Virus record (IMG/VR): IMGVR_UViG_3300047445_000292
DNA: 64,000 nucleotides
Source: an uncultured virus (IMG/VR IMGVR_UViG_3300047445_000292)
Lineage: Duplodnaviria > Heunggongvirae > Uroviricota > Caudoviricetes
Reading direction: 5' to 3' (one strand)
Part shown: positions 1 through 64,000 of the stretch, one piece after another
Layout of the letters: the number at the start of each line of letters is the position of its first letter
Position numbering within the stretch: the first letter of the stretch is position 1
Notes under the pieces: model-generated
Databases searched by the model: none
What the model was told of the DNA's origin: nothing
What the model saw: only the letters and a program-made list of their open reading frames with translations
Position numbers and translations under genes: made by a program

Positions 1-84
1 GTGGTCGCGGCCGGCGAGCGTGGCTGGTTCGTGCAAGATGGCCAGCGCATCAACTAACCCACCCGAGAAGGGAGCCATACCCCC

Positions 85-486
85 ATGAGCCTGAAAACTT
101 CCCTGCAATTCACCTTGACCCTTACCGGGATCACTGTCACGGACCCCGAAGACGGCCCGCCCCTGAGCCGCGAGGAACTTCAAGACAACCTGGTGGCCAT
201 CGTTCAACGGGTACTGAACGAGGGCCTGATCACGGGCGACAGCGCGTCCACGCTGGAGACCGTGGCCAGTGAAACCGTGGTCACCCCGTGCTACCCGTGG
301 CACGACGACATCGGCCTATGCGCCGAGCACCTGGACGAGAAGTACAACCCGCAAGGCGACGGCGAACACCCTTACTTCACCCGTTCCGATTGGCGCGCTG
401 ATGTCCGCGAAGACGTTACCCTGCGCGGCTATTGGGAGTGGGTGGCCGCCATGGTCGAATGCCACGACCCCGACAACGACGCCTGA
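85..486 (+). CDS. Hypothetical acidic protein; C-terminal EHP..YWxWV module shared with 924..1670
   Basis: 133-aa ORF preceded by AAGGGAG SD. Confidence 0.75.
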   Translation: MSLKTSLQFTLTLTGITVTDPEDGPPLSREELQDNLVAIVQRVLNEGLITGDSASTLETVASETVVTPCYPWHDDIGLCAEHLDEKYNPQGDGEHPYFTRSDWRADVREDVTLRGYWEWVAAMVECHDPDNDA

Positions 487-489
487 TCC

Positions 490-522
490 GTGAATTCACA
501 ATTCACAATTCACAATTCACAA
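490..522. repeat. Heptamer array 1, (AATTCAC)x4; candidate parS
   Basis: Perfect AATTCAC at 493, 500, 507, 514, with an overlapping inverted copy GTGAATT at 490. Confidence 0.9.
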
Positions 523-543
523 ACCTGAACAGGAGGCCCCACC

Positions 544-858
544 ATGGCCATGATCATCCACCTCGACAAGACCATCACCCACCAAACCGCGACCAGCCAC
601 CCGGACCAGTTCGGCCCGGACGGCATGACCTTGGAAGCGATGCAGGCGCTGGTCGGGGGCTACATCGAGCACGTCGGCCTGCGCCCGCCCTACGTCAGTT
701 CCGGCGTCACCTACACCCACCTGGTCGTTAACGAACTGGGCAAGCTGGAGCACCTGCCGCGCAACGCCGTGGCCACCGACATCGCCCAGGAACACGGCCT
801 GCAAGGGGACGTGATCGTCGGCCCGGCGATCCTGCTCGCCGCCGAAGAAATGCAATAA
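544..858 (+). CDS. DUF3846-like protein
   Basis: LEAMQALVGGYIE...LVVNELGK..LPRN..AT...IVGPAIL pattern; AGGAGG SD. Confidence 0.75.
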   Translation: MAMIIHLDKTITHQTATSHPDQFGPDGMTLEAMQALVGGYIEHVGLRPPYVSSGVTYTHLVVNELGKLEHLPRNAVATDIAQEHGLQGDVIVGPAILLAAEEMQ

Positions 859-866
859 GCGTCCCT

Positions 867-899
867 GTGAACTCACAATTCACAGTTCACAGTTCACAA
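867..899. repeat. Heptamer array 2; candidate parS
   Basis: AACTCAC-AATTCAC-AGTTCAC-AGTTCAC at 870-897, intergenic. Confidence 0.85.
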
Positions 900-923
900 C
901 CCCCCGTAAGAAGGATCACTGCC

Positions 924-1670
924 ATGAACCTGACTGAATTAAGAACCTGGACCATCGAACGCGGCCAAGACATCGACGGCGCCATGCTGATGGGCAGTTT
1001 TACCCGCTACCTGTACCGCGAACTGGATGACCCGGCGATCGAGACCAACCTGTCCGGGCGCCTCGACACTGGCTTCGACCGCCTGCACGGCGGCTGCCTG
1101 TTCCTGTCCTTTGCCACCTTGTCCGTACTGGAAGACCTGATCGACTGGGACCGCTGGGGCGAAGAACAGGGCGGGGTGTTCGCCTATGAACAGCTGGAAG
1201 CCCACGACGAGAAGCCCTACAGCGACCCTGACACCACGGACCTGGCCGCCTTCCTGCTGCGCGAGATCCCCGAAGACGCCTGGTACCAGATCGCGGAAAA
1301 CTGGGTGGTGCCGACCGAGGCCGAGTTGAAGCACCTGCTGACCCGCTGGGCGCTGCTGGCCAACATGCCGCTGGAGACTGGGGTGGTCCTGGACGAAGCG
1401 GATCTACAGTTTCTGGCCGACTGCGAAGCGGCCAGAGCCGCCAAGGCCCCCGTACTCAGCGCGGCCCCCGAACCCACCCGCCGCTGCGACTCGCTGCCCT
1501 ACGACTTCGAAGACTTCGGCCTGAACCTGACCGAGTTGCAGGACAAGTACGCCGCCGAGCAGGAACACCCCGAGTACACCAATCAGCGCTGGGGTGTGGA
1601 AGCACCCACCAAGCCGTACTGGGACTGGGTCATGGACCATATCGCCGAGGACGACGAAGCCACCGAGTAA
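924..1670 (+). CDS. Hypothetical acidic protein
   Basis: ATG at 924 after AAGGA SD; the ORF-track start at 867 lies in the heptamer array. Confidence 0.75.
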   Translation: MNLTELRTWTIERGQDIDGAMLMGSFTRYLYRELDDPAIETNLSGRLDTGFDRLHGGCLFLSFATLSVLEDLIDWDRWGEEQGGVFAYEQLEAHDEKPYSDPDTTDLAAFLLREIPEDAWYQIAENWVVPTEAELKHLLTRWALLANMPLETGVVLDEADLQFLADCEAARAAKAPVLSAAPEPTRRCDSLPYDFEDFGLNLTELQDKYAAEQEHPEYTNQRWGVEAPTKPYWDWVMDHIAEDDEATE

Positions 1671-1689
1671 GGCCAGCAGGGCAGGGACG

Positions 1690-1708
1690 CCCACCCACCC
1701 ACCCACCC
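1690..1708. repeat. (CCCA)4CCC tract; (GGGT)4GGG on the minus strand
   Basis: cccacccacccacccaccc, intergenic. Confidence 0.85.
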
Positions 1709-1724
1709 GATAAGGGCCTAAGAC

Positions 1725-1922
1725 ATGACCAACCCCAACAATACCCCCCTGCACGATCGCCTGATGGCTGTGGTCAAGGAAGCCCGCGATGCCGGCTACG
1801 CGGTGGTGGTGCTCTACCCCGAGGAACTGATCGGCGTGGACAACGAAGCGCTGCAGATCCACCTGGTGCGGGCAGGGAAGGCCTACGCCAACGCCCACAC
1901 CGAACCGGACCCCGAGGAATAA
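1725..1922 (+). CDS. Hypothetical protein
   Basis: 65-aa ORF tiling with its neighbours, AAGGG SD. Confidence 0.65.
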   Translation: MTNPNNTPLHDRLMAVVKEARDAGYAVVVLYPEELIGVDNEALQIHLVRAGKAYANAHTEPDPEE

Positions 1923-1926
1923 CGCC

Positions 1927-3279
1927 ATGAAACGCACCCCTCAACTGCAAGCCGCCCGCTACTACGGCCACCCCGATTGCCAGTGGTGGGCTATCCCGCA
2001 GGTGCTCAACTTCTACCACTGCCCGCTGGGTAACCTGCGCGACATGCGCCTGGTCGAGCAGCACCCCGGCCTGCTGTACCTGGTGCTGCACAACTGGGCC
2101 AAGAACAAGCCGGTGTTCCAGCAATACGGGCGCCACTTCTGGCACTCGCTGAGCTGGGCGCAGCGTCACCAGCCACTGCCCCGCGACCTTGGCCAGCGAC
2201 TGGTGCGGGCGTTCCGTGCCGGCGACAGCGAGCTGCTGGGCATGGTCGACAAGGAAATGCTGAACACCCAGTTCTACTTCGAAGGCGACAGCGTCAAGTC
2301 GATCCAGCAGGGTGGGTTCAGCTACGGCGACAACGACGGCACCGGCGAGCTGGAGTATTGGACCGTTGTGGAGTGTGGTGCCTGCCACCACGAATTCTCG
2401 ATCCGCGAGCAGCTGGGCAACGACAGCCCCGAGGCGTTCCTGCTGGCCACCGAGGCGGATCTGGAGGACAGCGGCTGGCTGCACATCAGCGGCCCCTATG
2501 GCCGCTGCAACGAGTGCGGGGCGGTCAACCGAGCCAAGGTCTACCCGGCCAAGGATCTACCGGACCAAGGCTGGGCGAACGTCAACGAGGACAGCGAGGA
2601 CTGGAGCGACTACCAGCAACTGCTCGACGACCTGCTGGGCCAGCTCAAGGCGCACCTGGTCAAGCACGGCATGCCGGAACCGGACGACCTGCGGCTGGAC
2701 ATCGGCCACGCCGACTGGCGCGGTCGGGATGCGTGGGCCGAGTGCGCGGTAGACGGCAAGGAACTGGCCAACACGATGCGCGTGGATAGCCAGTTCATCA
2801 TCAGCAACGGGCGGCTGCTGTGCTTTCAGGACGGCAACGCCGAGTTGCGCTGCTCGCTCAGCCACCACGACGTGCCGCAGGGCAGTTCGGTGTGCGTCAC
2901 GCCGCGCTGGGAGTGCGAGCTGGAATCCAGCACGGAATACCTGAGCTATGAAGAGGCCCGTGCCTCCTTGGAAGGCTTGGCCCGCATTGCCGAGGCGCTG
3001 CTGTGCGGCAAGGACAGTGTGTTCAACTTCTCGGCCGGCAGCACGTTCAAGGTGGTGGCCGTGGAAAATCTGGCCTATCACATCGAGAGCCTGGCCGACG
3101 ACTGCGGGTTGAAGGACCTCGACAAGCTGACCGGCTACGACCTCGCCCTCGGCCTGCTGCTGGAACGCATGGTCGATGACATCCGCGCCAAGCGCAGTGT
3201 GCCCGACGCCCACCTGCTGATGGTGCGCGACGTGCTCGATCACTGGCTGGAACATTCAATGGAGGAACAAAGCAAATGA
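1927..3279 (+). CDS. Hypothetical protein with two CxxC pairs (possible Zn ribbon)
   Basis: 450-aa ORF with CGAC and CNEC; GAGG SD; ATGA overlap with the next gene. Confidence 0.75.
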   Translation: MKRTPQLQAARYYGHPDCQWWAIPQVLNFYHCPLGNLRDMRLVEQHPGLLYLVLHNWAKNKPVFQQYGRHFWHSLSWAQRHQPLPRDLGQRLVRAFRAGDSELLGMVDKEMLNTQFYFEGDSVKSIQQGGFSYGDNDGTGELEYWTVVECGACHHEFSIREQLGNDSPEAFLLATEADLEDSGWLHISGPYGRCNECGAVNRAKVYPAKDLPDQGWANVNEDSEDWSDYQQLLDDLLGQLKAHLVKHGMPEPDDLRLDIGHADWRGRDAWAECAVDGKELANTMRVDSQFIISNGRLLCFQDGNAELRCSLSHHDVPQGSSVCVTPRWECELESSTEYLSYEEARASLEGLARIAEALLCGKDSVFNFSAGSTFKVVAVENLAYHIESLADDCGLKDLDKLTGYDLALGLLLERMVDDIRAKRSVPDAHLLMVRDVLDHWLEHSMEEQSK

Positions 3280-3650
3280 ACGAACCCCTACCCACCGTCG
3301 ACCAACTGGCCCAGCGCCTGCGCGACCTCGCCGAAGGCGCCCGCAGTAAGGCCGACCTGATCGCCAGCAAGTCCCCGACCTCGGTCTACACCGACCCGGT
3401 CGACGTGCTGCGTGCGCTGGCCAAGGAAATGGAACGTGGGCTGCCGCCGGTGCCCATGACCTTCGAACAGATCACCAACTACCTCGGCGGCCGACCGCTG
3501 GTGTCCGCCCTGTGGTGGTTCATCGAGAACGTCAACGAGGACACCCCGCACCGCTCGGAGCTGTTCTTTTACCTGCGGGAGCGGGTGCGCGACCTCAACC
3601 CGAAAGACGAGTACCAGTTCACCAAAGCGCTGGCAAAGGTGGAGGGCTGA
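3276..3650 (+). CDS. Hypothetical protein
   Basis: 124-aa ORF, translationally coupled, GGAGG SD. Confidence 0.7.
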   Translation: MNEPLPTVDQLAQRLRDLAEGARSKADLIASKSPTSVYTDPVDVLRALAKEMERGLPPVPMTFEQITNYLGGRPLVSALWWFIENVNEDTPHRSELFFYLRERVRDLNPKDEYQFTKALAKVEG

Positions 3651-3651
3651 C

Positions 3652-4122
3652 ATGCGCATTCTCCCTGTCATCACCAGCCGCAACCCGAGCAGCCGCCCGG
3701 AAAACGACACGCTGCTGCACTGCTACGTCTGCCTGACGCGGGCCACGTTCAGCACGGCGGCGGCCACCGGCTGGACCTTCGACGCGGACGGTGAACCGTT
3801 CCGCACCTACTACTGCCCGAAGCACCGGCCCAAGGAAGGGAAGCGTTCGCGGGTGAACTTCAAGGTCACCCCGGCCGACCACAAACTGCTGGTCGCTATT
3901 ACCGTGCGCTACTGCGGGCGGTTCCACGATGCGGACCTGGAGGAAGCCGAAATGGATTTCACCGCCTGCCACCTGAACGGCTGCCCACTGGATCTGGCGG
4001 CGTGGTTTGCCGCCGACGACTTCAACTTCCTGCACGACGCCTGTGGCATCCGCGATCACCTCGACCGCAACACCGGGCGCCTCACCAACCACTTCCACCC
4101 ACGCTTCGCCCTGGAGCAATGA
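3652..4122 (+). CDS. Hypothetical protein; N-terminal Cys/His motif and DUF6874-like C-terminus
   Basis: C-terminal PLDL...ADDFNFLHD..GI..HLDRNTG.L...F.PRF pattern. Confidence 0.6.
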   Translation: MRILPVITSRNPSSRPENDTLLHCYVCLTRATFSTAAATGWTFDADGEPFRTYYCPKHRPKEGKRSRVNFKVTPADHKLLVAITVRYCGRFHDADLEEAEMDFTACHLNGCPLDLAAWFAADDFNFLHDACGIRDHLDRNTGRLTNHFHPRFALEQ

Positions 4123-4125
4123 CCC

Positions 4126-4755
4126 ATGAACCACCAACCAATGAAACGCCCCATGACCAATGTGGAACTAATGACCCACATGATGGAGCACAGCAAGTTT
4201 GGCCCGCTGGCCCAGCTGATAGCGCTGGAAGGGCTGCGCAACTACTGTGATGCGATCGTGGCGGCCCCGGACGGCTTCCTTGGCCAGGCCGCGCTGATGT
4301 TCGACGAAAGCGCGTGGCGCGGCTGCTGTCAGGAAATTCTGGAGACCATGGCCAATCGCGAGCAGCTAAAGGTCGAGGTGGGCCAGCTGGACGACGACGA
4401 ACTCGACCTCGACGACGAACCCGCCAAACGTGGCCCGGATCTGGAGAAAGCCGGCCTGCTCAAGGTCCTGCAACACCTGGACGACCACGGCTGGCGGCCG
4501 ATCGAGTTATGGGACACCGAGGAATGGCTGGTCTTCGGCAACGGCGTGACCATGCAGGCCAAGGTCAACGAGGCCGCGCAAACCGACATGGCCACCCTGC
4601 GCCTGCGCCACGACGACGGCCGCATTGGCTCGATCGGGCTGGTGTGGGGCAACAGCCCGATCGAACTGATCGCCGATTACACCCTCGACCACGGCTTCGA
4701 AGGTGCGGTGGAAGCCGCCCAGCGCAGCGTGTGGCCCAACTACCCGGAGGAATGA
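4126..4755 (+). CDS. Hypothetical protein (two apparent domains joined by an acidic linker)
   Basis: 209-aa ORF with GGAG SD. Confidence 0.7.
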   Translation: MNHQPMKRPMTNVELMTHMMEHSKFGPLAQLIALEGLRNYCDAIVAAPDGFLGQAALMFDESAWRGCCQEILETMANREQLKVEVGQLDDDELDLDDEPAKRGPDLEKAGLLKVLQHLDDHGWRPIELWDTEEWLVFGNGVTMQAKVNEAAQTDMATLRLRHDDGRIGSIGLVWGNSPIELIADYTLDHGFEGAVEAAQRSVWPNYPEE

Positions 4756-4994
4756 CCATGCCAAGGCTTAACGTGAGTGTGACCCTCGACATTACGGTGG
4801 TTGACGAGGATGAGTTTCGCCTGGCCGCCCACAACAAGGCGGCCGAGGAAGGGGATCACGACCCCGGGCGCTTCATGCTGGTCGGGCAAACCAGCCTCGG
4901 CGAATGCGCGCAAATGCTGCTCGATCCGGGCTGCCTCATAGGGGCGAACATCGACCAGTCGAGCTACGAAGACCTTTATCTGCTGGAGGACTGA
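4752..4994 (+). CDS. Hypothetical small acidic protein
   Basis: ATG at 4752 or 4758 after GGAGG; 3' part of track ORF 4314..4994. Confidence 0.65.
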   Translation: MTMPRLNVSVTLDITVVDEDEFRLAAHNKAAEEGDHDPGRFMLVGQTSLGECAQMLLDPGCLIGANIDQSSYEDLYLLED

Positions 4995-4997
4995 GCC

Positions 4998-5219
4998 ATG
5001 TGGCAATGCCCGAAATGCAACGGTCACCACCTAAACGTGATGGTCACCACCACCGCCAAGTTGTTGCAGTACGAGGACAACTTTGAAACCGAGGTGGAAG
5101 GCGACCACGAATGGGGCGACACGTCGAACATGACCTGCGAGGAATGCGGGCACTGCGATGCGGCGCTGCACTTTGACACCGATCAAGACGAACCGAAACC
5201 GGAGGAACCGCAACCATGA
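4998..5219 (+). CDS. Small zinc-ribbon protein
   Basis: CPKC...CEEC motifs, acidic, GGAGG SD. Confidence 0.7.
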   Translation: MWQCPKCNGHHLNVMVTTTAKLLQYEDNFETEVEGDHEWGDTSNMTCEECGHCDAALHFDTDQDEPKPEEPQP

Positions 5220-5554
5220 GCAGAACCAAACTCGTCGGCAAATTGCCGCACAGCATCAAAGCCACGGACCTGTTTTCTGACCGCACCGCCCCGTTGTTGC
5301 AGGTGATGGTCCGCACCCACGAAAGCGCCCAAGGGCACTGGGGGCGGGGCTGGTCGATCCAGAACGCCATGACCGCCGCCGCCTGGCTGAAAACCGGCGA
5401 CCAAGTCGAGGTGTTCCTGTGCAGCGAAGGCGCTCGCTGTGGCCAGATTAATGGCGGCCTGTCCGAAGGCCAGATGGGCGAGATTTTCATCGGTACCGTC
5501 ACGGCCCAGCGCGACGTGAAGGTGACCCACCGCGCTGAACTGGTCGAGGCGTAA
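5216..5554 (+). CDS. Hypothetical protein
   Basis: 112-aa ORF, ATGA coupling. Confidence 0.65.
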   Translation: MSRTKLVGKLPHSIKATDLFSDRTAPLLQVMVRTHESAQGHWGRGWSIQNAMTAAAWLKTGDQVEVFLCSEGARCGQINGGLSEGQMGEIFIGTVTAQRDVKVTHRAELVEA

Positions 5555-5598
5555 GCCTCGACACCCCACCAACCCCACCCGATAAGGGAGCAACAACC

Positions 5599-6171
5599 AT
5601 GCACACCATCGAACTGTCCCGCAGTCAGGTCCAAAAACTGGTCGACCACTGCGCCAAACACGACCTCAAAACTTGGTTCGTCGGCAAGGACCACGGCGCC
5701 TACGTCGGCGCATCCGCCGGCAGCGAACCGGACCAGAAGTGCATCTACTACTTTCAGGGCTGCGACCCGAGCAAGGACAAAGACTTCTATGACACCGCCC
5801 ACGCCAAGTTCGGCGACGACTTCGGCGAGCGCATGCCGGTGGTCGACCTGCAGAAGGCGTTGGACAACCCCCAAATGCTCTGCGTGGAGGTCAAGGTGAC
5901 ATCGAAGTCGATCACGCTCGACGTGTTCGAAACCCCCGCGAATAAGACCTCCAACGCCGGCAGCGCCGCCGTGTACTACGGCGTGCGCAAACCCAACGGC
6001 AAGGTCGGCTGCGTCAAGAAGGACGGAGTCGAGGCGGTGCTGCTGGAACTCTGTGGCGGTGGGCAGACCACGGCACAGACCGCCAAGGCCATGGAAGCCG
6101 GTCGCGAACTGCGCGAGACGGGCAGCGTCACGGTCAAGGGCTACTGGATTGGCCCGCTGGGCGAGGTGTGA
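5599..6171 (+). CDS. DUF3085-like protein with C-terminal extension
   Basis: KDHGAY...Y..GCDP......FGDDFGE motif. Confidence 0.65.
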   Translation: MHTIELSRSQVQKLVDHCAKHDLKTWFVGKDHGAYVGASAGSEPDQKCIYYFQGCDPSKDKDFYDTAHAKFGDDFGERMPVVDLQKALDNPQMLCVEVKVTSKSITLDVFETPANKTSNAGSAAVYYGVRKPNGKVGCVKKDGVEAVLLELCGGGQTTAQTAKAMEAGRELRETGSVTVKGYWIGPLGEV

Positions 6172-6172
6172 C

Positions 6173-6370
6173 ATGCACAAGCCCATCCTGATCGCCACGG
6201 ACGGACGCAAGAACGGCTTGGAAGCCTGGGCGCTGTACGACGACACCATCCCGGGCTATGAGCTGTTCGCCAGCCAGGCCTGCAACGATTACTTCGGGGA
6301 CGCCGACACCCTGGAAGACTGCAAGAAAGTCGCGCAAGCCTGGTTCGACCAGCGCGCCAGCAAGCAGTAA
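6173..6370 (+). CDS. Hypothetical protein
   Basis: ATG at 6173 after GAGG; 65 aa. Confidence 0.6.
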   Translation: MHKPILIATDGRKNGLEAWALYDDTIPGYELFASQACNDYFGDADTLEDCKKVAQAWFDQRASKQ

Positions 6371-6442
6371 CCCCATACCCCTAACAAGGCCAGCCAACTA
6401 CCCCGGCAGGCCCACCCCTGCCTGAAAAGGAGAAGCACCATG
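6367..6442 (+). repeat. Leader repeat copy A (about 75 bp)
   Basis: GGCCAGCCAACTACCCCGGCAGGCC at 6388-6412 is identical to 6862-6886; both copies end in AAAGGAGAA.CACCATG. Confidence 0.85.
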
Positions 6443-6826
6443 TCAGACACTTCCGCATTCAAAGACGGCTTCAACAAGGCCAACCTGAAACTGCTGCGCG
6501 CCATGCTGGACGTGGCGCTCAAAGACCTCGACCCCCAACTGGAGGTCACGCCTGGCAACATCACCTTTTCCGAAGGGTCCTGCTCACTCAAGCTGGAATT
6601 CCAGGTGAAGGGCAAGATGGGCACGGAAGAAACCATGGCGATCCAGTACGCCACGATGTACGGCCTCGACCCGGCTCTGCGCCCGGACATCCCTCGCATC
6701 GGCGTCAGCCGCCTGGTCAAGTACAGCTCCCGCAGTTCGGAATACCCGTGGGTGATCGAGAACGCCGAGGGCAAACGCTACAAGTTCAAAGAAGCCGACG
6801 CTAATCGCTACTTCAAGAAAGCCTGA
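6440..6826 (+). CDS. Hypothetical protein
   Basis: 128-aa ORF with AAGGAG SD. Confidence 0.75.
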   Translation: MSDTSAFKDGFNKANLKLLRAMLDVALKDLDPQLEVTPGNITFSEGSCSLKLEFQVKGKMGTEETMAIQYATMYGLDPALRPDIPRIGVSRLVKYSSRSSEYPWVIENAEGKRYKFKEADANRYFKKA

Positions 6827-6841
6827 CACACGCCACACCCC

Positions 6842-6918
6842 GTAACCCCCCAAACCCCAAGGGCCAGCCAACTACCCCGGCAGGCCTAAACTTGCCTGTA
6901 GAAAGGAGAAACACCATG
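6842..6918 (+). repeat. Leader repeat copy B
   Basis: Matches 6367-6442. Confidence 0.85.
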
Positions 6919-7749
6919 CAACTGTCCCGTAACTTCGCTGCCAACGCCAACAGCCTGCGCAGCCATATCGCCCTGACCGACGACCAGATTTTCCGGGTCG
7001 CCCCCTCGATCTTTGCTCAGGAACCGCACGGTTCGCGCAGCGAACGTTATGCCTACATCCCGACCATCGACGTGCTCAACGGCCTGCGCAAGGAAGGCTT
7101 CGAACCCTTCGCCGTGGTGCAGTCCAAGTGCCGCCTGGAAGGCAAGAGCGAGTTCACCAAGCACATGATCCGCATGCGCCACGCCAACACCATCTTGGCC
7201 CCGCAGGCCAATGAGATTGTCCTGCTCAACAGCCACGACGGCACGTCGTCCTATCAGATGCTGGCCGGGTGTTTCCGCTTCGTCTGCCAGAACGGCATGA
7301 TTGCCGGCGACATCCTGGAAGACATCCGCATTGGCCACCGCGGCGACGTGATGGGCAACGTGATCGAGGGCGCTTACACCGTGCTGCAGGGCTTCGGCCT
7401 GGTCGACGAATCCCGCGAGGTGATGCAACAGACCCGCCTGAATTACGAGGAACAGGCGATATTCGCTCGATCGGCGCTGATGCTGCGCTACGACACCGAG
7501 GACGCCGGCAAGGCGCCGATCCAGGCCGACCAGCTGCTCAAGCCGCACCGCCGGGAAGACATGGGCACCGACCTGTGGTCCACCTTCAACGTCGTGCAAG
7601 AGAACGCCTTGAAGGGCGGGCTGCGTGGCCGCACGGCCAATAACCACCGTACCACCACCCGCGCCGTGACCGGCATCAGCCAGGACATGAAGCTGAACCA
7701 GGCGCTGTGGACGCTGGCCGAGGAAATGCGCCGGCTGAAAGCCGCCTGA
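6916..7749 (+). CDS. DUF932 domain protein
   Basis: SERY.YIPT..VL..LR.EGF.P, FTKHMIRMR, LLNSHDGTSSYQMLAG.FRFVC.NG, DLW.TFNV.QEN motifs. Confidence 0.9.
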   Translation: MQLSRNFAANANSLRSHIALTDDQIFRVAPSIFAQEPHGSRSERYAYIPTIDVLNGLRKEGFEPFAVVQSKCRLEGKSEFTKHMIRMRHANTILAPQANEIVLLNSHDGTSSYQMLAGCFRFVCQNGMIAGDILEDIRIGHRGDVMGNVIEGAYTVLQGFGLVDESREVMQQTRLNYEEQAIFARSALMLRYDTEDAGKAPIQADQLLKPHRREDMGTDLWSTFNVVQENALKGGLRGRTANNHRTTTRAVTGISQDMKLNQALWTLAEEMRRLKAA

Positions 7750-7772
7750 CGGCGGGTAGGTTGGCCCCGGAC

Positions 7773-7803
7773 GCTGCTGGTAGACTGTCGGTTTACCAGC
7801 AGC
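7773..7803. other. 13-bp stem-loop between the DUF932 and YkgJ-like genes
   Basis: GCTGCTGGTAGAC-tgtcg-GTTTACCAGCAGC with one G-T pair; no adjacent U-tract. Confidence 0.6.
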
Positions 7804-7827
7804 CCCATTCCTTTGTGAGTCACTGCC

Positions 7828-8457
7828 ATGACCAAGAAACTCTCCGACCCGGCCCTGCTAATCCCGGTCGAGCAACTGCCTGCCCTGCGTAAGCAGGCCG
7901 AAGAACAGGCGTTTGTTAACGTCGGCCGCTTGAACAGGGCAACCCGCAAGTCAGCAACCCTCGGCGATGACGCCCTGGAAATCGCCCGTCTGCCGCTGAG
8001 CCAGCGCATTCGCTACAACAAACTGGTGAAGCTGGTCGACGAAGCCAGTAAAGACATCATGCCGTTCACCGCCTGCCGCAAGGGCTGTAGCCACTGCTGC
8101 AACATCGCGGCGCTGATTACCGAGGTCGAGGCGCAGCGCATCAGCGAAGTGATCGGCCGCAAGCCGGCGAAGGTCGGCGCCTTTCCGCCGGACGTGCCGG
8201 CCCTGCAGGACAAATACTTCGGCGTGCCCTGCACCTTCTTGAAGGGTGGGCGCTGCTCGATCTACGAAGTGCGCCCGATCGCCTGCCGCGTGCATTTCAG
8301 CATGGCCGACGACGGGTTCTTCTGTTCCACGGCGATCGCCCCGCAGAACAGCCTGGTGCCGGCGCTCAACCTGCTCGGCGTCGACAAGGCGCTGTTCATG
8401 ATGACGATGGGGTCGAAGTTCGCCGACATCCGCGACTTCTTTCCGCCTAAGAAGTAA
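7828..8457 (+). CDS. YkgJ-family cysteine cluster (Zn/Fe-chelating) protein
   Basis: CRKGCSHCC...CTFL...CSIYEVRPIACR motif. Confidence 0.85.
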   Translation: MTKKLSDPALLIPVEQLPALRKQAEEQAFVNVGRLNRATRKSATLGDDALEIARLPLSQRIRYNKLVKLVDEASKDIMPFTACRKGCSHCCNIAALITEVEAQRISEVIGRKPAKVGAFPPDVPALQDKYFGVPCTFLKGGRCSIYEVRPIACRVHFSMADDGFFCSTAIAPQNSLVPALNLLGVDKALFMMTMGSKFADIRDFFPPKK

Positions 8458-8471
8458 ACCCGCGTTTCATG

Positions 8472-8513
8472 AACTCATAAATCACAATTCACATATATGA
8501 ATTGCGTATTCAT
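8472..8513. promoter_or_regulatory. Heptamer array 3 (degenerate) in the parA upstream region; candidate parS/operator
   Basis: AACTCAT-AAATCAC-AATTCAC at 8472-8492, inverted ATGAATT at 8497, TATTCAT at 8507; AT-rich; 70-110 bp upstream of the parA ATG. Confidence 0.65.
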
Positions 8514-8582
8514 GGCGCCCGCACTAGGCTCACCAGCGGTACTCTGTACCAATGGGTTTTAAGACTGGTGAGGGCCAATTTT

Positions 8583-9224
8583 ATGATTGTCGTCGTGGGC
8601 TCCAACAAGGGCGGGGTTTCGAAGACCACCACCTGCATAAATATTGCGATCGGCCTGACGCTTAGAGGTAAGGAAGTCATCGTGCTCGATGCTGACTTCC
8701 AGGGCAGCTTCGGGATCTGGAACGGCCACCGCGAAGAGGCCCAGCGCGAGCCGGTGATCACCATGGCGAACAAGTACGGCAACCTGGTCAACACCGTGGC
8801 CAGCCTGGCGAACAAGTACGAACACGTCCTGATCGACGTGGCTGGACGCAACAGTCAGGAACTGATCACCTCCATGGTCGTGGCGGACATCGTGATCGCC
8901 CCGCACCAGAGCGGGGATCTCGACATCGCCACGCTCAAGCAACTGCGCAAGCAGTACGCCGAGATTTCGCTGGCGAACCCGAAGCTGCGCGTGCTGATTT
9001 ACCAGACCATTGGCACCACCCACGCCAAGGGCAGGATCAAGGAACGGGCCGAGTTCCTTAAAGATTTGGCGGATTACCCCGAGTTCGAAGTGCTGAACAG
9101 CATCAGCCGGCACCGCCAAGCCTACAAAGACAGCGTTAAGCGGGGCCTGTCGGTGCTGGAGTACGACGACCCGCTGGCGAAAGAAGAAATCAACGATCTA
9201 TTGAATGAGGTGTTTCATGACTAA
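8583..9224 (+). CDS. parA: ParA-family partition ATPase (short, type Ib/ParF-like)
   Basis: Deviant Walker A NKGGVSKTT at the N-terminus, LDADFQGS, VLIDVAG; no N-terminal HTH. Confidence 0.9.
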   Translation: MIVVVGSNKGGVSKTTTCINIAIGLTLRGKEVIVLDADFQGSFGIWNGHREEAQREPVITMANKYGNLVNTVASLANKYEHVLIDVAGRNSQELITSMVVADIVIAPHQSGDLDIATLKQLRKQYAEISLANPKLRVLIYQTIGTTHAKGRIKERAEFLKDLADYPEFEVLNSISRHRQAYKDSVKRGLSVLEYDDPLAKEEINDLLNEVFHD

Positions 9225-9462
9225 GGCAACGGCGGTGAAGACGGCCGCACAAATCGCGGACGAATTGACCAAACGCTTGGCCGACGTGCCGGCAGAGGGC
9301 GAGAAGGATGTCCCGGCGTCCATCACCATCAGCCTGCCGAAGTCGTTTATCCGCGAGCTGGAGCGCCGCCGGCTGGAGAACAAGGACACCGCCGCCGGGC
9401 CGAAGACCATCAGCGGGCTGATCAAGGCGGCGCTGGAAAAAGACGGCTACGGGGTGCTTTAA
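9217..9462 (+). CDS. Ribbon-helix-helix centromere-binding partner of ParA (ParG-like)
   Basis: 81 aa, overlaps the parA stop; SITISLP beta strand followed by two helices (TISGLIKAALE). Confidence 0.7.
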   Translation: MTKATAVKTAAQIADELTKRLADVPAEGEKDVPASITISLPKSFIRELERRRLENKDTAAGPKTISGLIKAALEKDGYGVL

Positions 9463-9529
9463 CTCGCAGTTGCTGGCCACTTGCAACCAAGGCAATGTGT
9501 GGGGGAAATCCAAGAACAAGGAAGCCCCC

Positions 9530-9748
9530 ATGCGTGCCCCGCGTCCCTCCCGCCGCATCACCTACGATCTTTTCCATGTGCAGGGCCTCTACGTCGGCCA
9601 CGGCTGGGTGTCCCTGCTCAGTACCTTCGACCGCGACGAAGCGGACACCCGCCTGCGCCAGCAGCGCGCCAAGAACCCGCTGGTCACCTACCGGATTGAA
9701 ACCCAGCGCGTGCGCAGCAAGGCCATGCAGACCGTGGGGCTGAGCTGA
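9530..9748 (+). CDS. Hypothetical protein
   Basis: ATG at 9530 after AAGGA. Confidence 0.6.
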   Translation: MRAPRPSRRITYDLFHVQGLYVGHGWVSLLSTFDRDEADTRLRQQRAKNPLVTYRIETQRVRSKAMQTVGLS

Positions 9749-9972
9749 TGGCCCGCTACAACGCGGTTGACGCCGTGCTGCTGATCGTCCTCGCCGCCCG
9801 CATTCACAAGACCGACGCCGCCGTGCGCGCCGTGGCCCGCAACATCCTGCACCAGCTGCCCCAAGATGACCGCCCCGGCGTGCGCCGGATCATGCAGAGC
9901 AAGCACCCGTTGAAGGTTGCCGAACTGCTGCTCGACTGCTGGGCAGAGGTACACCAACACACCACCACCTGA
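9748..9972 (+). CDS. Hypothetical protein
   Basis: 74 aa, TGATG coupling. Confidence 0.65.
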   Translation: MARYNAVDAVLLIVLAARIHKTDAAVRAVARNILHQLPQDDRPGVRRIMQSKHPLKVAELLLDCWAEVHQHTTT

Positions 9973-9987
9973 GAAGGGAGCGACACC

Positions 9988-10485
9988 ATGAAACGTACCA
10001 CCCAACACCCCACCCATGAACAGGCCTGCGCCGTGCTGCGCTTTGCCACCAGCCACGGAGTGGCCTGGAAGCGTGCCTTGGAAGAACACTGGCTCAACGA
10101 GTGTTCAGCGCACCGCCTGAATGCCAACGACGCCGCGCTGCTGCGCCAGGTACGCAACCAGTGCGGCCCGACGTGGTTGAACGGCGTCACGTTGCCGGCG
10201 CTGGAGGCGCAGTGCACCAAGACGTTCCTCGACCTCGCCGAAATTTTGGCGCGCAAGGCCTATGGCCTGACCCTGGACGACTTGGGCATTGAGGAAGGCG
10301 GGGTGCTTGAGTCCATCCTGAATGGCGAGAGCGTGCTGGATCTGGTCAATGACCCGGCGCAGGATTCCGACCTTGGCCGCATCGACAAGTCCGACTACGG
10401 CGTGCCGTCGACCGCTGAGTTGAATCAGGAGGATCTGGCCGTCGCGCTGGAAGAACTCAACGCACTGACAGAGGTGCAACCATGA
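9988..10485 (+). CDS. Hypothetical protein with acidic C-terminal half
   Basis: 165 aa, AAGGGAG SD. Confidence 0.7.
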   Translation: MKRTTQHPTHEQACAVLRFATSHGVAWKRALEEHWLNECSAHRLNANDAALLRQVRNQCGPTWLNGVTLPALEAQCTKTFLDLAEILARKAYGLTLDDLGIEEGGVLESILNGESVLDLVNDPAQDSDLGRIDKSDYGVPSTAELNQEDLAVALEELNALTEVQP

Positions 10486-10823
10486 AACGGATCATCACGA
10501 TGACGCTGGAAGGGACCGACGACGACGCCCTCGACGCCGCCCAGGCTGAGGCCTGGAAGCGGATCAAGGCGGGCAACCGCGAAGGCCAGGACCAGAACGA
10601 AGCCGGCGGGTTTACCTTCACCGTCGATCACCCTGACGAACCCGACCCGGACGCGGCGCGCTACCGGACCTATGCGCAGGAGAACTTACAGCGCGACGGC
10701 GACCTGGAGTTCGATGACAACGCCGTGGTCTCGATGGGCTCGGACCCGGGCGCCTATGTACAGGCCTGGAAGTGGGTCGATCAGTGCGATCTGCCGGGGG
10801 AGGGCGACGAAGGGGAAGACTGA
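10482..10823 (+). CDS. Hypothetical highly acidic protein
   Basis: 113 aa, GAGG SD, ATGA overlap. Confidence 0.7.
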   Translation: MKRIITMTLEGTDDDALDAAQAEAWKRIKAGNREGQDQNEAGGFTFTVDHPDEPDPDAARYRTYAQENLQRDGDLEFDDNAVVSMGSDPGAYVQAWKWVDQCDLPGEGDEGED

Positions 10824-11195
10824 TTTCTGGCTTTCTGCCATCGGGTTTGGGAACCCCGACTATCGTTAAATAACTAGGGCGCAAGTTGATCGGAGAATCG
10901 ACGTGCATGTAGTCAGTAAAAAGCGGTGGCAGATCGAGACAGGCTGTGTCGATTTCACCGAAACCGTCATCCAATGCGCCGATTTCCCTGCTGTGCTGGC
11001 CGCGCTTTCCGGCTACCGCCTGCAGAACGGCGCACCCCCAGTGGACCCACGAATCTTGTTCGGGTTGTTTGACCCGAAGGTTCAACAGTGCCCGGTCGCT
11101 TTGTGGGCGACCGATGGGCTGGCAGATAGCGTCACGCTGCAAACGCTGCACTAGGAAATAATTAAACGGCTGAATGATCAGCCTCGGAGCCTGAC

Positions 11196-11735
11196 ATGTT
11201 CATGATGAATCCATTGGTTTGCGTGGAACCCCCAGTCATTTCCTCCCCAGCCCCTACCACTCGCGCAGCCACGGCGACCCCGTTGACGCTGCGCACTTTG
11301 CGGCGAACATTGCCGTGCGGGACGGAGATTCTGGCGGTTGCGGTGGCGGTCAAACACCGTGAACTGACGTACAGCATCGTCGCCCTGCCGGGGTTTGAAG
11401 GCGGCGGCAGGGACGCTGACGGCTGCATGATGCCGCGCAGTGTAAGCGCGGCCTACACCCCGAAAGTCTTCAACCCCGAGAGCCAGGTACAGGAGGCGGT
11501 GTGGCCACCCCTGCCGCCGACCATGCGCCTAGTCAACGGCCGTGAGTTCAGCGGCTGGCAATTCCCCGAAACCTCCCTGACCCGCCGCCTGGAACGCACC
11601 TATGCCGGCGTCGAGCCGCTGCTGCGCCAGCTGTGCAACCTGATCCAGGTCAGGCTGGTCAAGGGCTCACGCAAACAGCAGGTGTCCACCACCGTGCTGG
11701 TCGAGCGCATTAACGAACTGCTGGCCAACGCATGA
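11196..11735 (+). CDS. Hypothetical protein (start uncertain)
   Basis: 179-aa ORF after GGAG. Confidence 0.5.
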   Translation: MFMMNPLVCVEPPVISSPAPTTRAATATPLTLRTLRRTLPCGTEILAVAVAVKHRELTYSIVALPGFEGGGRDADGCMMPRSVSAAYTPKVFNPESQVQEAVWPPLPPTMRLVNGREFSGWQFPETSLTRRLERTYAGVEPLLRQLCNLIQVRLVKGSRKQQVSTTVLVERINELLANA

Positions 11736-11744
11736 GGGCTCGGC

Positions 11745-11963
11745 ATGTTCTGGATTCTGCAAGCCAAAACGTACCTGGAAGCCTGGTGGTCGAAGCAATT
11801 CGCGCTGCGCGATAACTACTACCTGGTGACCCTGGAACAGCCCAACGGGGCACGCAGGCAGGTGCCGGTGATGGCCGCCGACTACGACGCGGCCTACATC
11901 TGGCTGGGTCAGCACTACCCGGCAGACGACGTTATCGACGTGCAGCTGCAGAAATGGGGATGA
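11745..11963 (+). CDS. Hypothetical protein
   Basis: 72 aa, GAGG SD. Confidence 0.6.
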   Translation: MFWILQAKTYLEAWWSKQFALRDNYYLVTLEQPNGARRQVPVMAADYDAAYIWLGQHYPADDVIDVQLQKWG

Positions 11964-12361
11964 GCATCATGGGGTACCCGTCACGCAACCAGCTCGACCT
12001 GTTTCCGCAGCCCGGGAACTACGAGGAAGTCCACGGCGACCTCTACGATCGGCGCACCGGCAAGCGCCTGCGCACCGGGTACCGTGACGTGTTCTACCAG
12101 ATCAACGACGGCCACCAACTGCGCGCCACGCTGCGCTTTCTGGAGGACGCCGTGGAAGGCCGGCGCTTCGTCTGCATCACCGACGAAGGCGGCGCGATCT
12201 GCAAGTGTTGTATCCGCTCGATGCTGCGCGACCTGCTCTATGGCATGCGCCACCCGCGCAGTTGTCTGTTGCGGGTGGTGTCCACCGAACACCGGTACTC
12301 AGAACCGTTGCGCTGTGATTGCTGCGACGACGAAATCCCGCCGATCGGGGACCGGCCATGA
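11960..12361 (+). CDS. Hypothetical Cys-rich protein
   Basis: CKCC and CDCC motifs; ATGA coupling at both ends. Confidence 0.65.
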   Translation: MSIMGYPSRNQLDLFPQPGNYEEVHGDLYDRRTGKRLRTGYRDVFYQINDGHQLRATLRFLEDAVEGRRFVCITDEGGAICKCCIRSMLRDLLYGMRHPRSCLLRVVSTEHRYSEPLRCDCCDDEIPPIGDRP

Positions 12362-12630
12362 ATACCCAGCCATTAGCCGCGCAGATCCTCACCACCTGTC
12401 GAAAAGCTCGGGGGGAGGGGCAGTACCTGGACATCGACTTTATGCTGCCCTCGGTGCTGTATAACCGCGGCGCCGGCACCGAGTTCCACTTCCGGGAAGC
12501 GGGGGCACAGAACCTGTTCGATTACTACCGCCCGGTGGCTGAACAGACCGGCTTGCCTATGAAAGACGTGCTGTTGTGGGCCGCGCAGGAATGGGATCTG
12601 TCCGGCAACCGTCTCGATCTTGTGCTATAG
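12358..12630 (+). CDS. Hypothetical protein
   Basis: ATG at 12358 overlapping the upstream stop. Confidence 0.6.
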   Translation: MNTQPLAAQILTTCRKARGEGQYLDIDFMLPSVLYNRGAGTEFHFREAGAQNLFDYYRPVAEQTGLPMKDVLLWAAQEWDLSGNRLDLVL

Positions 12631-12788
12631 CTTTTAGCCAGAAAAGAAACGCAGCACGTAGCGTAGTCGAATCTAATAGGTTTGCCTCGGCAATATCATT
12701 TTGTTGTCAAGGGCTTGAATTTAATTGAAAGACTAGGCAACGTACTGCCCACGGACTATCTGGCAACACAATAACTAGGGGGCCAAGA

Positions 12789-13388
12789 ATGGCTTTAAAT
12801 ACAGGATCAGGGTTCAGCAATCTGACGCGAATGGAATCCCAAATACAGGCCGTGATAGCCACTTATGTAGCAGATCCCACCCCTAAAAATCAGCCCTACG
12901 TTTCCAAGAAAAAAGAAGCCAGGCGCCAGCGAGAGGAACAGGAACGGCAGCTAGCTTTGCTACGTTCAACCCCGCTAGATCAGTTAGATTTTGTCCCACT
13001 AAATTCCGAACCTACTCAAGCCGCTACGGCCCAGTCCGAGTTAGCCGAGCTTGAGCAGCAGATGCGTATCGCGTTAGGGATTGACGTAGTCAAGCCTACC
13101 GAAGTCGCCAAGGCTAAACCCAAATTAGCCGCGAAACCGATAGCTCCAAAGCCCCAAGTTACCGCCAAGCCCCGCGTTGAATTGCACATCGTCAAGCGCA
13201 CGGTCGAGGTGCTACTGCGCATCAAACGTCCTGACGGTTTGGAACTCCCGTTCTTCCACGAAGCCACCGAAGGCAGCCGGCTTGAAGCCGAGTTAGCCGC
13301 CGAGCGCCAGGCGCGTGACTACGGGTTCAAGGTCTTGGGTCATATACAAACCACCATCAAAGAACAGGCTCTGGATCACTGTTCTTAA
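12789..13388 (+). CDS. Hypothetical protein with Lys/Pro-rich linker, atypical codon usage
   Basis: 199-aa ORF after an AT-rich intergenic region. Confidence 0.65.
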   Translation: MALNTGSGFSNLTRMESQIQAVIATYVADPTPKNQPYVSKKKEARRQREEQERQLALLRSTPLDQLDFVPLNSEPTQAATAQSELAELEQQMRIALGIDVVKPTEVAKAKPKLAAKPIAPKPQVTAKPRVELHIVKRTVEVLLRIKRPDGLELPFFHEATEGSRLEAELAAERQARDYGFKVLGHIQTTIKEQALDHCS

Positions 13389-13447
13389 CCCACCAAATGT
13401 CTGCATGGGCTGCCGTATTGGCGGCCCATTCTGTGTGCGTATAAGGG

Positions 13448-13828
13448 ATGTTCATGTCTAAATTATCAGAGTTTCGCGCAGCGGAAATAGAGCTGGGCAA
13501 ACAACTTGCGGCCCTTGAAGCGCTGCGAAACGATTCAGCACTAAAGATGGAGATAGCATTTGAGTCGGCGCTAACAAAACTACTAGATGACTTCGGCCTG
13601 TCCCGTGACACGTTGCTAGACATCCTCGGTGCTAGCCCTGCCCAAGCCGCTAAGTCGTATGAGGTCCCAGGCAAGACACGTAAGACGTTGAAGCGTGAGA
13701 TTCCCAAGACTTTTCTCAACCCGCACACCGGTGAAAAGATCACGGTGAAACGTCTCACCAACGGCAAATATCGGGGATGGGTTGAAAAGCACGGCGAAGT
13801 GATCGTGCAAAGTTGGCTGCAAGAATAA
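13448..13828 (+). CDS. MvaT/MvaU-family (H-NS-like) protein 1
   Basis: MSKLSEFRAAE..L..QL..LE.L..D..LK.E..FE..L N-terminus and NPHTGE....W..KHG...VQSW C-terminus; start may be 13454. Confidence 0.9.
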   Translation: MFMSKLSEFRAAEIELGKQLAALEALRNDSALKMEIAFESALTKLLDDFGLSRDTLLDILGASPAQAAKSYEVPGKTRKTLKREIPKTFLNPHTGEKITVKRLTNGKYRGWVEKHGEVIVQSWLQE

Positions 13829-13858
13829 GTCCGGCGCTAATTCAAGACTAAGGAAGTT

Positions 13859-14263
13859 ATGATGTTTGAGAAAATTGCCCAGTACACTGCGGCGGAATTA
13901 GCGCTGGCCAAACAAGTCACCGCTTTAGAAGAACTCAAGAACGACCCCGAGTTGAAGCGAGAGTTAGAATTCAACTCAGAGTTAGAGACCCTGCTGCTCA
14001 GGCATTCGTTCAGCAAAACTAAGCTGCACAGTTTCCTTGGGGCGCAGCTAGGTGCCGTCCAGGCCGCTGAAACGAAGGCTCCCCGCGCAGCCAAAGAGAA
14101 AGACAAAGATAAAAAGTACGCCAAGCACACCAACAAACTCTGGTCCAACCCGCACACCGGGGAAACTGTGTTGTCCCGCCGTCGCGATCACAAGACGTTG
14201 TTGAAGTGGACCGAAGAACATGGTCTGGAAGCGGTGATGTCTTGGATGACGCCGACCAACTAA
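13859..14263 (+). CDS. MvaT/MvaU-family (H-NS-like) protein 2
   Basis: LKNDPELKRELEF..EL and NPHTGE....HKTL.KW..EHG.EAV.SW. Confidence 0.9.
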   Translation: MMFEKIAQYTAAELALAKQVTALEELKNDPELKRELEFNSELETLLLRHSFSKTKLHSFLGAQLGAVQAAETKAPRAAKEKDKDKKYAKHTNKLWSNPHTGETVLSRRRDHKTLLKWTEEHGLEAVMSWMTPTN

Positions 14264-14282
14264 CCTTTCTCTGAGAAATCAC

Positions 14283-14513
14283 ATGGAAGCGAATCAACAC
14301 CTGGCGATCTGGACCGTGATCGCCAACCCGGCGGACTACCCCGGGCTGTTTGTAGCCCGCAAGTGGCTGATGGTCGAAGGCAGGGAGGTACCCACCAATG
14401 AAGTGGTGGTCGGCCTGACCTTGCAGGCTGTGCGCGAGCAGATCCCGATCGGCCTGCAGTGGATGCCCCGGTCTCCCGACGATGATCCGGTAATTGTGGA
14501 GACTTGGTTTTGA
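14283..14513 (+). CDS. Hypothetical phage protein
   Basis: 76 aa, PADYPG.FVAR...RSPDDDPVIVETW. Confidence 0.7.
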   Translation: MEANQHLAIWTVIANPADYPGLFVARKWLMVEGREVPTNEVVVGLTLQAVREQIPIGLQWMPRSPDDDPVIVETWF

Positions 14514-14968
14514 ACAGCATCGACGATGTACTGGCCCGTGCACGCGCCGCCCTGCAGAACTCACCCACCAACAGCTCGCCGTTCAAGGTGATGCCCGCGC
14601 CCGTTCCGGGACCTGTCCCACGCCCCGGTCAGCGGAACGCTCCGCGAATCCCCAAGGAACTGCGGGTCGACTCGCGGGCAGCGGACAAGTTCGTGGTGCG
14701 CATGCCGGACGACCTGCGCGCACGGATGGCGCGGTTTGCCAACCAGCACAGGCGCAGCTGCAACTCCGAATGCGTCGAAGCCATGTATTGGTGGCTGGAT
14801 CGGCAAGAGCTGATGTGGCTGATGCTGCAAGGCATCGAGCGCGAGCTGGCGCGGCAGGAAGTCCTGCGCCAGGGTGAGGAATTGAAGGCGCTGGACGACA
14901 TCGCCCAGCGTCAACCCGAGACCGCCGCCCTCATCAAACAATTGAAGGCGATGATCAGCCTGGGCTAG
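14510..14968 (+). CDS. Arc-family RHH regulator, AmrZ-like
   Basis: SRAADKFVVRMPDDLR......A....RS.NSE motif; TTG start at 14510 or 14504. Confidence 0.85.
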   Translation: MNSIDDVLARARAALQNSPTNSSPFKVMPAPVPGPVPRPGQRNAPRIPKELRVDSRAADKFVVRMPDDLRARMARFANQHRRSCNSECVEAMYWWLDRQELMWLMLQGIERELARQEVLRQGEELKALDDIAQRQPETAALIKQLKAMISLG

Positions 14969-15183
14969 TCGGTGGAAGCGCTGCGTTCCGCGACTTGCGC
15001 ACGCAGCGCGTCGGCCTGATGGTCATTCAGGAAGCCGTGAAACAGCAGGAACTGAATGCAGGTCTGCGCCCGGCCCGTGTTCGAATTACTCTCCCAGGCG
15101 CCATTGGTGGCGTGGGCTTCCGGCCACGGCTTGACCTTCTTGGTTGGGGCAGGTGTTGGGGGATTGCTCACGGCGTTCTCCAT
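14965..15183 (-). CDS. Hypothetical protein (lone antisense gene)
   Basis: 72-aa ORF filling the gap, convergent stop overlap with the Arc gene. Confidence 0.5.
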   Translation of the reverse strand: MENAVSNPPTPAPTKKVKPWPEAHATNGAWESNSNTGRAQTCIQFLLFHGFLNDHQADALRAQVAERSASTD

Positions 15184-15311
15184 GCCCGCAACGGGCGTCG
15201 GCTGTAAAGAGGGAAGGGCACAAGCCCCTTCTTAGTGTGGCATCGAATCCAGAATATCTAACCTCTCTACTACGCTCAGGGTATCCAAGACGCCCAAGTA
15301 GAGGTGCCCCG

Positions 15312-15572
15312 ATGCAAATCCAAGAACTGCGTGCGCTGTTGTTGAAAGGCGTGGTCCGCATAGTCTTTCTGAAAACCGATAACAGCGAGCGCACGTTGCT
15401 CGCGACCTTACACCCGTCCCGCATGCCGCCCCCACCCGTTGCCGCACCAGGCACAGGGGGCCGTCCGCTGCCCGAAGGCAACCTGCTGGTGTGGGACACC
15501 GAAGCCAAAGGCCTGCGCAGTTTTATCGTCGGCTGCCTGCTGGAAGAACCGGTACTCATTGAGGAACTTTGA
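15312..15572 (+). CDS. WYL_2/SH3 beta-barrel-like protein
   Basis: GVV.I.F.K.D...R...ATL...VWD.EAKG.RSF motif; GAGGT SD. Confidence 0.75.
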   Translation: MQIQELRALLLKGVVRIVFLKTDNSERTLLATLHPSRMPPPPVAAPGTGGRPLPEGNLLVWDTEAKGLRSFIVGCLLEEPVLIEEL

Positions 15573-15573
15573 C

Positions 15574-16320
15574 ATGAATGCAATGCAGATCCGCGAGCAG
15601 GAACGCCGGCTCGCGGCGCTTACTTTCGACCAGTCGCCGTGCCGGGCATTCAGAATCTACCCGGACGACGGCGACGGGGATGAATGGATCGACCTCAAAC
15701 CCGGCGAAGGCGGGGAAGCCTTCCTGACCTACTGGATGCGCACCGAAGCCACGCGCCGTTTGCAGCTGGTGGGCCTGACCGAACTGGAACCGGGCGTGTG
15801 GACCATGGCGTTGCATTTCAGCGGCGATCGCTGGGCGGCCTACACCCTGCGCGCCGTGGCCTGTAGCAGCTGGTCGGGAGTTTTGTTCCCGCTCGCGGAT
15901 ATGGTGAAGAATCTCCCCGAGGGGGTGGTGCTCGATCCCGAAGAGTTCGACTTTGCCCTGGAGCTGGAAACCGATTTGATCGGGCTCGCGCTGCCCGGGG
16001 AGAGCTGGACGGTGCTGGGGTTCCTCGCCAGCGACTACAACGAATACGAGATTGAAAAACTGGCCAAGCAACTGGAAGACCCGTATCAGCGCGCCGCTTA
16101 CCTGCAGGAGCGAAGCCCGCTGACCGGGTTGCCACGGCCGGCATTGAAACTGGAACACCCCAACGCGGTACCGCTGGAACGCATTCAGTTCCTGCCGCCG
16201 CAACCCGGCATCGAGGTCGACCCCGACCCCGAAACCAGCAAGCGCCTGTTCAAAGAACACTGGATCTTGCGACTGTTGAACCCACCTGAAAAGGATCACT
16301 GCCATGATGACTTCAAGTAA
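15574..16320 (+). CDS. Hypothetical acidic protein
   Basis: ATG at 15574 after GAGGA. Confidence 0.7.
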   Translation: MNAMQIREQERRLAALTFDQSPCRAFRIYPDDGDGDEWIDLKPGEGGEAFLTYWMRTEATRRLQLVGLTELEPGVWTMALHFSGDRWAAYTLRAVACSSWSGVLFPLADMVKNLPEGVVLDPEEFDFALELETDLIGLALPGESWTVLGFLASDYNEYEIEKLAKQLEDPYQRAAYLQERSPLTGLPRPALKLEHPNAVPLERIQFLPPQPGIEVDPDPETSKRLFKEHWILRLLNPPEKDHCHDDFK

Positions 16321-16747
16321 CGTTCTAAGCCTCGCGGTCTTCCGCGCCAAACGCGGTTTGCCCGAGGTGTCCCCGGACACCCGCTCGCCGCTGGAAAAGA
16401 TCCTCGCCTGCTACCTGCCCCCCATGAAGCACATGACCAAGGACGCCGCGCTGCGGATGCTCGCCAGTGGCTGCGCCACCTCGATCGTGCGCTGGGCCGA
16501 GGCGAACGGGGCGGCGGTGGATGACGCGGCGCGCTTCCAGTTCTACGCCGCCGGCAGCGCGGCGCGGCTGGTGCTACAGATCCGCGTCAGCCGCGTCGGT
16601 CAACCCAAGGGACCGTGGCAGGCGATGGAGTTCCACCTGGACGCCAGCAGCAAGGAACTGGTGCCGGAGGCGTATGTGCAGGGGGTGGCCGAGGTGTTCA
16701 AGCCCCTGCTCACCCTGCCGATGTCCGGGTTTTACCGTCTACGCTGA
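16304..16747 (+). CDS. Hypothetical protein
   Basis: 147 aa, AAGGA SD. Confidence 0.7.
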   Translation: MMTSSNVLSLAVFRAKRGLPEVSPDTRSPLEKILACYLPPMKHMTKDAALRMLASGCATSIVRWAEANGAAVDDAARFQFYAAGSAARLVLQIRVSRVGQPKGPWQAMEFHLDASSKELVPEAYVQGVAEVFKPLLTLPMSGFYRLR

Positions 16748-16796
16748 TTGGTATGCGACGGAGGATCACCGTCGCGCATACCAATAGGAACCAGCG

Positions 16797-17321
16797 ATGA
16801 CCAAGAAGCGCACGCCGTTAACTGTATGGTCGAAGGACAACGCAGAATTCAAGATCATCAAACACGGGACTCTTGAGTTTGAGTCCGTGACCAGTGTGAG
16901 TCGGGTCCGTGGCGCGCTCAACAATCCGGCCACGGTCCTCTACGATTCGATCGCACTGCGCTACAACTTGTGCGAGCCCGGCGACCTGTTCCTGATGAAC
17001 CTGCCGAACAGTCCAACCCTGTTCAACATGCGCAAACACTTCAAGGCCCGGGGAGTCCTGGAAACGGACTATCGCCTGTTCCGCCCACTGTGCGACGAGA
17101 CGGGCCGGCGCTTCTCGGCTGACAAACGCCCGGTGGCTGTGCAACGTCTGACCACCGCCCGCATGAAGACCCTGCAACCCTTCCCGCGTGAAGCGGCGGC
17201 ACTGGCAAAAGCGGCCGAAGAACGGGGCGCCACGGGGTTCCTTGTGCAAGATGAAAACCCAGTAAATCCGCGGCCTGCAGACGAGTTTCCGGCAGGAAAT
17301 GGGAACGTGGTTAATACTTGA
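16797..17321 (+). CDS. Hypothetical basic protein
   Basis: 174 aa, AGGA SD. Confidence 0.7.
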   Translation: MTKKRTPLTVWSKDNAEFKIIKHGTLEFESVTSVSRVRGALNNPATVLYDSIALRYNLCEPGDLFLMNLPNSPTLFNMRKHFKARGVLETDYRLFRPLCDETGRRFSADKRPVAVQRLTTARMKTLQPFPREAAALAKAAEERGATGFLVQDENPVNPRPADEFPAGNGNVVNT

Positions 17322-17381
17322 GTCTTGAGGGTAAGCGTGCGAGTGACCGGCCCAAGCGAAAGGACGGCACTCAAATTTTAT

Positions 17382-17406
17382 CGCCCGGGAAACCGGGCGT
17401 TTTTTT
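17382..17406 (+). terminator. Rho-independent terminator
   Basis: CGCCCGG-GAAA-CCGGGCG followed by T7. Confidence 0.85.
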
Positions 17407-17468
17407 CCCTCAAACTTCTGTGCTGGGCACATTGTCCTCCCGTTTTGGGGGGTTGACCGGGGCGCTTA

Positions 17469-17720
17469 ATGAATCCGCATTTCCTTCCTACGACCGGCGA
17501 AAAACTGACTGACGACGAACGCCTTTTGTTCATCCGTCACATCATCGAAAAGCACAACCTCTCCCATGTCGACCTGGCTCGTTTCACTGGGTATGCCCGT
17601 GACAGCGTGTCCGGTTGGCTCACGGAAAAGACCTCGCCACGCTATCGCGCCGTGCCTGTCCGGGCGTTCGACCGCCTGCTCGACCAATTGCAACTGGGCA
17701 AAGTCAAGGGCAGCAAGTAA
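17469..17720 (+). CDS. Small HTH DNA-binding protein, Aca1-like pattern
   Basis: IIEKHNLSHVDLARFTGYARDSVSGWL HTH followed by YRAVP. Confidence 0.75.
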   Translation: MNPHFLPTTGEKLTDDERLLFIRHIIEKHNLSHVDLARFTGYARDSVSGWLTEKTSPRYRAVPVRAFDRLLDQLQLGKVKGSK

Positions 17721-17734
17721 GCGGGGGCGGGGCC

Positions 17735-20560
17735 ATGTATCACTACTATCAGCGCTCGGAACATGACGCTTGGTTTCTGCTCTCCAGCCAGGGGGAAGAG
17801 AACCCGGTGGAGCTGGCCAAGGCGCAGGGCGCAAAGAAACTCACCATCCTCGCGCTGAACCAGATGGTCAACGATGGCACCGAGGCCGAGTTGCCGCGCA
17901 ACCGCGACAAGATCGGTTACCGTGGCCCGCTGTACTTCGACATCGACTGCAAGGACGACCTCGGCCAGGCCATCACCAGCGGGCAGGAACTGGTCGGCAA
18001 GTTGTCCCGCATGGGCGTGCCGAAACACTGCATCGAAATCTTTCTCTCGGGCAGCAAGGGCCTTCACGTCCTGGTCAACGAAAGCCTGTTCGGTGCCCGC
18101 CGCTTCACCCTGCGCTTGCCCGAAATCTACAAGGAAATGGCCCGCGACCTGTTCGTGATCGGCCTCGATTACTCGGTGTACAGCAGCGGCCGGGGCAACA
18201 GTTTCCGCATCGTCAACCTGCAACGCCATGACGGCAAGTACCGGGTGCCGGTGAGCGCCGAGGAACTGGAACAGCTGACAGTGGACGGCTACCGCGAGCT
18301 GGTGAAGGCGCCCCGCGTGGTGGAAGTCGACGACCCGCAGGGGTTGGTGGTGCATGAACTCAAGGCCATGTTTGAAGAGGCCAAGAAGCGCGTCAACGCC
18401 AAGCCGAAGTTGGTGATCATCGCGTCATCCGCCGACATGGAAGCGATCCGCGAGCCGGTCCCGACCTGCATCCAGATGCTGTGCGACAGCGATTCGTTGA
18501 AGGCTGATGCGTCCTACAACCAGGCCGCGACCCAACTGGCCGCCTACATCGTGCGGGCCGGGGTGTCGCAGACGGTGAGCGAAAGCCTCGCCGCCCGGCT
18601 GGCCAGCAGCGCCAAGTCGAGCAAGTACAACACCGCCAAGTTGCGCCGCGATCACATCGAGGCGCAGATCCGCTACGTCGAACACACCTCGACGTTCAGC
18701 TTTGGCTGCAACGCGATCCGCGCCCTGCTCAGCAAGCGCCCGTGCGAAGGCTGCGCGATCGAGGCCGGAGCGAACAAGGGCGGCGATCAGGACGCTGGCC
18801 TGTGCGCCGTGGTGGAACCGGACGGGTATTACATCCGCCTCGGGGACGGCAAGCGGCGCATCAGCAACTTCACCCTGTCGCCGATCGACGTGTTCATTGA
18901 CGTACCGCAGGACGGCACCGCCCCGCGCCGGGTCGGCACCCGCATGGCGGTGATGAAGGACGGCAACGAGCTGTCCAAGATCATTTTCAAAGAGGCGGCG
19001 TTTTCCGGCCGCTCGGCGTTTCTGAAAGAACTGGAAGGCCTCACTGACCTGACGTTTCAGGGGTCCGACTTGGAGATTCAGAAAATCAAACTCGCAATTT
19101 TCCGGGAGGCACAGGACGTGGGAGAAATTTTCCAGGTCTACACCGCCGGGGTTCACATGGACTTCGTCGACGACATCCCGCTGTTCACCTATGTCGAACC
19201 CGACATGTCGGTGAACACGGTCAAGGTGCGCGGCACCCACCAGTTCCTCGGCAACCTGGTCGCCCGCCCGTACTTTGCGCACACCACCATGCCCGAGCGA
19301 GCGGACCAAGACGTGGACAAGACCCTCGACAACCTGTTCAAAATCAACCAGAAACACGAAGTCGGTATGCTGATCGGCTGGAGCATCGCGGCGCATTTCA
19401 AGACGCACCTGATGTACCTCTACAGCCAGTTTCCGGTCCTTTGCCTGTGGGGCAGCGCCGGTTCCGGCAAGTCGAAGACCGCTGGCCTGATCACCTGGCT
19501 GAACGGCACCGACTACATGCTCAAAGACTCCGGGGTCAGCGCGCCATCGACCTCGCCCTACGGCATGCTGGACTACCTGTCGAGCACCACCACGGTTCCG
19601 CGGATCATCGAAGAATTCAACAAGTCCAAGATGACTGCCCATGCCTACAAGGACGTGGGTGAGCGGATCAAGCAGGCCTGGAACGCCGAGTCGACCCTGA
19701 AAGGCCGTCTCGGCCGGAGCAGCTTGGGCCGCACCGGCGCCGAAGCGGTGGCCATCCCGCTGTCCTCGCCGCTGGTGGTGATTTCTGAACAAGAAATTGA
19801 AATCCCGGCGATCCAGGAACGCAGCATTCGTGTCCACCTGACCAAGCAGAAGCGTGGCAAGTGCCGCGAGCCGTTCTTTACAGCCAGCGAGGGACGCAAC
19901 CACCTGCGCCGGCTGGGCAAGGCGATCATGGCCAAGGCACTGACCACCACCCCGGAAGAAATCGAGGCGCTGATGAACAAGGCGTCGGCCCTGTTGCCTC
20001 GGGACATGGACGATCGCCCACGCTACTCGCAGCAGGTGGTGCTGATCGGGCTTTGGCAATTGCAGGCGGTGTGCGAAGAACTGCACCTGTTCCAGTCGCT
20101 GAAAACCTTGGGGCCAATCATTGACACGGTGATCGGCCGCTTCGATGCCCCGGACCAAGGTTATGTGCAGAGCGAAATCGACCTGGTGCTGCAAAAGCTC
20201 GCGATCATCGTGGCCATTTCACGCAGCGTGCAGGAAGCGGGGCAGGGCTACGTGCATCTGGTCGAGGGCCTACACTACTCGGTAACCCCGGAATACTTGA
20301 TCCTCGACCCGGTGCTGGGTCACGCCGCCTACACCCGCTATTGCACCGTCGAGGAACGCACCTCACCCGTGATCAGCAGCGGGGCGCAGTTCACCAAGCT
20401 GATCAACGAAGAACCCTACTTCATCAAGTACGCGCCATACGCCGGGTTGGGCGGGGGCCGAGCGATGCTCTACCTGTCACTCAAAGAAATGCAGGGGAAG
20501 AACATCGACACCAGCCTGCTCGGCTGGGAGGGCGGTTATGAACGCACCGACTTTAGCTGA
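17735..20560 (+). CDS. AEP primase - helicase fusion
   Basis: AEP motifs LYFDID and SGSKGLH; Cys cluster PTC...GC...CEGC; Walker A GSAGSGKS, Walker B IIEE. Confidence 0.85.
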   Translation: MYHYYQRSEHDAWFLLSSQGEENPVELAKAQGAKKLTILALNQMVNDGTEAELPRNRDKIGYRGPLYFDIDCKDDLGQAITSGQELVGKLSRMGVPKHCIEIFLSGSKGLHVLVNESLFGARRFTLRLPEIYKEMARDLFVIGLDYSVYSSGRGNSFRIVNLQRHDGKYRVPVSAEELEQLTVDGYRELVKAPRVVEVDDPQGLVVHELKAMFEEAKKRVNAKPKLVIIASSADMEAIREPVPTCIQMLCDSDSLKADASYNQAATQLAAYIVRAGVSQTVSESLAARLASSAKSSKYNTAKLRRDHIEAQIRYVEHTSTFSFGCNAIRALLSKRPCEGCAIEAGANKGGDQDAGLCAVVEPDGYYIRLGDGKRRISNFTLSPIDVFIDVPQDGTAPRRVGTRMAVMKDGNELSKIIFKEAAFSGRSAFLKELEGLTDLTFQGSDLEIQKIKLAIFREAQDVGEIFQVYTAGVHMDFVDDIPLFTYVEPDMSVNTVKVRGTHQFLGNLVARPYFAHTTMPERADQDVDKTLDNLFKINQKHEVGMLIGWSIAAHFKTHLMYLYSQFPVLCLWGSAGSGKSKTAGLITWLNGTDYMLKDSGVSAPSTSPYGMLDYLSSTTTVPRIIEEFNKSKMTAHAYKDVGERIKQAWNAESTLKGRLGRSSLGRTGAEAVAIPLSSPLVVISEQEIEIPAIQERSIRVHLTKQKRGKCREPFFTASEGRNHLRRLGKAIMAKALTTTPEEIEALMNKASALLPRDMDDRPRYSQQVVLIGLWQLQAVCEELHLFQSLKTLGPIIDTVIGRFDAPDQGYVQSEIDLVLQKLAIIVAISRSVQEAGQGYVHLVEGLHYSVTPEYLILDPVLGHAAYTRYCTVEERTSPVISSGAQFTKLINEEPYFIKYAPYAGLGGGRAMLYLSLKEMQGKNIDTSLLGWEGGYERTDFS

Positions 20561-22070
20561 ATACTTCCAGCGCGCCGGCATCGAGCGGTACCCCTCGTTC
20601 GCGCCGTTCGTACAGCTCAAGCACACCCCGTTCCAGTCGCAGGTGGAAGGTCTGAGCCTGTGCGTGCATTACCAGTGGTTCGGCCTGCTCGATGAAACCG
20701 GTGCCGGCAAGTCGATCCCCGTGGTCGGCGCGGCCCTGCACTACATCGGCATGGGAAATAAGGTCATCGTGCTGACTCTGGCCACCCTGATCTACCAGTT
20801 CGCCGAGTCGGTGATCGAAGAGTTCCAAGGCATCGACAAGTACGTGCGTGTGCATGTGCTCGATGAAGCGCCGACCAAGCGCGCCAAACTGATGGAGCAG
20901 TGGGACAACGAAGGCTGGCCAGAAATGGTGGTCATGAGTTACGAGCTGTTCGCCCACCAGAAGCTGTGCAAGCTGTTCAAGGAAAAGGGCTACGACGTAC
21001 TGATCACCGACGAAAGCCAGAAGTGGAAGTCGCCGGAAAGCACGCTGGCCAAGCGCATCGGCGAGTACGTCGGCGACCCGGCGAACCCGGACACCGCGTT
21101 CTTTCCCATGACCGGCACACCGATGCACACCTACATGACCGACTGCTACACCCTGCTGACCTTCATGAGTCCGGGGGCGTACCTGTCGTTTGATCACTTC
21201 TGCCGCCGGCACTGCCGCTACAAGCTGATCCGTTTGAAGGTGCCGAAAGTCACCAAAAGCGGCAAGCGCATCAGCCGGGTCAAGGAACTGGTGGGCTACC
21301 AGCGTCACGCCGAGCTGTCGGCCAACCTGTATGCCCACTGCCGGCGCGTGCTGAAAAGCCAGATCCCGGAGCTGCGCGACCTGAAAGAGCCGATCATCAC
21401 CGAAGTGCCGGTCAGGCTGAGCCCGGCGCACCGCGAGGTGTACCGCACGCTGACGATCGAACGCTTCATCGACTTCGGCGACGGCACCATTCTGTCTGCC
21501 CTGCAGGAGCAGGAGCTGCGCCAGAAGGTGTTGCAGATCGTGACCTGCCCGGAACTGTTCCTGCCGGAAGGCAAAAAGGTCGACAACCAGGTGCTCGCCA
21601 CCTGCCGCGATCTGGTCGACACGCACACCGCCGATTCCAAGGTGATCCTGTTCGTGAATTTCAAGCAGACCGTGGCGCGCTATGCCGAGTTCTTCGCTGA
21701 CATGAACCCGGCGACCATGAACGGCGATCTATCCTCGACCCAGCGCAAGGCGATGACCGAGAAGTTTTTGCATGACCCAACCTGCCGCCTGCTGGTGGCC
21801 AACCCGCGATCGGCCGGGGCCGGCTTCAACTTCCAAGGGGTCAGCCACACCGTGATCTTTGCCGAACCGACCGGCTCACCGGGCGAGTTCAAGCAGGCCA
21901 TGGACCGCGTGGTGCGGCCGGGCCAGCTGTGGCAGTGCAACATTTACGTGCTCAAGGCGCTGGAAACTCTGGCGCCGAACGCCATCCGTAACATGCTCAG
22001 GCGTGATCAGGACATCGGGCAAGTGACCCTCGATCCTCGCACCCTGCGGCACTTTTACAACGTCGCATAA
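20538..22070 (+). CDS. SNF2-like SF2 helicase
   Basis: DETGAGKS, ITDESQ, MTGTP, AGAGFNFQ, QAMDRVVRPGQ. Confidence 0.9.
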   Translation: MNAPTLAEYFQRAGIERYPSFAPFVQLKHTPFQSQVEGLSLCVHYQWFGLLDETGAGKSIPVVGAALHYIGMGNKVIVLTLATLIYQFAESVIEEFQGIDKYVRVHVLDEAPTKRAKLMEQWDNEGWPEMVVMSYELFAHQKLCKLFKEKGYDVLITDESQKWKSPESTLAKRIGEYVGDPANPDTAFFPMTGTPMHTYMTDCYTLLTFMSPGAYLSFDHFCRRHCRYKLIRLKVPKVTKSGKRISRVKELVGYQRHAELSANLYAHCRRVLKSQIPELRDLKEPIITEVPVRLSPAHREVYRTLTIERFIDFGDGTILSALQEQELRQKVLQIVTCPELFLPEGKKVDNQVLATCRDLVDTHTADSKVILFVNFKQTVARYAEFFADMNPATMNGDLSSTQRKAMTEKFLHDPTCRLLVANPRSAGAGFNFQGVSHTVIFAEPTGSPGEFKQAMDRVVRPGQLWQCNIYVLKALETLAPNAIRNMLRRDQDIGQVTLDPRTLRHFYNVA

Positions 22071-22159
22071 GACGACGAACGAATTCCGGGGAACCGGAAT
22101 AACAAGCGGCGGTACAGCCGCAATTTGAATGACAAGTTAGAAGACCAAGGGGAATCACA

Positions 22160-22939
22160 ATGCCACTCATCAAAGATGGTAGTGCCGTCAGCAAGGACGC
22201 GGTGGAAACCGCAGAAGCGAGCGCCGCACAGAACTCCGAAACCTTGCAGGAAGAGGCCTCCGTGTTGGAGGAACCGGCTGTCCTGGACCCTGAACCGGCG
22301 GCTGATCCGGCGCCTCAATCCACCAGCACCAACGTCGTCACAAGCGCCGAAGGTCACCGCAGTAACGGCAGCCAAATGGCGGCCATGAAGGAAATGGAAG
22401 ACGCTGGCTTCGGTGGCGGCCACATTGACTTCACCAGTTTCACGAACATTGTTTTGAAGGACGGGGAGTTCCAGTTGGTCGGCACCACCAAGTCGTTTTC
22501 CGCGACCGAAGGGTTTACCGGCACCATCCTGCAGGGTCGCGCCAAGTGGGCGATGCGTGTGGGCAATGATGACGAAGCCGATGTGACGTTCGCCTACTCC
22601 AAGGCGGAATTCAACGACGTGGAAACCGAGTGCGGGGCCAAGGTGGCCGAGTGGCGTGCCGAAGGCTTGAAACCTGAGCTGAAAGAGTACGCCGAGCTGT
22701 TTGTCATGGTCGACAAGATCAACGCCGGTGAATGCAAGGAGCTGGAAGGTGACGCCGTGGTTGTCCAGGTGTCGCCAATGTCGATCGGTCGCTGGGCGGG
22801 CTACAAGTTCAAGCAGCAAAGCCGCACCGGCCGCCTCCCTAACGGCTACAAAACCCTGTTCATCCGTGGCGAGAAGGTCACGGCTGCCAAGTTCCCGTTC
22901 TACCCATGGGATTTCAAGTTTGTTGAATTGAACGCCTAA
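22160..22939 (+). CDS. Replication-module protein, possible ssDNA-binding protein
   Basis: Acidic disordered N-terminus plus an aromatic-rich beta domain; lies between helicase and polymerase. Confidence 0.5.
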   Translation: MPLIKDGSAVSKDAVETAEASAAQNSETLQEEASVLEEPAVLDPEPAADPAPQSTSTNVVTSAEGHRSNGSQMAAMKEMEDAGFGGGHIDFTSFTNIVLKDGEFQLVGTTKSFSATEGFTGTILQGRAKWAMRVGNDDEADVTFAYSKAEFNDVETECGAKVAEWRAEGLKPELKEYAELFVMVDKINAGECKELEGDAVVVQVSPMSIGRWAGYKFKQQSRTGRLPNGYKTLFIRGEKVTAAKFPFYPWDFKFVELNA

Positions 22940-23018
22940 GCCTCACGGCTAGCTGTGTTTGCTGGCGGGCGGTTGCCCGCCAGCACTCTCTCTTGTCGTC
23001 CGAGGAATGGGGTGCAAC

Positions 23019-26000
23019 GTGAAACTGAATGGACTTGCTCTGCTCGATGTGCGCGGCTTGCTGCTGCATGCCTACCACCGGGGCACTGACCCCGATGCCA
23101 AACTCAGCCCCCTGACTGACAAGCCGGTGAACTCGGCCGGCTATGGTCTGCGTGGCTTCCTCGATACCTACATCATCCCCCTGCTGTCTGATTTCTCCCC
23201 CCTCAACATCATCGCGGTGTGGGATGGGGGTAACACCTACCGCGAAGGCCTGTTCGCCGACTACAAAGCCAAGCGTCACGCCGAGGAAAAAGACCCGGCG
23301 GTTGAGGCTCAGCTGAAAAAGATGTTCGACATGGCCAAGGCGCTGCTGGCCTATGCCGGCGCGTTCAACGTGCATGTCCAGGGCGTGGAAGCGGACGACG
23401 TGATCGGCGCCTTCTGCCGGCAGTTTCCCGACGTGCTCAAGCTGGTGCACACCGTGGACCGCGACCTGTCGCAGCTCAACGACGACAACACCACGGTGCT
23501 GGTCAAGAACATGCCGGCCGACGACTTCGAAGGCTACGCGACCCGCTGGGTGCGGCTCTACAAGTCCCTGGTGGGGGACAAGACCGACGAATACGGCGGT
23601 GTGCCCCAAGTCGGGCCGAAGGCGTTTGAATACCTGGTCAGCGAATACGGCTGGGACGGCATGGAACAGCTGGAAGCCTGCGTGGCCAGCAACGACTACG
23701 CCTTCCTGCTGCAAGCGGCCGAGGCCACCGGCTGCAAGGTGCTGCGCAAAATCTACGAGAGCCGCAGCACTTGGCGCCTGATGTACACCCTCGCCGGTCT
23801 GCACCCGGAACTGCTGTATGGCACGCAGGGCCGCATGATCATCCGCCCGGAGTGGTACGTGCGCCTACCGGACGCGACCAAGGTGAAGGACCTGCTGACC
23901 ATGGCCGGCGACCCGAGCCTGTTCGAACACTTCGCCCCGCACATGCCGAGCATGACCCTGGTGACGCCAGAGAACTGGCCGCAGGTGCATGCCGCCTACG
24001 TCACGGGCTTGCAGGACACGCCGCTGGCCAGCTTCGACTATGAAACCTATGACAGCCTCGGGCACGACTGGACGCCGGCCCTGCCGGACACCGCCCGCGG
24101 CTACGTCGACGTGCTGTCGCAGCGCTTGACCGGCGGGTCGTTCACCTACGGGTCGAATTTGCAGCACACGTTCTACCTGCCGGTGCTGCACAAGAACACG
24201 GCCAACCTGGATCAGGGCGAGCTGGTCAACGTGCTGCTCGACATCGAGGAAGCCGGCCTGGACTTCGTCGCGCACAACGCCCGGTTTGAAGAACAAGTGA
24301 CCAAGCAGTGCCTGAATTTCCAGCTCGACGGCCCGGTCTGCACGCAGATGCTCGGCAGCTACGTCGACGAGAACCTGGAGCAGGGCTTGAAGGCGCACGC
24401 CCGGCAATGGTTGAAGTACGACCAGGTCGAGTACAAGGACCTGCTGGCCCGGCACGGCGCCCGCGACATGCGCGACCTCACCGGCGAGCAGGTGACCCAT
24501 TACGCCTGTGATGACAGCTTTGTCGCGGCGCGCTTGGCCACCCTGTTCTGGCTGATCCTCAAGCTGGAAAACCAGTGGAAGTTCGCCTACGAAGAGGATC
24601 GCTACACCGTCCACCCGTTCAACCGGAGCTTTGAAACCGGGGTGCGCCTCGGCTTCGACCGCCTGCAGGAGCTGGCCACCACTGACGCCGAGGCGGTCCA
24701 GACCAAGACCGCACGGTTGCACGGCCTGCTGGCCGAGCATTGCAGCCAGATCAGCATCGTCGGCGCCGAGTTCATGAAGAAAGCCGAGGCCGACAACCTG
24801 CTCAAGCTGTACATCCACGACAAGTTGAACCGTTCGCAGGCGCAGGCCAAGGTGGCCGAGGCCTACGAACGCTGGCGGCTGGGCTCGGTGTACACCCCTT
24901 ACCGCGAGACCTTCACCCCGGCCGAGTTCATCGCCACGGAGAAGGGGTTCACCCGCGTGGCCGAGAAGGTCGGGCTGCCGATCGTGATGGAGAGCGTCAG
25001 CGGCAAGGCCATCACCGCCTGGCTGATGTCCAGCCAGCACCACCTGAAACAGCACGGCAGCACCGACCCGCGTGCGCGCCAGCTGGTGGAGCTGGTGCAG
25101 GAAGCCGCCGGGGAAATCCGCAAGCGCGAGGGCGCGGCGTTCGTGACCTTGAAGCGGTTCATCGAAACCGAGGTACTGCACCTGGACGGCGTGCGCGTGA
25201 TCGAGGGCGACGAACTCAACCTCAACAGCCCGAAACAGATGCAGGAACTGCTGTATTGCAAGCTGCAATTGCCCGTGCGCCTGCGCACCTCCCCGCAGAA
25301 GGGCAGCCGCCGTGATGAACTGGGCCTGGAAGGCAACCCCTCGACCAACGAAGACGCGATGCTCGCCGCGATGGCCGAGGACTGCCCGGAAGGCGATTGG
25401 CGCCGCGAGGTGTTGCAGCTGCTGATCGACACCAAAGAGTGCATGACCCGCCAGTCCCTGTATTACAACAAGTACCCGCACTGGCAGCACCCAAGCACCG
25501 GCGTGGTTCACCCTGGCACCCGCAACTGTGGGACGAAGACCCGCCGCCCGGCTGGCTCCAGCCTGAACATCCTCGCGGTGAGCAAAGGCCCGCTGCGCTC
25601 GATCTTTCTGCCGCGCTACAAGGGGAATGTGGTCGTCTCCCTGGACTTTTCCGGGCAGGAACTGCGCCTGGCTGGCAGCGCGGCCCGCGACCCGGTGCTG
25701 ATCGAGGCCTACACCGGTGGCGGCACTTACGTCGACGAAGACGGCATGACCCGCGCACTGTTCAAGGACATCCACAGCGTGACCGGCTGCACCTTCGCCG
25801 CCAACGTGCTGGAGCAGGCGATGGGGCCGGAAATCCTCAAGCGCCTGTCGTTCGATGCGTCCGGCTCGATGGACTATGAACAGTTCGTCAGCCTGCTCAA
25901 GGAAGGCGAGCACGTCTATGAACTGGTCGGCGACCTCGCGCTGCCGCTGGGCAAGGCGATCATCAAGATCCGCAAGATGGCCAAGACCGTGAACTTCCTG

Positions 26001-26585
26001 ATCATCTACGGTGGCCAGGCGTTCAGCATGGGCATGAAACTCGGGGTTCCCGAGCGCTTTGCCCAGCGCATCATGGACGGCGTGTTCGCCGGCTACCCAC
26101 GCCTGGCGCCATGGCAGAAGGAAACCGTCGAGCTGGCCAAGCGGCAGGGCTACATCACCACTGCCTTCGGTACCCGCAAGCATGTCGACCCCAACATTCT
26201 CAGTCGCGACGGCTCGCTGCGGTCGCGGGCTGAGCGTCAAACCGTCAACCATGAGATTCAGGGCTGCGCCGCTGACATCCTGAAAGTGGTGCTGACCTCG
26301 GCCCACCACACCCACCTCTACGAAGAAACCCGCGCCCACCTGATCGCCCCGGTGTACGACGAACTCGTTAACTCGGTGCCGATCGACAACGTCTTCGAAT
26401 TCGCCTCGCGTGCCCAGGACCTGATGAACCTGACGCCACCAGGGCACCCGATCCCGATGCTGGCCGAGGTGTCGATCGGGCGGAACTGGCACGACTCAGG
26501 GAACAACGAGCTGGGCGATCGTCCTTCGCAGCGGAAAATTGAAGGGCTGTTCGACAAATGGATGAAAGAGGGGTGGGCAGCATGA
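23019..26585 (+). CDS. polA: Family A DNA polymerase with 5'-3' and 3'-5' exonuclease domains
   Basis: EADDVI and LVGDKTD (5' nuclease); DYET, HNARF, YACDD (proofreading); DFSGQELR, RKMAKTVNFLIIYG, VYDE (polymerase motifs A/B/C). Start approximate. Confidence 0.92.
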   Translation: MKLNGLALLDVRGLLLHAYHRGTDPDAKLSPLTDKPVNSAGYGLRGFLDTYIIPLLSDFSPLNIIAVWDGGNTYREGLFADYKAKRHAEEKDPAVEAQLKKMFDMAKALLAYAGAFNVHVQGVEADDVIGAFCRQFPDVLKLVHTVDRDLSQLNDDNTTVLVKNMPADDFEGYATRWVRLYKSLVGDKTDEYGGVPQVGPKAFEYLVSEYGWDGMEQLEACVASNDYAFLLQAAEATGCKVLRKIYESRSTWRLMYTLAGLHPELLYGTQGRMIIRPEWYVRLPDATKVKDLLTMAGDPSLFEHFAPHMPSMTLVTPENWPQVHAAYVTGLQDTPLASFDYETYDSLGHDWTPALPDTARGYVDVLSQRLTGGSFTYGSNLQHTFYLPVLHKNTANLDQGELVNVLLDIEEAGLDFVAHNARFEEQVTKQCLNFQLDGPVCTQMLGSYVDENLEQGLKAHARQWLKYDQVEYKDLLARHGARDMRDLTGEQVTHYACDDSFVAARLATLFWLILKLENQWKFAYEEDRYTVHPFNRSFETGVRLGFDRLQELATTDAEAVQTKTARLHGLLAEHCSQISIVGAEFMKKAEADNLLKLYIHDKLNRSQAQAKVAEAYERWRLGSVYTPYRETFTPAEFIATEKGFTRVAEKVGLPIVMESVSGKAITAWLMSSQHHLKQHGSTDPRARQLVELVQEAAGEIRKREGAAFVTLKRFIETEVLHLDGVRVIEGDELNLNSPKQMQELLYCKLQLPVRLRTSPQKGSRRDELGLEGNPSTNEDAMLAAMAEDCPEGDWRREVLQLLIDTKECMTRQSLYYNKYPHWQHPSTGVVHPGTRNCGTKTRRPAGSSLNILAVSKGPLRSIFLPRYKGNVVVSLDFSGQELRLAGSAARDPVLIEAYTGGGTYVDEDGMTRALFKDIHSVTGCTFAANVLEQAMGPEILKRLSFDASGSMDYEQFVSLLKEGEHVYELVGDLALPLGKAIIKIRKMAKTVNFLIIYGGQAFSMGMKLGVPERFAQRIMDGVFAGYPRLAPWQKETVELAKRQGYITTAFGTRKHVDPNILSRDGSLRSRAERQTVNHEIQGCAADILKVVLTSAHHTHLYEETRAHLIAPVYDELVNSVPIDNVFEFASRAQDLMNLTPPGHPIPMLAEVSIGRNWHDSGNNELGDRPSQRKIEGLFDKWMKEGWAA

Positions 26586-27862
26586 TCCAGCTGAACAGTG
26601 ATCAGCGTGGCGGCGTCGACCGCATGCTGGAGTTTGCCGAGAGCAACGAATCGTTCTTCCTGCTCGATGGCCGCGCCGGTACCGGCAAGTCCACCAGCGC
26701 GCAGACCTTCGCCCGCGAGACGGACCAAAGCGTGGTGTTCACCGCGCCGACCAACAAGGCGACCAAGGTGCTCAAGCAGATGTGCGAGGTCGAATTGCAG
26801 GGGCTGGTCCCGTGCCGCACGATCTACTCCCTGCTCGGGTTGCGCATGGACAACAGCGGGGAAGTGCGCAAGGTGCGCGCCGCTGACGCCTTCAATCAGG
26901 CCAGCAACTACCAGGTGGTGGTGGTCGATGAAGGCTCCATGGCGAACTCGGGCCTGATGTTTCACATCGAGCGCACCGCCAAGAACGAAGGCGTCAAGTT
27001 CCTGTTCATGGCCGATGTCACCCAGCTGCCGCCGGTGGGGGAGGAACGGTCAGAGGTGTTCAACATCGAGAACCGCTGGCAGTTGGACAAGGTCGAGCGG
27101 CACGACAACCAGATCCTGACCTTCGCCACACACATGCGCGACTGCATTTTGCATGGTGAGGTGTTGAAACTGTTCAGCGCCAATGATGAACGCGGCGGGG
27201 TCTACCTGCTCGACTACAAGCGTCTGCGGGCCAAGGCGGTCGACGCCTTCAACAGCGACAGCTACCGCGCCGATCCGGGCTCGATCAAGGTGATCGCGTG
27301 GCGTAACGACACCGTGGCCATGTACAACGGGCTGATCCGGGATTCCATGTACGGCGCCAAGCTGGCCGCCGAGGCACCCTTTCAACCGGGCGAACGGGTG
27401 GTGGTGTGCCAGCCAATCATGTCGGTGGACGGCAAAGAGACCCTGATGACCACGGACGAAGAGGGCACGGTGTTCTCGATCGACGTGCAGCTGCACCCGA
27501 TGTACAGCGAGCTGACCTGTTACCGCGTGGAAGTCCGGCCGGAAATGGATGAACACATGCTGGTCACCTGCTGGGTCATCCACCCCAGCTCCGAACGGGC
27601 CTACAAGCGCCTGCTCAACGATCTGTCGGAGCGCGCCAAGACTGGGCAGTACGGCTGGCCAGCTTTCTGGAAAGCCAAGGAAGTGATTCATGACGTGCGC
27701 CCCAGCCACGCCATCACCGCCCACCGTGCGCAGGGCTCGACCTACGAATCCGTGTTCGTCGACTCGGCCGACATCCTGCTCAACCGCAACTACATCGAAA
27801 GCTTGCAGTGCCTGAACGTGGCCTGCACCCGCCCACGTCGCATTCTGGCGATCAGCAAATGA
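26582..27862 (+). CDS. Dda/RecD-like SF1B helicase
   Basis: GRAGTGKS, APTNKA, VVDEGSM, QLPPV, TAHRAQGSTY, ACTRPR. Confidence 0.9.
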   Translation: MIQLNSDQRGGVDRMLEFAESNESFFLLDGRAGTGKSTSAQTFARETDQSVVFTAPTNKATKVLKQMCEVELQGLVPCRTIYSLLGLRMDNSGEVRKVRAADAFNQASNYQVVVVDEGSMANSGLMFHIERTAKNEGVKFLFMADVTQLPPVGEERSEVFNIENRWQLDKVERHDNQILTFATHMRDCILHGEVLKLFSANDERGGVYLLDYKRLRAKAVDAFNSDSYRADPGSIKVIAWRNDTVAMYNGLIRDSMYGAKLAAEAPFQPGERVVVCQPIMSVDGKETLMTTDEEGTVFSIDVQLHPMYSELTCYRVEVRPEMDEHMLVTCWVIHPSSERAYKRLLNDLSERAKTGQYGWPAFWKAKEVIHDVRPSHAITAHRAQGSTYESVFVDSADILLNRNYIESLQCLNVACTRPRRILAISK

Positions 27863-28356
27863 AGACACCCCAAGAGAAAGGCAAGGCGTTCGAAGAGGAA
27901 TTCCGTCTGTATCTCAAGGAGGTGATGCAGAAACACCCGATGGCCAGCGCCCGGTTCTATGACACGCACTCGGCCGGCGCCTTCCTGCCGGACCAGCCGG
28001 GCGACACCATCGCGTGCTTTCGCGGGATCTGCCACCTGTTCGAACTCAAGAGCAGCGAGGTGCATGCCAGCCTGAGCGCCGGCCTGTCCAAGCTGCTGGC
28101 CAACCACCAGGCCACCCACCTGAAAATCTGGGCGCGAGCCGGCGCCAGCACCCACGTTCTGTTCTGGCAGCAGAGCACCGGGGTGATCGAGCTGTGGGAT
28201 GGCGAGTGCGTGGCCGTGGTTCGTCACGCCCCACACATGCGCCTCAAGCCAGAGGGCGTGTGCGAAACCTACCCCAACTTCGAGGCCTTCAAGGCCGCCT
28301 TTACTGCCGCCCTATTGCACAACCCGCGGTACACCGCGAAGAAGGTTTTCAGATGA
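27859..28356 (+). CDS. PD-(D/E)xK nuclease, RecU/Holliday junction resolvase-like
   Basis: GKAFEEE...PGD...FELKS...HQ motif. Confidence 0.7.
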   Translation: MKTPQEKGKAFEEEFRLYLKEVMQKHPMASARFYDTHSAGAFLPDQPGDTIACFRGICHLFELKSSEVHASLSAGLSKLLANHQATHLKIWARAGASTHVLFWQQSTGVIELWDGECVAVVRHAPHMRLKPEGVCETYPNFEAFKAAFTAALLHNPRYTAKKVFR

Positions 28357-29444
28357 CCGACATCCTTGTCTTCACCGACCCACACCTCGGCAAGAGCCTG
28401 GTTTCCCACACCACCCTGGACAGCCGACGCCGCCTGCGGGACGGGATCTACTACCACAACAAAGGGCTACTGGAGCGCTTCCCGCACGCGGTCAAGGCCT
28501 GCCTCGGCGATCTGTTCGACCGCTTCACCAACCCGGAAGACGTGATCTGGCAAGGCATGAGCCTGGCCGACATGGTGGATTACATCATGGCCGGCAACCA
28601 TGACCTGGTGAACGATCGGGGCCGCCTCGGCACCCTGCAACTGATGGACAAAGCCCGGCCGGGGGTGATCCAGATCACGCCGTTTGGCGAGGCCCGGGGC
28701 TACCTGCACGACGTGCGCCCCGGGGTGTCCTTCCTGTTCATCCCACACCACAGCACCGACGACCTGTTCCATGAATCGCTGGCCGCCGCCGAGAATTGGG
28801 TGCGCGGCAAGGCGGCCGGGACCAAGGCCTATCTGTGCGTGCACTGCAACTACGACTCCGGCTTTGCCACTGACGACACCGCGCTGTCGCTGACCCGCAA
28901 GCAGGGTAAGCAGCTGCTCGATGCCGGCTTCGATTACATCCTGATCGGCCACGACCACCACCCCCGCGAGGACTTTGACGGCCGCGTGGTGATCTTGGGC
29001 AACACCCACCCCACGGGGTTTGGCGACATCACCGACAAGCGCGTGATGCTGATCCGCCCGGACGGCAAGCACGAATTCCACACCGTGTGGCACCGCAATA
29101 GCGGCTACCTGCACCTGGACGTGAACGACCTGATCGCCCCGGACTTCGACTTTGACGAAGACAGGGGCGTGCAATTCATCGAAATCAGCGGCGCGTTGCA
29201 GGCCAGCCAGGTGATGGATCTGGCCCGTGCGGTGCGCAAGATTTGGCAGAGCTGGGCACCCCTGGCCGTGCGCAACACCGCCGAGGTGATCAAGCCCGGT
29301 ACCGGCGAGACGCTGGCCGACCACGACATCCACCAACTGGACATGCAGATCCGCGCCGAGCTGATCCGGCGCCCGGAGCTGGTCGAACTGTTTGACTCCT
29401 TTTGGGCCGAGACTGCGCCCGCCCTGCAGGAAGAGGAAGCGTGA
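28353..29444 (+). CDS. SbcD/Mre11-like metallophosphoesterase nuclease
   Basis: DPHLG, GDLFD, GNHD, GHDH motifs. Confidence 0.88.
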   Translation: MTDILVFTDPHLGKSLVSHTTLDSRRRLRDGIYYHNKGLLERFPHAVKACLGDLFDRFTNPEDVIWQGMSLADMVDYIMAGNHDLVNDRGRLGTLQLMDKARPGVIQITPFGEARGYLHDVRPGVSFLFIPHHSTDDLFHESLAAAENWVRGKAAGTKAYLCVHCNYDSGFATDDTALSLTRKQGKQLLDAGFDYILIGHDHHPREDFDGRVVILGNTHPTGFGDITDKRVMLIRPDGKHEFHTVWHRNSGYLHLDVNDLIAPDFDFDEDRGVQFIEISGALQASQVMDLARAVRKIWQSWAPLAVRNTAEVIKPGTGETLADHDIHQLDMQIRAELIRRPELVELFDSFWAETAPALQEEEA

Positions 29445-29689
29445 TGAGACTGGAAATCGAGCTGCTCAAGACCGAAGCAGAGCGCGTTGAGGCGCCACCG
29501 GGTCGGATCGTCCTTTTGAACGGCGTGCGATACATGGTCTATGGCGTGGCGCACGGAGCCGGGACAAGTCGCCAAGGCGAGATAGTCGTCTATGCCGATA
29601 TGGACACAGGCCGAATGTTCTACCGGACCCTCGCAAACTTCGCCGACCAGATGGCGTGGAACGTGGTTAAACAAGAAGGGGAAGCGTGA
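29444..29689 (+). CDS. DUF1653-like small protein
   Basis: Y.V..VA......VVY.......YR....F pattern. Confidence 0.6.
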   Translation: MRLEIELLKTEAERVEAPPGRIVLLNGVRYMVYGVAHGAGTSRQGEIVVYADMDTGRMFYRTLANFADQMAWNVVKQEGEA

Positions 29690-29976
29690 TGAAAATCGAC
29701 ATCATCAAAGGCCCAGCGGGCTCCGGCAAATCCACCAAGCTGCGGCAGATCGAGCAGGACTACAAGGACGCCGGCAAGGAAGTGCTCAGCATCCACTCGC
29801 AATTCAGCCTGAGTTACCTGCGCCGGCGGATCATCCTCGCTGCCCTGCAGGGCTACGTGGCGATCGTGCTCGATGACTGTTCCCAGGAGAAGTTGAGAAA
29901 GCTGCTGCGTGCGCAGAAGCAAATCGAGGAACGCATGGATGTCGACATCGTGCTGCACGTTGTGGAGGCTGCGTAA
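29689..29976 (+). CDS. Small P-loop protein
   Basis: GPAGSGKST and IVLDD in only 95 aa. Confidence 0.7.
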   Translation: MKIDIIKGPAGSGKSTKLRQIEQDYKDAGKEVLSIHSQFSLSYLRRRIILAALQGYVAIVLDDCSQEKLRKLLRAQKQIEERMDVDIVLHVVEAA

Positions 29977-32183
29977 TGTTAGAGCGCCTGGAACTCAACA
30001 ACTTCAAGAAGCATGAGCACCTGGTGCTGGACTTCACCGCTGGGTTGAATGGGGTGACAGGCCCGAACTACCGGGGCAAAACCACCGTGCTCTACGGGAT
30101 TCTCTACTGCCTGGGCGGCGCCCGGCTGGTGCCAGGCTCGCGCCTGCAAACCCGGGGCACCAACGCCGGGTTCAAACAATCGCTGTGGCTGAGCTTCGGC
30201 AACATCGGCCGGTACCGGATCGAGCGCACCAAGACCGGTGCCACCCTGACCGAACTGTGTACAGACGGCACCGAGCAACCGGTGGCCACCGGCACCACGC
30301 CCGTGAATCAGGCGATCGCCCGTCTGCTGGGCATGCCGCTCAAGCGCTTCGCGCAGATCAAGTACGCCAAACAGCGCAAGGCCAGCGCCCTGTTGGAAGT
30401 GGGCAGCACCGAGTTGTTCAAGATCATCACCGAGCTGACCGGACTGGAGCGGGTCACCTTGGTGCTGGAGAAGGTCAGCGGCCAGCTCAAGGCGTGGAAG
30501 CTGCTGCAGGATGAATCACCCCTGACCGACATTGATGCGCAACAGGTGCAGGTGATGAACTGGCTGGGTGAAGAAATCCAGTTGAGCGGCGACCTGTTGC
30601 AGCTGAACAACGAGCTGACCGAGGCCACCCATCAGCGGGGCATCAGCGAAGACCACGAACGCCGGCTGTCACAGGCGCAGACCGCCGTGTTTGGCGCAGT
30701 CACCACGTTGCGCCAGGCCGAACGCGAGGCCACGGCCAGCACGGCGGCACTGGAGGAAGCGCAGCAGCAGCTCGCCCAGTTCCGAGGGCACCCCCTGACC
30801 ACCGAAGGCCTGTTCGATCTGGAACTACAGCTCAAGGATCTGCGCGAGCTGGCGATGTCCACCAAGCAGGCGCGCAACCAGGTCAAGCAGGTGCAGCTGG
30901 ATCTGGAATCCGCCCAGCAGGAGTTGCAGGCGGCGGTCAGGAAGGCCGCGCCGCTGCGTGACGACCTCAAGGCCCTGCGCCGCGAGGGGGGTGTGGATCT
31001 GGAAGCCCTGCGCGAAGCCGCCGCACAGGCCGAGGCCAACAAACAAGCCGCCGGGGACCGGCTGGAAGCGCTGATCGAGGCCGGCAAGAACGGGGTGTGC
31101 GTGGGGTGCAAACGGCCGTTTGACGCCTTCAACCCCCACGACCACGCCGAGCAGGTGCGCGAGCACCAAGAGACATGGCGCCAGAAACTGGGGGCGGCCC
31201 AGCTGGTCAGAGACGCCTTGCAGGCCGAGACCAACTACCGCCAGAACTTGGCCCAGGCCGAGGACGCTTTGCGCCAGGCCGAGAACGCGGTGCACCTGCA
31301 CCAGGTGACGTGCAACCGGCTGAGCGACCAGCTCGATCAGGCCACTCGCGACTCCCTGACCCTGCCGCCGACTGAATCCCTGGCCCCGCAGATCGAGGCG
31401 CTGGAAGCGCAGATCAGCACCGGTCGGCAGGATGCGCACCGCCAAGCCAACTTGCGTCAGGCGCTGGCCGTGGCCGAGGGCAACGCCACGCAGCGCAACC
31501 AGTGGCTAACCAACGCCAAGAACGATTTGCACCAGACCGAAATCCAGCACCAGGTGGTCGGGGTCGACCTGCCTACAGCGCTGCGCACGCACCGCGAGAA
31601 GGTCGAGCAGTTCGACAGCCAGATCCGCCGCCTGCAGGAGCAGATCGGCGTGCTCTCCAACCTCCGGCACGGCCTGCACGAACAACGGATCGCGCTGGAA
31701 CGCACGCTGGCCACCGTGGTCGAGCGCAACCGCCAGCACGAACAGGCGGCACAGAAGGTCGGCCTGCTCACCGAACTGCTGGGGCACATCCGCAGCAACC
31801 GCGATCGCTACAGCAAGCAGGTGTGGGACGTGTTCATGGCGTCGGCCTCGATGTTCGCCAGCAACGCCACCGGCGGGGTGATCGAGTCGATCAGCCGAGG
31901 CGAAGACGGTGCCTTCACCTTCGTCGAGGACGGTTTTGAAATGGAGCAGGCCGAAGCCTCGGGCGCCCAGCTGGCGATCATCGGTACCGCCGTGCAACTG
32001 GCGCTCGATGCCGCCGCGCTGTCGCCACTGAACCTGGTGCTGATGGACGAACCCACCGCCGACATGGACCCGGAACGCGCTCTGGCGTTCAGCACCTTGC
32101 TCGCCGGCAGCGGCAAACAGGTGGTGATGGTGACGCACCGCGAAATGGACGGGGCTGTATTCGACAACACGCTGGAGATTTGA
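29976..32183 (+). CDS. SbcC/Rad50-like SMC ATPase
   Basis: GPNYRGKTT, coiled coils, CVGC zinc hook, ASGAQ signature, LMDEPT. Confidence 0.9.
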   Translation: MLERLELNNFKKHEHLVLDFTAGLNGVTGPNYRGKTTVLYGILYCLGGARLVPGSRLQTRGTNAGFKQSLWLSFGNIGRYRIERTKTGATLTELCTDGTEQPVATGTTPVNQAIARLLGMPLKRFAQIKYAKQRKASALLEVGSTELFKIITELTGLERVTLVLEKVSGQLKAWKLLQDESPLTDIDAQQVQVMNWLGEEIQLSGDLLQLNNELTEATHQRGISEDHERRLSQAQTAVFGAVTTLRQAEREATASTAALEEAQQQLAQFRGHPLTTEGLFDLELQLKDLRELAMSTKQARNQVKQVQLDLESAQQELQAAVRKAAPLRDDLKALRREGGVDLEALREAAAQAEANKQAAGDRLEALIEAGKNGVCVGCKRPFDAFNPHDHAEQVREHQETWRQKLGAAQLVRDALQAETNYRQNLAQAEDALRQAENAVHLHQVTCNRLSDQLDQATRDSLTLPPTESLAPQIEALEAQISTGRQDAHRQANLRQALAVAEGNATQRNQWLTNAKNDLHQTEIQHQVVGVDLPTALRTHREKVEQFDSQIRRLQEQIGVLSNLRHGLHEQRIALERTLATVVERNRQHEQAAQKVGLLTELLGHIRSNRDRYSKQVWDVFMASASMFASNATGGVIESISRGEDGAFTFVEDGFEMEQAEASGAQLAIIGTAVQLALDAAALSPLNLVLMDEPTADMDPERALAFSTLLAGSGKQVVMVTHREMDGAVFDNTLEI

Positions 32184-32185
32184 CC

Positions 32186-32404
32186 ATGGCCGATGCCGCT
32201 GATTCTGCTGGGGACGAACAGGAATTGATCGAGGACCTGCTGCTGCGCCAGCACCGGGCAGCCGCCGCCCAGCACCAGAAGGTGATGGCGACGTGTACCG
32301 GGGAGTGCCTGAACTGTGAGGCGCCCCTTGAACAGGGGCGGTATTGCGATGAAGACTGCCGCGTGGACCACGAACGCCGCGTTACGTCGCACCTACGGCG
32401 GTGA
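32186..32404 (+). CDS. TraR/DksA-like C4 zinc-finger protein
   Basis: MADAADSA N-terminal DxxDxA motif, CLNC...CDEDC. Confidence 0.7.
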   Translation: MADAADSAGDEQELIEDLLLRQHRAAAAQHQKVMATCTGECLNCEAPLEQGRYCDEDCRVDHERRVTSHLRR

Positions 32405-32831
32405 AGTAGCCTGGCTGCACAAAGTCCTCGGCGGTCAGGCCGAGGGTTTTCTTGCGCTTGTTCCAGTAGGCCCAGCCGAAGGTGCGCACCGCCGCGTACA
32501 CCGCGTAGCGGGTGGCTCGATCAATCCCCCGGGCCTCCATGGCCTCCAGAAAGATCAGGTCAGACTCGGCCCGGCTGTAGCGCTGCGAGCAGTACAGCCA
32601 GTCATGAAACACCGTTGGCGTGCGCAACAACCCATTGACGTTGATCGCCCCCCGCAACAGGCGCGGGATCGACCCCATGTCGGTGATAAAGCCCCTGGGC
32701 GCAATGATCTTGTCGCCGTTGCTCCGCAGACCAATCAACGGGTCGATGACCGCCCATTCATCCGGCACGGGGATGCCCCCCGGGCTGTATTCCTGCAGGT
32801 TCAGCAGGCTGATGAACTGAAAGGCGCTCAT
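32382..32831 (-). CDS. DUF1353 domain protein
   Basis: P.GFITD.GSIPR...HDWLY...R.ESD.IF.EAM motif. Confidence 0.85.
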   Translation of the reverse strand: MSAFQFISLLNLQEYSPGGIPVPDEWAVIDPLIGLRSNGDKIIAPRGFITDMGSIPRLLRGAINVNGLLRTPTVFHDWLYCSQRYSRAESDLIFLEAMEARGIDRATRYAVYAAVRTFGWAYWNKRKKTLGLTAEDFVQPGYFTAVGAT

Positions 32832-33082
32832 GATTTGTCGACCTTGTCGTCCAGCGCCTTGGCGATCGCGTCCTCGATCACGTCGGTCGGCTTGCGCTCA
32901 TCGCGAAAGATCAGGATCAGCGCGATGACCAGCGCGGCCCCCGCCGCCGCCTGTTCCACCGGCACCCCGAGGTAGGCCGACAGCGAGCCCAGGCCCAAGG
33001 CCAGCCCCTGCCAGGTCGACGGCTGCTGCAAGTAGCGCAGCAACAGGTTCAGCAAAGCTTGTCGTGTTTCAGGACTGCCCAT
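32828..33082 (-). CDS. Putative holin
   Basis: About 84 aa, QPSTWQGL, two hydrophobic segments, charged C-terminus. Confidence 0.65.
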   Translation of the reverse strand: MGSPETRQALLNLLLRYLQQPSTWQGLALGLGSLSAYLGVPVEQAAAGAALVIALILIFRDERKPTDVIEDAIAKALDDKVDKS

Positions 33083-33449
33083 ACCCACCCCCCGGCCGGG
33101 AAGTCCCGGCCTTTCCCGACTTTAGGATCATTTCGATCACCGCCTGCTGCACCTGCAAGGCGCGGATCTTGTCGTTGAGCTTTTCCAGCTCACTCTGCAG
33201 CTGCTCCCGCGACGTGTAGTCCTTGGTCAGGGAGGCGATCGCCAGCTTGGCTTGCGCCTGTTCGTTCTCGATCGCTTCCAGCTTCTGGTTGGTGGTCGCC
33301 ATGTGTAGTGCGAGCGTGGGCGCCTGCTTGACCAGGTCCTGAATGCTGCTCAGGAACCCGACCAAAATGGCGACACACAGAGCACTGCACACGGCCGTGA
33401 CAACCCGGGCCAGTCGCGAATACCCAGCCCGACGTTCTTCGATTGTCAT
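33069..33449 (-). CDS. Membrane-anchored coiled-coil protein (lysis-associated?)
   Basis: One N-terminal transmembrane segment followed by a coiled coil; adjacent to the holin. Confidence 0.55.
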   Translation of the reverse strand: MTIEERRAGYSRLARVVTAVCSALCVAILVGFLSSIQDLVKQAPTLALHMATTNQKLEAIENEQAQAKLAIASLTKDYTSREQLQSELEKLNDKIRALQVQQAVIEMILKSGKAGTSRPGGGYGQS

Positions 33450-33464
33450 AGGCACTCCCCTTGG

Positions 33465-34355
33465 TCACATCAGTACAATCATTCGTGGTTGTTGAGTCAC
33501 GGCCACGGCGTTACTGAACGCCACTTCGACCACCATCTGGCTGATCTGGCCGGCGATCGGGGCGCTGATCGCCACTTCGGTGACCAGTTGCGATACGGCG
33601 CCTGCCGCGAGTGTGGCGTGTACTACTTCAACCACTGCTTGCGACACGGTGGCTTGCGCTACGGTGGCGTGTGCCGCCTCCACCGCGGCTTGCGATGTTT
33701 GGATCACGGTCGTGGTGCTGACACTTGGGAGCGGCGCCGTATCGCCGTTGGTGGCAACGCTGAACAGGTCGAGATCTCGGGTGCCGGTAGAGTCCTGGTT
33801 ATGTACTCCGACCCAACCAGCCGCTGAGATGGAGGACTCGGTGAGCGTCACCGTCCAAGCGCTCGGCTCACTATCACCGTCGACCCACAGCTTGGCCGAC
33901 AGAGTGGTGCCGTTGACCCGGAAGCGCACGTAATACCAAGCGTTGGCAGTCGGGGCAAAGCTGACCGTCGAGGTCAGATTGGTTAGGGCTCCGGCTACAT
34001 ACTTCTGAAACTGATAAGTTTGAGAGGGGCCATTGAAGGCGAAGTAGTACCCGGTCTCTGCACCAGCCGCGCCCGAACCCCTGACGAGTAAGCGCAGAAT
34101 TTCAGACGAGGAACTGCTGACCCTGACCCGCGCCAGAATCTCGGTGTTAGCGCGGTTGGCGTCCGCGTCGATGGCGTCCCAAGTGAGCAGGTGGTGGGCA
34201 CTGGCAGTGCCGGTGTATTCCAGGCACTGGCCACCTTGCGCACTGGCCTTGCTGCGCACCGCCCAGGTGGTGTTGGCAGTGACCCAGCGCGCTGTCCAGT
34301 CGGACGGTTGCGCGCCGACCGTGTAGCTGTCAAAGCCGGTCGAGTATTGGGTCAT
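33465..34355 (-). CDS. Tail/receptor-binding protein with lectin-like beta-sandwich and C-terminal 17-aa repeats
   Basis: WYYVRFRVNGTTLSAKLW...GWVG pattern; four SQxxxE repeats. Confidence 0.6.
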   Translation of the reverse strand: MTQYSTGFDSYTVGAQPSDWTARWVTANTTWAVRSKASAQGGQCLEYTGTASAHHLLTWDAIDADANRANTEILARVRVSSSSSEILRLLVRGSGAAGAETGYYFAFNGPSQTYQFQKYVAGALTNLTSTVSFAPTANAWYYVRFRVNGTTLSAKLWVDGDSEPSAWTVTLTESSISAAGWVGVHNQDSTGTRDLDLFSVATNGDTAPLPSVSTTTVIQTSQAAVEAAHATVAQATVSQAVVEVVHATLAAGAVSQLVTEVAISAPIAGQISQMVVEVAFSNAVAVTQQPRMIVLM

Positions 34356-34356
34356 G

Positions 34357-35451
34357 TCAGAGGTCTGCCGAGATTCTTACGCCAAACTCGGCGGCGTTGA
34401 AGTTTGTTTGCGACCAGTCTGCTGAGGTGTTGGGGTCCTGTTCATACATTTTTGTCACGTACTTCGGCGTGGTCGACAGGGGTTGTGAGGCGGCGAAGAC
34501 CTCCGTTGCCCCGGATTTGATGAACACGTCGACCCCGCGGAAGCCCGCGTCCACTTTGTAGCAGTAGGCGCTGAGTTGAACGGCCTTAATCGAGCCGGTT
34601 TCCGAGGCGTCCTGAAACCCATAGGAGTCCTTCGTCAGGGCGGTGCTGGAACTGACGTAGTCCGTGATGTTCGGCGCGGTCTCATCCACCAAGGTGTAGT
34701 GGGTGCTGCCCGTGCTACAGGTCATCGCGGTGTAGGTACCGTCCGCGTTGGGGTAGTAAGGTTTGACTTTGATGTCGCCGAGGAACCCCCCCGTCTCGGC
34801 GCTGCCCGAACTGCTCGTGCGGACATACAGGTCGTCGTAATATTTAGCCGTTGTTTGGGAGGAACTGCCCCCCGCAAACGCGATAACGGTGGCGTAGTTC
34901 CATGTCTGGGCCTTGGTGTTGATCCCCGTGAGGTTGATTTCAACTACGCCATTAATCCGAACTTCAAGTTGCCCGACAGTGCCGTCAATAAACACCCGCA
35001 TTTCCACGTAGTACCAAGTGGTAGGGGACAGCGTGGTAGTGCTGGCGCCCAGGTCAGTGGCACTGCTAAAGCCTGCACCGTTGATGCTGCCTCGGACAGC
35101 GTGCAGTTTCCCGTCAGAGAGGACCGCCAGCCCAACTTGCCCGGCTAAGGCAAAGTTAAGCCCTTCGCCAAGCCCCATAACAGCCTCCCCGGTGCTTGTA
35201 CTTACCGTGCTCCCCGGGGGGATGATATTCAGGTACAGCCCGAAACCGATGCAGTAGTTACTGGCCTGGCCGATGCTTTTAAACACACCCGACTGAGCGA
35301 TGCTTGTGATTTTTAAGGCCTTCCCCGAGTTCCTGAAAACGGTCGAATCAATGGTTTGGCCACCGCTCGCAGTGGAGGATGACCACTTGGCCCCAATGTC
35401 CGCCGTCGCGTAATGGTCAAAGCCATCCAAAAATTGCGTTACCCAGGCCAT
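34357..35451 (-). CDS. Tail/receptor-binding protein with ConA/LamG-like domain
   Basis: DGFDHY N-terminus, TWYYVE...EVRING...YYDDLYV; Ser/Thr/Gly-rich. Confidence 0.6.
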   Translation of the reverse strand: MAWVTQFLDGFDHYATADIGAKWSSSTASGGQTIDSTVFRNSGKALKITSIAQSGVFKSIGQASNYCIGFGLYLNIIPPGSTVSTSTGEAVMGLGEGLNFALAGQVGLAVLSDGKLHAVRGSINGAGFSSATDLGASTTTLSPTTWYYVEMRVFIDGTVGQLEVRINGVVEINLTGINTKAQTWNYATVIAFAGGSSSQTTAKYYDDLYVRTSSSGSAETGGFLGDIKVKPYYPNADGTYTAMTCSTGSTHYTLVDETAPNITDYVSSSTALTKDSYGFQDASETGSIKAVQLSAYCYKVDAGFRGVDVFIKSGATEVFAASQPLSTTPKYVTKMYEQDPNTSADWSQTNFNAAEFGVRISADL

Positions 35452-35452
35452 A

Positions 35453-37795
35453 TCAGCGCACCCCTGCAATGGAAAATGAAAAGTCCGCGAGCGTGGCGTC
35501 TGCCGTGCCCGGTGCCTTGAATTGCAACGCATCGCCTACGGCCAGGCTAAACGCCGAGGCGGCAATAAAGGACGGCGCCGCACCGGCTGCGGCAAAGCGC
35601 ACGGTACCCACGGCCGTGACGGCGTGGCCGCTGGCGGCGATCTTGTTGACGGTGATGTCGGTCTGCGCGGTGGCCGCGATCAGGGCGATACCGCTGGAGC
35701 CGGCCATGGCGGCGGCGAAGCTGATGGCGAACGGGGCGACGAACATACCCAGCACCTGGTTGGCTGCCGGCACGCCGTTCCAGGCCACGCCGATCACCGC
35801 CGGTTCGTCATAAAACTCCAGGGCGTTGGCCGCAGCGTTGACCCGCAGCTTCTTGAGCGCCTGCCCGGAGAAGCTGGCCGGCGCGTCTGACAGTCCGACA
35901 AACGCCGTGGCGCCCGTCGTGTCGGTGACGAACTCCAGCGCGGTCCCTGCCGAGTTGACCCGAACTTTCTTGAGCGCGGCGCCGGTGTAGTTGGCAGGGG
36001 CGTCGGACAGGCCAGTGAAAGCCGTGGCGCCGGCGGTGTCAGTGACAAACTCTAAGCCAGTACCGGCCGAGTTGACCTTGACCTTCTTGTTCGCCGCGCC
36101 GGTGTAGTTGGCAGGCGCATCAGACAGGCCAGTGAAGGCGGTGATGCCCGCCGGCACGGTGACGAACTCCAGCCCCGAAGCGTCCGACTTGACCTTGACC
36201 GTCTTGCTGCCTTGCCCGGTGTAACTGGTGGGCGCGTCCGTGAGCCCGATGAAACTGGTAGGGGTGGCGCCTGCCGAGAACTCGATGCCGCTCTCATCAC
36301 CCTTGACGGTCACCACCTTGAAGGCGGAACCGGCGTAGGAGTCAGGAGTATCAGTCAGGCCGAGCAGGGTGGTGGTGTCCAGCGAAGCGAATTCCAGCGC
36401 GGTCATCGCGGCGTTGACCCGAACGAATTTCAGCGCGCTGGCGGTGTAGTTTACCGGGGTGTCGGGCAGCTCCAGGAAGTTCGCCGGGCCGGTGCCGGCC
36501 GCGAATTCGACCCCTGTGCCGGCAGCGTTGACCCGCACGACCTTGAGTGCCTGACCGGAGTAGCTGTCAGGGGTGTCGGTCAGGCCGAGCAGTGTCGACG
36601 GCGAGGCGGCAGCGCTGAACTCCAACCCGGTTTCATCCGCTTTGACCGACACCAGGCGGAAGGCCTGGCCCGCGAAAGTGTCCGGGGTGTCGGTCAGTGC
36701 GAGGTAGTTGGCCACCGGGCTGCCGAACTCCAGCCCGGTCTCTGCCAAGTTGACCACCGGCACCTTGCCCGCCTGCCCGGTGTAGCTCGCCGGGGCGTCG
36801 GTAAGCCCCGTAAACACTGTGGGAGCGGCAGCGGCGCTGAACTCCAGCCCGGTTTCCCCGGCATTGACCTTGACCACCTTGTTGGCCTGCCCGGCGTAGC
36901 TCGCCGGCACATCGCTCAAACCGGTGAAGGCCGAGGCACCCCCACCCCCGCCAGTGCCCGAGGCGATCGACACCACGTTGACGCCATCACAAAACAGCGC
37001 ACCGTTGGTGCCGGCAGTCAACGCCACGCCGGTACCGGATGGGGTCTTGACCGTCACCGAGAAGGCACCGGCTGTGTCGTTGTCGATGAAATAGACCTTG
37101 GCCTTCGCCGGCACGATCAGATTGCGTGCGGCGGTCGGCGTGCCGGTCAGGCGGATCACCCCCTGTTCCATGGCTTCCGCTGCGGTCAAGGTCACGTCGG
37201 CGGTGGTGATGGCCTTGCTCAACAGGGCGCTAAATGCCTTTTCCGTGGCCTCAATGCGCTTGTCCGGGCTAGCGTAGGTCAGGCCTGAGTAGCTGCTGCT
37301 CAGCAGATCGAGCAGATCCTGGTAGCCCGGGGCGTAGGTGGCCAGCTTGGTGATGGTGCCGAACGCGGTACCAGACCACACCACCGAGTACAACGCGGCG
37401 GCGCTGGAGCTGTCGCGGTACGGGATGCCGTCGATGCCCATGCGGATGTAGTAGGTGCCGGCCGCCGCGCCGCTGAACGGAATCACCGTGGTGGTCGGCT
37501 TGTAGGCCATTTGCGCAGCGCTCGCGCTCCAAAAGAACCCCGGTTGCAAGGTCAGGTTGGTGCCGGAAGTGCTACTGGCGAACGAAGTCTCGCCGACCAG
37601 CGCCACCGCGATCGGGCCGAACATGGCCTTGCCGATGTTGAACAGGTTGGTCGGACTGGCCGCTGCGCTCTGCAGGGTGTCGACCGTGCCCGACATCGTG
37701 TTGATCGTGTTTTCCAACGTGTCATAGTTGGCGTTGTGCTTGGCGATGTAGGCCGTTTCACCCGTGGTCGCAAGGCGCTGCAATGTAATAGTCAT
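35453..37795 (-). CDS. Tail fibre protein with ten ~38-aa repeats
   Basis: 780 aa; repeats of F.GL.D.P..Y.G...K.V.V.....GLEF. Confidence 0.75.
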   Translation of the reverse strand: MTITLQRLATTGETAYIAKHNANYDTLENTINTMSGTVDTLQSAAASPTNLFNIGKAMFGPIAVALVGETSFASSTSGTNLTLQPGFFWSASAAQMAYKPTTTVIPFSGAAAGTYYIRMGIDGIPYRDSSSAAALYSVVWSGTAFGTITKLATYAPGYQDLLDLLSSSYSGLTYASPDKRIEATEKAFSALLSKAITTADVTLTAAEAMEQGVIRLTGTPTAARNLIVPAKAKVYFIDNDTAGAFSVTVKTPSGTGVALTAGTNGALFCDGVNVVSIASGTGGGGGASAFTGLSDVPASYAGQANKVVKVNAGETGLEFSAAAAPTVFTGLTDAPASYTGQAGKVPVVNLAETGLEFGSPVANYLALTDTPDTFAGQAFRLVSVKADETGLEFSAAASPSTLLGLTDTPDSYSGQALKVVRVNAAGTGVEFAAGTGPANFLELPDTPVNYTASALKFVRVNAAMTALEFASLDTTTLLGLTDTPDSYAGSAFKVVTVKGDESGIEFSAGATPTSFIGLTDAPTSYTGQGSKTVKVKSDASGLEFVTVPAGITAFTGLSDAPANYTGAANKKVKVNSAGTGLEFVTDTAGATAFTGLSDAPANYTGAALKKVRVNSAGTALEFVTDTTGATAFVGLSDAPASFSGQALKKLRVNAAANALEFYDEPAVIGVAWNGVPAANQVLGMFVAPFAISFAAAMAGSSGIALIAATAQTDITVNKIAASGHAVTAVGTVRFAAAGAAPSFIAASAFSLAVGDALQFKAPGTADATLADFSFSIAGVR
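35812..36931 (-). repeat. Ten tandem coding repeats of 108-117 bp
   Basis: Counted in the translation; units 8 and 9 are nearly identical. Confidence 0.85.
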
Positions 37796-37797
37796 GC

Positions 37798-38310
37798 TTA
37801 CCTCAGTTCGATCAGGACGCCGCCACGGAAAATCCCTGTCGCGCCGTAAGGCACAACGCCGTAGCCGCCGAAGGTGGCGAGTTCGTCATAGGTCAGGGCG
37901 CGGGCGACCAGGCCGACTTCGACGGTGGTGCCGAGGTCGTAGGCGATCGGGCCAAAGCTGGGATCGGGAATGTGCACCGGGGTGCGGGTGTACGAACCGG
38001 GGCGGCGCTTGGACAGCCCGGTGACTTCCCAACGCCCTGTTTCCGAACGGCGCAAGCGCACAGCGGTGCCGGCATCGGCGTAGATCAGATCGCGGCTGTT
38101 GGCCGCGATCGGCACGTTGCGCAGTGGCGCGACCACTTCGTCACCGGTGTTGCTGTCCATCGACTTGAGGCCCACGTCGACATCGCAGCCGTAGGTCAGA
38201 GACAGGCCGTCAGTCACCAGCAGGGTCGGGCGGGTCAGGATGGTGCCGTCAATCTCTCTGATCGACTGGTCAATTTCGCCGCGGATGAGGTAGGTCAGTA
38301 AGCCACTCAT
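37798..38310 (-). CDS. Minor tail protein
   Basis: 170 aa, position in the tail operon. Confidence 0.55.
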   Translation of the reverse strand: MSGLLTYLIRGEIDQSIREIDGTILTRPTLLVTDGLSLTYGCDVDVGLKSMDSNTGDEVVAPLRNVPIAANSRDLIYADAGTAVRLRRSETGRWEVTGLSKRRPGSYTRTPVHIPDPSFGPIAYDLGTTVEVGLVARALTYDELATFGGYGVVPYGATGIFRGGVLIELR

Positions 38311-39791
38311 TAGACGCGGAACCCCTGTACCGAGAGCATGGCCGATGACCCACGGGTCAGGTCGCGGGTAAACGTCAGCACGTACAGGCGCGAACCGTCC
38401 GGCAATTGCAGGATGTCGCCGCGCTCCAGGGCAGGGTGGTCGATGATGTCGACGTTCCAGGTGATCGCGGACAGGGAGCGATACAGCAACTCACGCACCG
38501 CGATCTGCTGGGCGTGGCCTTCGTTCATCACGAAGTCCGAGTCCATGGTTTCTTCCAGGCGCATCCATTCCGGGGTGCTGTCGTTGTAGGCTTCGGTGGT
38601 GTTGGTTTCGTGGACGTAGTCGTAGGGCTCGCCCCAAATCTCATAGACCCCGGTACCGAGGGACATGATGATCAGGAAGAACGCCACCTGCCCGGCCATT
38701 TCATACGGGCGGCCTTGTGGGATGGTGATCCCGGTGCCGGTGATACCCACCTGCACCAGGTCGGGAACCGTCGAGGCATACAGCATGGCCGCCATCGCGG
38801 CGGTGGCTAAGGTGGGCACCCACACCTTGGTGGTGACGGTGATTTCGCCGCTGAATTCGCTTTTCTGTTCGTAGTCTTCATCGCCGACCGGCAGCAGGCC
38901 GTCGTTGACCGAGGTGACAACCTTCATCCAGGTGTTGTCCGCACGCTGCCGGCGATCGTCTGACCAGTACAGCTCGCGTTCCTGCTTGAGCTTGAAGAAC
39001 CCGGCGGTGATCGACTCGCGGGCCATCACCTGCGCCTGCTGCAAACTCTTGCTCAGGTTCGGGTCGAGCCACTTGAGAATCACGGCGGTGACGGAGGTTT
39101 TGTTGCGCGAGCCGGAAATTTTCAGCAGCTGGAACGGCTCCAGCACCAGGTCTGCGGTGCGCCCAGTGTCGCGAGAGATAGGCTTGAAGCGACCCAAGGC
39201 GTCGACCCATGGCTCAAGCCCTGCGACCTGCAGAATCTCCGTCAGCATGTCCCACGCCGGCAAGTCCGCCAGTTGGGTGTCGCCATGCACGGTGCTGACA
39301 CCCAGCACCAGCGAGCCGCGAATCTCCGAGGTGGTCAAGCCAATGGCGGTGAGGACATCCCGCGCCAACACCCCCAGTTCGCTGCCGGCCGGGTAGACAT
39401 TGCCAACCCACTTGGTCTGTCGCCACAGGCTGTTGCTGTCGCGGCTGCGCACCGTCAGGGACATGCCCCGCTCGCCGCGGCTTTCGCGCCAGTCCGCCAG
39501 GTCCTCGATCTGCCCGTTGAACAGTGGCAGGCCGTCGAGGCGGACCTGGATCAAGTCGCCGATCTTGGGCTGAGCCACGCCGTACAGTTCCTGATAGAAC
39601 GTCAGGCCCACACTCAAGCCCGCCTCGGATTGGCTGATGCTGTCGGCGTAGGGGCTCAGGTCTTGGTACATGGTGGCGGTACCCGCCACCAGTTGTGCCC
39701 AGGTGGTGGTGCTCGCCTTGTAATGCACCAGCTGGACGTTGCGCAGAACGTCCTCGCTCGGGTAGCGCAGGTACGGGTATTCCGTAAGCAT
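38310..39791 (-). CDS. Minor tail protein (possible tail tip/hub)
   Basis: 493 aa; C-terminal P.LERGD motif typical of hub proteins; position. Confidence 0.55.
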   Translation of the reverse strand: MLTEYPYLRYPSEDVLRNVQLVHYKASTTTWAQLVAGTATMYQDLSPYADSISQSEAGLSVGLTFYQELYGVAQPKIGDLIQVRLDGLPLFNGQIEDLADWRESRGERGMSLTVRSRDSNSLWRQTKWVGNVYPAGSELGVLARDVLTAIGLTTSEIRGSLVLGVSTVHGDTQLADLPAWDMLTEILQVAGLEPWVDALGRFKPISRDTGRTADLVLEPFQLLKISGSRNKTSVTAVILKWLDPNLSKSLQQAQVMARESITAGFFKLKQERELYWSDDRRQRADNTWMKVVTSVNDGLLPVGDEDYEQKSEFSGEITVTTKVWVPTLATAAMAAMLYASTVPDLVQVGITGTGITIPQGRPYEMAGQVAFFLIIMSLGTGVYEIWGEPYDYVHETNTTEAYNDSTPEWMRLEETMDSDFVMNEGHAQQIAVRELLYRSLSAITWNVDIIDHPALERGDILQLPDGSRLYVLTFTRDLTRGSSAMLSVQGFRV

Positions 39792-40927
39792 TAGGGCACC
39801 GAAGTTTCACTAACGATGGAATTTGAGCCAGCAAGTTCGCCGGTCAGTTGGACAATCACGGTTCCGTTGTTCTCACTAGCTTTCCTGCTAGGGCTCACGG
39901 TTGCCGCTGAATCATTCCCTACAGTGTAGGTCAGCTCTTGACCTACGATCCCTTCACCCGCGCCGCCGTACACACGATTGAACACCGGCACGGTCTTGCC
40001 CTTCTGCGGGTAGCGCAGGGGGATCGGCGGGGTCATGCCGACCGGCAACGGCACCGGGTAATAGCCTTTGACGTTGGTGGTGCAGATGCAGTCGGGCAGG
40101 GTGTCGGGCGAGTTGTAGCAGAACAGCACCCGACGCATGAACGGGTCCCAGGTGAACGCCGTGTTGGCCCAGGTGAAGCCACCACTGACCAGCCCGGTGT
40201 GCAGCACGCCCAGCACTTCGCCGGTTTCGTAGTTGAAGGCGGTGAGGTTGCCATCGGTTTCCACCGCGTAGGCCATTGGCGGTTCGGCGATGAACAGGAA
40301 CTCGATCACACCCGCCACGTTGATGGTGCGCAGCCAGTCGCCGGTGGACAGTTGGCAGACCGACAGCTGCGAGGCCGTGTTCCCGTGCAGGCGGGTGATC
40401 ACCAGGTCACGGGCTGGGTCAACAGCAAAGGTGCTGGTCCCCGGGAACGCGCCGCTGCTGCCAATGTTGGCGCCGTAGTCGGTGAACAGTACCGGCTGTA
40501 GCGTGGTCCGCCAGGTCACCGGGTCAACCTTCAACAGCCCGTAATCGTAGAGGCTGGTGGCCCAGATCGAACCGTCCGGTGCGGAAAACATGAAGGCGAT
40601 GGTGAAGGACGTGATGTTCTGGCGCATGCCCTTGTACGCCCCCGACCGCCCATCCCACACCAGAGTCTGCACGCTCCAGCTCGGCCACAAGTCTTGGCGC
40701 ATCACCGCCAGCAGGTGAATCTCAAACTCGCCGGGGTAGTTCGGATCTTTGACCGTGAACAGCCCCCGGAAGAAGTCGATGTACATGGTGCAGGTGAACA
40801 ACGTCTCTACCGGGCTTGTGTAGAAGTAGCTGATGCCGTCCGGGAGGATCAGACCGGCGCGTGGAATGGCCCGTGTGGTTAGCGGGTAGACGGCCACGTC
40901 AGACTCAAAAACCTGTTTGATGGGCAT
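39791..40927 (-). CDS. Virion protein; beta-rich domain plus C-terminal Ig-like domain
   Basis: ATG at 40927 coupled to the upstream stop; C-terminus resembles that of 40927..41886. Confidence 0.55.
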   Translation of the reverse strand: MPIKQVFESDVAVYPLTTRAIPRAGLILPDGISYFYTSPVETLFTCTMYIDFFRGLFTVKDPNYPGEFEIHLLAVMRQDLWPSWSVQTLVWDGRSGAYKGMRQNITSFTIAFMFSAPDGSIWATSLYDYGLLKVDPVTWRTTLQPVLFTDYGANIGSSGAFPGTSTFAVDPARDLVITRLHGNTASQLSVCQLSTGDWLRTINVAGVIEFLFIAEPPMAYAVETDGNLTAFNYETGEVLGVLHTGLVSGGFTWANTAFTWDPFMRRVLFCYNSPDTLPDCICTTNVKGYYPVPLPVGMTPPIPLRYPQKGKTVPVFNRVYGGAGEGIVGQELTYTVGNDSAATVSPSRKASENNGTVIVQLTGELAGSNSIVSETSVP

Positions 40928-41886
40928 CAGAGCAGCACCCCTGCGGTGAGGTCGAAGTGAAGGCCGGTGCTGCCGATCGGCAGGGCTACGCGGGTCAGGG
41001 CGTAGCCATTGGCGTCGGTGGTCGACTGCGCAATCTGCACCAGCCCCGGGGTGGTGCAGGACCAATCAACCAGCACGCCGGCACAGGGCTCGGCACTGGC
41101 GCCGAGCAGGCGGGTGCGGTATTCCACCGCGCCGCCTTGGCCGACTGGGGCCAGTGCCACCGGTGCCGAAATGGTGGTGGGTACCGGTTCATCGGAATAG
41201 ATGCTGACGGTGTGGTGTACCTCGGGGCTGAGTTCCTGGCGCACCACAAACCAGACCCCGAGGGCCTGGGAGTAGACCGGCGGAAACGAAGCGCTGAACC
41301 CGAGCTTGCGGTGCCAGCCCACGACTTCCCGGTTGACGTGGTCGTACAGGACGGCGCCATCCATGGCCGAAATGAACACCGTGCCGGCGCTTGGGCCGGG
41401 GCTGAAACTGGTGCCGATACCGCCGTAGTCCATGGTCGGCAGGGTAGCTTCGGTGGTGCCGCTGCCTGTCTCGCTGTGCAGGCGGCTTTTCAACGCCCCC
41501 CACAACACCCGATCCGCCAGGAAACAGGCACCGCTGGCCAACCAAACGGGATCGGCAATTTCAGCCCCTTCGGGGTACAGAGTCACCGGGTGGACCGAGC
41601 GCACAGCGGTAGCCACAAAGCCACCGGCTACGCGGGCGATGCCGGTGTTCTGCGTGTCGTGGCAGTAGATGTCGTAGGCGGATAATGAGGGGTTGCGCAC
41701 CGCTACAAAGCCATCGAGCTGGATCAGCGACCCGCATTGAATGGTGTCCCCCGAGGGCTTGCGGATGAATGTCACCACCGCCATCGCCATCAGCGAATCA
41801 AACCACGTCGGCTTGTGAAAGCAGCGCGCATAGTTGCCGTCGATGTCCCGCATCGGGTACGGCCCGGCCAGCAGACGGAGGGCCAT
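40927..41886 (-). CDS. Virion protein with C-terminal Ig-like (Big_1-like) domain
   Basis: GV.VDWS......STTDANGYA motif. Confidence 0.55.
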   Translation of the reverse strand: MALRLLAGPYPMRDIDGNYARCFHKPTWFDSLMAMAVVTFIRKPSGDTIQCGSLIQLDGFVAVRNPSLSAYDIYCHDTQNTGIARVAGGFVATAVRSVHPVTLYPEGAEIADPVWLASGACFLADRVLWGALKSRLHSETGSGTTEATLPTMDYGGIGTSFSPGPSAGTVFISAMDGAVLYDHVNREVVGWHRKLGFSASFPPVYSQALGVWFVVRQELSPEVHHTVSIYSDEPVPTTISAPVALAPVGQGGAVEYRTRLLGASAEPCAGVLVDWSCTTPGLVQIAQSTTDANGYALTRVALPIGSTGLHFDLTAGVLL

Positions 41887-42429
41887 TTACGCCACCCTGC
41901 CGACGATGCGCAGCTTGACCGTCACCGGGAATTCCACCAGGTCGGTGCCGACCGATTGCGGGGACATGGTCATGGGCGAACCCCCGACCTCGATGCCGGT
42001 GATGATCACCTGGAATTTCAGGCTGGTGACGTAGGAGGGGTGCCACTCAATGAAGCCCACGGCCGGATCTGGCGGGTTCATCCAGAACGCCATCAGCGCC
42101 TTGAGCATGTCCAGCGGCATCGACAGGCCGGCGCTGGGAATCCAGCGTTCCTCCGGCGCCACGTCGCGCAGGCTGCCCGGCCACAAGGTGTTGGACGACG
42201 ACGACAGGGTCATCTGCGAGGTCCAGATCGGCGCGATAATCGCGTCCTCGGCCATGTTGGTCCATTCGTGCGGGGCCAGCGTGTAGTCCAGGGCGCCCAG
42301 CGTCGGGTGGATCATCCGACCCTTGCCGGTACCAGGCGCAGCCGCCGCAACCACCGACAGGACGATGCTCTCGATCACGGGCGAGGCGTCGAGGATGGTG
42401 AAGTTGGTTGTCGCAGTCAGTAGTGGCAT
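41887..42429 (-). CDS. Minor tail protein (possible distal tail protein)
   Basis: 180 aa, second gene after the tape measure. Confidence 0.5.
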   Translation of the reverse strand: MPLLTATTNFTILDASPVIESIVLSVVAAAAPGTGKGRMIHPTLGALDYTLAPHEWTNMAEDAIIAPIWTSQMTLSSSSNTLWPGSLRDVAPEERWIPSAGLSMPLDMLKALMAFWMNPPDPAVGFIEWHPSYVTSLKFQVIITGIEVGGSPMTMSPQSVGTDLVEFPVTVKLRIVGRVA

Positions 42430-42436
42430 GGTCGCC

Positions 42437-42658
42437 TCACGGAACGTAGTGGACGGAGACAGTCGGGGTGTCGCCTGCCGTGCCGGGGGTGTAGCGGGCC
42501 AGCGCCACACCTTGGGCGTCGGTGACTTCGCTGATCAGGGTCAGGGAGCCGGAGCCGGACAGCGTCCACTGGATCGCCCGGTAGGGCGGGCCAGTGAACA
42601 CGATCACGCAGCTGCCATCGGTGTGCACCAGGGTGCCGGTGAGGGCGCGCAGGCTCAT
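42437..42658 (-). CDS. Small Ig-like virion protein
   Basis: 73 aa, QWTL.GSGSL....TDAQGVA...YTP; overlaps the tape measure stop. Confidence 0.55.
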   Translation of the reverse strand: MSLRALTGTLVHTDGSCVIVFTGPPYRAIQWTLSGSGSLTLISEVTDAQGVALARYTPGTAGDTPTVSVHYVP

Positions 42659-45600
42659 CGTTTGGCCCTCTCATTGAGGATCTGCTGATCCAGCCAGTCG
42701 CCCATGCGCATACGCATCTGTGCCGGGGTGACGTGGACGTTGTAGGTGTCCGTCCCGCCGCCCGAGCGCCCGCCTTGCGAAACCGGCGCCGCCGGCATCG
42801 AGCCCGACAGGCTGGCTTGATCGTTCATCACGTAGCTGGAACTGGCGTTGAGCATCCGCCCGTTGTTCACCGAGTGGATGAAGTCAGCGCCCAGCGCGGC
42901 GGTGGCCTTGGCGTTCAGGATGGCTTCGCCGTTGGACACGCGCAGCTCTTGGTGCTGGCCGCTCGGGCCGGTCAGGTAGGCCGGGATCGAGTCCGACGTG
43001 CCGGTGCCAGGCCCGCTGATGATGCCGCCCCCGGCGAAGCCATACGCGCCCTTGTAGGTGGCTGAGCCGCCGCCGGCACCCCCGGCCAAAAGGCTGCCCG
43101 CCATGGTGGCGAAGCTGAGCAGGCCGGAGGCCTGCCCAGCGCCAGTTTTGCTGGCCAAGCCGAGCAGCCCGCCGAGGTTGCCGAACACACTGCCAAAGCC
43201 TTTGGTGACATCGTCCAGCAGGCCGACGAAGCCCCCGCCCAGTTCCTCGAAAAAGCCCTTGCCCTCGGTTTCGACCAAGTTGGCCAGCCCCGGGCCTTCG
43301 GCGACTTTCTTCAGCGCCACGCCGGTTTCTGGCGGCAGGCAGCAGCCGTCTTCCTTGGACACGGTGTTGCCGGTCAGCGTGCTGACCACGCTGTCCATGA
43401 AGCTCACCGGCTGGGTCGCCTGCGAGGTGGTGTTAGTGGCCTCGCCTGTCTTCGGCGACCCACCCCAGCCGAAGCGGGCGAGCAACGCAGGGATCGCCCC
43501 CTGCTGCTGTTGCCCCGGCCCCTTGTTGCTGCCGAACAGGGTGCCGGTGAGGCTGCCGATCGTCTCGTTGCTGAGCGTCTTGATCAGCGTGCGCATGGTC
43601 TCTTTGGAGAGCTGCGAGAACACTTCGTCCAGCGTGCCGCTGAGGCTTTTGCCGTCCACCACGGCATCGGCAAAGGCATCGCCGATGCCTTCGATCGCGG
43701 TGACCACATGGTCATTGATGACCTCACCGAAGTGCTCAAGCGACGATTCCGACTGTTCCAGGCTGCGCTGGATGACGTTCGGATCAAAGGCGCGCTTGAA
43801 CCCCGACTCCCAGGTGCCGGTGACGCGCTCCAGGGCCAACTCGGTATTGCCCAGCTCGGTGTTGGTGTCGGCCAGCACCCGGTGCAGCTCGTTGACTTCG
43901 GCTCGCGCCACCCGCAACGATTCACTGATGTGCTTGTTGTCCTTGTCCTGCAAGGATGCTGCCGTCAGCTCCCCGACCTTGTCCTGCGCAAACTGCAAGG
44001 AGCCTTGGGCGCTGTTGCCCTTCTGGATCAGCAGGTCACGGTTCCGCAGCAGGTAGTCGCGGCGCTGCGTGCGGTCGCCCGGCTCCAGCCCCTTGTCTTC
44101 CAAGCGCGCATCGTTCAGCAAGTTGCCGGTCGACAGGGCCAGCGCCAGCTGGTCGTCGATTTCGTCCCGGGTCTGACGCTCACGACGGAACACCAGCTCC
44201 AGGTAGTCGGCCTGTTGCTTGTAGGGCACCAACAGCTTTTTCCGTTCCTCGACCTCGGCTTCCGACTGGCCGGTCAGCGAACCTTCCAACGCCTTGCGCC
44301 GTTCAAAGATTTCCAGCAGGTCCTTGTTGACCTGGTCGTACTGTTTGATCGTGTCGTCGATCACCGCCTGCGGGGTCAGGTTGGTGGCGTTGTCCAGTAC
44401 GCCTTTGAGCCGGCGCTGCTCGGCGGTCTTCTGCCCTTGCGCCCGGCTCAGGTCAACCTTGGACGCCTCACGGTCGATCCGCGAGGCTTCCTTGGCTTGC
44501 TTCTGTTGCAGCTCGCCGATGCGCGCCTCGGCCTCGATCCGGCGGCGGATAAGGCCCTTGTTTTTCTCCGGGTCCTTGCCCACGTCCAGGTCCAGCTCAT
44601 CCTGAGCTTCCTTGGCCTTGCGCTGCTCGATGGCGATTTCAGCGTTGGTCAGCTCGACCAGCTTGGCTTTGGCCAGGCCGAACTGTTTGTCGGTACGCGC
44701 TTGCTCGTATTCCTCGGCGGCCTTGGTGCGCGCTTGCTCCATGGCCAACTGCTTTTTGGTTTCCTTGGTGGTTTCTTCAACCAGCTGATCCTGCCGACCC
44801 TGAACGTCCCGGTACTCTTTGACCTTCGACGCTGCGAACTGGTAGCGCTGGGTGTTGCCCCGCGCCTCATCCTCCGGCACGCCACCGGCACTGATGTCGC
44901 TGAACAGCTGCTGAGCGCCGCCGGTCTTCGCGTCCGTGGTCTTTTTCAGGTAGGCCAGGAACTTGGGGTTGTTGAAGGTCTTGGCGATCGTCTCGCCGTA
45001 CTTCACGCGATCGGCGGTTTCCTGCAAGACCTTGGTGGCTTGGCTGTCGAGGGTTTCCTGGATCTTGCCGACCGACAGGGTCAGCAGGTTCTTCATCAGC
45101 CCGCCTTTGAGCTGGTTGGCCGCGTCAAACAGGGCGCCCTGAATTTCCTGCAGGTGGCCGATCGCGGCGCCGTCCAGTTCATGGAAGCGGGCCAGCAGCT
45201 CGATGACGGCTGCGCGCATGTCGGCTTCGGCGGTGCTCTTGTTGTCGCTGAGCGAAATCGCTTTGATCCGCTGAATGAACTGCTCGGATACCTTCTTGGC
45301 GTTGGCATCCAGCGGGTTGACTGCGCCGTTCGCCCGCATCTGGTCGGCCAGGGTCTGCGCCGCTTGCTGGAGAATCCCCAGCTGCATGTCCATGGCTTCC
45401 TTGCTGGTACCCGCCAGGATCTGCTGCAACGATTCAGACTGCGCCACGATCTGCTGGTACAGCTGGGCTTCCAGTTCCTGCTCGTTGGCAGGCGCCGCAC
45501 CATCCATTTTATCCAGCGTCTTGCGGGCATTGACCAGTTTGGTGTTGAGCTGGTCGGTCATGCCTTTCAGGGTGCCACTGACCGTATTGCCCAGTTCCTC

Positions 45601-48600
45601 GATGGTGAACAGGGCGCGGTCGGCTTCGCTTTTGGTCATGCCCTGAATGAGCGCGGCCATTTGCGGGAACTGCGTTTTCAGCACTTCCAGCTGATCGGCG
45701 CGCTCACTCGGGGCCAGCTTGGTGTAGCTCTTGACCAGCTCCAGCACCTGCTCGTTGCTCTTGCTCAGGTTGGTGCCGAACACGTTGCTGATCGCCGCGT
45801 TCAGGTCATCTGCCGTGCGGCTGGCCGTCAGCAGGGATTCCGCGGTGGAGCCTACGTTCTGGCCGAGTTCCGCCAGTTTGATGTCCCAGGTCTTGGCCGC
45901 CTGGTCATATTTCTGGAACAGGTCCTCGGCCTGGTTAATCTCTTGGCCTTGGGCGGTAGCCTGCGCACCCGCTTCATCGGCGCTCTGTTCGCCAGGGAAC
46001 AGGCGACCGACCGTGTGGCGGTAGGCGAACTGCAGGACCTGCCGCGGCGCACCACCCAGCAACAGTTCCCCAGCGCCAGGCAACCCCGACTCCCCTTGGG
46101 CGCGCTTATGCAGGTCGTAGCGATCCAGTGCCTGGATGGCCTTGTCCGCGTAGTTGATCACGTCGGTGAAGAACGCCAGAACCCCTTCACTGCGGTTGTA
46201 GGTGAACCCACTGATGGTCGATTTCAGGCGGGTAAAGCTGGCCTCCAGGCCTTTGATTGTGGTGTCCGCGCCTTCCGCTGCCGCCCGGCCAAAGGTGATC
46301 TTGGATTCGTTGGCGGCCAACTCTTCCAGGTTGCTGATCATCGCCTTGATGGCGTTCGCCGAACGAATGTCAAAGGCTCGCGACAGGCCCAGCGCGCCCT
46401 CATCGTTGAAGCCCAGGCGTTTCAGTTCGGTGAGCGCCGCTTGCAGCGGGGCACGGCCCTTGCTGAATGCAAAGAAGCGCGCCTTCACCGCCTCGGCGCC
46501 CATTTCCTCGCCCATGGCGCGGTAGCGTTCCTGCAACGCCTTAGTCAGCTTCAAGTCCGGGCTGAAAATCTCCAGCATGCCTTGACGCAAACCAGTGGCG
46601 GCGGTCGACGCCTTGAGGCCAGCGTTACGCAGGGTGGACACCGCTGCGAGGAACTGTTCGGAGGTCAGGCCAAACGACTTGGCGGTCTGCGCGCCAAGGG
46701 AGAGGATGGTTTTCAGATCCTCGCCGGTCAGTTTGGAAATGTTGATCGCCTTGGCCAGCTGGTTGGCGATCACGTCATCCGACAGTTCTTTGAACACCGA
46801 GCGGGTGGTGGAAATCAGGTCCGCCGCGACCTGCAGGTTGGACCCGGTGGCTGCCGCAAAGTCCGCGGTGGCCTTCAACGTGGTGTTCATGTCCTCGACC
46901 GACACACCGGCCTGCGCCAACACCTTGGCGGCTTCGGTCAGTTCCGTGAGCGAGAACTTACTGTTCTTCGCGACATCGAGCACGGTCTGCGACAGCTTGC
47001 CCATCTGTGCATCGGTGGAACCGGTGACCGCCTGAATGTCCAGAAAGGCAGTCTGCAGATCAACCACGCCGCGGGCCAGCGCGCCCAGTGCCGCGGCCAA
47101 GCCGTACAGCGCGGCGTAGCCCACGGCGTATTTGAGGAACGAACGCAGGGTGCTTTGCAGCAGGTTGAGGCCCGAGGACGGGGGTTTAATAGCCTCGTTT
47201 AGGACATCCAGATCCCCGGCGAATTTTCGCGCCGCATTGCCTGCCGCCACGGCTTGGGTGCTGCTGACCCCATAGAGGTTGCTGAACTCCTTGCCTTTAC
47301 CGCGCACCTCGCTAAGCCGCGCCTGCACATACTGCCGGGCGCTTTTCGCGTCTTCCTCATTGAGGTTGACCAGGCCGCCCGGGGCCTTGCTGGCGTCCTG
47401 ATAGATTTTGCGGCCTTCGGGGTAGACCGCACTGCCGACCGCACTACGGGATGGCCGCGACACCCGCGTTTTGCTGTTCTGCGCCAGGCGTTCTTGTTGG
47501 GCATTCAGCTCGGCTACGGAACGGGCGTACTTGTCCACCTCAGCGGAGACTTGCTTGTACGCATCACTGTCACGCCCAGCCTCTTTGGCGGTGGCTTGTT
47601 GTTGCAGTTCCAGCTGGCGCAGTTCGTTCTCGGCGAACTTGGTGGCCTTGCGCACATCGCCAAGGGTCGACAGCTGACTGTAATCGCCGTCCGCCCGTTC
47701 GAACAGTTGCTTGCCTTTGGCGTTGACGGTGCCTCGGGTTCGCCGCTTGTCTTCCGAGGTCTGAATTTTCTCCTGCAGACGGTCGAGGCTGTTCTGCTCA
47801 ACCTTGGCAGAGTTCAGTACCTCGATCCGCCCCCTCAGCTTGTCCAGGTAATCCCCGTACTTTTCGGCTTCCCGGCCAGCGCGCTTGGCCTGGTCGCTGC
47901 TCGCACCAAAGGCGTTGGCGTAGTTGCGTTGCAGGGTGGCCAGGTCGTTCATTTCGCCCCGGACAAAGGCCTGCGCCTTGCGGGCGGCGCCGATGTCGGT
48001 GAACGCATCGACGTTACCGTCCACACCGCCGGCCTGTTGCAGCGCTTTACGGCCTTGGCGTTCAGCACGCCCGCGCAGGGTGCGGTTGAACGAGGCGTTG
48101 CTTTCCGCTTTGGCGACGGCGTTGGCTGCGGCTTCATCCTTCTTGCGCAGCTTCTCGACCTGGCGCAGTTCCTCAACACGATCTGTCAGGCGGGCGTAGG
48201 CCTGCGATACCGCGTCCAGCTCGCGTGCTGTGCGCTGGGCTTCCTTGGATTCCGCGCCAAACATTTCGCGGGTCAGGCGGTTGATTTGCGTGCGCGCACT
48301 CAGCTCTTTTTCGGCAAAGGCGAGGCCGGAGCTGGCGTTTTTCGAAGTCTCGATCGACGCCGTGTCACCCCGCGCCGCTGCGTAGAACGCCTTTTGGCCG
48401 GTGGGGTTCTTCTGCTGCGCAACGCGAGCGTTGGTGTCAATTACCTGCTGACGGATCGCCTGGGCATCGCGGGTACGTTTGGTTTGCCGGGCCGCCGCTT
48501 CCTGTGCCGCAAGTTGAGTGGCGCGGGTGTCGAGGTCGTTAAAGGCCTGCGCCGACAGGGCCAGCTTGCGCTCAGCACGGCGGGCCTCCGGGGAGTCGGT

Positions 48601-49311
48601 CCCGAACTTGTCTTGTTGCAGGCGCACCGCCCGCTCGCTGGCAGTCAGCGCCGAGGCGGCAAAGGCGCGGCCCTGCTTGGCACTGGCCGAAGTTTCCACC
48701 GCGCCGGCATTGCCGCGGGCGGCGGTGAGGAACGCCTTGCGACCTTCCGGCGACTGGATCGCCTTGGTCCGGCGCGCACGCTCCAGCGTCTCAGTCGTGC
48801 GGGCGCGGGATTCTTCCAAACGTTGGTTGCGCACCGCGTCGGTCTGCGCCTGGCGCACGGCGGCGCTGTTGGCCTTGAAACTCTTGGTGACGTTGTCGAT
48901 CAGGGGCGCGATGTTGCGCGAGGTGGCCCCCAGGCTGGCCATGATCTTTTCCAGCCCGGTGAGGTGCCGGAACATCGGGATCTGTTCAGCGTTGCCGGCG
49001 TTGCGCAGGGTGTTGGCCAGCTTGCCCAGCTGGTCCTGGAACGTCTTGAGTCGGCCGAACGCTTCGGGCAACCGTGCCTGCTGGCCACGGGTCAGCCGGT
49101 CGGGCGTGGTAGCCGCCCGGTCCAACAGCGTCTTGTCTTTCTTGACCTGGGTGAGCAGCTTACCGAGTTCTTTGGCCTGCTTCTTGGCAGGGTCCAGGTT
49201 GAACGCGGCGCCGAGTTCTGTGAGGGACTTTTTGGCTTTGGCCAGATCCTCACCTTCCAGTGTGATACCAGCCCGGATCAGCGTCTTGATGATTGCGTCT
49301 TCGCCGGCCAT
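42655..49311 (-). CDS. Tape measure protein
   Basis: 2218 aa, Ala/Gln/Lys-rich helical; central phage minor-tail-type segment; C-terminal GPGTGTSDSIPA..SNGE motif. Confidence 0.92.
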   Translation of the reverse strand: MAGEDAIIKTLIRAGITLEGEDLAKAKKSLTELGAAFNLDPAKKQAKELGKLLTQVKKDKTLLDRAATTPDRLTRGQQARLPEAFGRLKTFQDQLGKLANTLRNAGNAEQIPMFRHLTGLEKIMASLGATSRNIAPLIDNVTKSFKANSAAVRQAQTDAVRNQRLEESRARTTETLERARRTKAIQSPEGRKAFLTAARGNAGAVETSASAKQGRAFAASALTASERAVRLQQDKFGTDSPEARRAERKLALSAQAFNDLDTRATQLAAQEAAARQTKRTRDAQAIRQQVIDTNARVAQQKNPTGQKAFYAAARGDTASIETSKNASSGLAFAEKELSARTQINRLTREMFGAESKEAQRTARELDAVSQAYARLTDRVEELRQVEKLRKKDEAAANAVAKAESNASFNRTLRGRAERQGRKALQQAGGVDGNVDAFTDIGAARKAQAFVRGEMNDLATLQRNYANAFGASSDQAKRAGREAEKYGDYLDKLRGRIEVLNSAKVEQNSLDRLQEKIQTSEDKRRTRGTVNAKGKQLFERADGDYSQLSTLGDVRKATKFAENELRQLELQQQATAKEAGRDSDAYKQVSAEVDKYARSVAELNAQQERLAQNSKTRVSRPSRSAVGSAVYPEGRKIYQDASKAPGGLVNLNEEDAKSARQYVQARLSEVRGKGKEFSNLYGVSSTQAVAAGNAARKFAGDLDVLNEAIKPPSSGLNLLQSTLRSFLKYAVGYAALYGLAAALGALARGVVDLQTAFLDIQAVTGSTDAQMGKLSQTVLDVAKNSKFSLTELTEAAKVLAQAGVSVEDMNTTLKATADFAAATGSNLQVAADLISTTRSVFKELSDDVIANQLAKAINISKLTGEDLKTILSLGAQTAKSFGLTSEQFLAAVSTLRNAGLKASTAATGLRQGMLEIFSPDLKLTKALQERYRAMGEEMGAEAVKARFFAFSKGRAPLQAALTELKRLGFNDEGALGLSRAFDIRSANAIKAMISNLEELAANESKITFGRAAAEGADTTIKGLEASFTRLKSTISGFTYNRSEGVLAFFTDVINYADKAIQALDRYDLHKRAQGESGLPGAGELLLGGAPRQVLQFAYRHTVGRLFPGEQSADEAGAQATAQGQEINQAEDLFQKYDQAAKTWDIKLAELGQNVGSTAESLLTASRTADDLNAAISNVFGTNLSKSNEQVLELVKSYTKLAPSERADQLEVLKTQFPQMAALIQGMTKSEADRALFTIEELGNTVSGTLKGMTDQLNTKLVNARKTLDKMDGAAPANEQELEAQLYQQIVAQSESLQQILAGTSKEAMDMQLGILQQAAQTLADQMRANGAVNPLDANAKKVSEQFIQRIKAISLSDNKSTAEADMRAAVIELLARFHELDGAAIGHLQEIQGALFDAANQLKGGLMKNLLTLSVGKIQETLDSQATKVLQETADRVKYGETIAKTFNNPKFLAYLKKTTDAKTGGAQQLFSDISAGGVPEDEARGNTQRYQFAASKVKEYRDVQGRQDQLVEETTKETKKQLAMEQARTKAAEEYEQARTDKQFGLAKAKLVELTNAEIAIEQRKAKEAQDELDLDVGKDPEKNKGLIRRRIEAEARIGELQQKQAKEASRIDREASKVDLSRAQGQKTAEQRRLKGVLDNATNLTPQAVIDDTIKQYDQVNKDLLEIFERRKALEGSLTGQSEAEVEERKKLLVPYKQQADYLELVFRRERQTRDEIDDQLALALSTGNLLNDARLEDKGLEPGDRTQRRDYLLRNRDLLIQKGNSAQGSLQFAQDKVGELTAASLQDKDNKHISESLRVARAEVNELHRVLADTNTELGNTELALERVTGTWESGFKRAFDPNVIQRSLEQSESSLEHFGEVINDHVVTAIEGIGDAFADAVVDGKSLSGTLDEVFSQLSKETMRTLIKTLSNETIGSLTGTLFGSNKGPGQQQQGAIPALLARFGWGGSPKTGEATNTTSQATQPVSFMDSVVSTLTGNTVSKEDGCCLPPETGVALKKVAEGPGLANLVETEGKGFFEELGGGFVGLLDDVTKGFGSVFGNLGGLLGLASKTGAGQASGLLSFATMAGSLLAGGAGGGSATYKGAYGFAGGGIISGPGTGTSDSIPAYLTGPSGQHQELRVSNGEAILNAKATAALGADFIHSVNNGRMLNASSSYVMNDQASLSGSMPAAPVSQGGRSGGGTDTYNVHVTPAQMRMRMGDWLDQQILNERAKR

Positions 49312-49314
49312 ATC

Positions 49315-49845
49315 TTAGAACCCCAGTTTTTTCATAATGTCGATCATGGAATCCACCGACTTCTTGTCGGTCATGTCGATGTCGTGGACCGATTCGTTCT
49401 GGCTGGTCAGCTTCCCGCCCGCGCCGAGTAGGCAGGCTTCAAAGCGGGTGCGCAGGTCTTGCCAAACGTGCGCGGTTTTCACCTCGATCATGGCCTTGAC
49501 CAGGTCCATGTCGACTTCGCAGTACAGGGTCTGAGCCCGCAGCGGGTCGTAGTCGGCCAGCCACACGCAGAGCTGGTCGGTTTTCAGGGAGTTCAACCAG
49601 GTGGTGTAGGCCGAGCCGTAGCCGTTGCCCTTGGGGCCGATCTGCGCAGGGGCTGCGGGGGTCTGGTTGTCTTCCAGCAGGCGTTTCGCCAGTGCCTCCA
49701 GGTTGGGGCAGGGCATCTTTGCTTGTTCGGCGGCCAGCTCGATGGCCAGCCCGAGGGCCAAGTCGGGTTGTTTCTCGATGACTTCGCCCAAAATCTCTTT
49801 GAACAACAGGGTGATCTTTGGCTTGCTTTGACGGAACAACGACAT
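49315..49845 (-). CDS. Probable tail assembly chaperone
   Basis: Lies between the major tail and tape measure genes; GGAGG SD. Confidence 0.6.
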   Translation of the reverse strand: MSLFRQSKPKITLLFKEILGEVIEKQPDLALGLAIELAAEQAKMPCPNLEALAKRLLEDNQTPAAPAQIGPKGNGYGSAYTTWLNSLKTDQLCVWLADYDPLRAQTLYCEVDMDLVKAMIEVKTAHVWQDLRTRFEACLLGAGGKLTSQNESVHDIDMTDKKSVDSMIDIMKKLGF

Positions 49846-49868
49846 CGCACACCTCCGATCGCTGATGG

Positions 49869-49892
49869 AAAAAGGCCGGGCAGCGCCCGGCC
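49869..49892 (-). terminator. Rho-independent terminator after the major tail gene
   Basis: Minus strand GGCCGGGC-GCT-GCCCGGCC-TTTTT. Confidence 0.8.
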
Positions 49893-49910
49893 CCTGTTGC
49901 GTTCCCGGAC

Positions 49911-50714
49911 TTAGCTACCGCCGAGGGCGAGGAAGCCAGTTGGGTGGGACGGGATGATGTTGGCGAGGTGAGCCAGGTTGGCCCCGACGCCGTACTCAGC
50001 CGCTGCCGGCTGCAGGCATTTCAGGGTCATGGTGGTGCTGGCGAAGTCCGAAGCGTTGGTCGCGTACTCCAGGTTGCCCGAGATAGAGGCCTTCCAGAAG
50101 TTCCACACCAGCGGACGGCCCGAGCTGTTTTCCTTCTGAACGATGGCGGCAGCCATGTAGTTCGTTTGGGAAACCGCACCGATCGCCACTTGCTTGGCGA
50201 CAAACACCGGGTCACCTACCGCCAGGTCGAACAGCAGCGGGGTGGAGGCGTCCAGGGTCAGGGTGTTGGTGGACACCGAAGCCACGCGCAGGATCTGCAC
50301 GGTTTCCGGGGTGTTGACCTTGTACGACACGATCAGGTCGCTGCCCGAAATGCCGGTACCCGCCACCAGGGTCAGCGAGGTGGCCGCAGCCGAAGCGGCG
50401 GTACCCACAGTGCTGGCCACGTCCGCGACTGCGGTGGTCACACCATCACCGATCGCGATTTTCAGGTTGCGGCGCGAGTATTCGCGCAGCACGGTGGACA
50501 CTTCGGCGGTTTGACGCACCACCGCGGAGTCCATCAATTGCTTCGGAAAACCGCCTTCCAGGTCGACGGATTCTTGGCCGATGGTGACCGAGCAGCTGTC
50601 AACCAAGCCCACGGAGTGGGTCTGGAGCAGCTTCATGGCCGAGGTCATCGGGCCGACGCGCAATTCGGCGGTCCCGATCTGAAACTTGTTAGTGACTGGC
50701 GAGCCCAAAGACAT
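49911..50714 (-). CDS. Major tail (tube) protein
   Basis: 267 aa, IGTAEL.VG N-terminus, followed by a terminator; position. Confidence 0.7.
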   Translation of the reverse strand: MSLGSPVTNKFQIGTAELRVGPMTSAMKLLQTHSVGLVDSCSVTIGQESVDLEGGFPKQLMDSAVVRQTAEVSTVLREYSRRNLKIAIGDGVTTAVADVASTVGTAASAAATSLTLVAGTGISGSDLIVSYKVNTPETVQILRVASVSTNTLTLDASTPLLFDLAVGDPVFVAKQVAIGAVSQTNYMAAAIVQKENSSGRPLVWNFWKASISGNLEYATNASDFASTTMTLKCLQPAAAEYGVGANLAHLANIIPSHPTGFLALGGS

Positions 50715-50718
50715 GGCG

Positions 50719-51453
50719 TTATCTCCTGCGAAGTAGTTTGATCATCTGTTCCTGCATTGCCTTGCCCAGCCTGTTGGCCAGTGGTCGCATCAGAGGCCGG
50801 CGACCTTCGTTCAAGAACGCGCGGTAAACACCGTCCCGCTTGTTCGTTCTCCCCAAAGGTTCCAGCACTACCCCGCGCCTTCCCGCAGCGGCCCCCGCGA
50901 TCAGCGCCCTACGAAGCGCTTGATCAAGGAAAGCCGGAGACAGTTTTTTGAACACAAGGGGGTGATCCACTCGGAAATCCCCATTGCTGAGTTGTCGAAT
51001 GATTGGCTTGGATTTGCTCATCCGCGCCTTGCCCGGCGCCCATGCCGCGAAGGCGGCGTGCAAGGTGCCGGTGTCAAGCCAGAACACCGTGGGGCCGATG
51101 CTGCGCCCCAGCCCGGCGTAGCCACGCTGTGCACGTTTGTGCTTGCTCTCGCGCCAGGGCTTGCTCAGGGCCTTCCAGTCCACCGCGACTTGCATGCGCC
51201 GGCCGCCAGGCAGGTACGGGTTGCTCACCAGAAATTGGCTGCGCGGCTGGGTGTTGCCCGGAATGCCTTCGTTCAACAGTTTTTGGGTCGCGTCGACCGC
51301 CGCCTGGTAGAAGTTGGTGCCGATCACTTCCAGGAAATGCTGCTTGCCCACGGCGCGGGTTTCCACGGCCTTCTGCACACCCTTGTGTTTCAGGACCAGG
51401 GCGCGCAGCGCCTTTTCGTTGAACTCAAAGCTGACGCTGGTGTTGTTAGCCAA
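50719..51453 (-). CDS. Basic neck/tail-completion protein
   Basis: 244 aa, DTGTL motif, position. Confidence 0.5.
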   Translation of the reverse strand: MANNTSVSFEFNEKALRALVLKHKGVQKAVETRAVGKQHFLEVIGTNFYQAAVDATQKLLNEGIPGNTQPRSQFLVSNPYLPGGRRMQVAVDWKALSKPWRESKHKRAQRGYAGLGRSIGPTVFWLDTGTLHAAFAAWAPGKARMSKSKPIIRQLSNGDFRVDHPLVFKKLSPAFLDQALRRALIAGAAAGRRGVVLEPLGRTNKRDGVYRAFLNEGRRPLMRPLANRLGKAMQEQMIKLLRRR

Positions 51454-51919
51454 AGTTCACCGCCTTGCCCCGGATCACCGCGAAGCGGATACCGGATTGG
51501 CGATCGAACATCTGCGGCGAAATCTCGTTGGAAATCACCCGCACGAAGCCCTTGCTGACGTTGTCTGCCGGCGAGCTGGTGGCCAGGATGTAGTTGAACA
51601 GCTGGAATTCCTGGTCCGCCCGGAACACGTCACGGATCTGCGACACCAGGTCGATCAGCGCATAGTTGCTCGGGTCGGCCACGGTGCGTGCCCCCACCGA
51701 GAACTCAATCTCGTACAGCGGCGCCCGCGGGTCAGGGGTGAACGACCCGAACTGCCAGAGCAGCGCTGGGCCTTGACCCTTGAACGCCGCGTCGGTTTGC
51801 AGCATGTCGTCGACCTCGGCCCACAACAGGCCGGGGTACTGCGCCTGCAGAGCGGCGCACTTGTCCGAGACCAGCTTGTCGATGGTGCCTTTCACAATCA
51901 GGGGAAAGTCGTTAGCCAC
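51446..51919 (-). CDS. Tail terminator-like protein
   Basis: GTG start at 51919; position in the neck module. Confidence 0.45.
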   Translation of the reverse strand: MANDFPLIVKGTIDKLVSDKCAALQAQYPGLLWAEVDDMLQTDAAFKGQGPALLWQFGSFTPDPRAPLYEIEFSVGARTVADPSNYALIDLVSQIRDVFRADQEFQLFNYILATSSPADNVSKGFVRVISNEISPQMFDRQSGIRFAVIRGKAVNFG

Positions 51920-52517
51920 GGCGTTGGACCCTCGCGGCTGGGATTTCCAACGATTGGAAAACCTCGGTGATGTCGAGCACTTCGTTGGTGTCCAACCGAC
52001 GCACATACATGTCGGTGGTGGCCACGACGTTGCGCGGGAAATACACGGTGTAAATGGTGAAGTCGGTCAGCGGGAACTCGCGGGAATCCACCGCCGAGTA
52101 GCGCGACATGTTGACCCAGGTGTCAAACAACACCTCTTCGGCGCCGGTCTTGCGCTTGGCCCCGGACTGCAAGGTTTCGACGACTTCACGGCACACGCGC
52201 ACATGGAACGGCGCCTGGTGCAGGGCGAAGGTCGTGCCGTACACTGCGGCGCCTTCGATGTCCTGGTTCAGGCTTTCCAGCATGTACGCAGTCGGACTGT
52301 TGCCGAGGCGGATCACCGCGTAGGGCGCGGGCAGGGCTTGGTCACCGGCCAGGGTCAGGATGCGTTTGCGCTGGCCAAAGTCGCGCTCAGTGATAAACCG
52401 GTCGTAGACCTGCAAGCGCCCGCGCAGGCCGGTGTCGTCCCAAACGCTGGTCGCAGCGTTCCACCCCATTAACGGGGTGTGGGCGAAGCGGCCGAGGGCG
52501 CGGGCGAGGTCGGCCAT
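51912..52517 (-). CDS. Head closure/neck protein
   Basis: 201 aa; position. Confidence 0.5.
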   Translation of the reverse strand: MADLARALGRFAHTPLMGWNAATSVWDDTGLRGRLQVYDRFITERDFGQRKRILTLAGDQALPAPYAVIRLGNSPTAYMLESLNQDIEGAAVYGTTFALHQAPFHVRVCREVVETLQSGAKRKTGAEEVLFDTWVNMSRYSAVDSREFPLTDFTIYTVYFPRNVVATTDMYVRRLDTNEVLDITEVFQSLEIPAARVQRRG

Positions 52518-52996
52518 TACTGGATCACCTCGGTCACAGGGTCGGCGCCAGGTGTCGCCACGTTGACGTAGTTGGTGTACGGCGCCACGGTTTGCGCACC
52601 GTCGACCGCACCCTGCAACTCGTTTTTGTACTTGGCCACCTTCTGTGCCGCCAGTTCCGCCACCGTGCTCAGGTCGACCTTAAAACGGTCGAGTTGGGCC
52701 TTGCCGTCCGTGACGATCTGCGGCACGGCCAGCGGGCGGTTGGCGAACTCCAGCGCCACGAACCACTGGGCATAGAGCTTGATCCGGTCGGCGATCGCCT
52801 TGGCAGCAGTAGTCGGGCTGACAACGGTGCCGGCGGCGTACAGGGTGGCGTGGGTCGGCAGCCAGCCGTCGAGGTCGAGGCTCAATTCCAGCGCGACCTG
52901 AGAATCCACCATGTAGCGATCCGGGCAGTCATCCTGATCAACGCCCAGGCAGCCGCGCACCGCTTCGGTGGTGGTGTACGTCCCGAGCGCAGTCAT
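52517..52996 (-). CDS. Head-tail adaptor protein
   Basis: YTTTEAVR..LG N-terminal pattern; position after the capsid gene. Confidence 0.55.
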   Translation of the reverse strand: MTALGTYTTTEAVRGCLGVDQDDCPDRYMVDSQVALELSLDLDGWLPTHATLYAAGTVVSPTTAAKAIADRIKLYAQWFVALEFANRPLAVPQIVTDGKAQLDRFKVDLSTVAELAAQKVAKYKNELQGAVDGAQTVAPYTNYVNVATPGADPVTEVIQ

Positions 52997-53250
52997 TACA
53001 GTTCGCCAATCAATTTGGCGGCCATCTGAGTCGCGAGCCAGCTGCCTTCCGAAGGCGCAGCGTCAACGCGAACCACAGTCACCGGGCTGTAGTGGATGTT
53101 TGTCACCGGGTCGGTGTACCCGAACGGGGTCATCGACTTGAGGAATTTTGGCCAGTCGCTTTTGGCTACTGGTGCAGGTGCAGGGGCCGGTGCTTCGGCT
53201 GCGGCAGGTGCTGCGATGGGTGCTTCGTCTTTGACTTTAGGACGTGTCAT
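52996..53250 (-). CDS. Small Pro/Ala-rich protein downstream of the capsid gene
   Basis: ATG at 53250 after GGAG. Confidence 0.6.
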   Translation of the reverse strand: MTRPKVKDEAPIAAPAAAEAPAPAPAPVAKSDWPKFLKSMTPFGYTDPVTNIHYSPVTVVRVDAAPSEGSWLATQMAAKLIGEL

Positions 53251-53272
53251 GTCTCTGCTCCGTGTGGGTTGA

Positions 53273-53288
53273 GGGGTCTTGCGACCCC
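53273..53288 (-). other. GNRA-capped hairpin 3' of the capsid gene
   Basis: Minus strand GGGGTC-GCAA-GACCCC; no U-tract. Confidence 0.55.
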
Positions 53289-53320
53289 CCGATTCCAAGC
53301 CCATCCTTTATAACCAAACC

Positions 53321-54526
53321 TTACAGTGTGAGTGTCATCACCTTGAAGGCATCGGTATAAAGGCTGTGGGTGATTTCGCCATAGTCCACACGGAACGCCG
53401 TGGCGCGACGGAGCACGAACTGCTCGATCGCGCTGTACTGGGCGCTGATGTTGATCACGCGGCGCAGGGCGAAGCGGGTATCGAGGCCAACAAAAGTGTT
53501 GGTCGCGATCACGCCGTCATCGACGATCAAGATCCGTGGATCTGGACCGGTCAGGTTGTCGACGGTGATGCCCTGGTTGAACGCCTCGGCTTCCTTGATG
53601 AACACGGTGTCGCGAGTCGGCTTGCCGGTACGCGCTTCGATGGCCATCGCGGTGTCCAGATCGCAAATACCGCCCAAGGTCATCATCTGGCGACGATTCT
53701 TGTGCATGTACTTGACCCACGCCTTGTGGGTCATCTGGCCTGCGGCAGTGATGCCGGCAGGGTCGAGCGAGTCAGCGGTGAAGCTGGTCTTGGCGGTCTC
53801 ACCACGGTCCACGTCGCCGGCAACGATCGCCGCGATGTCACCTTCAACCATGCGCACACGCTCTTGGCGGGCTTGTGCGGTCATGGCCAGGTTGACCAGA
53901 TCCAAGGTGGAAGCCTGAGCAGCCTGGTCGGAAATCAGCAGGCCGATCGACTTGGTTGGGATGCTGTTCGAACGATCCGAGGTGGTGATGCTCAGCATCA
54001 CGTCCGGTTCAGCGAGCTGCGCGATCGGAGACGACGCAGTGCCTTGCGGGCGGGTGATGTTGATGATCGGCTGATCGAACTTCGGCCCGGTCACCGTCTG
54101 AGTCTGAGCGATGAAACTTGCCCAGGTGCCCAGCAGGTCGCCGTAGTCGTCGCGCAGCTTCGACTCGATGGCGCGCATCAGGATTTCCGGGTACAGCATG
54201 CGGCCGGCCACGGTGTGGCGGTCGGAACCGTCACCCCGGGTGATCGAGCCGAGCTGAATGCCGGTTTCCAGCATTTCCTTCATGCTCGGTGGACGCATGC
54301 CCATCCGGTGGTCAGTGCTGGTGAGCATGCCGGAGTGCAACATGGCCTGTTGCAATACGTCGCCGTATTTCACCAGGTCGGTGCTTTCGCCGTACAGCTG
54401 GTTCAGGTGCTGGGACAGGGACAAGCCCTTGGCCGAGGCTTCCGCGTACATCTGGACGTGGAACGGCACCTCGATCAGGTTCCCTTCCGCGTTGCGCACC
54501 TTGAGGTTGGTCTGCATATCACTCAT
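53321..54526 (-). CDS. Major capsid protein
   Basis: About 400 aa following the protease and decoration genes; HK97-like C-terminal pattern. Confidence 0.8.
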   Translation of the reverse strand: MSDMQTNLKVRNAEGNLIEVPFHVQMYAEASAKGLSLSQHLNQLYGESTDLVKYGDVLQQAMLHSGMLTSTDHRMGMRPPSMKEMLETGIQLGSITRGDGSDRHTVAGRMLYPEILMRAIESKLRDDYGDLLGTWASFIAQTQTVTGPKFDQPIINITRPQGTASSPIAQLAEPDVMLSITTSDRSNSIPTKSIGLLISDQAAQASTLDLVNLAMTAQARQERVRMVEGDIAAIVAGDVDRGETAKTSFTADSLDPAGITAAGQMTHKAWVKYMHKNRRQMMTLGGICDLDTAMAIEARTGKPTRDTVFIKEAEAFNQGITVDNLTGPDPRILIVDDGVIATNTFVGLDTRFALRRVINISAQYSAIEQFVLRRATAFRVDYGEITHSLYTDAFKVMTLTL

Positions 54527-54559
54527 TTCAAATTCCCCCAAAACTATGTGGTTGGGCGC

Positions 54560-55057
54560 TTACACGCGCTCAAGCAGAACCAGATCACCAGCCACCCCGG
54601 TGCCCGAAATGATGCGGACCACCTGCCAGTGGTAAGGGCTGTCCATCGGAATGGTCGCCTCATCCGGGGCAGGTGTTGCATCGACCTGAACCACCACGGT
54701 TGGACGTGGAGCTACCTGTGGGTAGCCAGCAGTGCCCAGCGCGGTTTGGGTGTAGGCAACGACAAAGCCGTTCAGCGTGACGGTCTCGCCGGTGCCGACT
54801 TGCGCGATCTTGCGACCGCGGCGCTGGACCGAACCGAAGCTGAAGCCGGCGTTGACGGTGCTCGGCTCGATCGCGGCGACAAAGCCCTCGATCGCGTCGT
54901 TGTCCGCGCACAGCACATAGTTCTGAGCCGTGCCGCGCTTCACCGCTTTGCCGATGTCGTTGTTACCGAAGGGTGCGGACGAACTGGCACCCAAGGCCGC
55001 CGAAGTGGTGTCCTTGAGTGCGTCGGTAACGCTTTCCCCGTATGCGAAAGTAGTCAT
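54560..55057 (-). CDS. Head decoration/cement protein
   Basis: DIGKAVK...YVLCAD.D.IEGFV; lies between protease and capsid. Confidence 0.65.
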   Translation of the reverse strand: MTTFAYGESVTDALKDTTSAALGASSSAPFGNNDIGKAVKRGTAQNYVLCADNDAIEGFVAAIEPSTVNAGFSFGSVQRRGRKIAQVGTGETVTLNGFVVAYTQTALGTAGYPQVAPRPTVVVQVDATPAPDEATIPMDSPYHWQVVRIISGTGVAGDLVLLERV

Positions 55058-55083
55058 GAATCAATCCCCCAAAGAATGTTGTG

Positions 55084-56592
55084 TTAGAGCTTCACGCAGT
55101 CCGCATTCGGGACGTAGGCCTGGGTCTTCTTCTCGCCCAAGTCGCTATCGCCCGGAACCTCGGCTTGCGCGCCGATCTTCATCCGCGAGTTGAAATCGGA
55201 GAGCGTGCGGTGGTACGTGCCGATCAGGGTTTCCGCGCTCATACCGGTGAAGCTGGTAGGGCTACGGCTCAACGGCAGTTCCATGCGGTTGATGGCGTCA
55301 CCACAGATTTTCATCAGGGTGGCCATGCTGGCCGAGCGTTCCGATTCACTGGCTTGCAGGCGCTTGACCTCACCACGGGCGTCGGCCAAGTCGCTCGAAA
55401 GCGAAATGATCTTGTCCAGGGTCTGGTCGGACATCTGCTCAGCTTTTGCGGCCGGGGCCGGGGCTGGTGCGGCTTCTGGTTCAACCTTCGGATCTGTCAC
55501 GACCGGGTCAGCAGCAGCGGCAAGCGCAGCGGCTTCGGCAGCTTCACGTTCTTCCTTGGTTGGTTCTTTGATTTCTTCGGAAAGCTTCGGGTCAGCCAAG
55601 GCCAGTTTCTCAGCCATCCCCGAAGCGACGGCCGCTTGGCCCGCGTCAGTCAATTTGCGCTTCATATGGTCCACACCTAAGTAGGTTGATGGGGTGAGTA
55701 CAGAGACCTGTGGCTGTCGATCACCCACTGCTTTCATCACGGCGGAAACCGCCTTGTCGAAGGTAGTGATTTGGTCTACTAGCCCCACTGCCACAGCGTC
55801 ATCGCCCATAAAGACGCGACCCTCGGCGGCGGTTTCGATCAGTGCCGGTACGGCGATGCCACGGTGCGTGGAGACGTGCGAGAGGAAGAGGTCGTAGAAC
55901 TTCCCCATGCGCGCCTCGATGTCGGCCCGTGCCTTGTCGTCCAGCTTTTCGTAAGGCGAACCCAGTGCTTTGAATTCACCCTGGCGAAGCATCGTTACGT
56001 CGATCCCTTGCTCTTTGAGCATCCGGGCGTAACTGAAATGTGCGCTCACAACGCCGATGGACCCGTCCATGGCCATCGCGGAGCTGAAAACTTTGCGGCC
56101 GATGCAGCCGATCCAGTAACCGGCGGACAGCATCTTGGTGCCGGTGTACGTGTAAACAGGGATCACGTTCTTATCGAACTCGGTCAGGAAGTCCGACAGT
56201 TCGCCGATGCCCTCGGCGCTGCCGCCGCTGGTGTCGATGTCGAGCAGCAGGCCGCGACAGCCGGACTCAGCGGCGACGATCGCGGCGTTGCGCACTTCCT
56301 GGTACGAGCACAGGCCGACGTAGCGGTTGTAGTAAGTTTCCTTGCTGACCATGCTGCCGCTGATGCTGAGCACCGCGATGTCGCCGTGGCGGGCGAGCAT
56401 GTAGCTGTATTCCGGGAACCCGTCGAAGGATTCGTCTTCGCCGTCGTCGTCGCCGGCATACAACTTGGGGTCGAGCGCGGCCAGTTGCGTCAGGGCATTG
56501 CGGGCGGACAGCATGCTGTCGTCGTCGCCATACCAGATGTCGCCGAGTTGCAGGCTCTGGCCGCGAGGTGTCTTGCTGCGTTTGGCGGTCAT
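55084..56592 (-). CDS. S49-family prohead protease with C-terminal scaffold domain
   Basis: LDIDTSGG, SAGYWI, GSIGV, GEFKA, F...V...RG motifs. Confidence 0.88.
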   Translation of the reverse strand: MTAKRSKTPRGQSLQLGDIWYGDDDSMLSARNALTQLAALDPKLYAGDDDGEDESFDGFPEYSYMLARHGDIAVLSISGSMVSKETYYNRYVGLCSYQEVRNAAIVAAESGCRGLLLDIDTSGGSAEGIGELSDFLTEFDKNVIPVYTYTGTKMLSAGYWIGCIGRKVFSSAMAMDGSIGVVSAHFSYARMLKEQGIDVTMLRQGEFKALGSPYEKLDDKARADIEARMGKFYDLFLSHVSTHRGIAVPALIETAAEGRVFMGDDAVAVGLVDQITTFDKAVSAVMKAVGDRQPQVSVLTPSTYLGVDHMKRKLTDAGQAAVASGMAEKLALADPKLSEEIKEPTKEEREAAEAAALAAAADPVVTDPKVEPEAAPAPAPAAKAEQMSDQTLDKIISLSSDLADARGEVKRLQASESERSASMATLMKICGDAINRMELPLSRSPTSFTGMSAETLIGTYHRTLSDFNSRMKIGAQAEVPGDSDLGEKKTQAYVPNADCVKL

Positions 56593-58040
56593 TGGCTCGC
56601 GCCTCCGGCTTTTTTCGGTTCATTCGATTGCAGGGCGCGGCCCTGCGGGTCGGCGTTCGGGCTGGCGTCGTTGGCATTGATGCCGCCGCTGCCTCGGCGG
56701 AAGCCAGTGCCGGCGAGCGGCGGGGCGCCCGGGGCGCGTGGGCCAGTGCCGAGGTCCCAGGCCGCTTCGTCGTCGGTCAAAAAGCCTTCGGACAACAGTT
56801 CAAGGGTCCGCGCCTGGCGCATGGTCTTGAACGCTTCCAGCTCCAGGTCCGGGCGCAGGTTGATCGGGTCGAAACGGAATTTGATGTACACGTCGGCGCC
56901 GTACAGGCGGGCGGCCAGCGTGAGGATGCGCGACAGGTTGGTTTCGACCGGGCGGCGGGCGGCGTTGGCGATCTTGAGGAACACCAGGCTTTCGGTGTTG
57001 CTCAACGATTGCGAGCCCTGCATGCGCAGGCCGAGCATCGACGGGTTGGACTTGAGCGAGGTGGCCAGCAGGCCGGAGAGGGTTTCGATCAGCGGCACAT
57101 AGTCGCTTTTCTCGCCCTGCGCCTTGAGCATGTCCGGGGTCACCGTGTCGTAAATGACCAGCGCGTCTTCCGGGTTGATGCCTTTCAGGTTTTCCTCGAT
57201 CTTGTTCTTCACCGAGTCGAGCGCCTGCTGCAACTTGTCCTTGTCCGCCTTGATGTCAGCGGGCAGCGCGGCCATCACTTGCTCGATGTTGATCTTGAGC
57301 ACCAGGCGGCCGTGGCCTTGGCGGCGCACGGCGCGGCGCATTTCTTCCAGAAAATCACCGTAGTGGTAGGTCGTGTTCACACCCGCCGAGAGCATCGAGT
57401 CGGAATAGGCGCGGTTGGCCTGACGATGCAGCTCGCTGATGAACACCGTGGGGAAGTCGAGCAGCACCGGGTCGCCTTGACTGCGGTTCTGCTGCGGCAC
57501 CTTCTTGGCCTTGGGGCCGCTGCCGACGTTCTTCCAGTCGATCGTCTCGAAAGGGATGGTGTTGATCTTGGTCGGGAAGCGCGCCTTATCCAGCACCAGC
57601 TCTTGGCACAGGGCGCTGGTCAGCACCACTTCCAGCAGGGACTGTTCCAGCAGGCTTTCAAAGCTGGTCTTGTCGCCGTAGCCCTGGCTGTAGTCAAAGA
57701 GGGTGTCGAAGCCGGCGATGATTTGCCGAGCCATCAGGCTGCCAGCCAGGTCGAACTGGCCGGATTGGGTGTTGTAGGCCTTGGCGCTGTACCCTGAAAG
57801 TGCCACTTCGACAAAGCTGAATGCTGCTGACGAAAACGTACCTTCGCGGGCATACAGGTCGCGGATCGAGCCGATCAGGTTGTTCCGTGCGCGGCTCGCA
57901 CTGATCACTTCGTTGACCGTTTGGCGGTTATCCCGCGGCACAACCTGGTCCGCCCCGGCGCGATCAAAGACCGTTTCAGTCACGGCTTTGTTCACGAGCG
58001 AGCGCGGCAAAACAATAGGTTGCGAGGTGGTTGCAGGCAC
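56589..58040 (-). CDS. Portal protein
   Basis: 483 aa between terminase and protease; low-complexity C-terminus. Confidence 0.75.
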   Translation of the reverse strand: MPATTSQPIVLPRSLVNKAVTETVFDRAGADQVVPRDNRQTVNEVISASRARNNLIGSIRDLYAREGTFSSAAFSFVEVALSGYSAKAYNTQSGQFDLAGSLMARQIIAGFDTLFDYSQGYGDKTSFESLLEQSLLEVVLTSALCQELVLDKARFPTKINTIPFETIDWKNVGSGPKAKKVPQQNRSQGDPVLLDFPTVFISELHRQANRAYSDSMLSAGVNTTYHYGDFLEEMRRAVRRQGHGRLVLKINIEQVMAALPADIKADKDKLQQALDSVKNKIEENLKGINPEDALVIYDTVTPDMLKAQGEKSDYVPLIETLSGLLATSLKSNPSMLGLRMQGSQSLSNTESLVFLKIANAARRPVETNLSRILTLAARLYGADVYIKFRFDPINLRPDLELEAFKTMRQARTLELLSEGFLTDDEAAWDLGTGPRAPGAPPLAGTGFRRGSGGINANDASPNADPQGRALQSNEPKKAGGASQ

Positions 58041-58134
58041 TTGTGTGGCCCCCCAAAGGCCCGGCGGTTATGGTGAAACCCGCTCTTATTCGTAAAGCGT
58101 AGACGTGGTTTCCAAAACGGTGGTTGCGAAGGTC

Positions 58135-58160
58135 AAAAAACCCGCAATACTCAGGGGTTT
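58135..58160 (-). terminator. Possible weak terminator after the large terminase
   Basis: Minus strand AAACCC-N11-GGGTTT-TTT. Confidence 0.35.
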
Positions 58161-59964
58161 ACCGTTGAAAACCGGGTGGCAGCCACAGGCCGGACTCGTT
58201 CTTTACGTCCTCTTCGGACTTGAGCCGCACCCGGCCCAGCGTCGGGATGTAGGGCACGACCGACTCTTTCGGCGGTACCGCGATGATCCGCCGGGCCACG
58301 TCGGCGTAGCCGAGGGAGTGGGTGTAGTGGTCATCGGCCGTGGCCACCCACTGCACGATGGTCTCGCCGGTTTCCAGGTCGCGGGTCTCGATGCGTTTGA
58401 ATGAGCGCATGTGCGCCCTGGCCAGTTCGTACTCCGAACTGTTCTTCGTCAGGCGGGTGCCGCCCTTGTTCACCCGACGCACAAGGTTGTCGTAGAGCGC
58501 GGTGCGGTTGACCGTCACCAGCCCTTCGACTTCGTCGCGGGCAATCAGCACGTCCAGGGTCTTGAGGGTTTTCGCCGGGCCGGTGTGGTAGCGGCAGGCG
58601 TAGATCAGGCCGCCGCCTTCCTTGACCAGGTGCTGGGCCAGCGTCGAGTCGGGGCCGGAGTCGACCACGCCGCAGACGCAGCCGAACAACTTGAACAGCA
58701 ACATGGTGCGCTTGCCGACGTAATTGTCCCCGTCCTGGCGGATACGTTCCTGATACAGAATGTCTTCGCCGCCGCGATCGTTGGGCACGGTGATCGTGAG
58801 CCAGCAGGTCTTGCCCACGTCGAGCCCGAGGTATGTGCCCGAGCACAGGCGGATGCCGCTGAACTCGGTGTCTTCGGGGCGCGGGACGTGCAGGGTGGTG
58901 GCGAAGTTGGCCATTTCTTCGTCCAGGAACGACGACTGCGCGTCCTCAAACGGCAAGCCTAACTTGAAGTTCACCCAGTCCTTTTTGTTCTCGTACTCGC
59001 CGAGCAAGGCCAGCGTGCGCGCCAGCGGGTTGATCGCCGGCACGTCGATGGGGATCACCTGGTAGGAGTGTTTGTCTTTGCGGTCAGGGAAGGTGTGAAT
59101 CCACTTCCGGCGGCTTGGGTCGAGGAAGTCGCGGTGCTTGAGGCTGTGCCGACACAGCGGGCACAGGAAATAGGCGTCCTGAACGTTGACCGCCGGGTTA
59201 AGCAGGTCGGAGCGTTCGAACTCGCGCAGCGATCCTTCGTAACCGGGGATCACCACGTCGCGGAAATAGTCGAGGATCATGTACTGGTGGCAGTGCGGGC
59301 ACTTGGTGGCGTAGTGCGCCTGGCTGCCCTTTTCGAACATCAGGTTGATGCCGTAGCGGAACACTGTGGGGGTGGAGAAACTGCGCTTGAGGCCTTCGCC
59401 TTCCTTGCTGTGGCCCAGGCGGGAATCGAACGTGGTCAACACCCGCTGGTTACAGAAATCCACTTCGTCGCGGAACAACGCCTGCGCCGGTACCGAAATC
59501 GCCGACACGCTGCCGAAGGTGCCGCTGATGTACAGCAGCGAGCGGCCGATGCGCTTCTGCTCGTTGTTGTTCAGATCCTTGTCGACCAGTTGCAACAGGG
59601 TTTTGGAGTCGGTCAACACCGGGTTGATCCGGCCCTGCGAAAAGCGCTTGGCCAGCGCCGAGGTCGGCATGATGTAAATGATCGTGATCTTTTTGGCGAT
59701 CGCCATCATGGCGAGCATCATCCGCACCCAAATCTCCGACGCGCCCACCTGGCTGCACTTCTGCATCGCGATGTCTTCGGCGGTGTCGGCCAGAATTTCC
59801 GGCTGGTATTCGTGTTCGTGAAACGTCCACGGCCGGCTCGGGTCTTTCGGGTCGGTGGTGTGGTTGGTCAACCACTTGGGGATGCCGCTGAAATCCCGGG
59901 CGTCGTAGGCCTGCATGCGCAGGCGCTCCAGATACACCTCCAGCTCGGGGCGAAGGCCGCTCAT
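58159..59964 (-). CDS. terL: Terminase large subunit, lambda GpA-like
   Basis: QKCSQVGASE Walker A variant, FRDEVD, STPT, CPHC/CPLC, GLDVG nuclease motif. Confidence 0.9.
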   Translation of the reverse strand: MSGLRPELEVYLERLRMQAYDARDFSGIPKWLTNHTTDPKDPSRPWTFHEHEYQPEILADTAEDIAMQKCSQVGASEIWVRMMLAMMAIAKKITIIYIMPTSALAKRFSQGRINPVLTDSKTLLQLVDKDLNNNEQKRIGRSLLYISGTFGSVSAISVPAQALFRDEVDFCNQRVLTTFDSRLGHSKEGEGLKRSFSTPTVFRYGINLMFEKGSQAHYATKCPHCHQYMILDYFRDVVIPGYEGSLREFERSDLLNPAVNVQDAYFLCPLCRHSLKHRDFLDPSRRKWIHTFPDRKDKHSYQVIPIDVPAINPLARTLALLGEYENKKDWVNFKLGLPFEDAQSSFLDEEMANFATTLHVPRPEDTEFSGIRLCSGTYLGLDVGKTCWLTITVPNDRGGEDILYQERIRQDGDNYVGKRTMLLFKLFGCVCGVVDSGPDSTLAQHLVKEGGGLIYACRYHTGPAKTLKTLDVLIARDEVEGLVTVNRTALYDNLVRRVNKGGTRLTKNSSEYELARAHMRSFKRIETRDLETGETIVQWVATADDHYTHSLGYADVARRIIAVPPKESVVPYIPTLGRVRLKSEEDVKNESGLWLPPGFQR

Positions 59965-60542
59965 TGCAGACCCTCCAGGCGCACCCGCAGGCGCTCCAGG
60001 AACTGCTCTTTCAGTTCGTCTTTCAGCTCGACCAGGATGTCCACGGTCGCCGCTTCCACCGCACGCATGCGCTCCATCGACATGATCCGGGCGTGGTTGT
60101 CCATCAGGGTCTTGATCATGATGTTGCAGGTGGTCAGCACCTCTTTCGCCTCGCGCACGTTGCAGCCTTCGCGCAAATGGCCGTTGGGGAAAACGTGTTG
60201 CCGCAGGTTCTGCACCGCGACGATCTGCAGGCCCATTTCATCGGCCAGTGAGAAGTCGGCGCCGTAACCTTGGCCGGTCACTTCCAGCGTGCCGGCGGGC
60301 AGGGCGGACACCAGCTTGTGCAGCTGCTCTTTGTTCAGGCGTGGCAGGAAATCGTGGATGAATACACTCAGCCCGGTGGCGGTGCGGCCCATGTCGGTCT
60401 CGGCGAACGCCGCGGATCGCGGACTGATGCCCAGGATCGGGCCGTCCATGGCCTCCGGCATCGGCTGCAAGCCTTCGCTCTTGGGTGGTTCTGGCGGCGC
60501 TTTGCGCACGGCCGGCGCGTCGAAATCAGATAATTCGCTCAT
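59961..60542 (-). CDS. Hypothetical protein, candidate terminase small subunit
   Basis: Helical, directly upstream of and overlapping terL. Confidence 0.5.
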   Translation of the reverse strand: MSELSDFDAPAVRKAPPEPPKSEGLQPMPEAMDGPILGISPRSAAFAETDMGRTATGLSVFIHDFLPRLNKEQLHKLVSALPAGTLEVTGQGYGADFSLADEMGLQIVAVQNLRQHVFPNGHLREGCNVREAKEVLTTCNIMIKTLMDNHARIMSMERMRAVEAATVDILVELKDELKEQFLERLRVRLEGLQ

Positions 60543-60544
60543 GG

Positions 60545-60895
60545 TCAGCCCCGCCGTAGGATTTTGCTGTCGTAGATCCGCACTTCGTCCGGGTCCAGTC
60601 CGGTGGACTGCATCAGCAGCACCGGTTGCGGTTCGACGGTGTAGGCGATTTTTGAGCGGACCATGATGGTCTCGCGGGTCAGTTCGAAACGCACCCAGCC
60701 GCAGGCGGTGGCCTGCTTGATGAACTCGGCGGGGCCGCGGCCATCGGCGGCCATACCGTCCGTGACCAGGCTCAGCCCGGAGAGAATTTCCAGCCATTCC
60801 GCAAACGCCCGCCACCCACACAACACGGCGGGGTTGAACGGGAGTTTGATCAGGCTGGCGGCGAGTTTCTGGAACGCTTCCTCTTCGGCAGACAT
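60545..60895 (-). CDS. Hypothetical protein
   Basis: ATG at 60895, tiles with the downstream gene. Confidence 0.55.
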   Translation of the reverse strand: MSAEEEAFQKLAASLIKLPFNPAVLCGWRAFAEWLEILSGLSLVTDGMAADGRGPAEFIKQATACGWVRFELTRETIMVRSKIAYTVEPQPVLLMQSTGLDPDEVRIYDSKILRRG

Positions 60896-61112
60896 GCCGG
60901 AGCCGCGTCCCGTGCGAGAAATCACACTGGATTGAGACAAGATGGTGCCCCCAAGGTCGCAAACCCCGAGTGCTACAGTGTCCTTGTGGACGGCGGGCCT
61001 GTAATCAGGCCTCTGGCTGTATGGTGCACCCGGCTTGACTTGCCTCAAATACGAGGCAAGGTATTTCCCAGTATAGGTGGGGTTCAGTTTTACTCGGTCC
61101 AGGAGGGCTGAA

Positions 61113-61367
61113 ATGGGAGAGGCGCGCAAACCGGAAACCGTGATTCTGCTACGTCGAAACGGCAACGCCACGAAGGTTGAACTGTTCTCGGCGTTGCAAT
61201 TTCCGACCGAGAAATTTGAGAACAACGACGGCGAACCCGTCATCTTGAACCAGCGGAATCACTACTACCGAGTGCGGATTGACGGGGTTTGGGTACCACT
61301 GGGGATCAGGCGACTGTACACGCAGACCCAGTGCCACGACTTAATCAAAGGGGCAATGTTCGAATGA
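61113..61367 (+). CDS. Hypothetical protein
   Basis: AGGAGG SD, ATG at 61113. Confidence 0.65.
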   Translation: MGEARKPETVILLRRNGNATKVELFSALQFPTEKFENNDGEPVILNQRNHYYRVRIDGVWVPLGIRRLYTQTQCHDLIKGAMFE

Positions 61368-61747
61368 GACTCAGCGACTATGTGGCACTGAAATTGGCCG
61401 GACCCGACTGTGGGGTGTTCAAGGCCTGGCGCACGATGGTGTGGGCCGTTTGGGCGCTGGTGATCAAGCCCGAAACCTTCACGGTGAAGGACCTGGGCGA
61501 GCCAGTCGAGATGGGGGTGGGGGGCGGGCAGGTGTGGCGGTTGCTGCGTGGTGTGCTGGAGGTTGTGATGGGTGCACTCAAGATCCTGACCAGCGCGCTC
61601 GCCATCGCCTTGCTGCTGGTTTACATGGCGCTGACCCCTTTTTCTGTTGTGCTGATGCGTCTGACCGCGAAGGTGCTGGCCAAGCGCAACATGCGCCGCC
61701 GCGCCAAGCTGTTGGCAGAAGCGCGGGCGAACATGGAGTCGCGTTAG
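61364..61747 (+). CDS. Hypothetical membrane protein
   Basis: Long hydrophobic segment followed by a basic tail; ATGA coupling. Confidence 0.6.
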   Translation: MRLSDYVALKLAGPDCGVFKAWRTMVWAVWALVIKPETFTVKDLGEPVEMGVGGGQVWRLLRGVLEVVMGALKILTSALAIALLLVYMALTPFSVVLMRLTAKVLAKRNMRRRAKLLAEARANMESR

Positions 61748-62082
61748 TCCTCCCCGGAATAGCCGATTGTTTCCCGCGACTTGTCACCATCGGGCCGCAT
61801 GCGGTTGGTGTTGGGGTCTTTGAACCAACCCTGCGGTTCTTCATCCCGTTCCGGGTCAAACGCCAGCATGGCGGCGATGGCCTCGGCCACGCTGGTGTAG
61901 CAGTAGCACGCCTCAAACCCGCAATAGTCGAGGTTGAAGAACAGCCGGCCCTTGCCGTAGGTCATGTTAGCGACGGCCATCCAGCGGCCATCCGGCAGTT
62001 GCAGGGCGTGGTTGTAACCCATGCCCAGCACCTGTTCCTCGGTCATCAGGTCACCGACCCGGGGAGCTTTTTGTTTATTCAC
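61744..62082 (-). CDS. Hypothetical phage protein
   Basis: 112 aa, YCY...AEA..A......EPQGW. Confidence 0.65.
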   Translation of the reverse strand: MNKQKAPRVGDLMTEEQVLGMGYNHALQLPDGRWMAVANMTYGKGRLFFNLDYCGFEACYCYTSVAEAIAAMLAFDPERDEEPQGWFKDPNTNRMRPDGDKSRETIGYSGED

Positions 62083-62110
62083 AACTCACAACTCACAATT
62101 CATGGTTCAT
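62076..62110. repeat. Heptamer array 4; candidate parS
   Basis: TATTCAC-AACTCAC-AACTCAC-AATTCAT-GGTTCAT in 7-bp phase. Confidence 0.8.
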
Positions 62111-62111
62111 G

Positions 62112-62474
62112 TCACGCCGTGCCGCCGGGGCGGGCCATCATGAAGGCAATGCGCTGCGCCGCGAATTGGTCGATTTCGGCCATGATCGAGCTGATCCACG
62201 CATTTGCCTCGGCTTCACCCTGCTGGACCTTGTCCATCAGCAGTTTCATCAGCATCTGACAAGCCGCGAACTGCGCCTGTTCGGTTTCGCGGATCTGGTC
62301 GGCCTTGGCGGTGGCGGGGATGCACCCGACCCGGTAGGCCTCGATGATGTGCGCGATCGAACTCGCGCTATCGAGCATTCCCTTCATGCGTTCCATGCGG
62401 GCCAGCGTCTCGGGGTTCTGCGCCGCGCTTTCGCGTATCCGGCGCAGCATTTCCTCTTTGTCGTTCACATTCAT
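62112..62474 (-). CDS. Hypothetical helical protein
   Basis: 120 aa, AAAGGA SD. Confidence 0.65.
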   Translation of the reverse strand: MNVNDKEEMLRRIRESAAQNPETLARMERMKGMLDSASSIAHIIEAYRVGCIPATAKADQIRETEQAQFAACQMLMKLLMDKVQQGEAEANAWISSIMAEIDQFAAQRIAFMMARPGGTA

Positions 62475-62497
62475 GTGTAGCGGTCCTTTTCAGGTAG

Positions 62498-63082
62498 TTA
62501 CGCGAGCTGGATGCGGTTCATCGTCCAGCCAAACACGTACTTCTTGTTTTTCGGTCGGTCTTCGGTGCGGCCGAGGTAATACACCGCCTGCTGGCTGTTG
62601 ATCAGAGCCAGCAGGCAGTGTTCGCCTTGTGTCTTGCGCAATTTCAGGAAGGCATCCAGGGCGATAAAGCTCTTTTCCCCCAGGTCGCCGTCCACCTTGA
62701 GCTGCGGATAGTTTACAACACCGTCGCCGTCCGGGTCGTTCAGTGCGTTGAGCGCCCGCTGCAGGAAGGTCGCGGCCTGACTCGGCGGCAGGTTCACCTC
62801 GATTTCAAACAGCTCGGCGGCCAGCGGGCGGCTGCGCAGCAGCACCTGGTCGAAGTGCGGCTTGACGAAGTAGTTGCGCAGGTAAAGCAACTCGGCCATG
62901 TCCCGCGGGTAATCCTTCATCGCGCCCTTGTAGCCGTCAGCGCGAGCCACGGCCTCGGTCACGCCCCAGCGGGTTGCGCCCCCGGCGTCATTAGGGTCGA
63001 TGCGCCCATTTCCGTCCCCCTCGATGCCGATCAGCTCGGCAATGATCTTGTCGATTTCCGGCGTCCGTGTGATCAGCCCCAT
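62498..63082 (-). CDS. Endolysin, glycoside hydrolase family 108 with C-terminal peptidoglycan-binding domain
   Basis: IEG.....DPND.GGAT.WGVT; LQRALN, VDG..G..S, FGW..NR. Confidence 0.88.
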   Translation of the reverse strand: MGLITRTPEIDKIIAELIGIEGDGNGRIDPNDAGGATRWGVTEAVARADGYKGAMKDYPRDMAELLYLRNYFVKPHFDQVLLRSRPLAAELFEIEVNLPPSQAATFLQRALNALNDPDGDGVVNYPQLKVDGDLGEKSFIALDAFLKLRKTQGEHCLLALINSQQAVYYLGRTEDRPKNKKYVFGWTMNRIQLA

Positions 63083-63372
63083 TACGCCACCTTCTTCGCG
63101 GCGACCACGGCGGTCAGCTGGCTCACGCGCTCGGCCAGGCGGCTCAGGCGCTGCTCGAAAATGTGCGCGAACTCGCCTTGCCCCTCACCACGAACCACCG
63201 CCATCGCGGCATCCATGCTCATTGGGATAATCACCGGGCTGCTGCTTTCAGGCAGCTGGGCCAGGTGTGCTTCGGCTTCGTCGGTGTGGGTGTAGACGCC
63301 GGCAACCACCAGAGAGTGGCGTGCTTCGTCCAGCCGGTAGAGCACCAGCGCTTCGGGTGTGATTTCGCTCAT
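63082..63372 (-). CDS. Hypothetical protein
   Basis: ATG at 63372; TAATG coupling to the endolysin. Confidence 0.6.
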   Translation of the reverse strand: MSEITPEALVLYRLDEARHSLVVAGVYTHTDEAEAHLAQLPESSSPVIIPMSMDAAMAVVRGEGQGEFAHIFEQRLSRLAERVSQLTAVVAAKKVA

Positions 63373-63707
63373 GGGGAGACCTATCGAAAAATCAGCTCGG
63401 CCGTCTTCGGGTGAGTGAAACGCTCGCGGCCTTGGGATTAAGACTAGGTGAGGATCGCAAAAATATTTTGCATTGCCTTGAAATCGGGGCAAAAGGACCC
63501 TCAAAACCGGGGGTACTGTCTCAGTTTTGAAACTTTTTTAACTATTTTTTCGATGTGCTGGGAACCGTTTGTGGTAAGGCTTTGCCCGGAAAGATTGTCC
63601 GACAAACGGTGTTTTTTGATGGCGTTTTTGTGAATGTCAAGGGGGGAAAAGATGGTGGGCTGATTGTCTTTTTACCTAAATGCTCCGTATCCTATTGACC
63701 AGTAACG

Positions 63708-63739
63708 AAAAAGCCCCCGCTGTTTAGGCGAGGGCTTTT
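63708..63739. terminator. Bidirectional rho-independent terminator
   Basis: AAAAAGCCCCCGC-tgtttag-GCGAGGGCTTTT. Confidence 0.7.
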
Positions 63740-63741
63740 CG

Positions 63742-64000
63742 GGCTGGTGGGTATTGCAAGTACCGCCAGCCAAGGTCTCGGGGAATTCTGCTTTAAGACG
63801 GCGGGATACGAGACCGGGTCTAAAAAGTATACGCGGTTTTTAGCCGTGTGTTCAACCACGCCCGCCTCACCCCCGTAACCCTTCCATCGTGCGTCTGGAT
63901 CAAGATGGGGCGTTTGTTCGCCTATTGGGCCGCGATGCGTAGAACCCCCCACAAGGATCATCGTCTTACGGGGGTCGGTATAGCCAGGTGAGCGAACCCC
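63742..64000 (-). ncRNA. Candidate structured non-coding RNA/element (may be truncated by the window edge)
   Basis: At least six inverted-repeat stems, including a perfect 10-bp long-range pair, ending at a terminator. Confidence 0.35.

Follow-up and report, generated by a model that had tools for sequence, protein, structure and literature searches.

An uncultured phage of approximately 82 kb carries two adjacent genes, here termed P1 and P2, whose products are paralogues of the MvaT/MvaU family of silencers that retain the oligomerisation helices of that family and lack its AT-pincer. In pseudomonads, MvaT and MvaU act as the master silencers of foreign DNA. The best similarities of the phage, its GC content and the range of the family suggest that a Pseudomonas is probably its host. 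The reading that we tentatively prefer is that P1 and P2 are co-expressed silencer paralogues that would enter MvaT-type oligomers with a DNA-contact head that has been redesigned but remains basic; it is less likely that they are purely poison subunits, dead for DNA binding. The window (the whole stretch of DNA that was analysed, 64,000 nucleotides in length) is that of a tailed phage, with genes for a terminase, a portal, a major head protein, a tape measure of 2218 residues, a DNA polymerase and a primase, and helicases are also encoded by the phage.

Two open frames on the + strand, at 13448..13828 and 13859..14263, lie exactly where the sequence-only reading had placed a tandem pair of diverged MvaT-family genes (Table 1). 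Each frame offers two ATG codons as possible starts, and because a Shine-Dalgarno-like site is found 5 nucleotides before the second of them in either case, positions 13454 and 13862 are the likely starts; the N-termini of orthologues read MSK... (P1 type) and MF(E)K... (P2 type). A scan of positions 12300-15300 returned no sigma-70-like promoter (1.2 sites being expected) and no terminator-like site on the + strand, all seven such sites being on the - strand, so that co-transcription of P1 and P2 is likely. The replication genes are preceded by an arm of small + strand genes, probably the early region, and the pair is situated in this arm. Three antisense open reading frames (13357-13767, 13837-14157 and 14019-14564, all on the - strand) were taken for shadows, as the family and PHROG matches sit on the + strand genes. 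No tRNA genes were found. The conserved gene upstream of the pair gave no match in Pfam or PHROG, and the Atlas assigns it only to unnamed viral clusters; its GC content is 53.2% (GC3 56%), against a mean of 62% for the window, whose low-GC block consists of this gene, P1 and P2.

Table 1. Features of the P1-P2 locus and its surroundings, numbered from the first letter of the window; residue numbers of P2 follow the 134-residue form.
Feature	Position	Strand	Basis or remark
ParA-like ATPase	8502-9224		Near the pair
Conserved upstream gene, 199 aa, no family	12789..13388	+	Homologous ORF upstream of the pair in another viral locus (L004)
AAGGGA, Shine-Dalgarno-like	13443..13448	+	5 nt before P1 start 13454; read from sequence
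P1, MvaT/MvaU-family paralogue, 124 aa (alternative start: ATG at 13448, 126 aa)	13454..13828	+	ORF, NF041859, phrog_34034, orthologue starts, model
P1 N-terminal oligomerisation domain, residues 1-58, TurB-type terminal site	13454..13627	+	phmmer, interface residues
P1 loop 2, codons 99-103, KRLTN for MvaT K97-H101 KGGNH	13748..13762	+	2mxe alignment
AAGGAAG, Shine-Dalgarno-like	13850..13856	+	In the 30-nt P1-P2 spacer, 5 nt before ATG 13862
P2, MvaT/MvaU-family paralogue, 133 aa (alternative start: ATG at 13859, 134 aa)	13862..14263	+	ORF, NF041859, Pfam MvaT_DBD
P2 loop 2, codons 107-111, RRRDH for MvaT KGGNH	14177..14191	+	2mxe alignment
Arc/ParG-like protein	14504-14968		Near the pair

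Both proteins score above the curated cut-off (75 bits) of the NCBIfam model NF041859, 'MvaT/MvaU family', P1 with 88.6 bits and P2 with 80.5 bits, and in gap-free HMMER alignments to PDB 2mxe the NPHTGE, W107 and SW residues of both are in register; the assignment of two adjacent, diverged genes to this family was thereby borne out. P1 also matches phrog_34034 (E-value 1.2e-22). The E-values of P1 and P2 against the family models range from 1e-22 to 3e-25, and these values, together with the recurrence of the tandem pair in 6 of the 7 viral loci recovered by a search with the P2 clade alignment, establish that the match is not due to chance. The Pfam model MvaT_DBD (PF22055, gathering score 27) was exceeded by P2 at 32.3 bits, with P1 below it at 17.8. 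The two proteins are 36% identical to one another and 29-34% identical overall to an MvaT that matches 2mxe exactly in its C-terminal domain. In one relative (G001) both copies likewise exceed the NF041859 cut-off, as do six of the eight copies in four further relatives (G002-G005), the other two falling narrowly below it (74.3 and 72.1). The predicted structure of P1 comprises two N-terminal helices (residues 3-25 and 28-46), a disordered linker and a beta-beta-alpha-alpha domain, and the N-terminal helices of the P2 model span residues 2-27 and 30-48; superposed on 2mxe, the AlphaFold C-terminal domains yield TMt values of 0.84 over 45 columns (P2) and 0.79 over 43 columns (P1), both with an rmsd of 1.4 A.

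The retention of the N-terminal oligomerisation helices, which had been claimed from the letters alone, was confirmed both by those modelled helices and by phmmer matches of P1 and P2 to the TurB N-terminal structures 8h8h and 5b52, at E-values ranging from 4e-8 to 6e-6 (for the N-terminal domain of P1, 3.7e-8 and 7e-8, respectively). The residues of the terminal site were compared using the list established for TurB (Vasileva 2026, PMC13141940). P1 retains four of the five salt-bridge residues (R8, D27, E33 and E37, with R3 replaced by K) and 8 of the 12 hydrophobic residues, with three more similar, and thus keeps at least as many as either TurA (4/5 and 8/12) or Pmr (3/5 and 7/12), each of which was reported to hetero-oligomerise with TurB (Vasileva 2026, PMC13141940). 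In P2 the corresponding counts of identical residues are 2 of 5 and 7 of 12, R8 being replaced by T and E37 by N; F36 is kept in both proteins, and M44 is replaced by L in both. These differences extend across the orthologues: R8 and an acidic residue (E or D) at position 37 are present in all 20 members of the P1 clade, R8 is found in none of the 27 members of the P2 clade, and only 4 of those 27 have an acidic residue at 37, so that the R8-E37 salt bridge is absent from P2. The same pair of residues is also absent from 32 of 75 canonical representatives, in some of them owing to N-terminal alignment gaps. The identity of the N-terminal domain of P1 to its chromosomal homologues in Pseudomonas reaches 58% and exceeds that to the domain of P2 (23 of 50 positions). 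As judged from its interface residues, P1 in particular probably assembles with host MvaT/MvaU (TurA/TurB-type) proteins.

The DNA-contact residues, by contrast, have been replaced. In MvaT, the AT-pincer is formed by R80 and by G99-N100 of loop 2, which are placed in the minor groove; the substitutions R80A, N100A, K105A and K108A each abolish repression of cupA, and R80A and K108A weaken DNA binding by more than 10-fold (Ding 2015, PMC4466236). The replacement of the KGGNH motif, noted in the sequence-only reading, is upheld by the 2mxe alignment, which puts KRLTN (P1) and RRRDH (P2) in its place, in a loop of the same length in all three proteins. The second prong of the pincer, R80, is gone as well, being E in P1 and H in P2. 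Over the four functionally critical positions (R80, N100, K105 and K108), every residue is altered in P2 (H, D, L and T) and three are altered in P1 (E, T and V), in which position 105 remains basic (R). Neither protein therefore carries the pincer residues (R80 with G99-N100), and K105 and K108, the functionally required members of the lysine network, are replaced in both; K83 is retained in both. N105 of P1 (next after the N100 column) was considered as a substitute for N100 and rejected, as the column of N105 is split between H (11 orthologues) and N (9), out of 20, and is therefore not a conserved Asn. The charge layout of MvaT is retained by both proteins (an acidic N-terminal domain, a basic linker and a basic C-terminal domain), and the C-terminal domain carries a mean net charge of +3.05 (P1 clade) or +1.52 (P2 clade), against +2.87 in the canonical representatives.

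The pattern of conservation indicates that these new loops are under purifying selection, and not in decay, because they are invariant or nearly so among orthologues that are otherwise 52-60% identical. In the P2 clade, whose members are as little as 52% identical to the P2 of the window, S106, R108, R109, D110 and H111 are invariant (27/27); all 20 members of the P1 clade have T97, K99 and R100, and 17 of them have L101. The substituted loops form the best-conserved stretch of the C-terminal domain, the mean pairwise identity of loop 2 being 0.82 in the P2 clade and 0.73 in the P1 clade, against 0.68 and 0.67 for the domain as a whole. The pairing is conserved along with the loops: exactly two copies are present in each of four near-complete related phage genomes, P1-type and P2-type matches occur on equal-sized contigs in at least ten metagenome cases, and one NCBI record gives the two types adjacent locus tags. 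Two related records (G006 and G007, with TerL 94% and 85% identical to that of the window) are fragments that end short of the locus and stand outside these counts. A megablast comparison of two portions of the window (1.9 kb and 19.4 kb) with 50,697 GenBank phage records gave no match, and tblastn of P1 and P2 against the same records identified two, both uncultured and both with a canonical loop.

Analyses of homologues elsewhere demonstrated that the loss of the pincer is not unique to the phage. Pincer-less loops are found in 54 of 141 family representatives (those nearest to the phage proteins), where they form several clades, so that DNA is probably read in more than one way within the MvaT family; no characterised member of the pincer-less clades was found in the literature. 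The canonical G-N was kept in 80 of 80 chromosomal loci, in all four inspected plasmid copies (including Pmr) and in 55 of the 58 open reading frames from 57 viral loci recovered by an IMG/VR scan with a canonical-MvaT profile, counts whose contrast with the P1 and P2 loops is partly built in, since both the genome scan and the viral scan with that profile relied on patterns biased towards canonical sequences. The viral census as a whole consists of two scans that lean in opposite directions, one (A5) from the pincer-less clade and the other (A6) from canonical proteins. The family tree, built on 124 columns and with 76 of its 138 inner branches unsupported, was used only for one clade (SH-aLRT 98).

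According to the preferred reading, P1 and P2 would be co-transcribed, phage-encoded nucleoid-associated proteins of the MvaT family, whose N-terminal helices would mediate assembly of P1 with P2 and, probably, of P1 especially with host MvaT/MvaU. As the pincer and part of the lysine network have given way to new loops, which are arginine-rich and invariant, the phage subunits would be expected to contact DNA differently from those of the host, the resulting mixed filaments would be altered in affinity or in targets, and the likely net effect would be a weakening or redirection of host xenogeneic silencing during infection. From the sequences we infer that the proteins oligomerise with those of the host, that the new loops bind DNA, when the pair is expressed and in which direction silencing is affected. 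The phage, at 62% GC, is not obviously AT-rich relative to pseudomonads, and the pressure upon it to escape silencing may therefore be weak.

A doubtful, though serious, alternative is that the pair organises or regulates the genome of the phage and not that of the host, coating or bridging phage DNA by means of the redesigned loops. Its targets could be AT-richer early promoters or the P1/P2 locus itself, and its roles could include early-gene timing, autoregulation or the maintenance of a quiet episomal prophage (a 'stealth' or backup function, as for Sfh and Pmr). The composition of the locus is in keeping with this, since three of the five most AT-rich 150-bp stretches of the window fall within it and the GC contents of P1 and P2 are 50.7% and 52.3%, as are the ParA-like ATPase and the Arc/ParG-like protein encoded nearby. 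A tyrosine integrase is found in none of five related records, and small serine recombinases in all three complete ones, which would suit an episomal life style; plasmids of Pseudomonas, moreover, commonly carry MvaT homologues (132 of 150 plasmid records with such homologues). Reviews describe a stealth model for Sfh and co-regulation for Pmr. Stealth and backup paralogues nevertheless keep the canonical motif, since their task is to bind the DNA that the host protein binds (the motif is kept by Pmr and three further plasmid copies, the four inspected of the 150), and the DNA-binding determinants of the host silencer are absent from P1 and P2. No sequenced isolate was found to harbour a resident phage of this kind, with no copy more than 40% identical among 185,579 species (one genome each) and none more than 34% identical among 72,556 plasmids. 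Two complete relatives possess direct terminal repeats, and genes of the phage itself supply a polymerase, a primase and helicases; such repeats and replication enzymes are more usual in virulent phages.

An unlikely, more specific possibility is that P1 and P2 are the founding members of a phage-borne, pincer-less branch of the family that acts as a full-length counter-silencer of two subunits. P1, with its host-like TurB-type terminal site, would dock onto host MvaT/MvaU filaments, and P2, which lacks the R8-E37 bridge and carries the arginine-rich RRDH loop, would cap or re-aim those filaments, such that the phage would reprogramme host xenogeneic silencing from within the filament. If this were true, the pair would constitute the first paralogue-type antagonist of MvaT known.

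It is quite unlikely that the two proteins are DNA-dead poison or cap subunits, which would bind host MvaT/MvaU through the N-terminal domain and, like H-NST, terminate or detach the filaments. Residues whose replacement by alanine abolishes MvaT function are indeed lost, conservation is highest in the N-terminal domain (mean pairwise identity 0.80 for the P2 clade, 0.71 for the P1 clade), and P2, from which the R8-E37 bridge that TurB requires for oligomerisation is missing (R8A impairs oligomerisation of TurB; Vasileva 2026, PMC13141940), might thus be a chain terminator; the role would also be one without a known occupant, as the table of one review gives truncated derivatives of MvaT as 'unidentified'. 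A pure poison, however, would have no need of a C-terminal domain (H-NST has none), and that of P1 and P2 is full length, well folded in models, basic and furnished with invariant loop residues, which points to a positive function. The terminal site of P2 is, in addition, not obviously defective: the helix-break proline is invariant in its clade (27/27), and 11 of its 12 hydrophobic interface positions are identical or similar. The dominant-negative action put forward in the sequence-only reading is accordingly less likely in its simple, DNA-dead sense, and the other option offered there, that the proteins bind DNA with a new specificity, fits the invariant loops, the kept fold and the basic charge better. 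Dominant-negative action and new specificity can both hold.

A reinforcement of silencing on host DNA to the benefit of the phage, for example at AT-rich defence islands or resident prophages, is very unlikely. A role of this kind was suggested for the H-NS gene that phage EPV1 carries (review PMC7074111), viral contigs of IMG/VR frequently contain canonical MvaT homologues (57 loci), and the silencer architecture and charge layout are fully kept in P1 and P2; yet silencing of AT-rich DNA in the manner of MvaT requires exactly those residues that were lost, and nothing links the new loops to AT-rich targets. The atypical composition of P1 and P2 (GC3 of 54% and 67%, whereas neighbouring genes have 70-90%) might suggest that a host gene was captured and that its copies are now decaying or without function; this is refuted for practical purposes by frames that are intact and without internal stops in every relative, by conserved synteny and by motif residues that stay invariant down to 52% identity.

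A phage pair in which the assembly domain has been kept and the DNA-reading loop rebuilt represents a natural experiment, in which it may be seen which parts of a silencer are needed for viral interference with silencing. P1 and P2 belong to the same family as MvaT and MvaU of P. aeruginosa and TurA and TurB of P. putida (PDB 2mxe/2mxf, 5b52 and 8h8h), and share with them most residues of the terminal site, a two-helix N-terminal domain, a flexible basic linker and a beta-beta-alpha-alpha C-terminal fold; unlike those chromosomal proteins, they are phage-encoded as an adjacent pair, with R80, G99-N100 and K108 replaced in both and K105 replaced also in P2. Silencer-family genes are similarly found in other viral genomes, as illustrated by the H-NS of EPV1 and by the canonical MvaT homologues of (pro)viral contigs, but the latter are single-copy within flanks of 1.5 kb, and some of their contigs are predicted prophages that possibly include host DNA. 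The only phage countermeasure that we found named in the literature is Mip (gp4 of Pseudomonas phage LUZ24), an inhibitor of MvaT (PMC4635203, PMC8501957); it resembles the proposed role of P1 and P2 in being a phage protein aimed at MvaT, and is set apart from them by its listing in a review as a 'non-related interaction partner' and not as a paralogue. H-NST, a truncated H-NS antagonist from pathogenic E. coli, is likewise derived from a silencer and is proposed to disturb oligomerisation of the host silencer, as P1 and P2 may do, but it belongs to the H-NS family proper and lacks a DNA-binding domain, whereas P1 and P2 are not an oligomerisation domain alone; they are full length, with a modelled C-terminal fold and a conserved basic domain. 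Pmr (plasmid pCAR1) and its counterpart in the H-NS family, Sfh (R27-type plasmids), are also full-length silencer paralogues carried on mobile elements. Pmr hetero-oligomerises with host TurA and TurB, as is proposed for P1; it keeps R80 and TKGGNH, and the regions that it binds are those bound by the host proteins, whereas in P1 and P2 these residues have been replaced and the genes occur as a pair.

Two adjacent genes of the MvaT/MvaU family (P1 and P2) lie on the plus strand exactly as the sequence-only reading had described them, in open reading frames at 13448..13828 and 13859..14263; judging by where the orthologues begin and by Shine-Dalgarno-like sequences, the true starts are 13454 and 13862, respectively. 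The two are likely co-transcribed, since a scan found no plus-strand terminator-like site in the 30-nt spacer and no sigma-70-like promoter nearby. Both match phrog_34034 and NCBIfam NF041859 (the MvaT/MvaU family; 88.6 bits for P1 and 80.5 for P2, cut-off 75). Identity between the two is 36%; with P0082, a representative that has the same C-terminal domain as the MvaT of PDB 2mxe, it is 29% for P1 and 34% for P2. AlphaFold models built from orthologue alignments (mean pLDDT 75.6 for P1, 80.4 for P2) display two helices at the N-terminus, joined by a disordered linker to a beta-beta-alpha-alpha domain, with C-terminal domains that superpose on 2mxe (TMt 0.79 for P1 and 0.84 for P2, rmsd 1.4 A).

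Coordinates of features in the window and of recombinase genes in its relatives
Feature	Coordinates	Strand	Remark
DUF6874 gene	3652-4122	+	Pfam; upstream of pair
DUF3085 gene	5599-6171	+	Pfam; upstream of pair
DUF932 gene	6892-7749	+	Pfam; upstream of pair
CxxCxxCC zinc/iron domain gene	7828-8457	+	Pfam
ParA-like ATPase	8502-9224	+	upstream of pair
Upstream ORF, 199 aa	12789-13388	+	53.2% GC, GC3 56%
Arc/ParG-like, 154 aa	14504-14968	+	ribbon-helix-helix; 240 nt downstream of P2
ORF with Pfam WYL_2 in C-terminal part	15144-15572	+	28.0 bits, cut-off 26.7
Primase	17615-20560	+	replication block
DNA polymerase	22959-26585	+	replication block
Tape measure, 2218 aa	42655-49311	-	
Major head protein	53321-54541	-	
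Terminase large subunit	58159-59964	-	
Small serine recombinase genes	G002:C1:73218-73667; G003:C1:32863-33315; G004:C1:80489-81578		relatives, outside window

Gap-free HMMER alignments to 2mxe confirmed that the KGGNH motif of the DNA-reading loop (loop 2) is replaced, by KRLTN in P1 and RRRDH in P2, and extended that observation past the loop to the positions of R80, K105 and K108. In the mutant analysis of Ding et al. 2015 (PMC4466236), the AT-pincer of MvaT consists of R80 and G99-N100, cupA repression is abolished by R80A, N100A, K105A and K108A, binding is more than 10-fold weaker in R80A and K108A, and K83 is required for the fold. P1 and P2 carry, respectively, E and H at R80, T and D at N100, R and L at K105, and V and T at K108, and both keep K83; mapped onto those mutants, P2 has therefore lost 4/4, and P1 3/4, of the residues reported there as required in vivo.

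The replacements are themselves conserved across 27 P2-type and 20 P1-type sequences, the window's own included. S106, R108, R109, D110 and H111 (134-aa numbering) are invariant in 27/27 P2-type members, which range down to 52% identity to the window's P2, while T97, K99 and R100 are invariant in 20/20 P1-type members, with L101 in 17/20 and E at the R80 position in 17/20. The net charges of the three regions indicate that the electrostatic layout of a silencer is retained. Because the C-terminal domain is folded in the models, basic, and furnished with invariant new residues, the comparison argues for a function that was changed rather than lost.

Mean pairwise identity and net charge by region
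Region	Identity, P1 clade	Identity, P2 clade	Charge, P1 clade	Charge, P2 clade	Charge, 75 canonical representatives
N-terminal domain	0.71	0.80	-2.35	-3.0	-1.39
Linker	0.43	0.47	+4.4	+3.19	+2.69
C-terminal domain	0.67	0.68	+3.05	+1.52	+2.87
Loop 2	0.73	0.82			

Out of 1.84 billion, 578 representative proteins matched a profile built from both clades (E <= 1e-3); 141 of the best 150 align through the C-terminal domain, a sample skewed towards P1, P2 and their clades because these built the profile. Among these 141 (from the best 150 of 578), N100 is present in 87 and absent in 54; R80 and N100 occur together in 75, R80 only in 18, N100 only in 12 and neither in 36, while 34 have I or V at position 108. 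In this sample the absence of R80, that of N100 and a change of K108 to I or V tend to co-occur, which suggests a second, uncharacterised DNA-contact mode in the family. In a quick tree (124 columns, mostly unresolved), the P1 and P2 representatives fall in one clade of 13 (SH-aLRT 98), of which 11 lack N100 and 12 lack R80; all 10 members looked up come from metagenomes only. Further clades with the pincer replaced exist, one with the loop ANILK in two more viral contigs. These two IMG/VR contigs (46.6 and 21.9 kb) harbor single MvaT-like genes (L096 2489-2905 and L097 2235-2651) with no R at position 80; because their clade is distinct from that of P1 and P2, the rise or spread of pincer-less MvaT-like proteins among viral contigs was not a single event.

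The description by Vasileva et al. 2026 (PMC13141940) of the terminal dimerisation site of TurB, a chromosomal MvaT-family silencer of P. putida, lists hydrophobic residues (L4, A5, F7, A10, A13, L14, M18, L21, L24, G29, L30, I34) and salt-bridge residues (R3, R8, D27, E33, E37), and reports that R8A impairs both homo- and hetero-oligomerisation. There, TurA retains 4/5 salt-bridge and 8/12 hydrophobic residues, and Pmr, the paralogue on plasmid pCAR1, 3/5 and 7/12; each hetero-oligomerises with TurB. Relative to that list, P1 keeps R8, D27, E33 and E37 but has K in place of R3, and has 8/12 hydrophobic residues identical and three more conservative; P2 keeps D27 and E33, with K at 3, T at 8 and N at 37, and has 7/12 identical and four more conservative. 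R8 is found in 20/20 P1-type and 0/27 P2-type sequences, an acidic residue at 37 in 20/20 and 4/27, and the proline at the helix break is invariant in the P2 clade (27/27). Both proteins retain F36 and have L for M44; dimer-only MvaT was made with an F36D/M44D mutant, according to the construct description in Qin 2020 (PMC7039000). Over residues 1-50, P1 reaches 58% identity with chromosomal homologues (the best 12 all from Pseudomonas/Metapseudomonas, several of the P. fluorescens group), whereas P1 and P2 share fewer, 23/50. We infer from these comparisons that host-type oligomers would admit P1, at least, and that the two proteins probably differ in partner preference.

The earlier proposal that the pair could act as counter-silencers, poisoning or retargeting host silencer filaments, stands in part: the lost pincer and the terminal-site residues kept in P1 speak for it, whereas the conserved, basic, folded C-terminal domain, changed and not lost, speaks against its simple dominant-negative form, a DNA-dead subunit, and better fits the alternative in that proposal of DNA binding with a new specificity. 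The reading we tentatively prefer is that P1 (and P2) would enter host filaments, judged the likeliest first step, and that their redesigned heads would then alter how those filaments hold DNA.

The annotated gene content is that of a tailed phage, with a minus-strand structural arm (~32.4 to 63.5 kb) including portal, head protease, tail proteins and endolysin, and a plus-strand arm (from position 85 to ~32.4 kb) of small unknown-function genes followed by a replication block that also encodes helicases and an SbcCD-like nuclease. No close relative was found among 50,697 GenBank phage records; the terminase shares 33% identity with its counterparts in Pseudomonas phages Lana, PMBT3 and UAntarctica. 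The same proteins are carried by 82-83 kb metagenome contigs and by 81.7-84.4 kb IMG/VR records, of which three are rated 100% complete and two have direct terminal repeats. Among relatives chosen by terminase similarity (two fragments left out of copy counts), 4/4 near-complete close ones (large subunit 84-94% identical; three rated 100% complete, one 89%) have exactly two copies, adjacent, and a distant one (44%; 90% complete) has no copy of the pair. Tyrosine integrases are absent from five related records (0/5); small serine recombinases (Resolvase domain; one or two genes, open frames 201-268 aa) occur in 3/3 complete relatives, with none found in the partial nearest record, and could serve dimer resolution, inversion or another role.

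Together with the ORF preceding P1, P1 (50.7% GC, GC3 54%) and P2 (52.3%, 67%) form the GC minimum of the window (62% GC) and contain three of its five most AT-rich 150-bp stretches; because orthologues down to 52% identity keep the synteny, this low GC is old and maintained. That ORF could be placed in neither a Pfam nor a PHROG family, and its ESM Atlas matches are all to unnamed clusters, mostly viral; its homologue precedes the pair in related phage L004 (1771-2535). The gene in the WYL_2 ORF probably starts at an internal Met, since the L004 orthologue (4842-5105) has only 87 aa. Leading regions of plasmids or ICEs carry the set of DUF6874, DUF3085, DUF932, CxxCxxCC and ParA-like genes more commonly than phages do, and the Arc/ParG-like product has further matches to PHROGs with a partition-protein (ParG-like) annotation; this gene and the ParA-like gene may point to an episomal stage. 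Regulation or organisation of the phage's own genome by the pair, including a plasmid-like 'stealth' role, is rather unlikely. A strict DNA-dead poison subunit, which the lost pincer would allow but the changed, still basic domain speaks against, is improbable; added silencing of host DNA, set beside both the retained charge layout and the lost contact residues, is more doubtful still. Decay of both copies is scarcely credible, given loop residues invariant in clades with members down to 52% identity.

Canonical homologues provide the comparison. R80 and [KR]GGN[HN] occur in 80/80 chromosomal loci (one genome per species; the scan pattern favours canonical sequences), from Pseudomonas, Metapseudomonas, Marinobacter and a few others, none more than 40% identical to P2. 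Both matching GenBank phage records are canonical, and an IMG/VR scan with canonical proteins, its pattern again favouring such sequences, yielded 57 loci and 58 ORFs (55 with G-N), one copy each within the fetched 1.5-kb flanks except for two hits in L133; many of these contigs are predicted prophages and may include host DNA. Another group of large viral contigs (L104-L106 with L157 and L158; 105-107 kb) has a canonical homologue with 64-69% identity to P0082, the scan reference; two of the three have a second, more diverged copy ~45 kb away.

In literature of mostly open-access coverage, no description of phage-encoded MvaT paralogues without the AT-pincer was found, and figures defining three MvaT groups (PMC4466236 Fig. 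7; PMC13141940 Figs 4, S2) might already display pincer-less members. The passages on phage silencer homologues in review PMC7074111 name H-NS and Lsr2 only; a review table in PMC6936261 gives truncated MvaT derivatives as 'unidentified', and its text describes four uncharacterised MvaT/U paralogues in P. alcaligenes, all with the AT-pincer. Island PFGI-2 of P. fluorescens Pf-5 is described as carrying a 'phage-related MvaT-like' gene (PMC2647930). Among plasmids, of which 150 match, 4/4 inspected copies are canonical, including Pmr, which has kept the canonical form, unlike P1 and P2.
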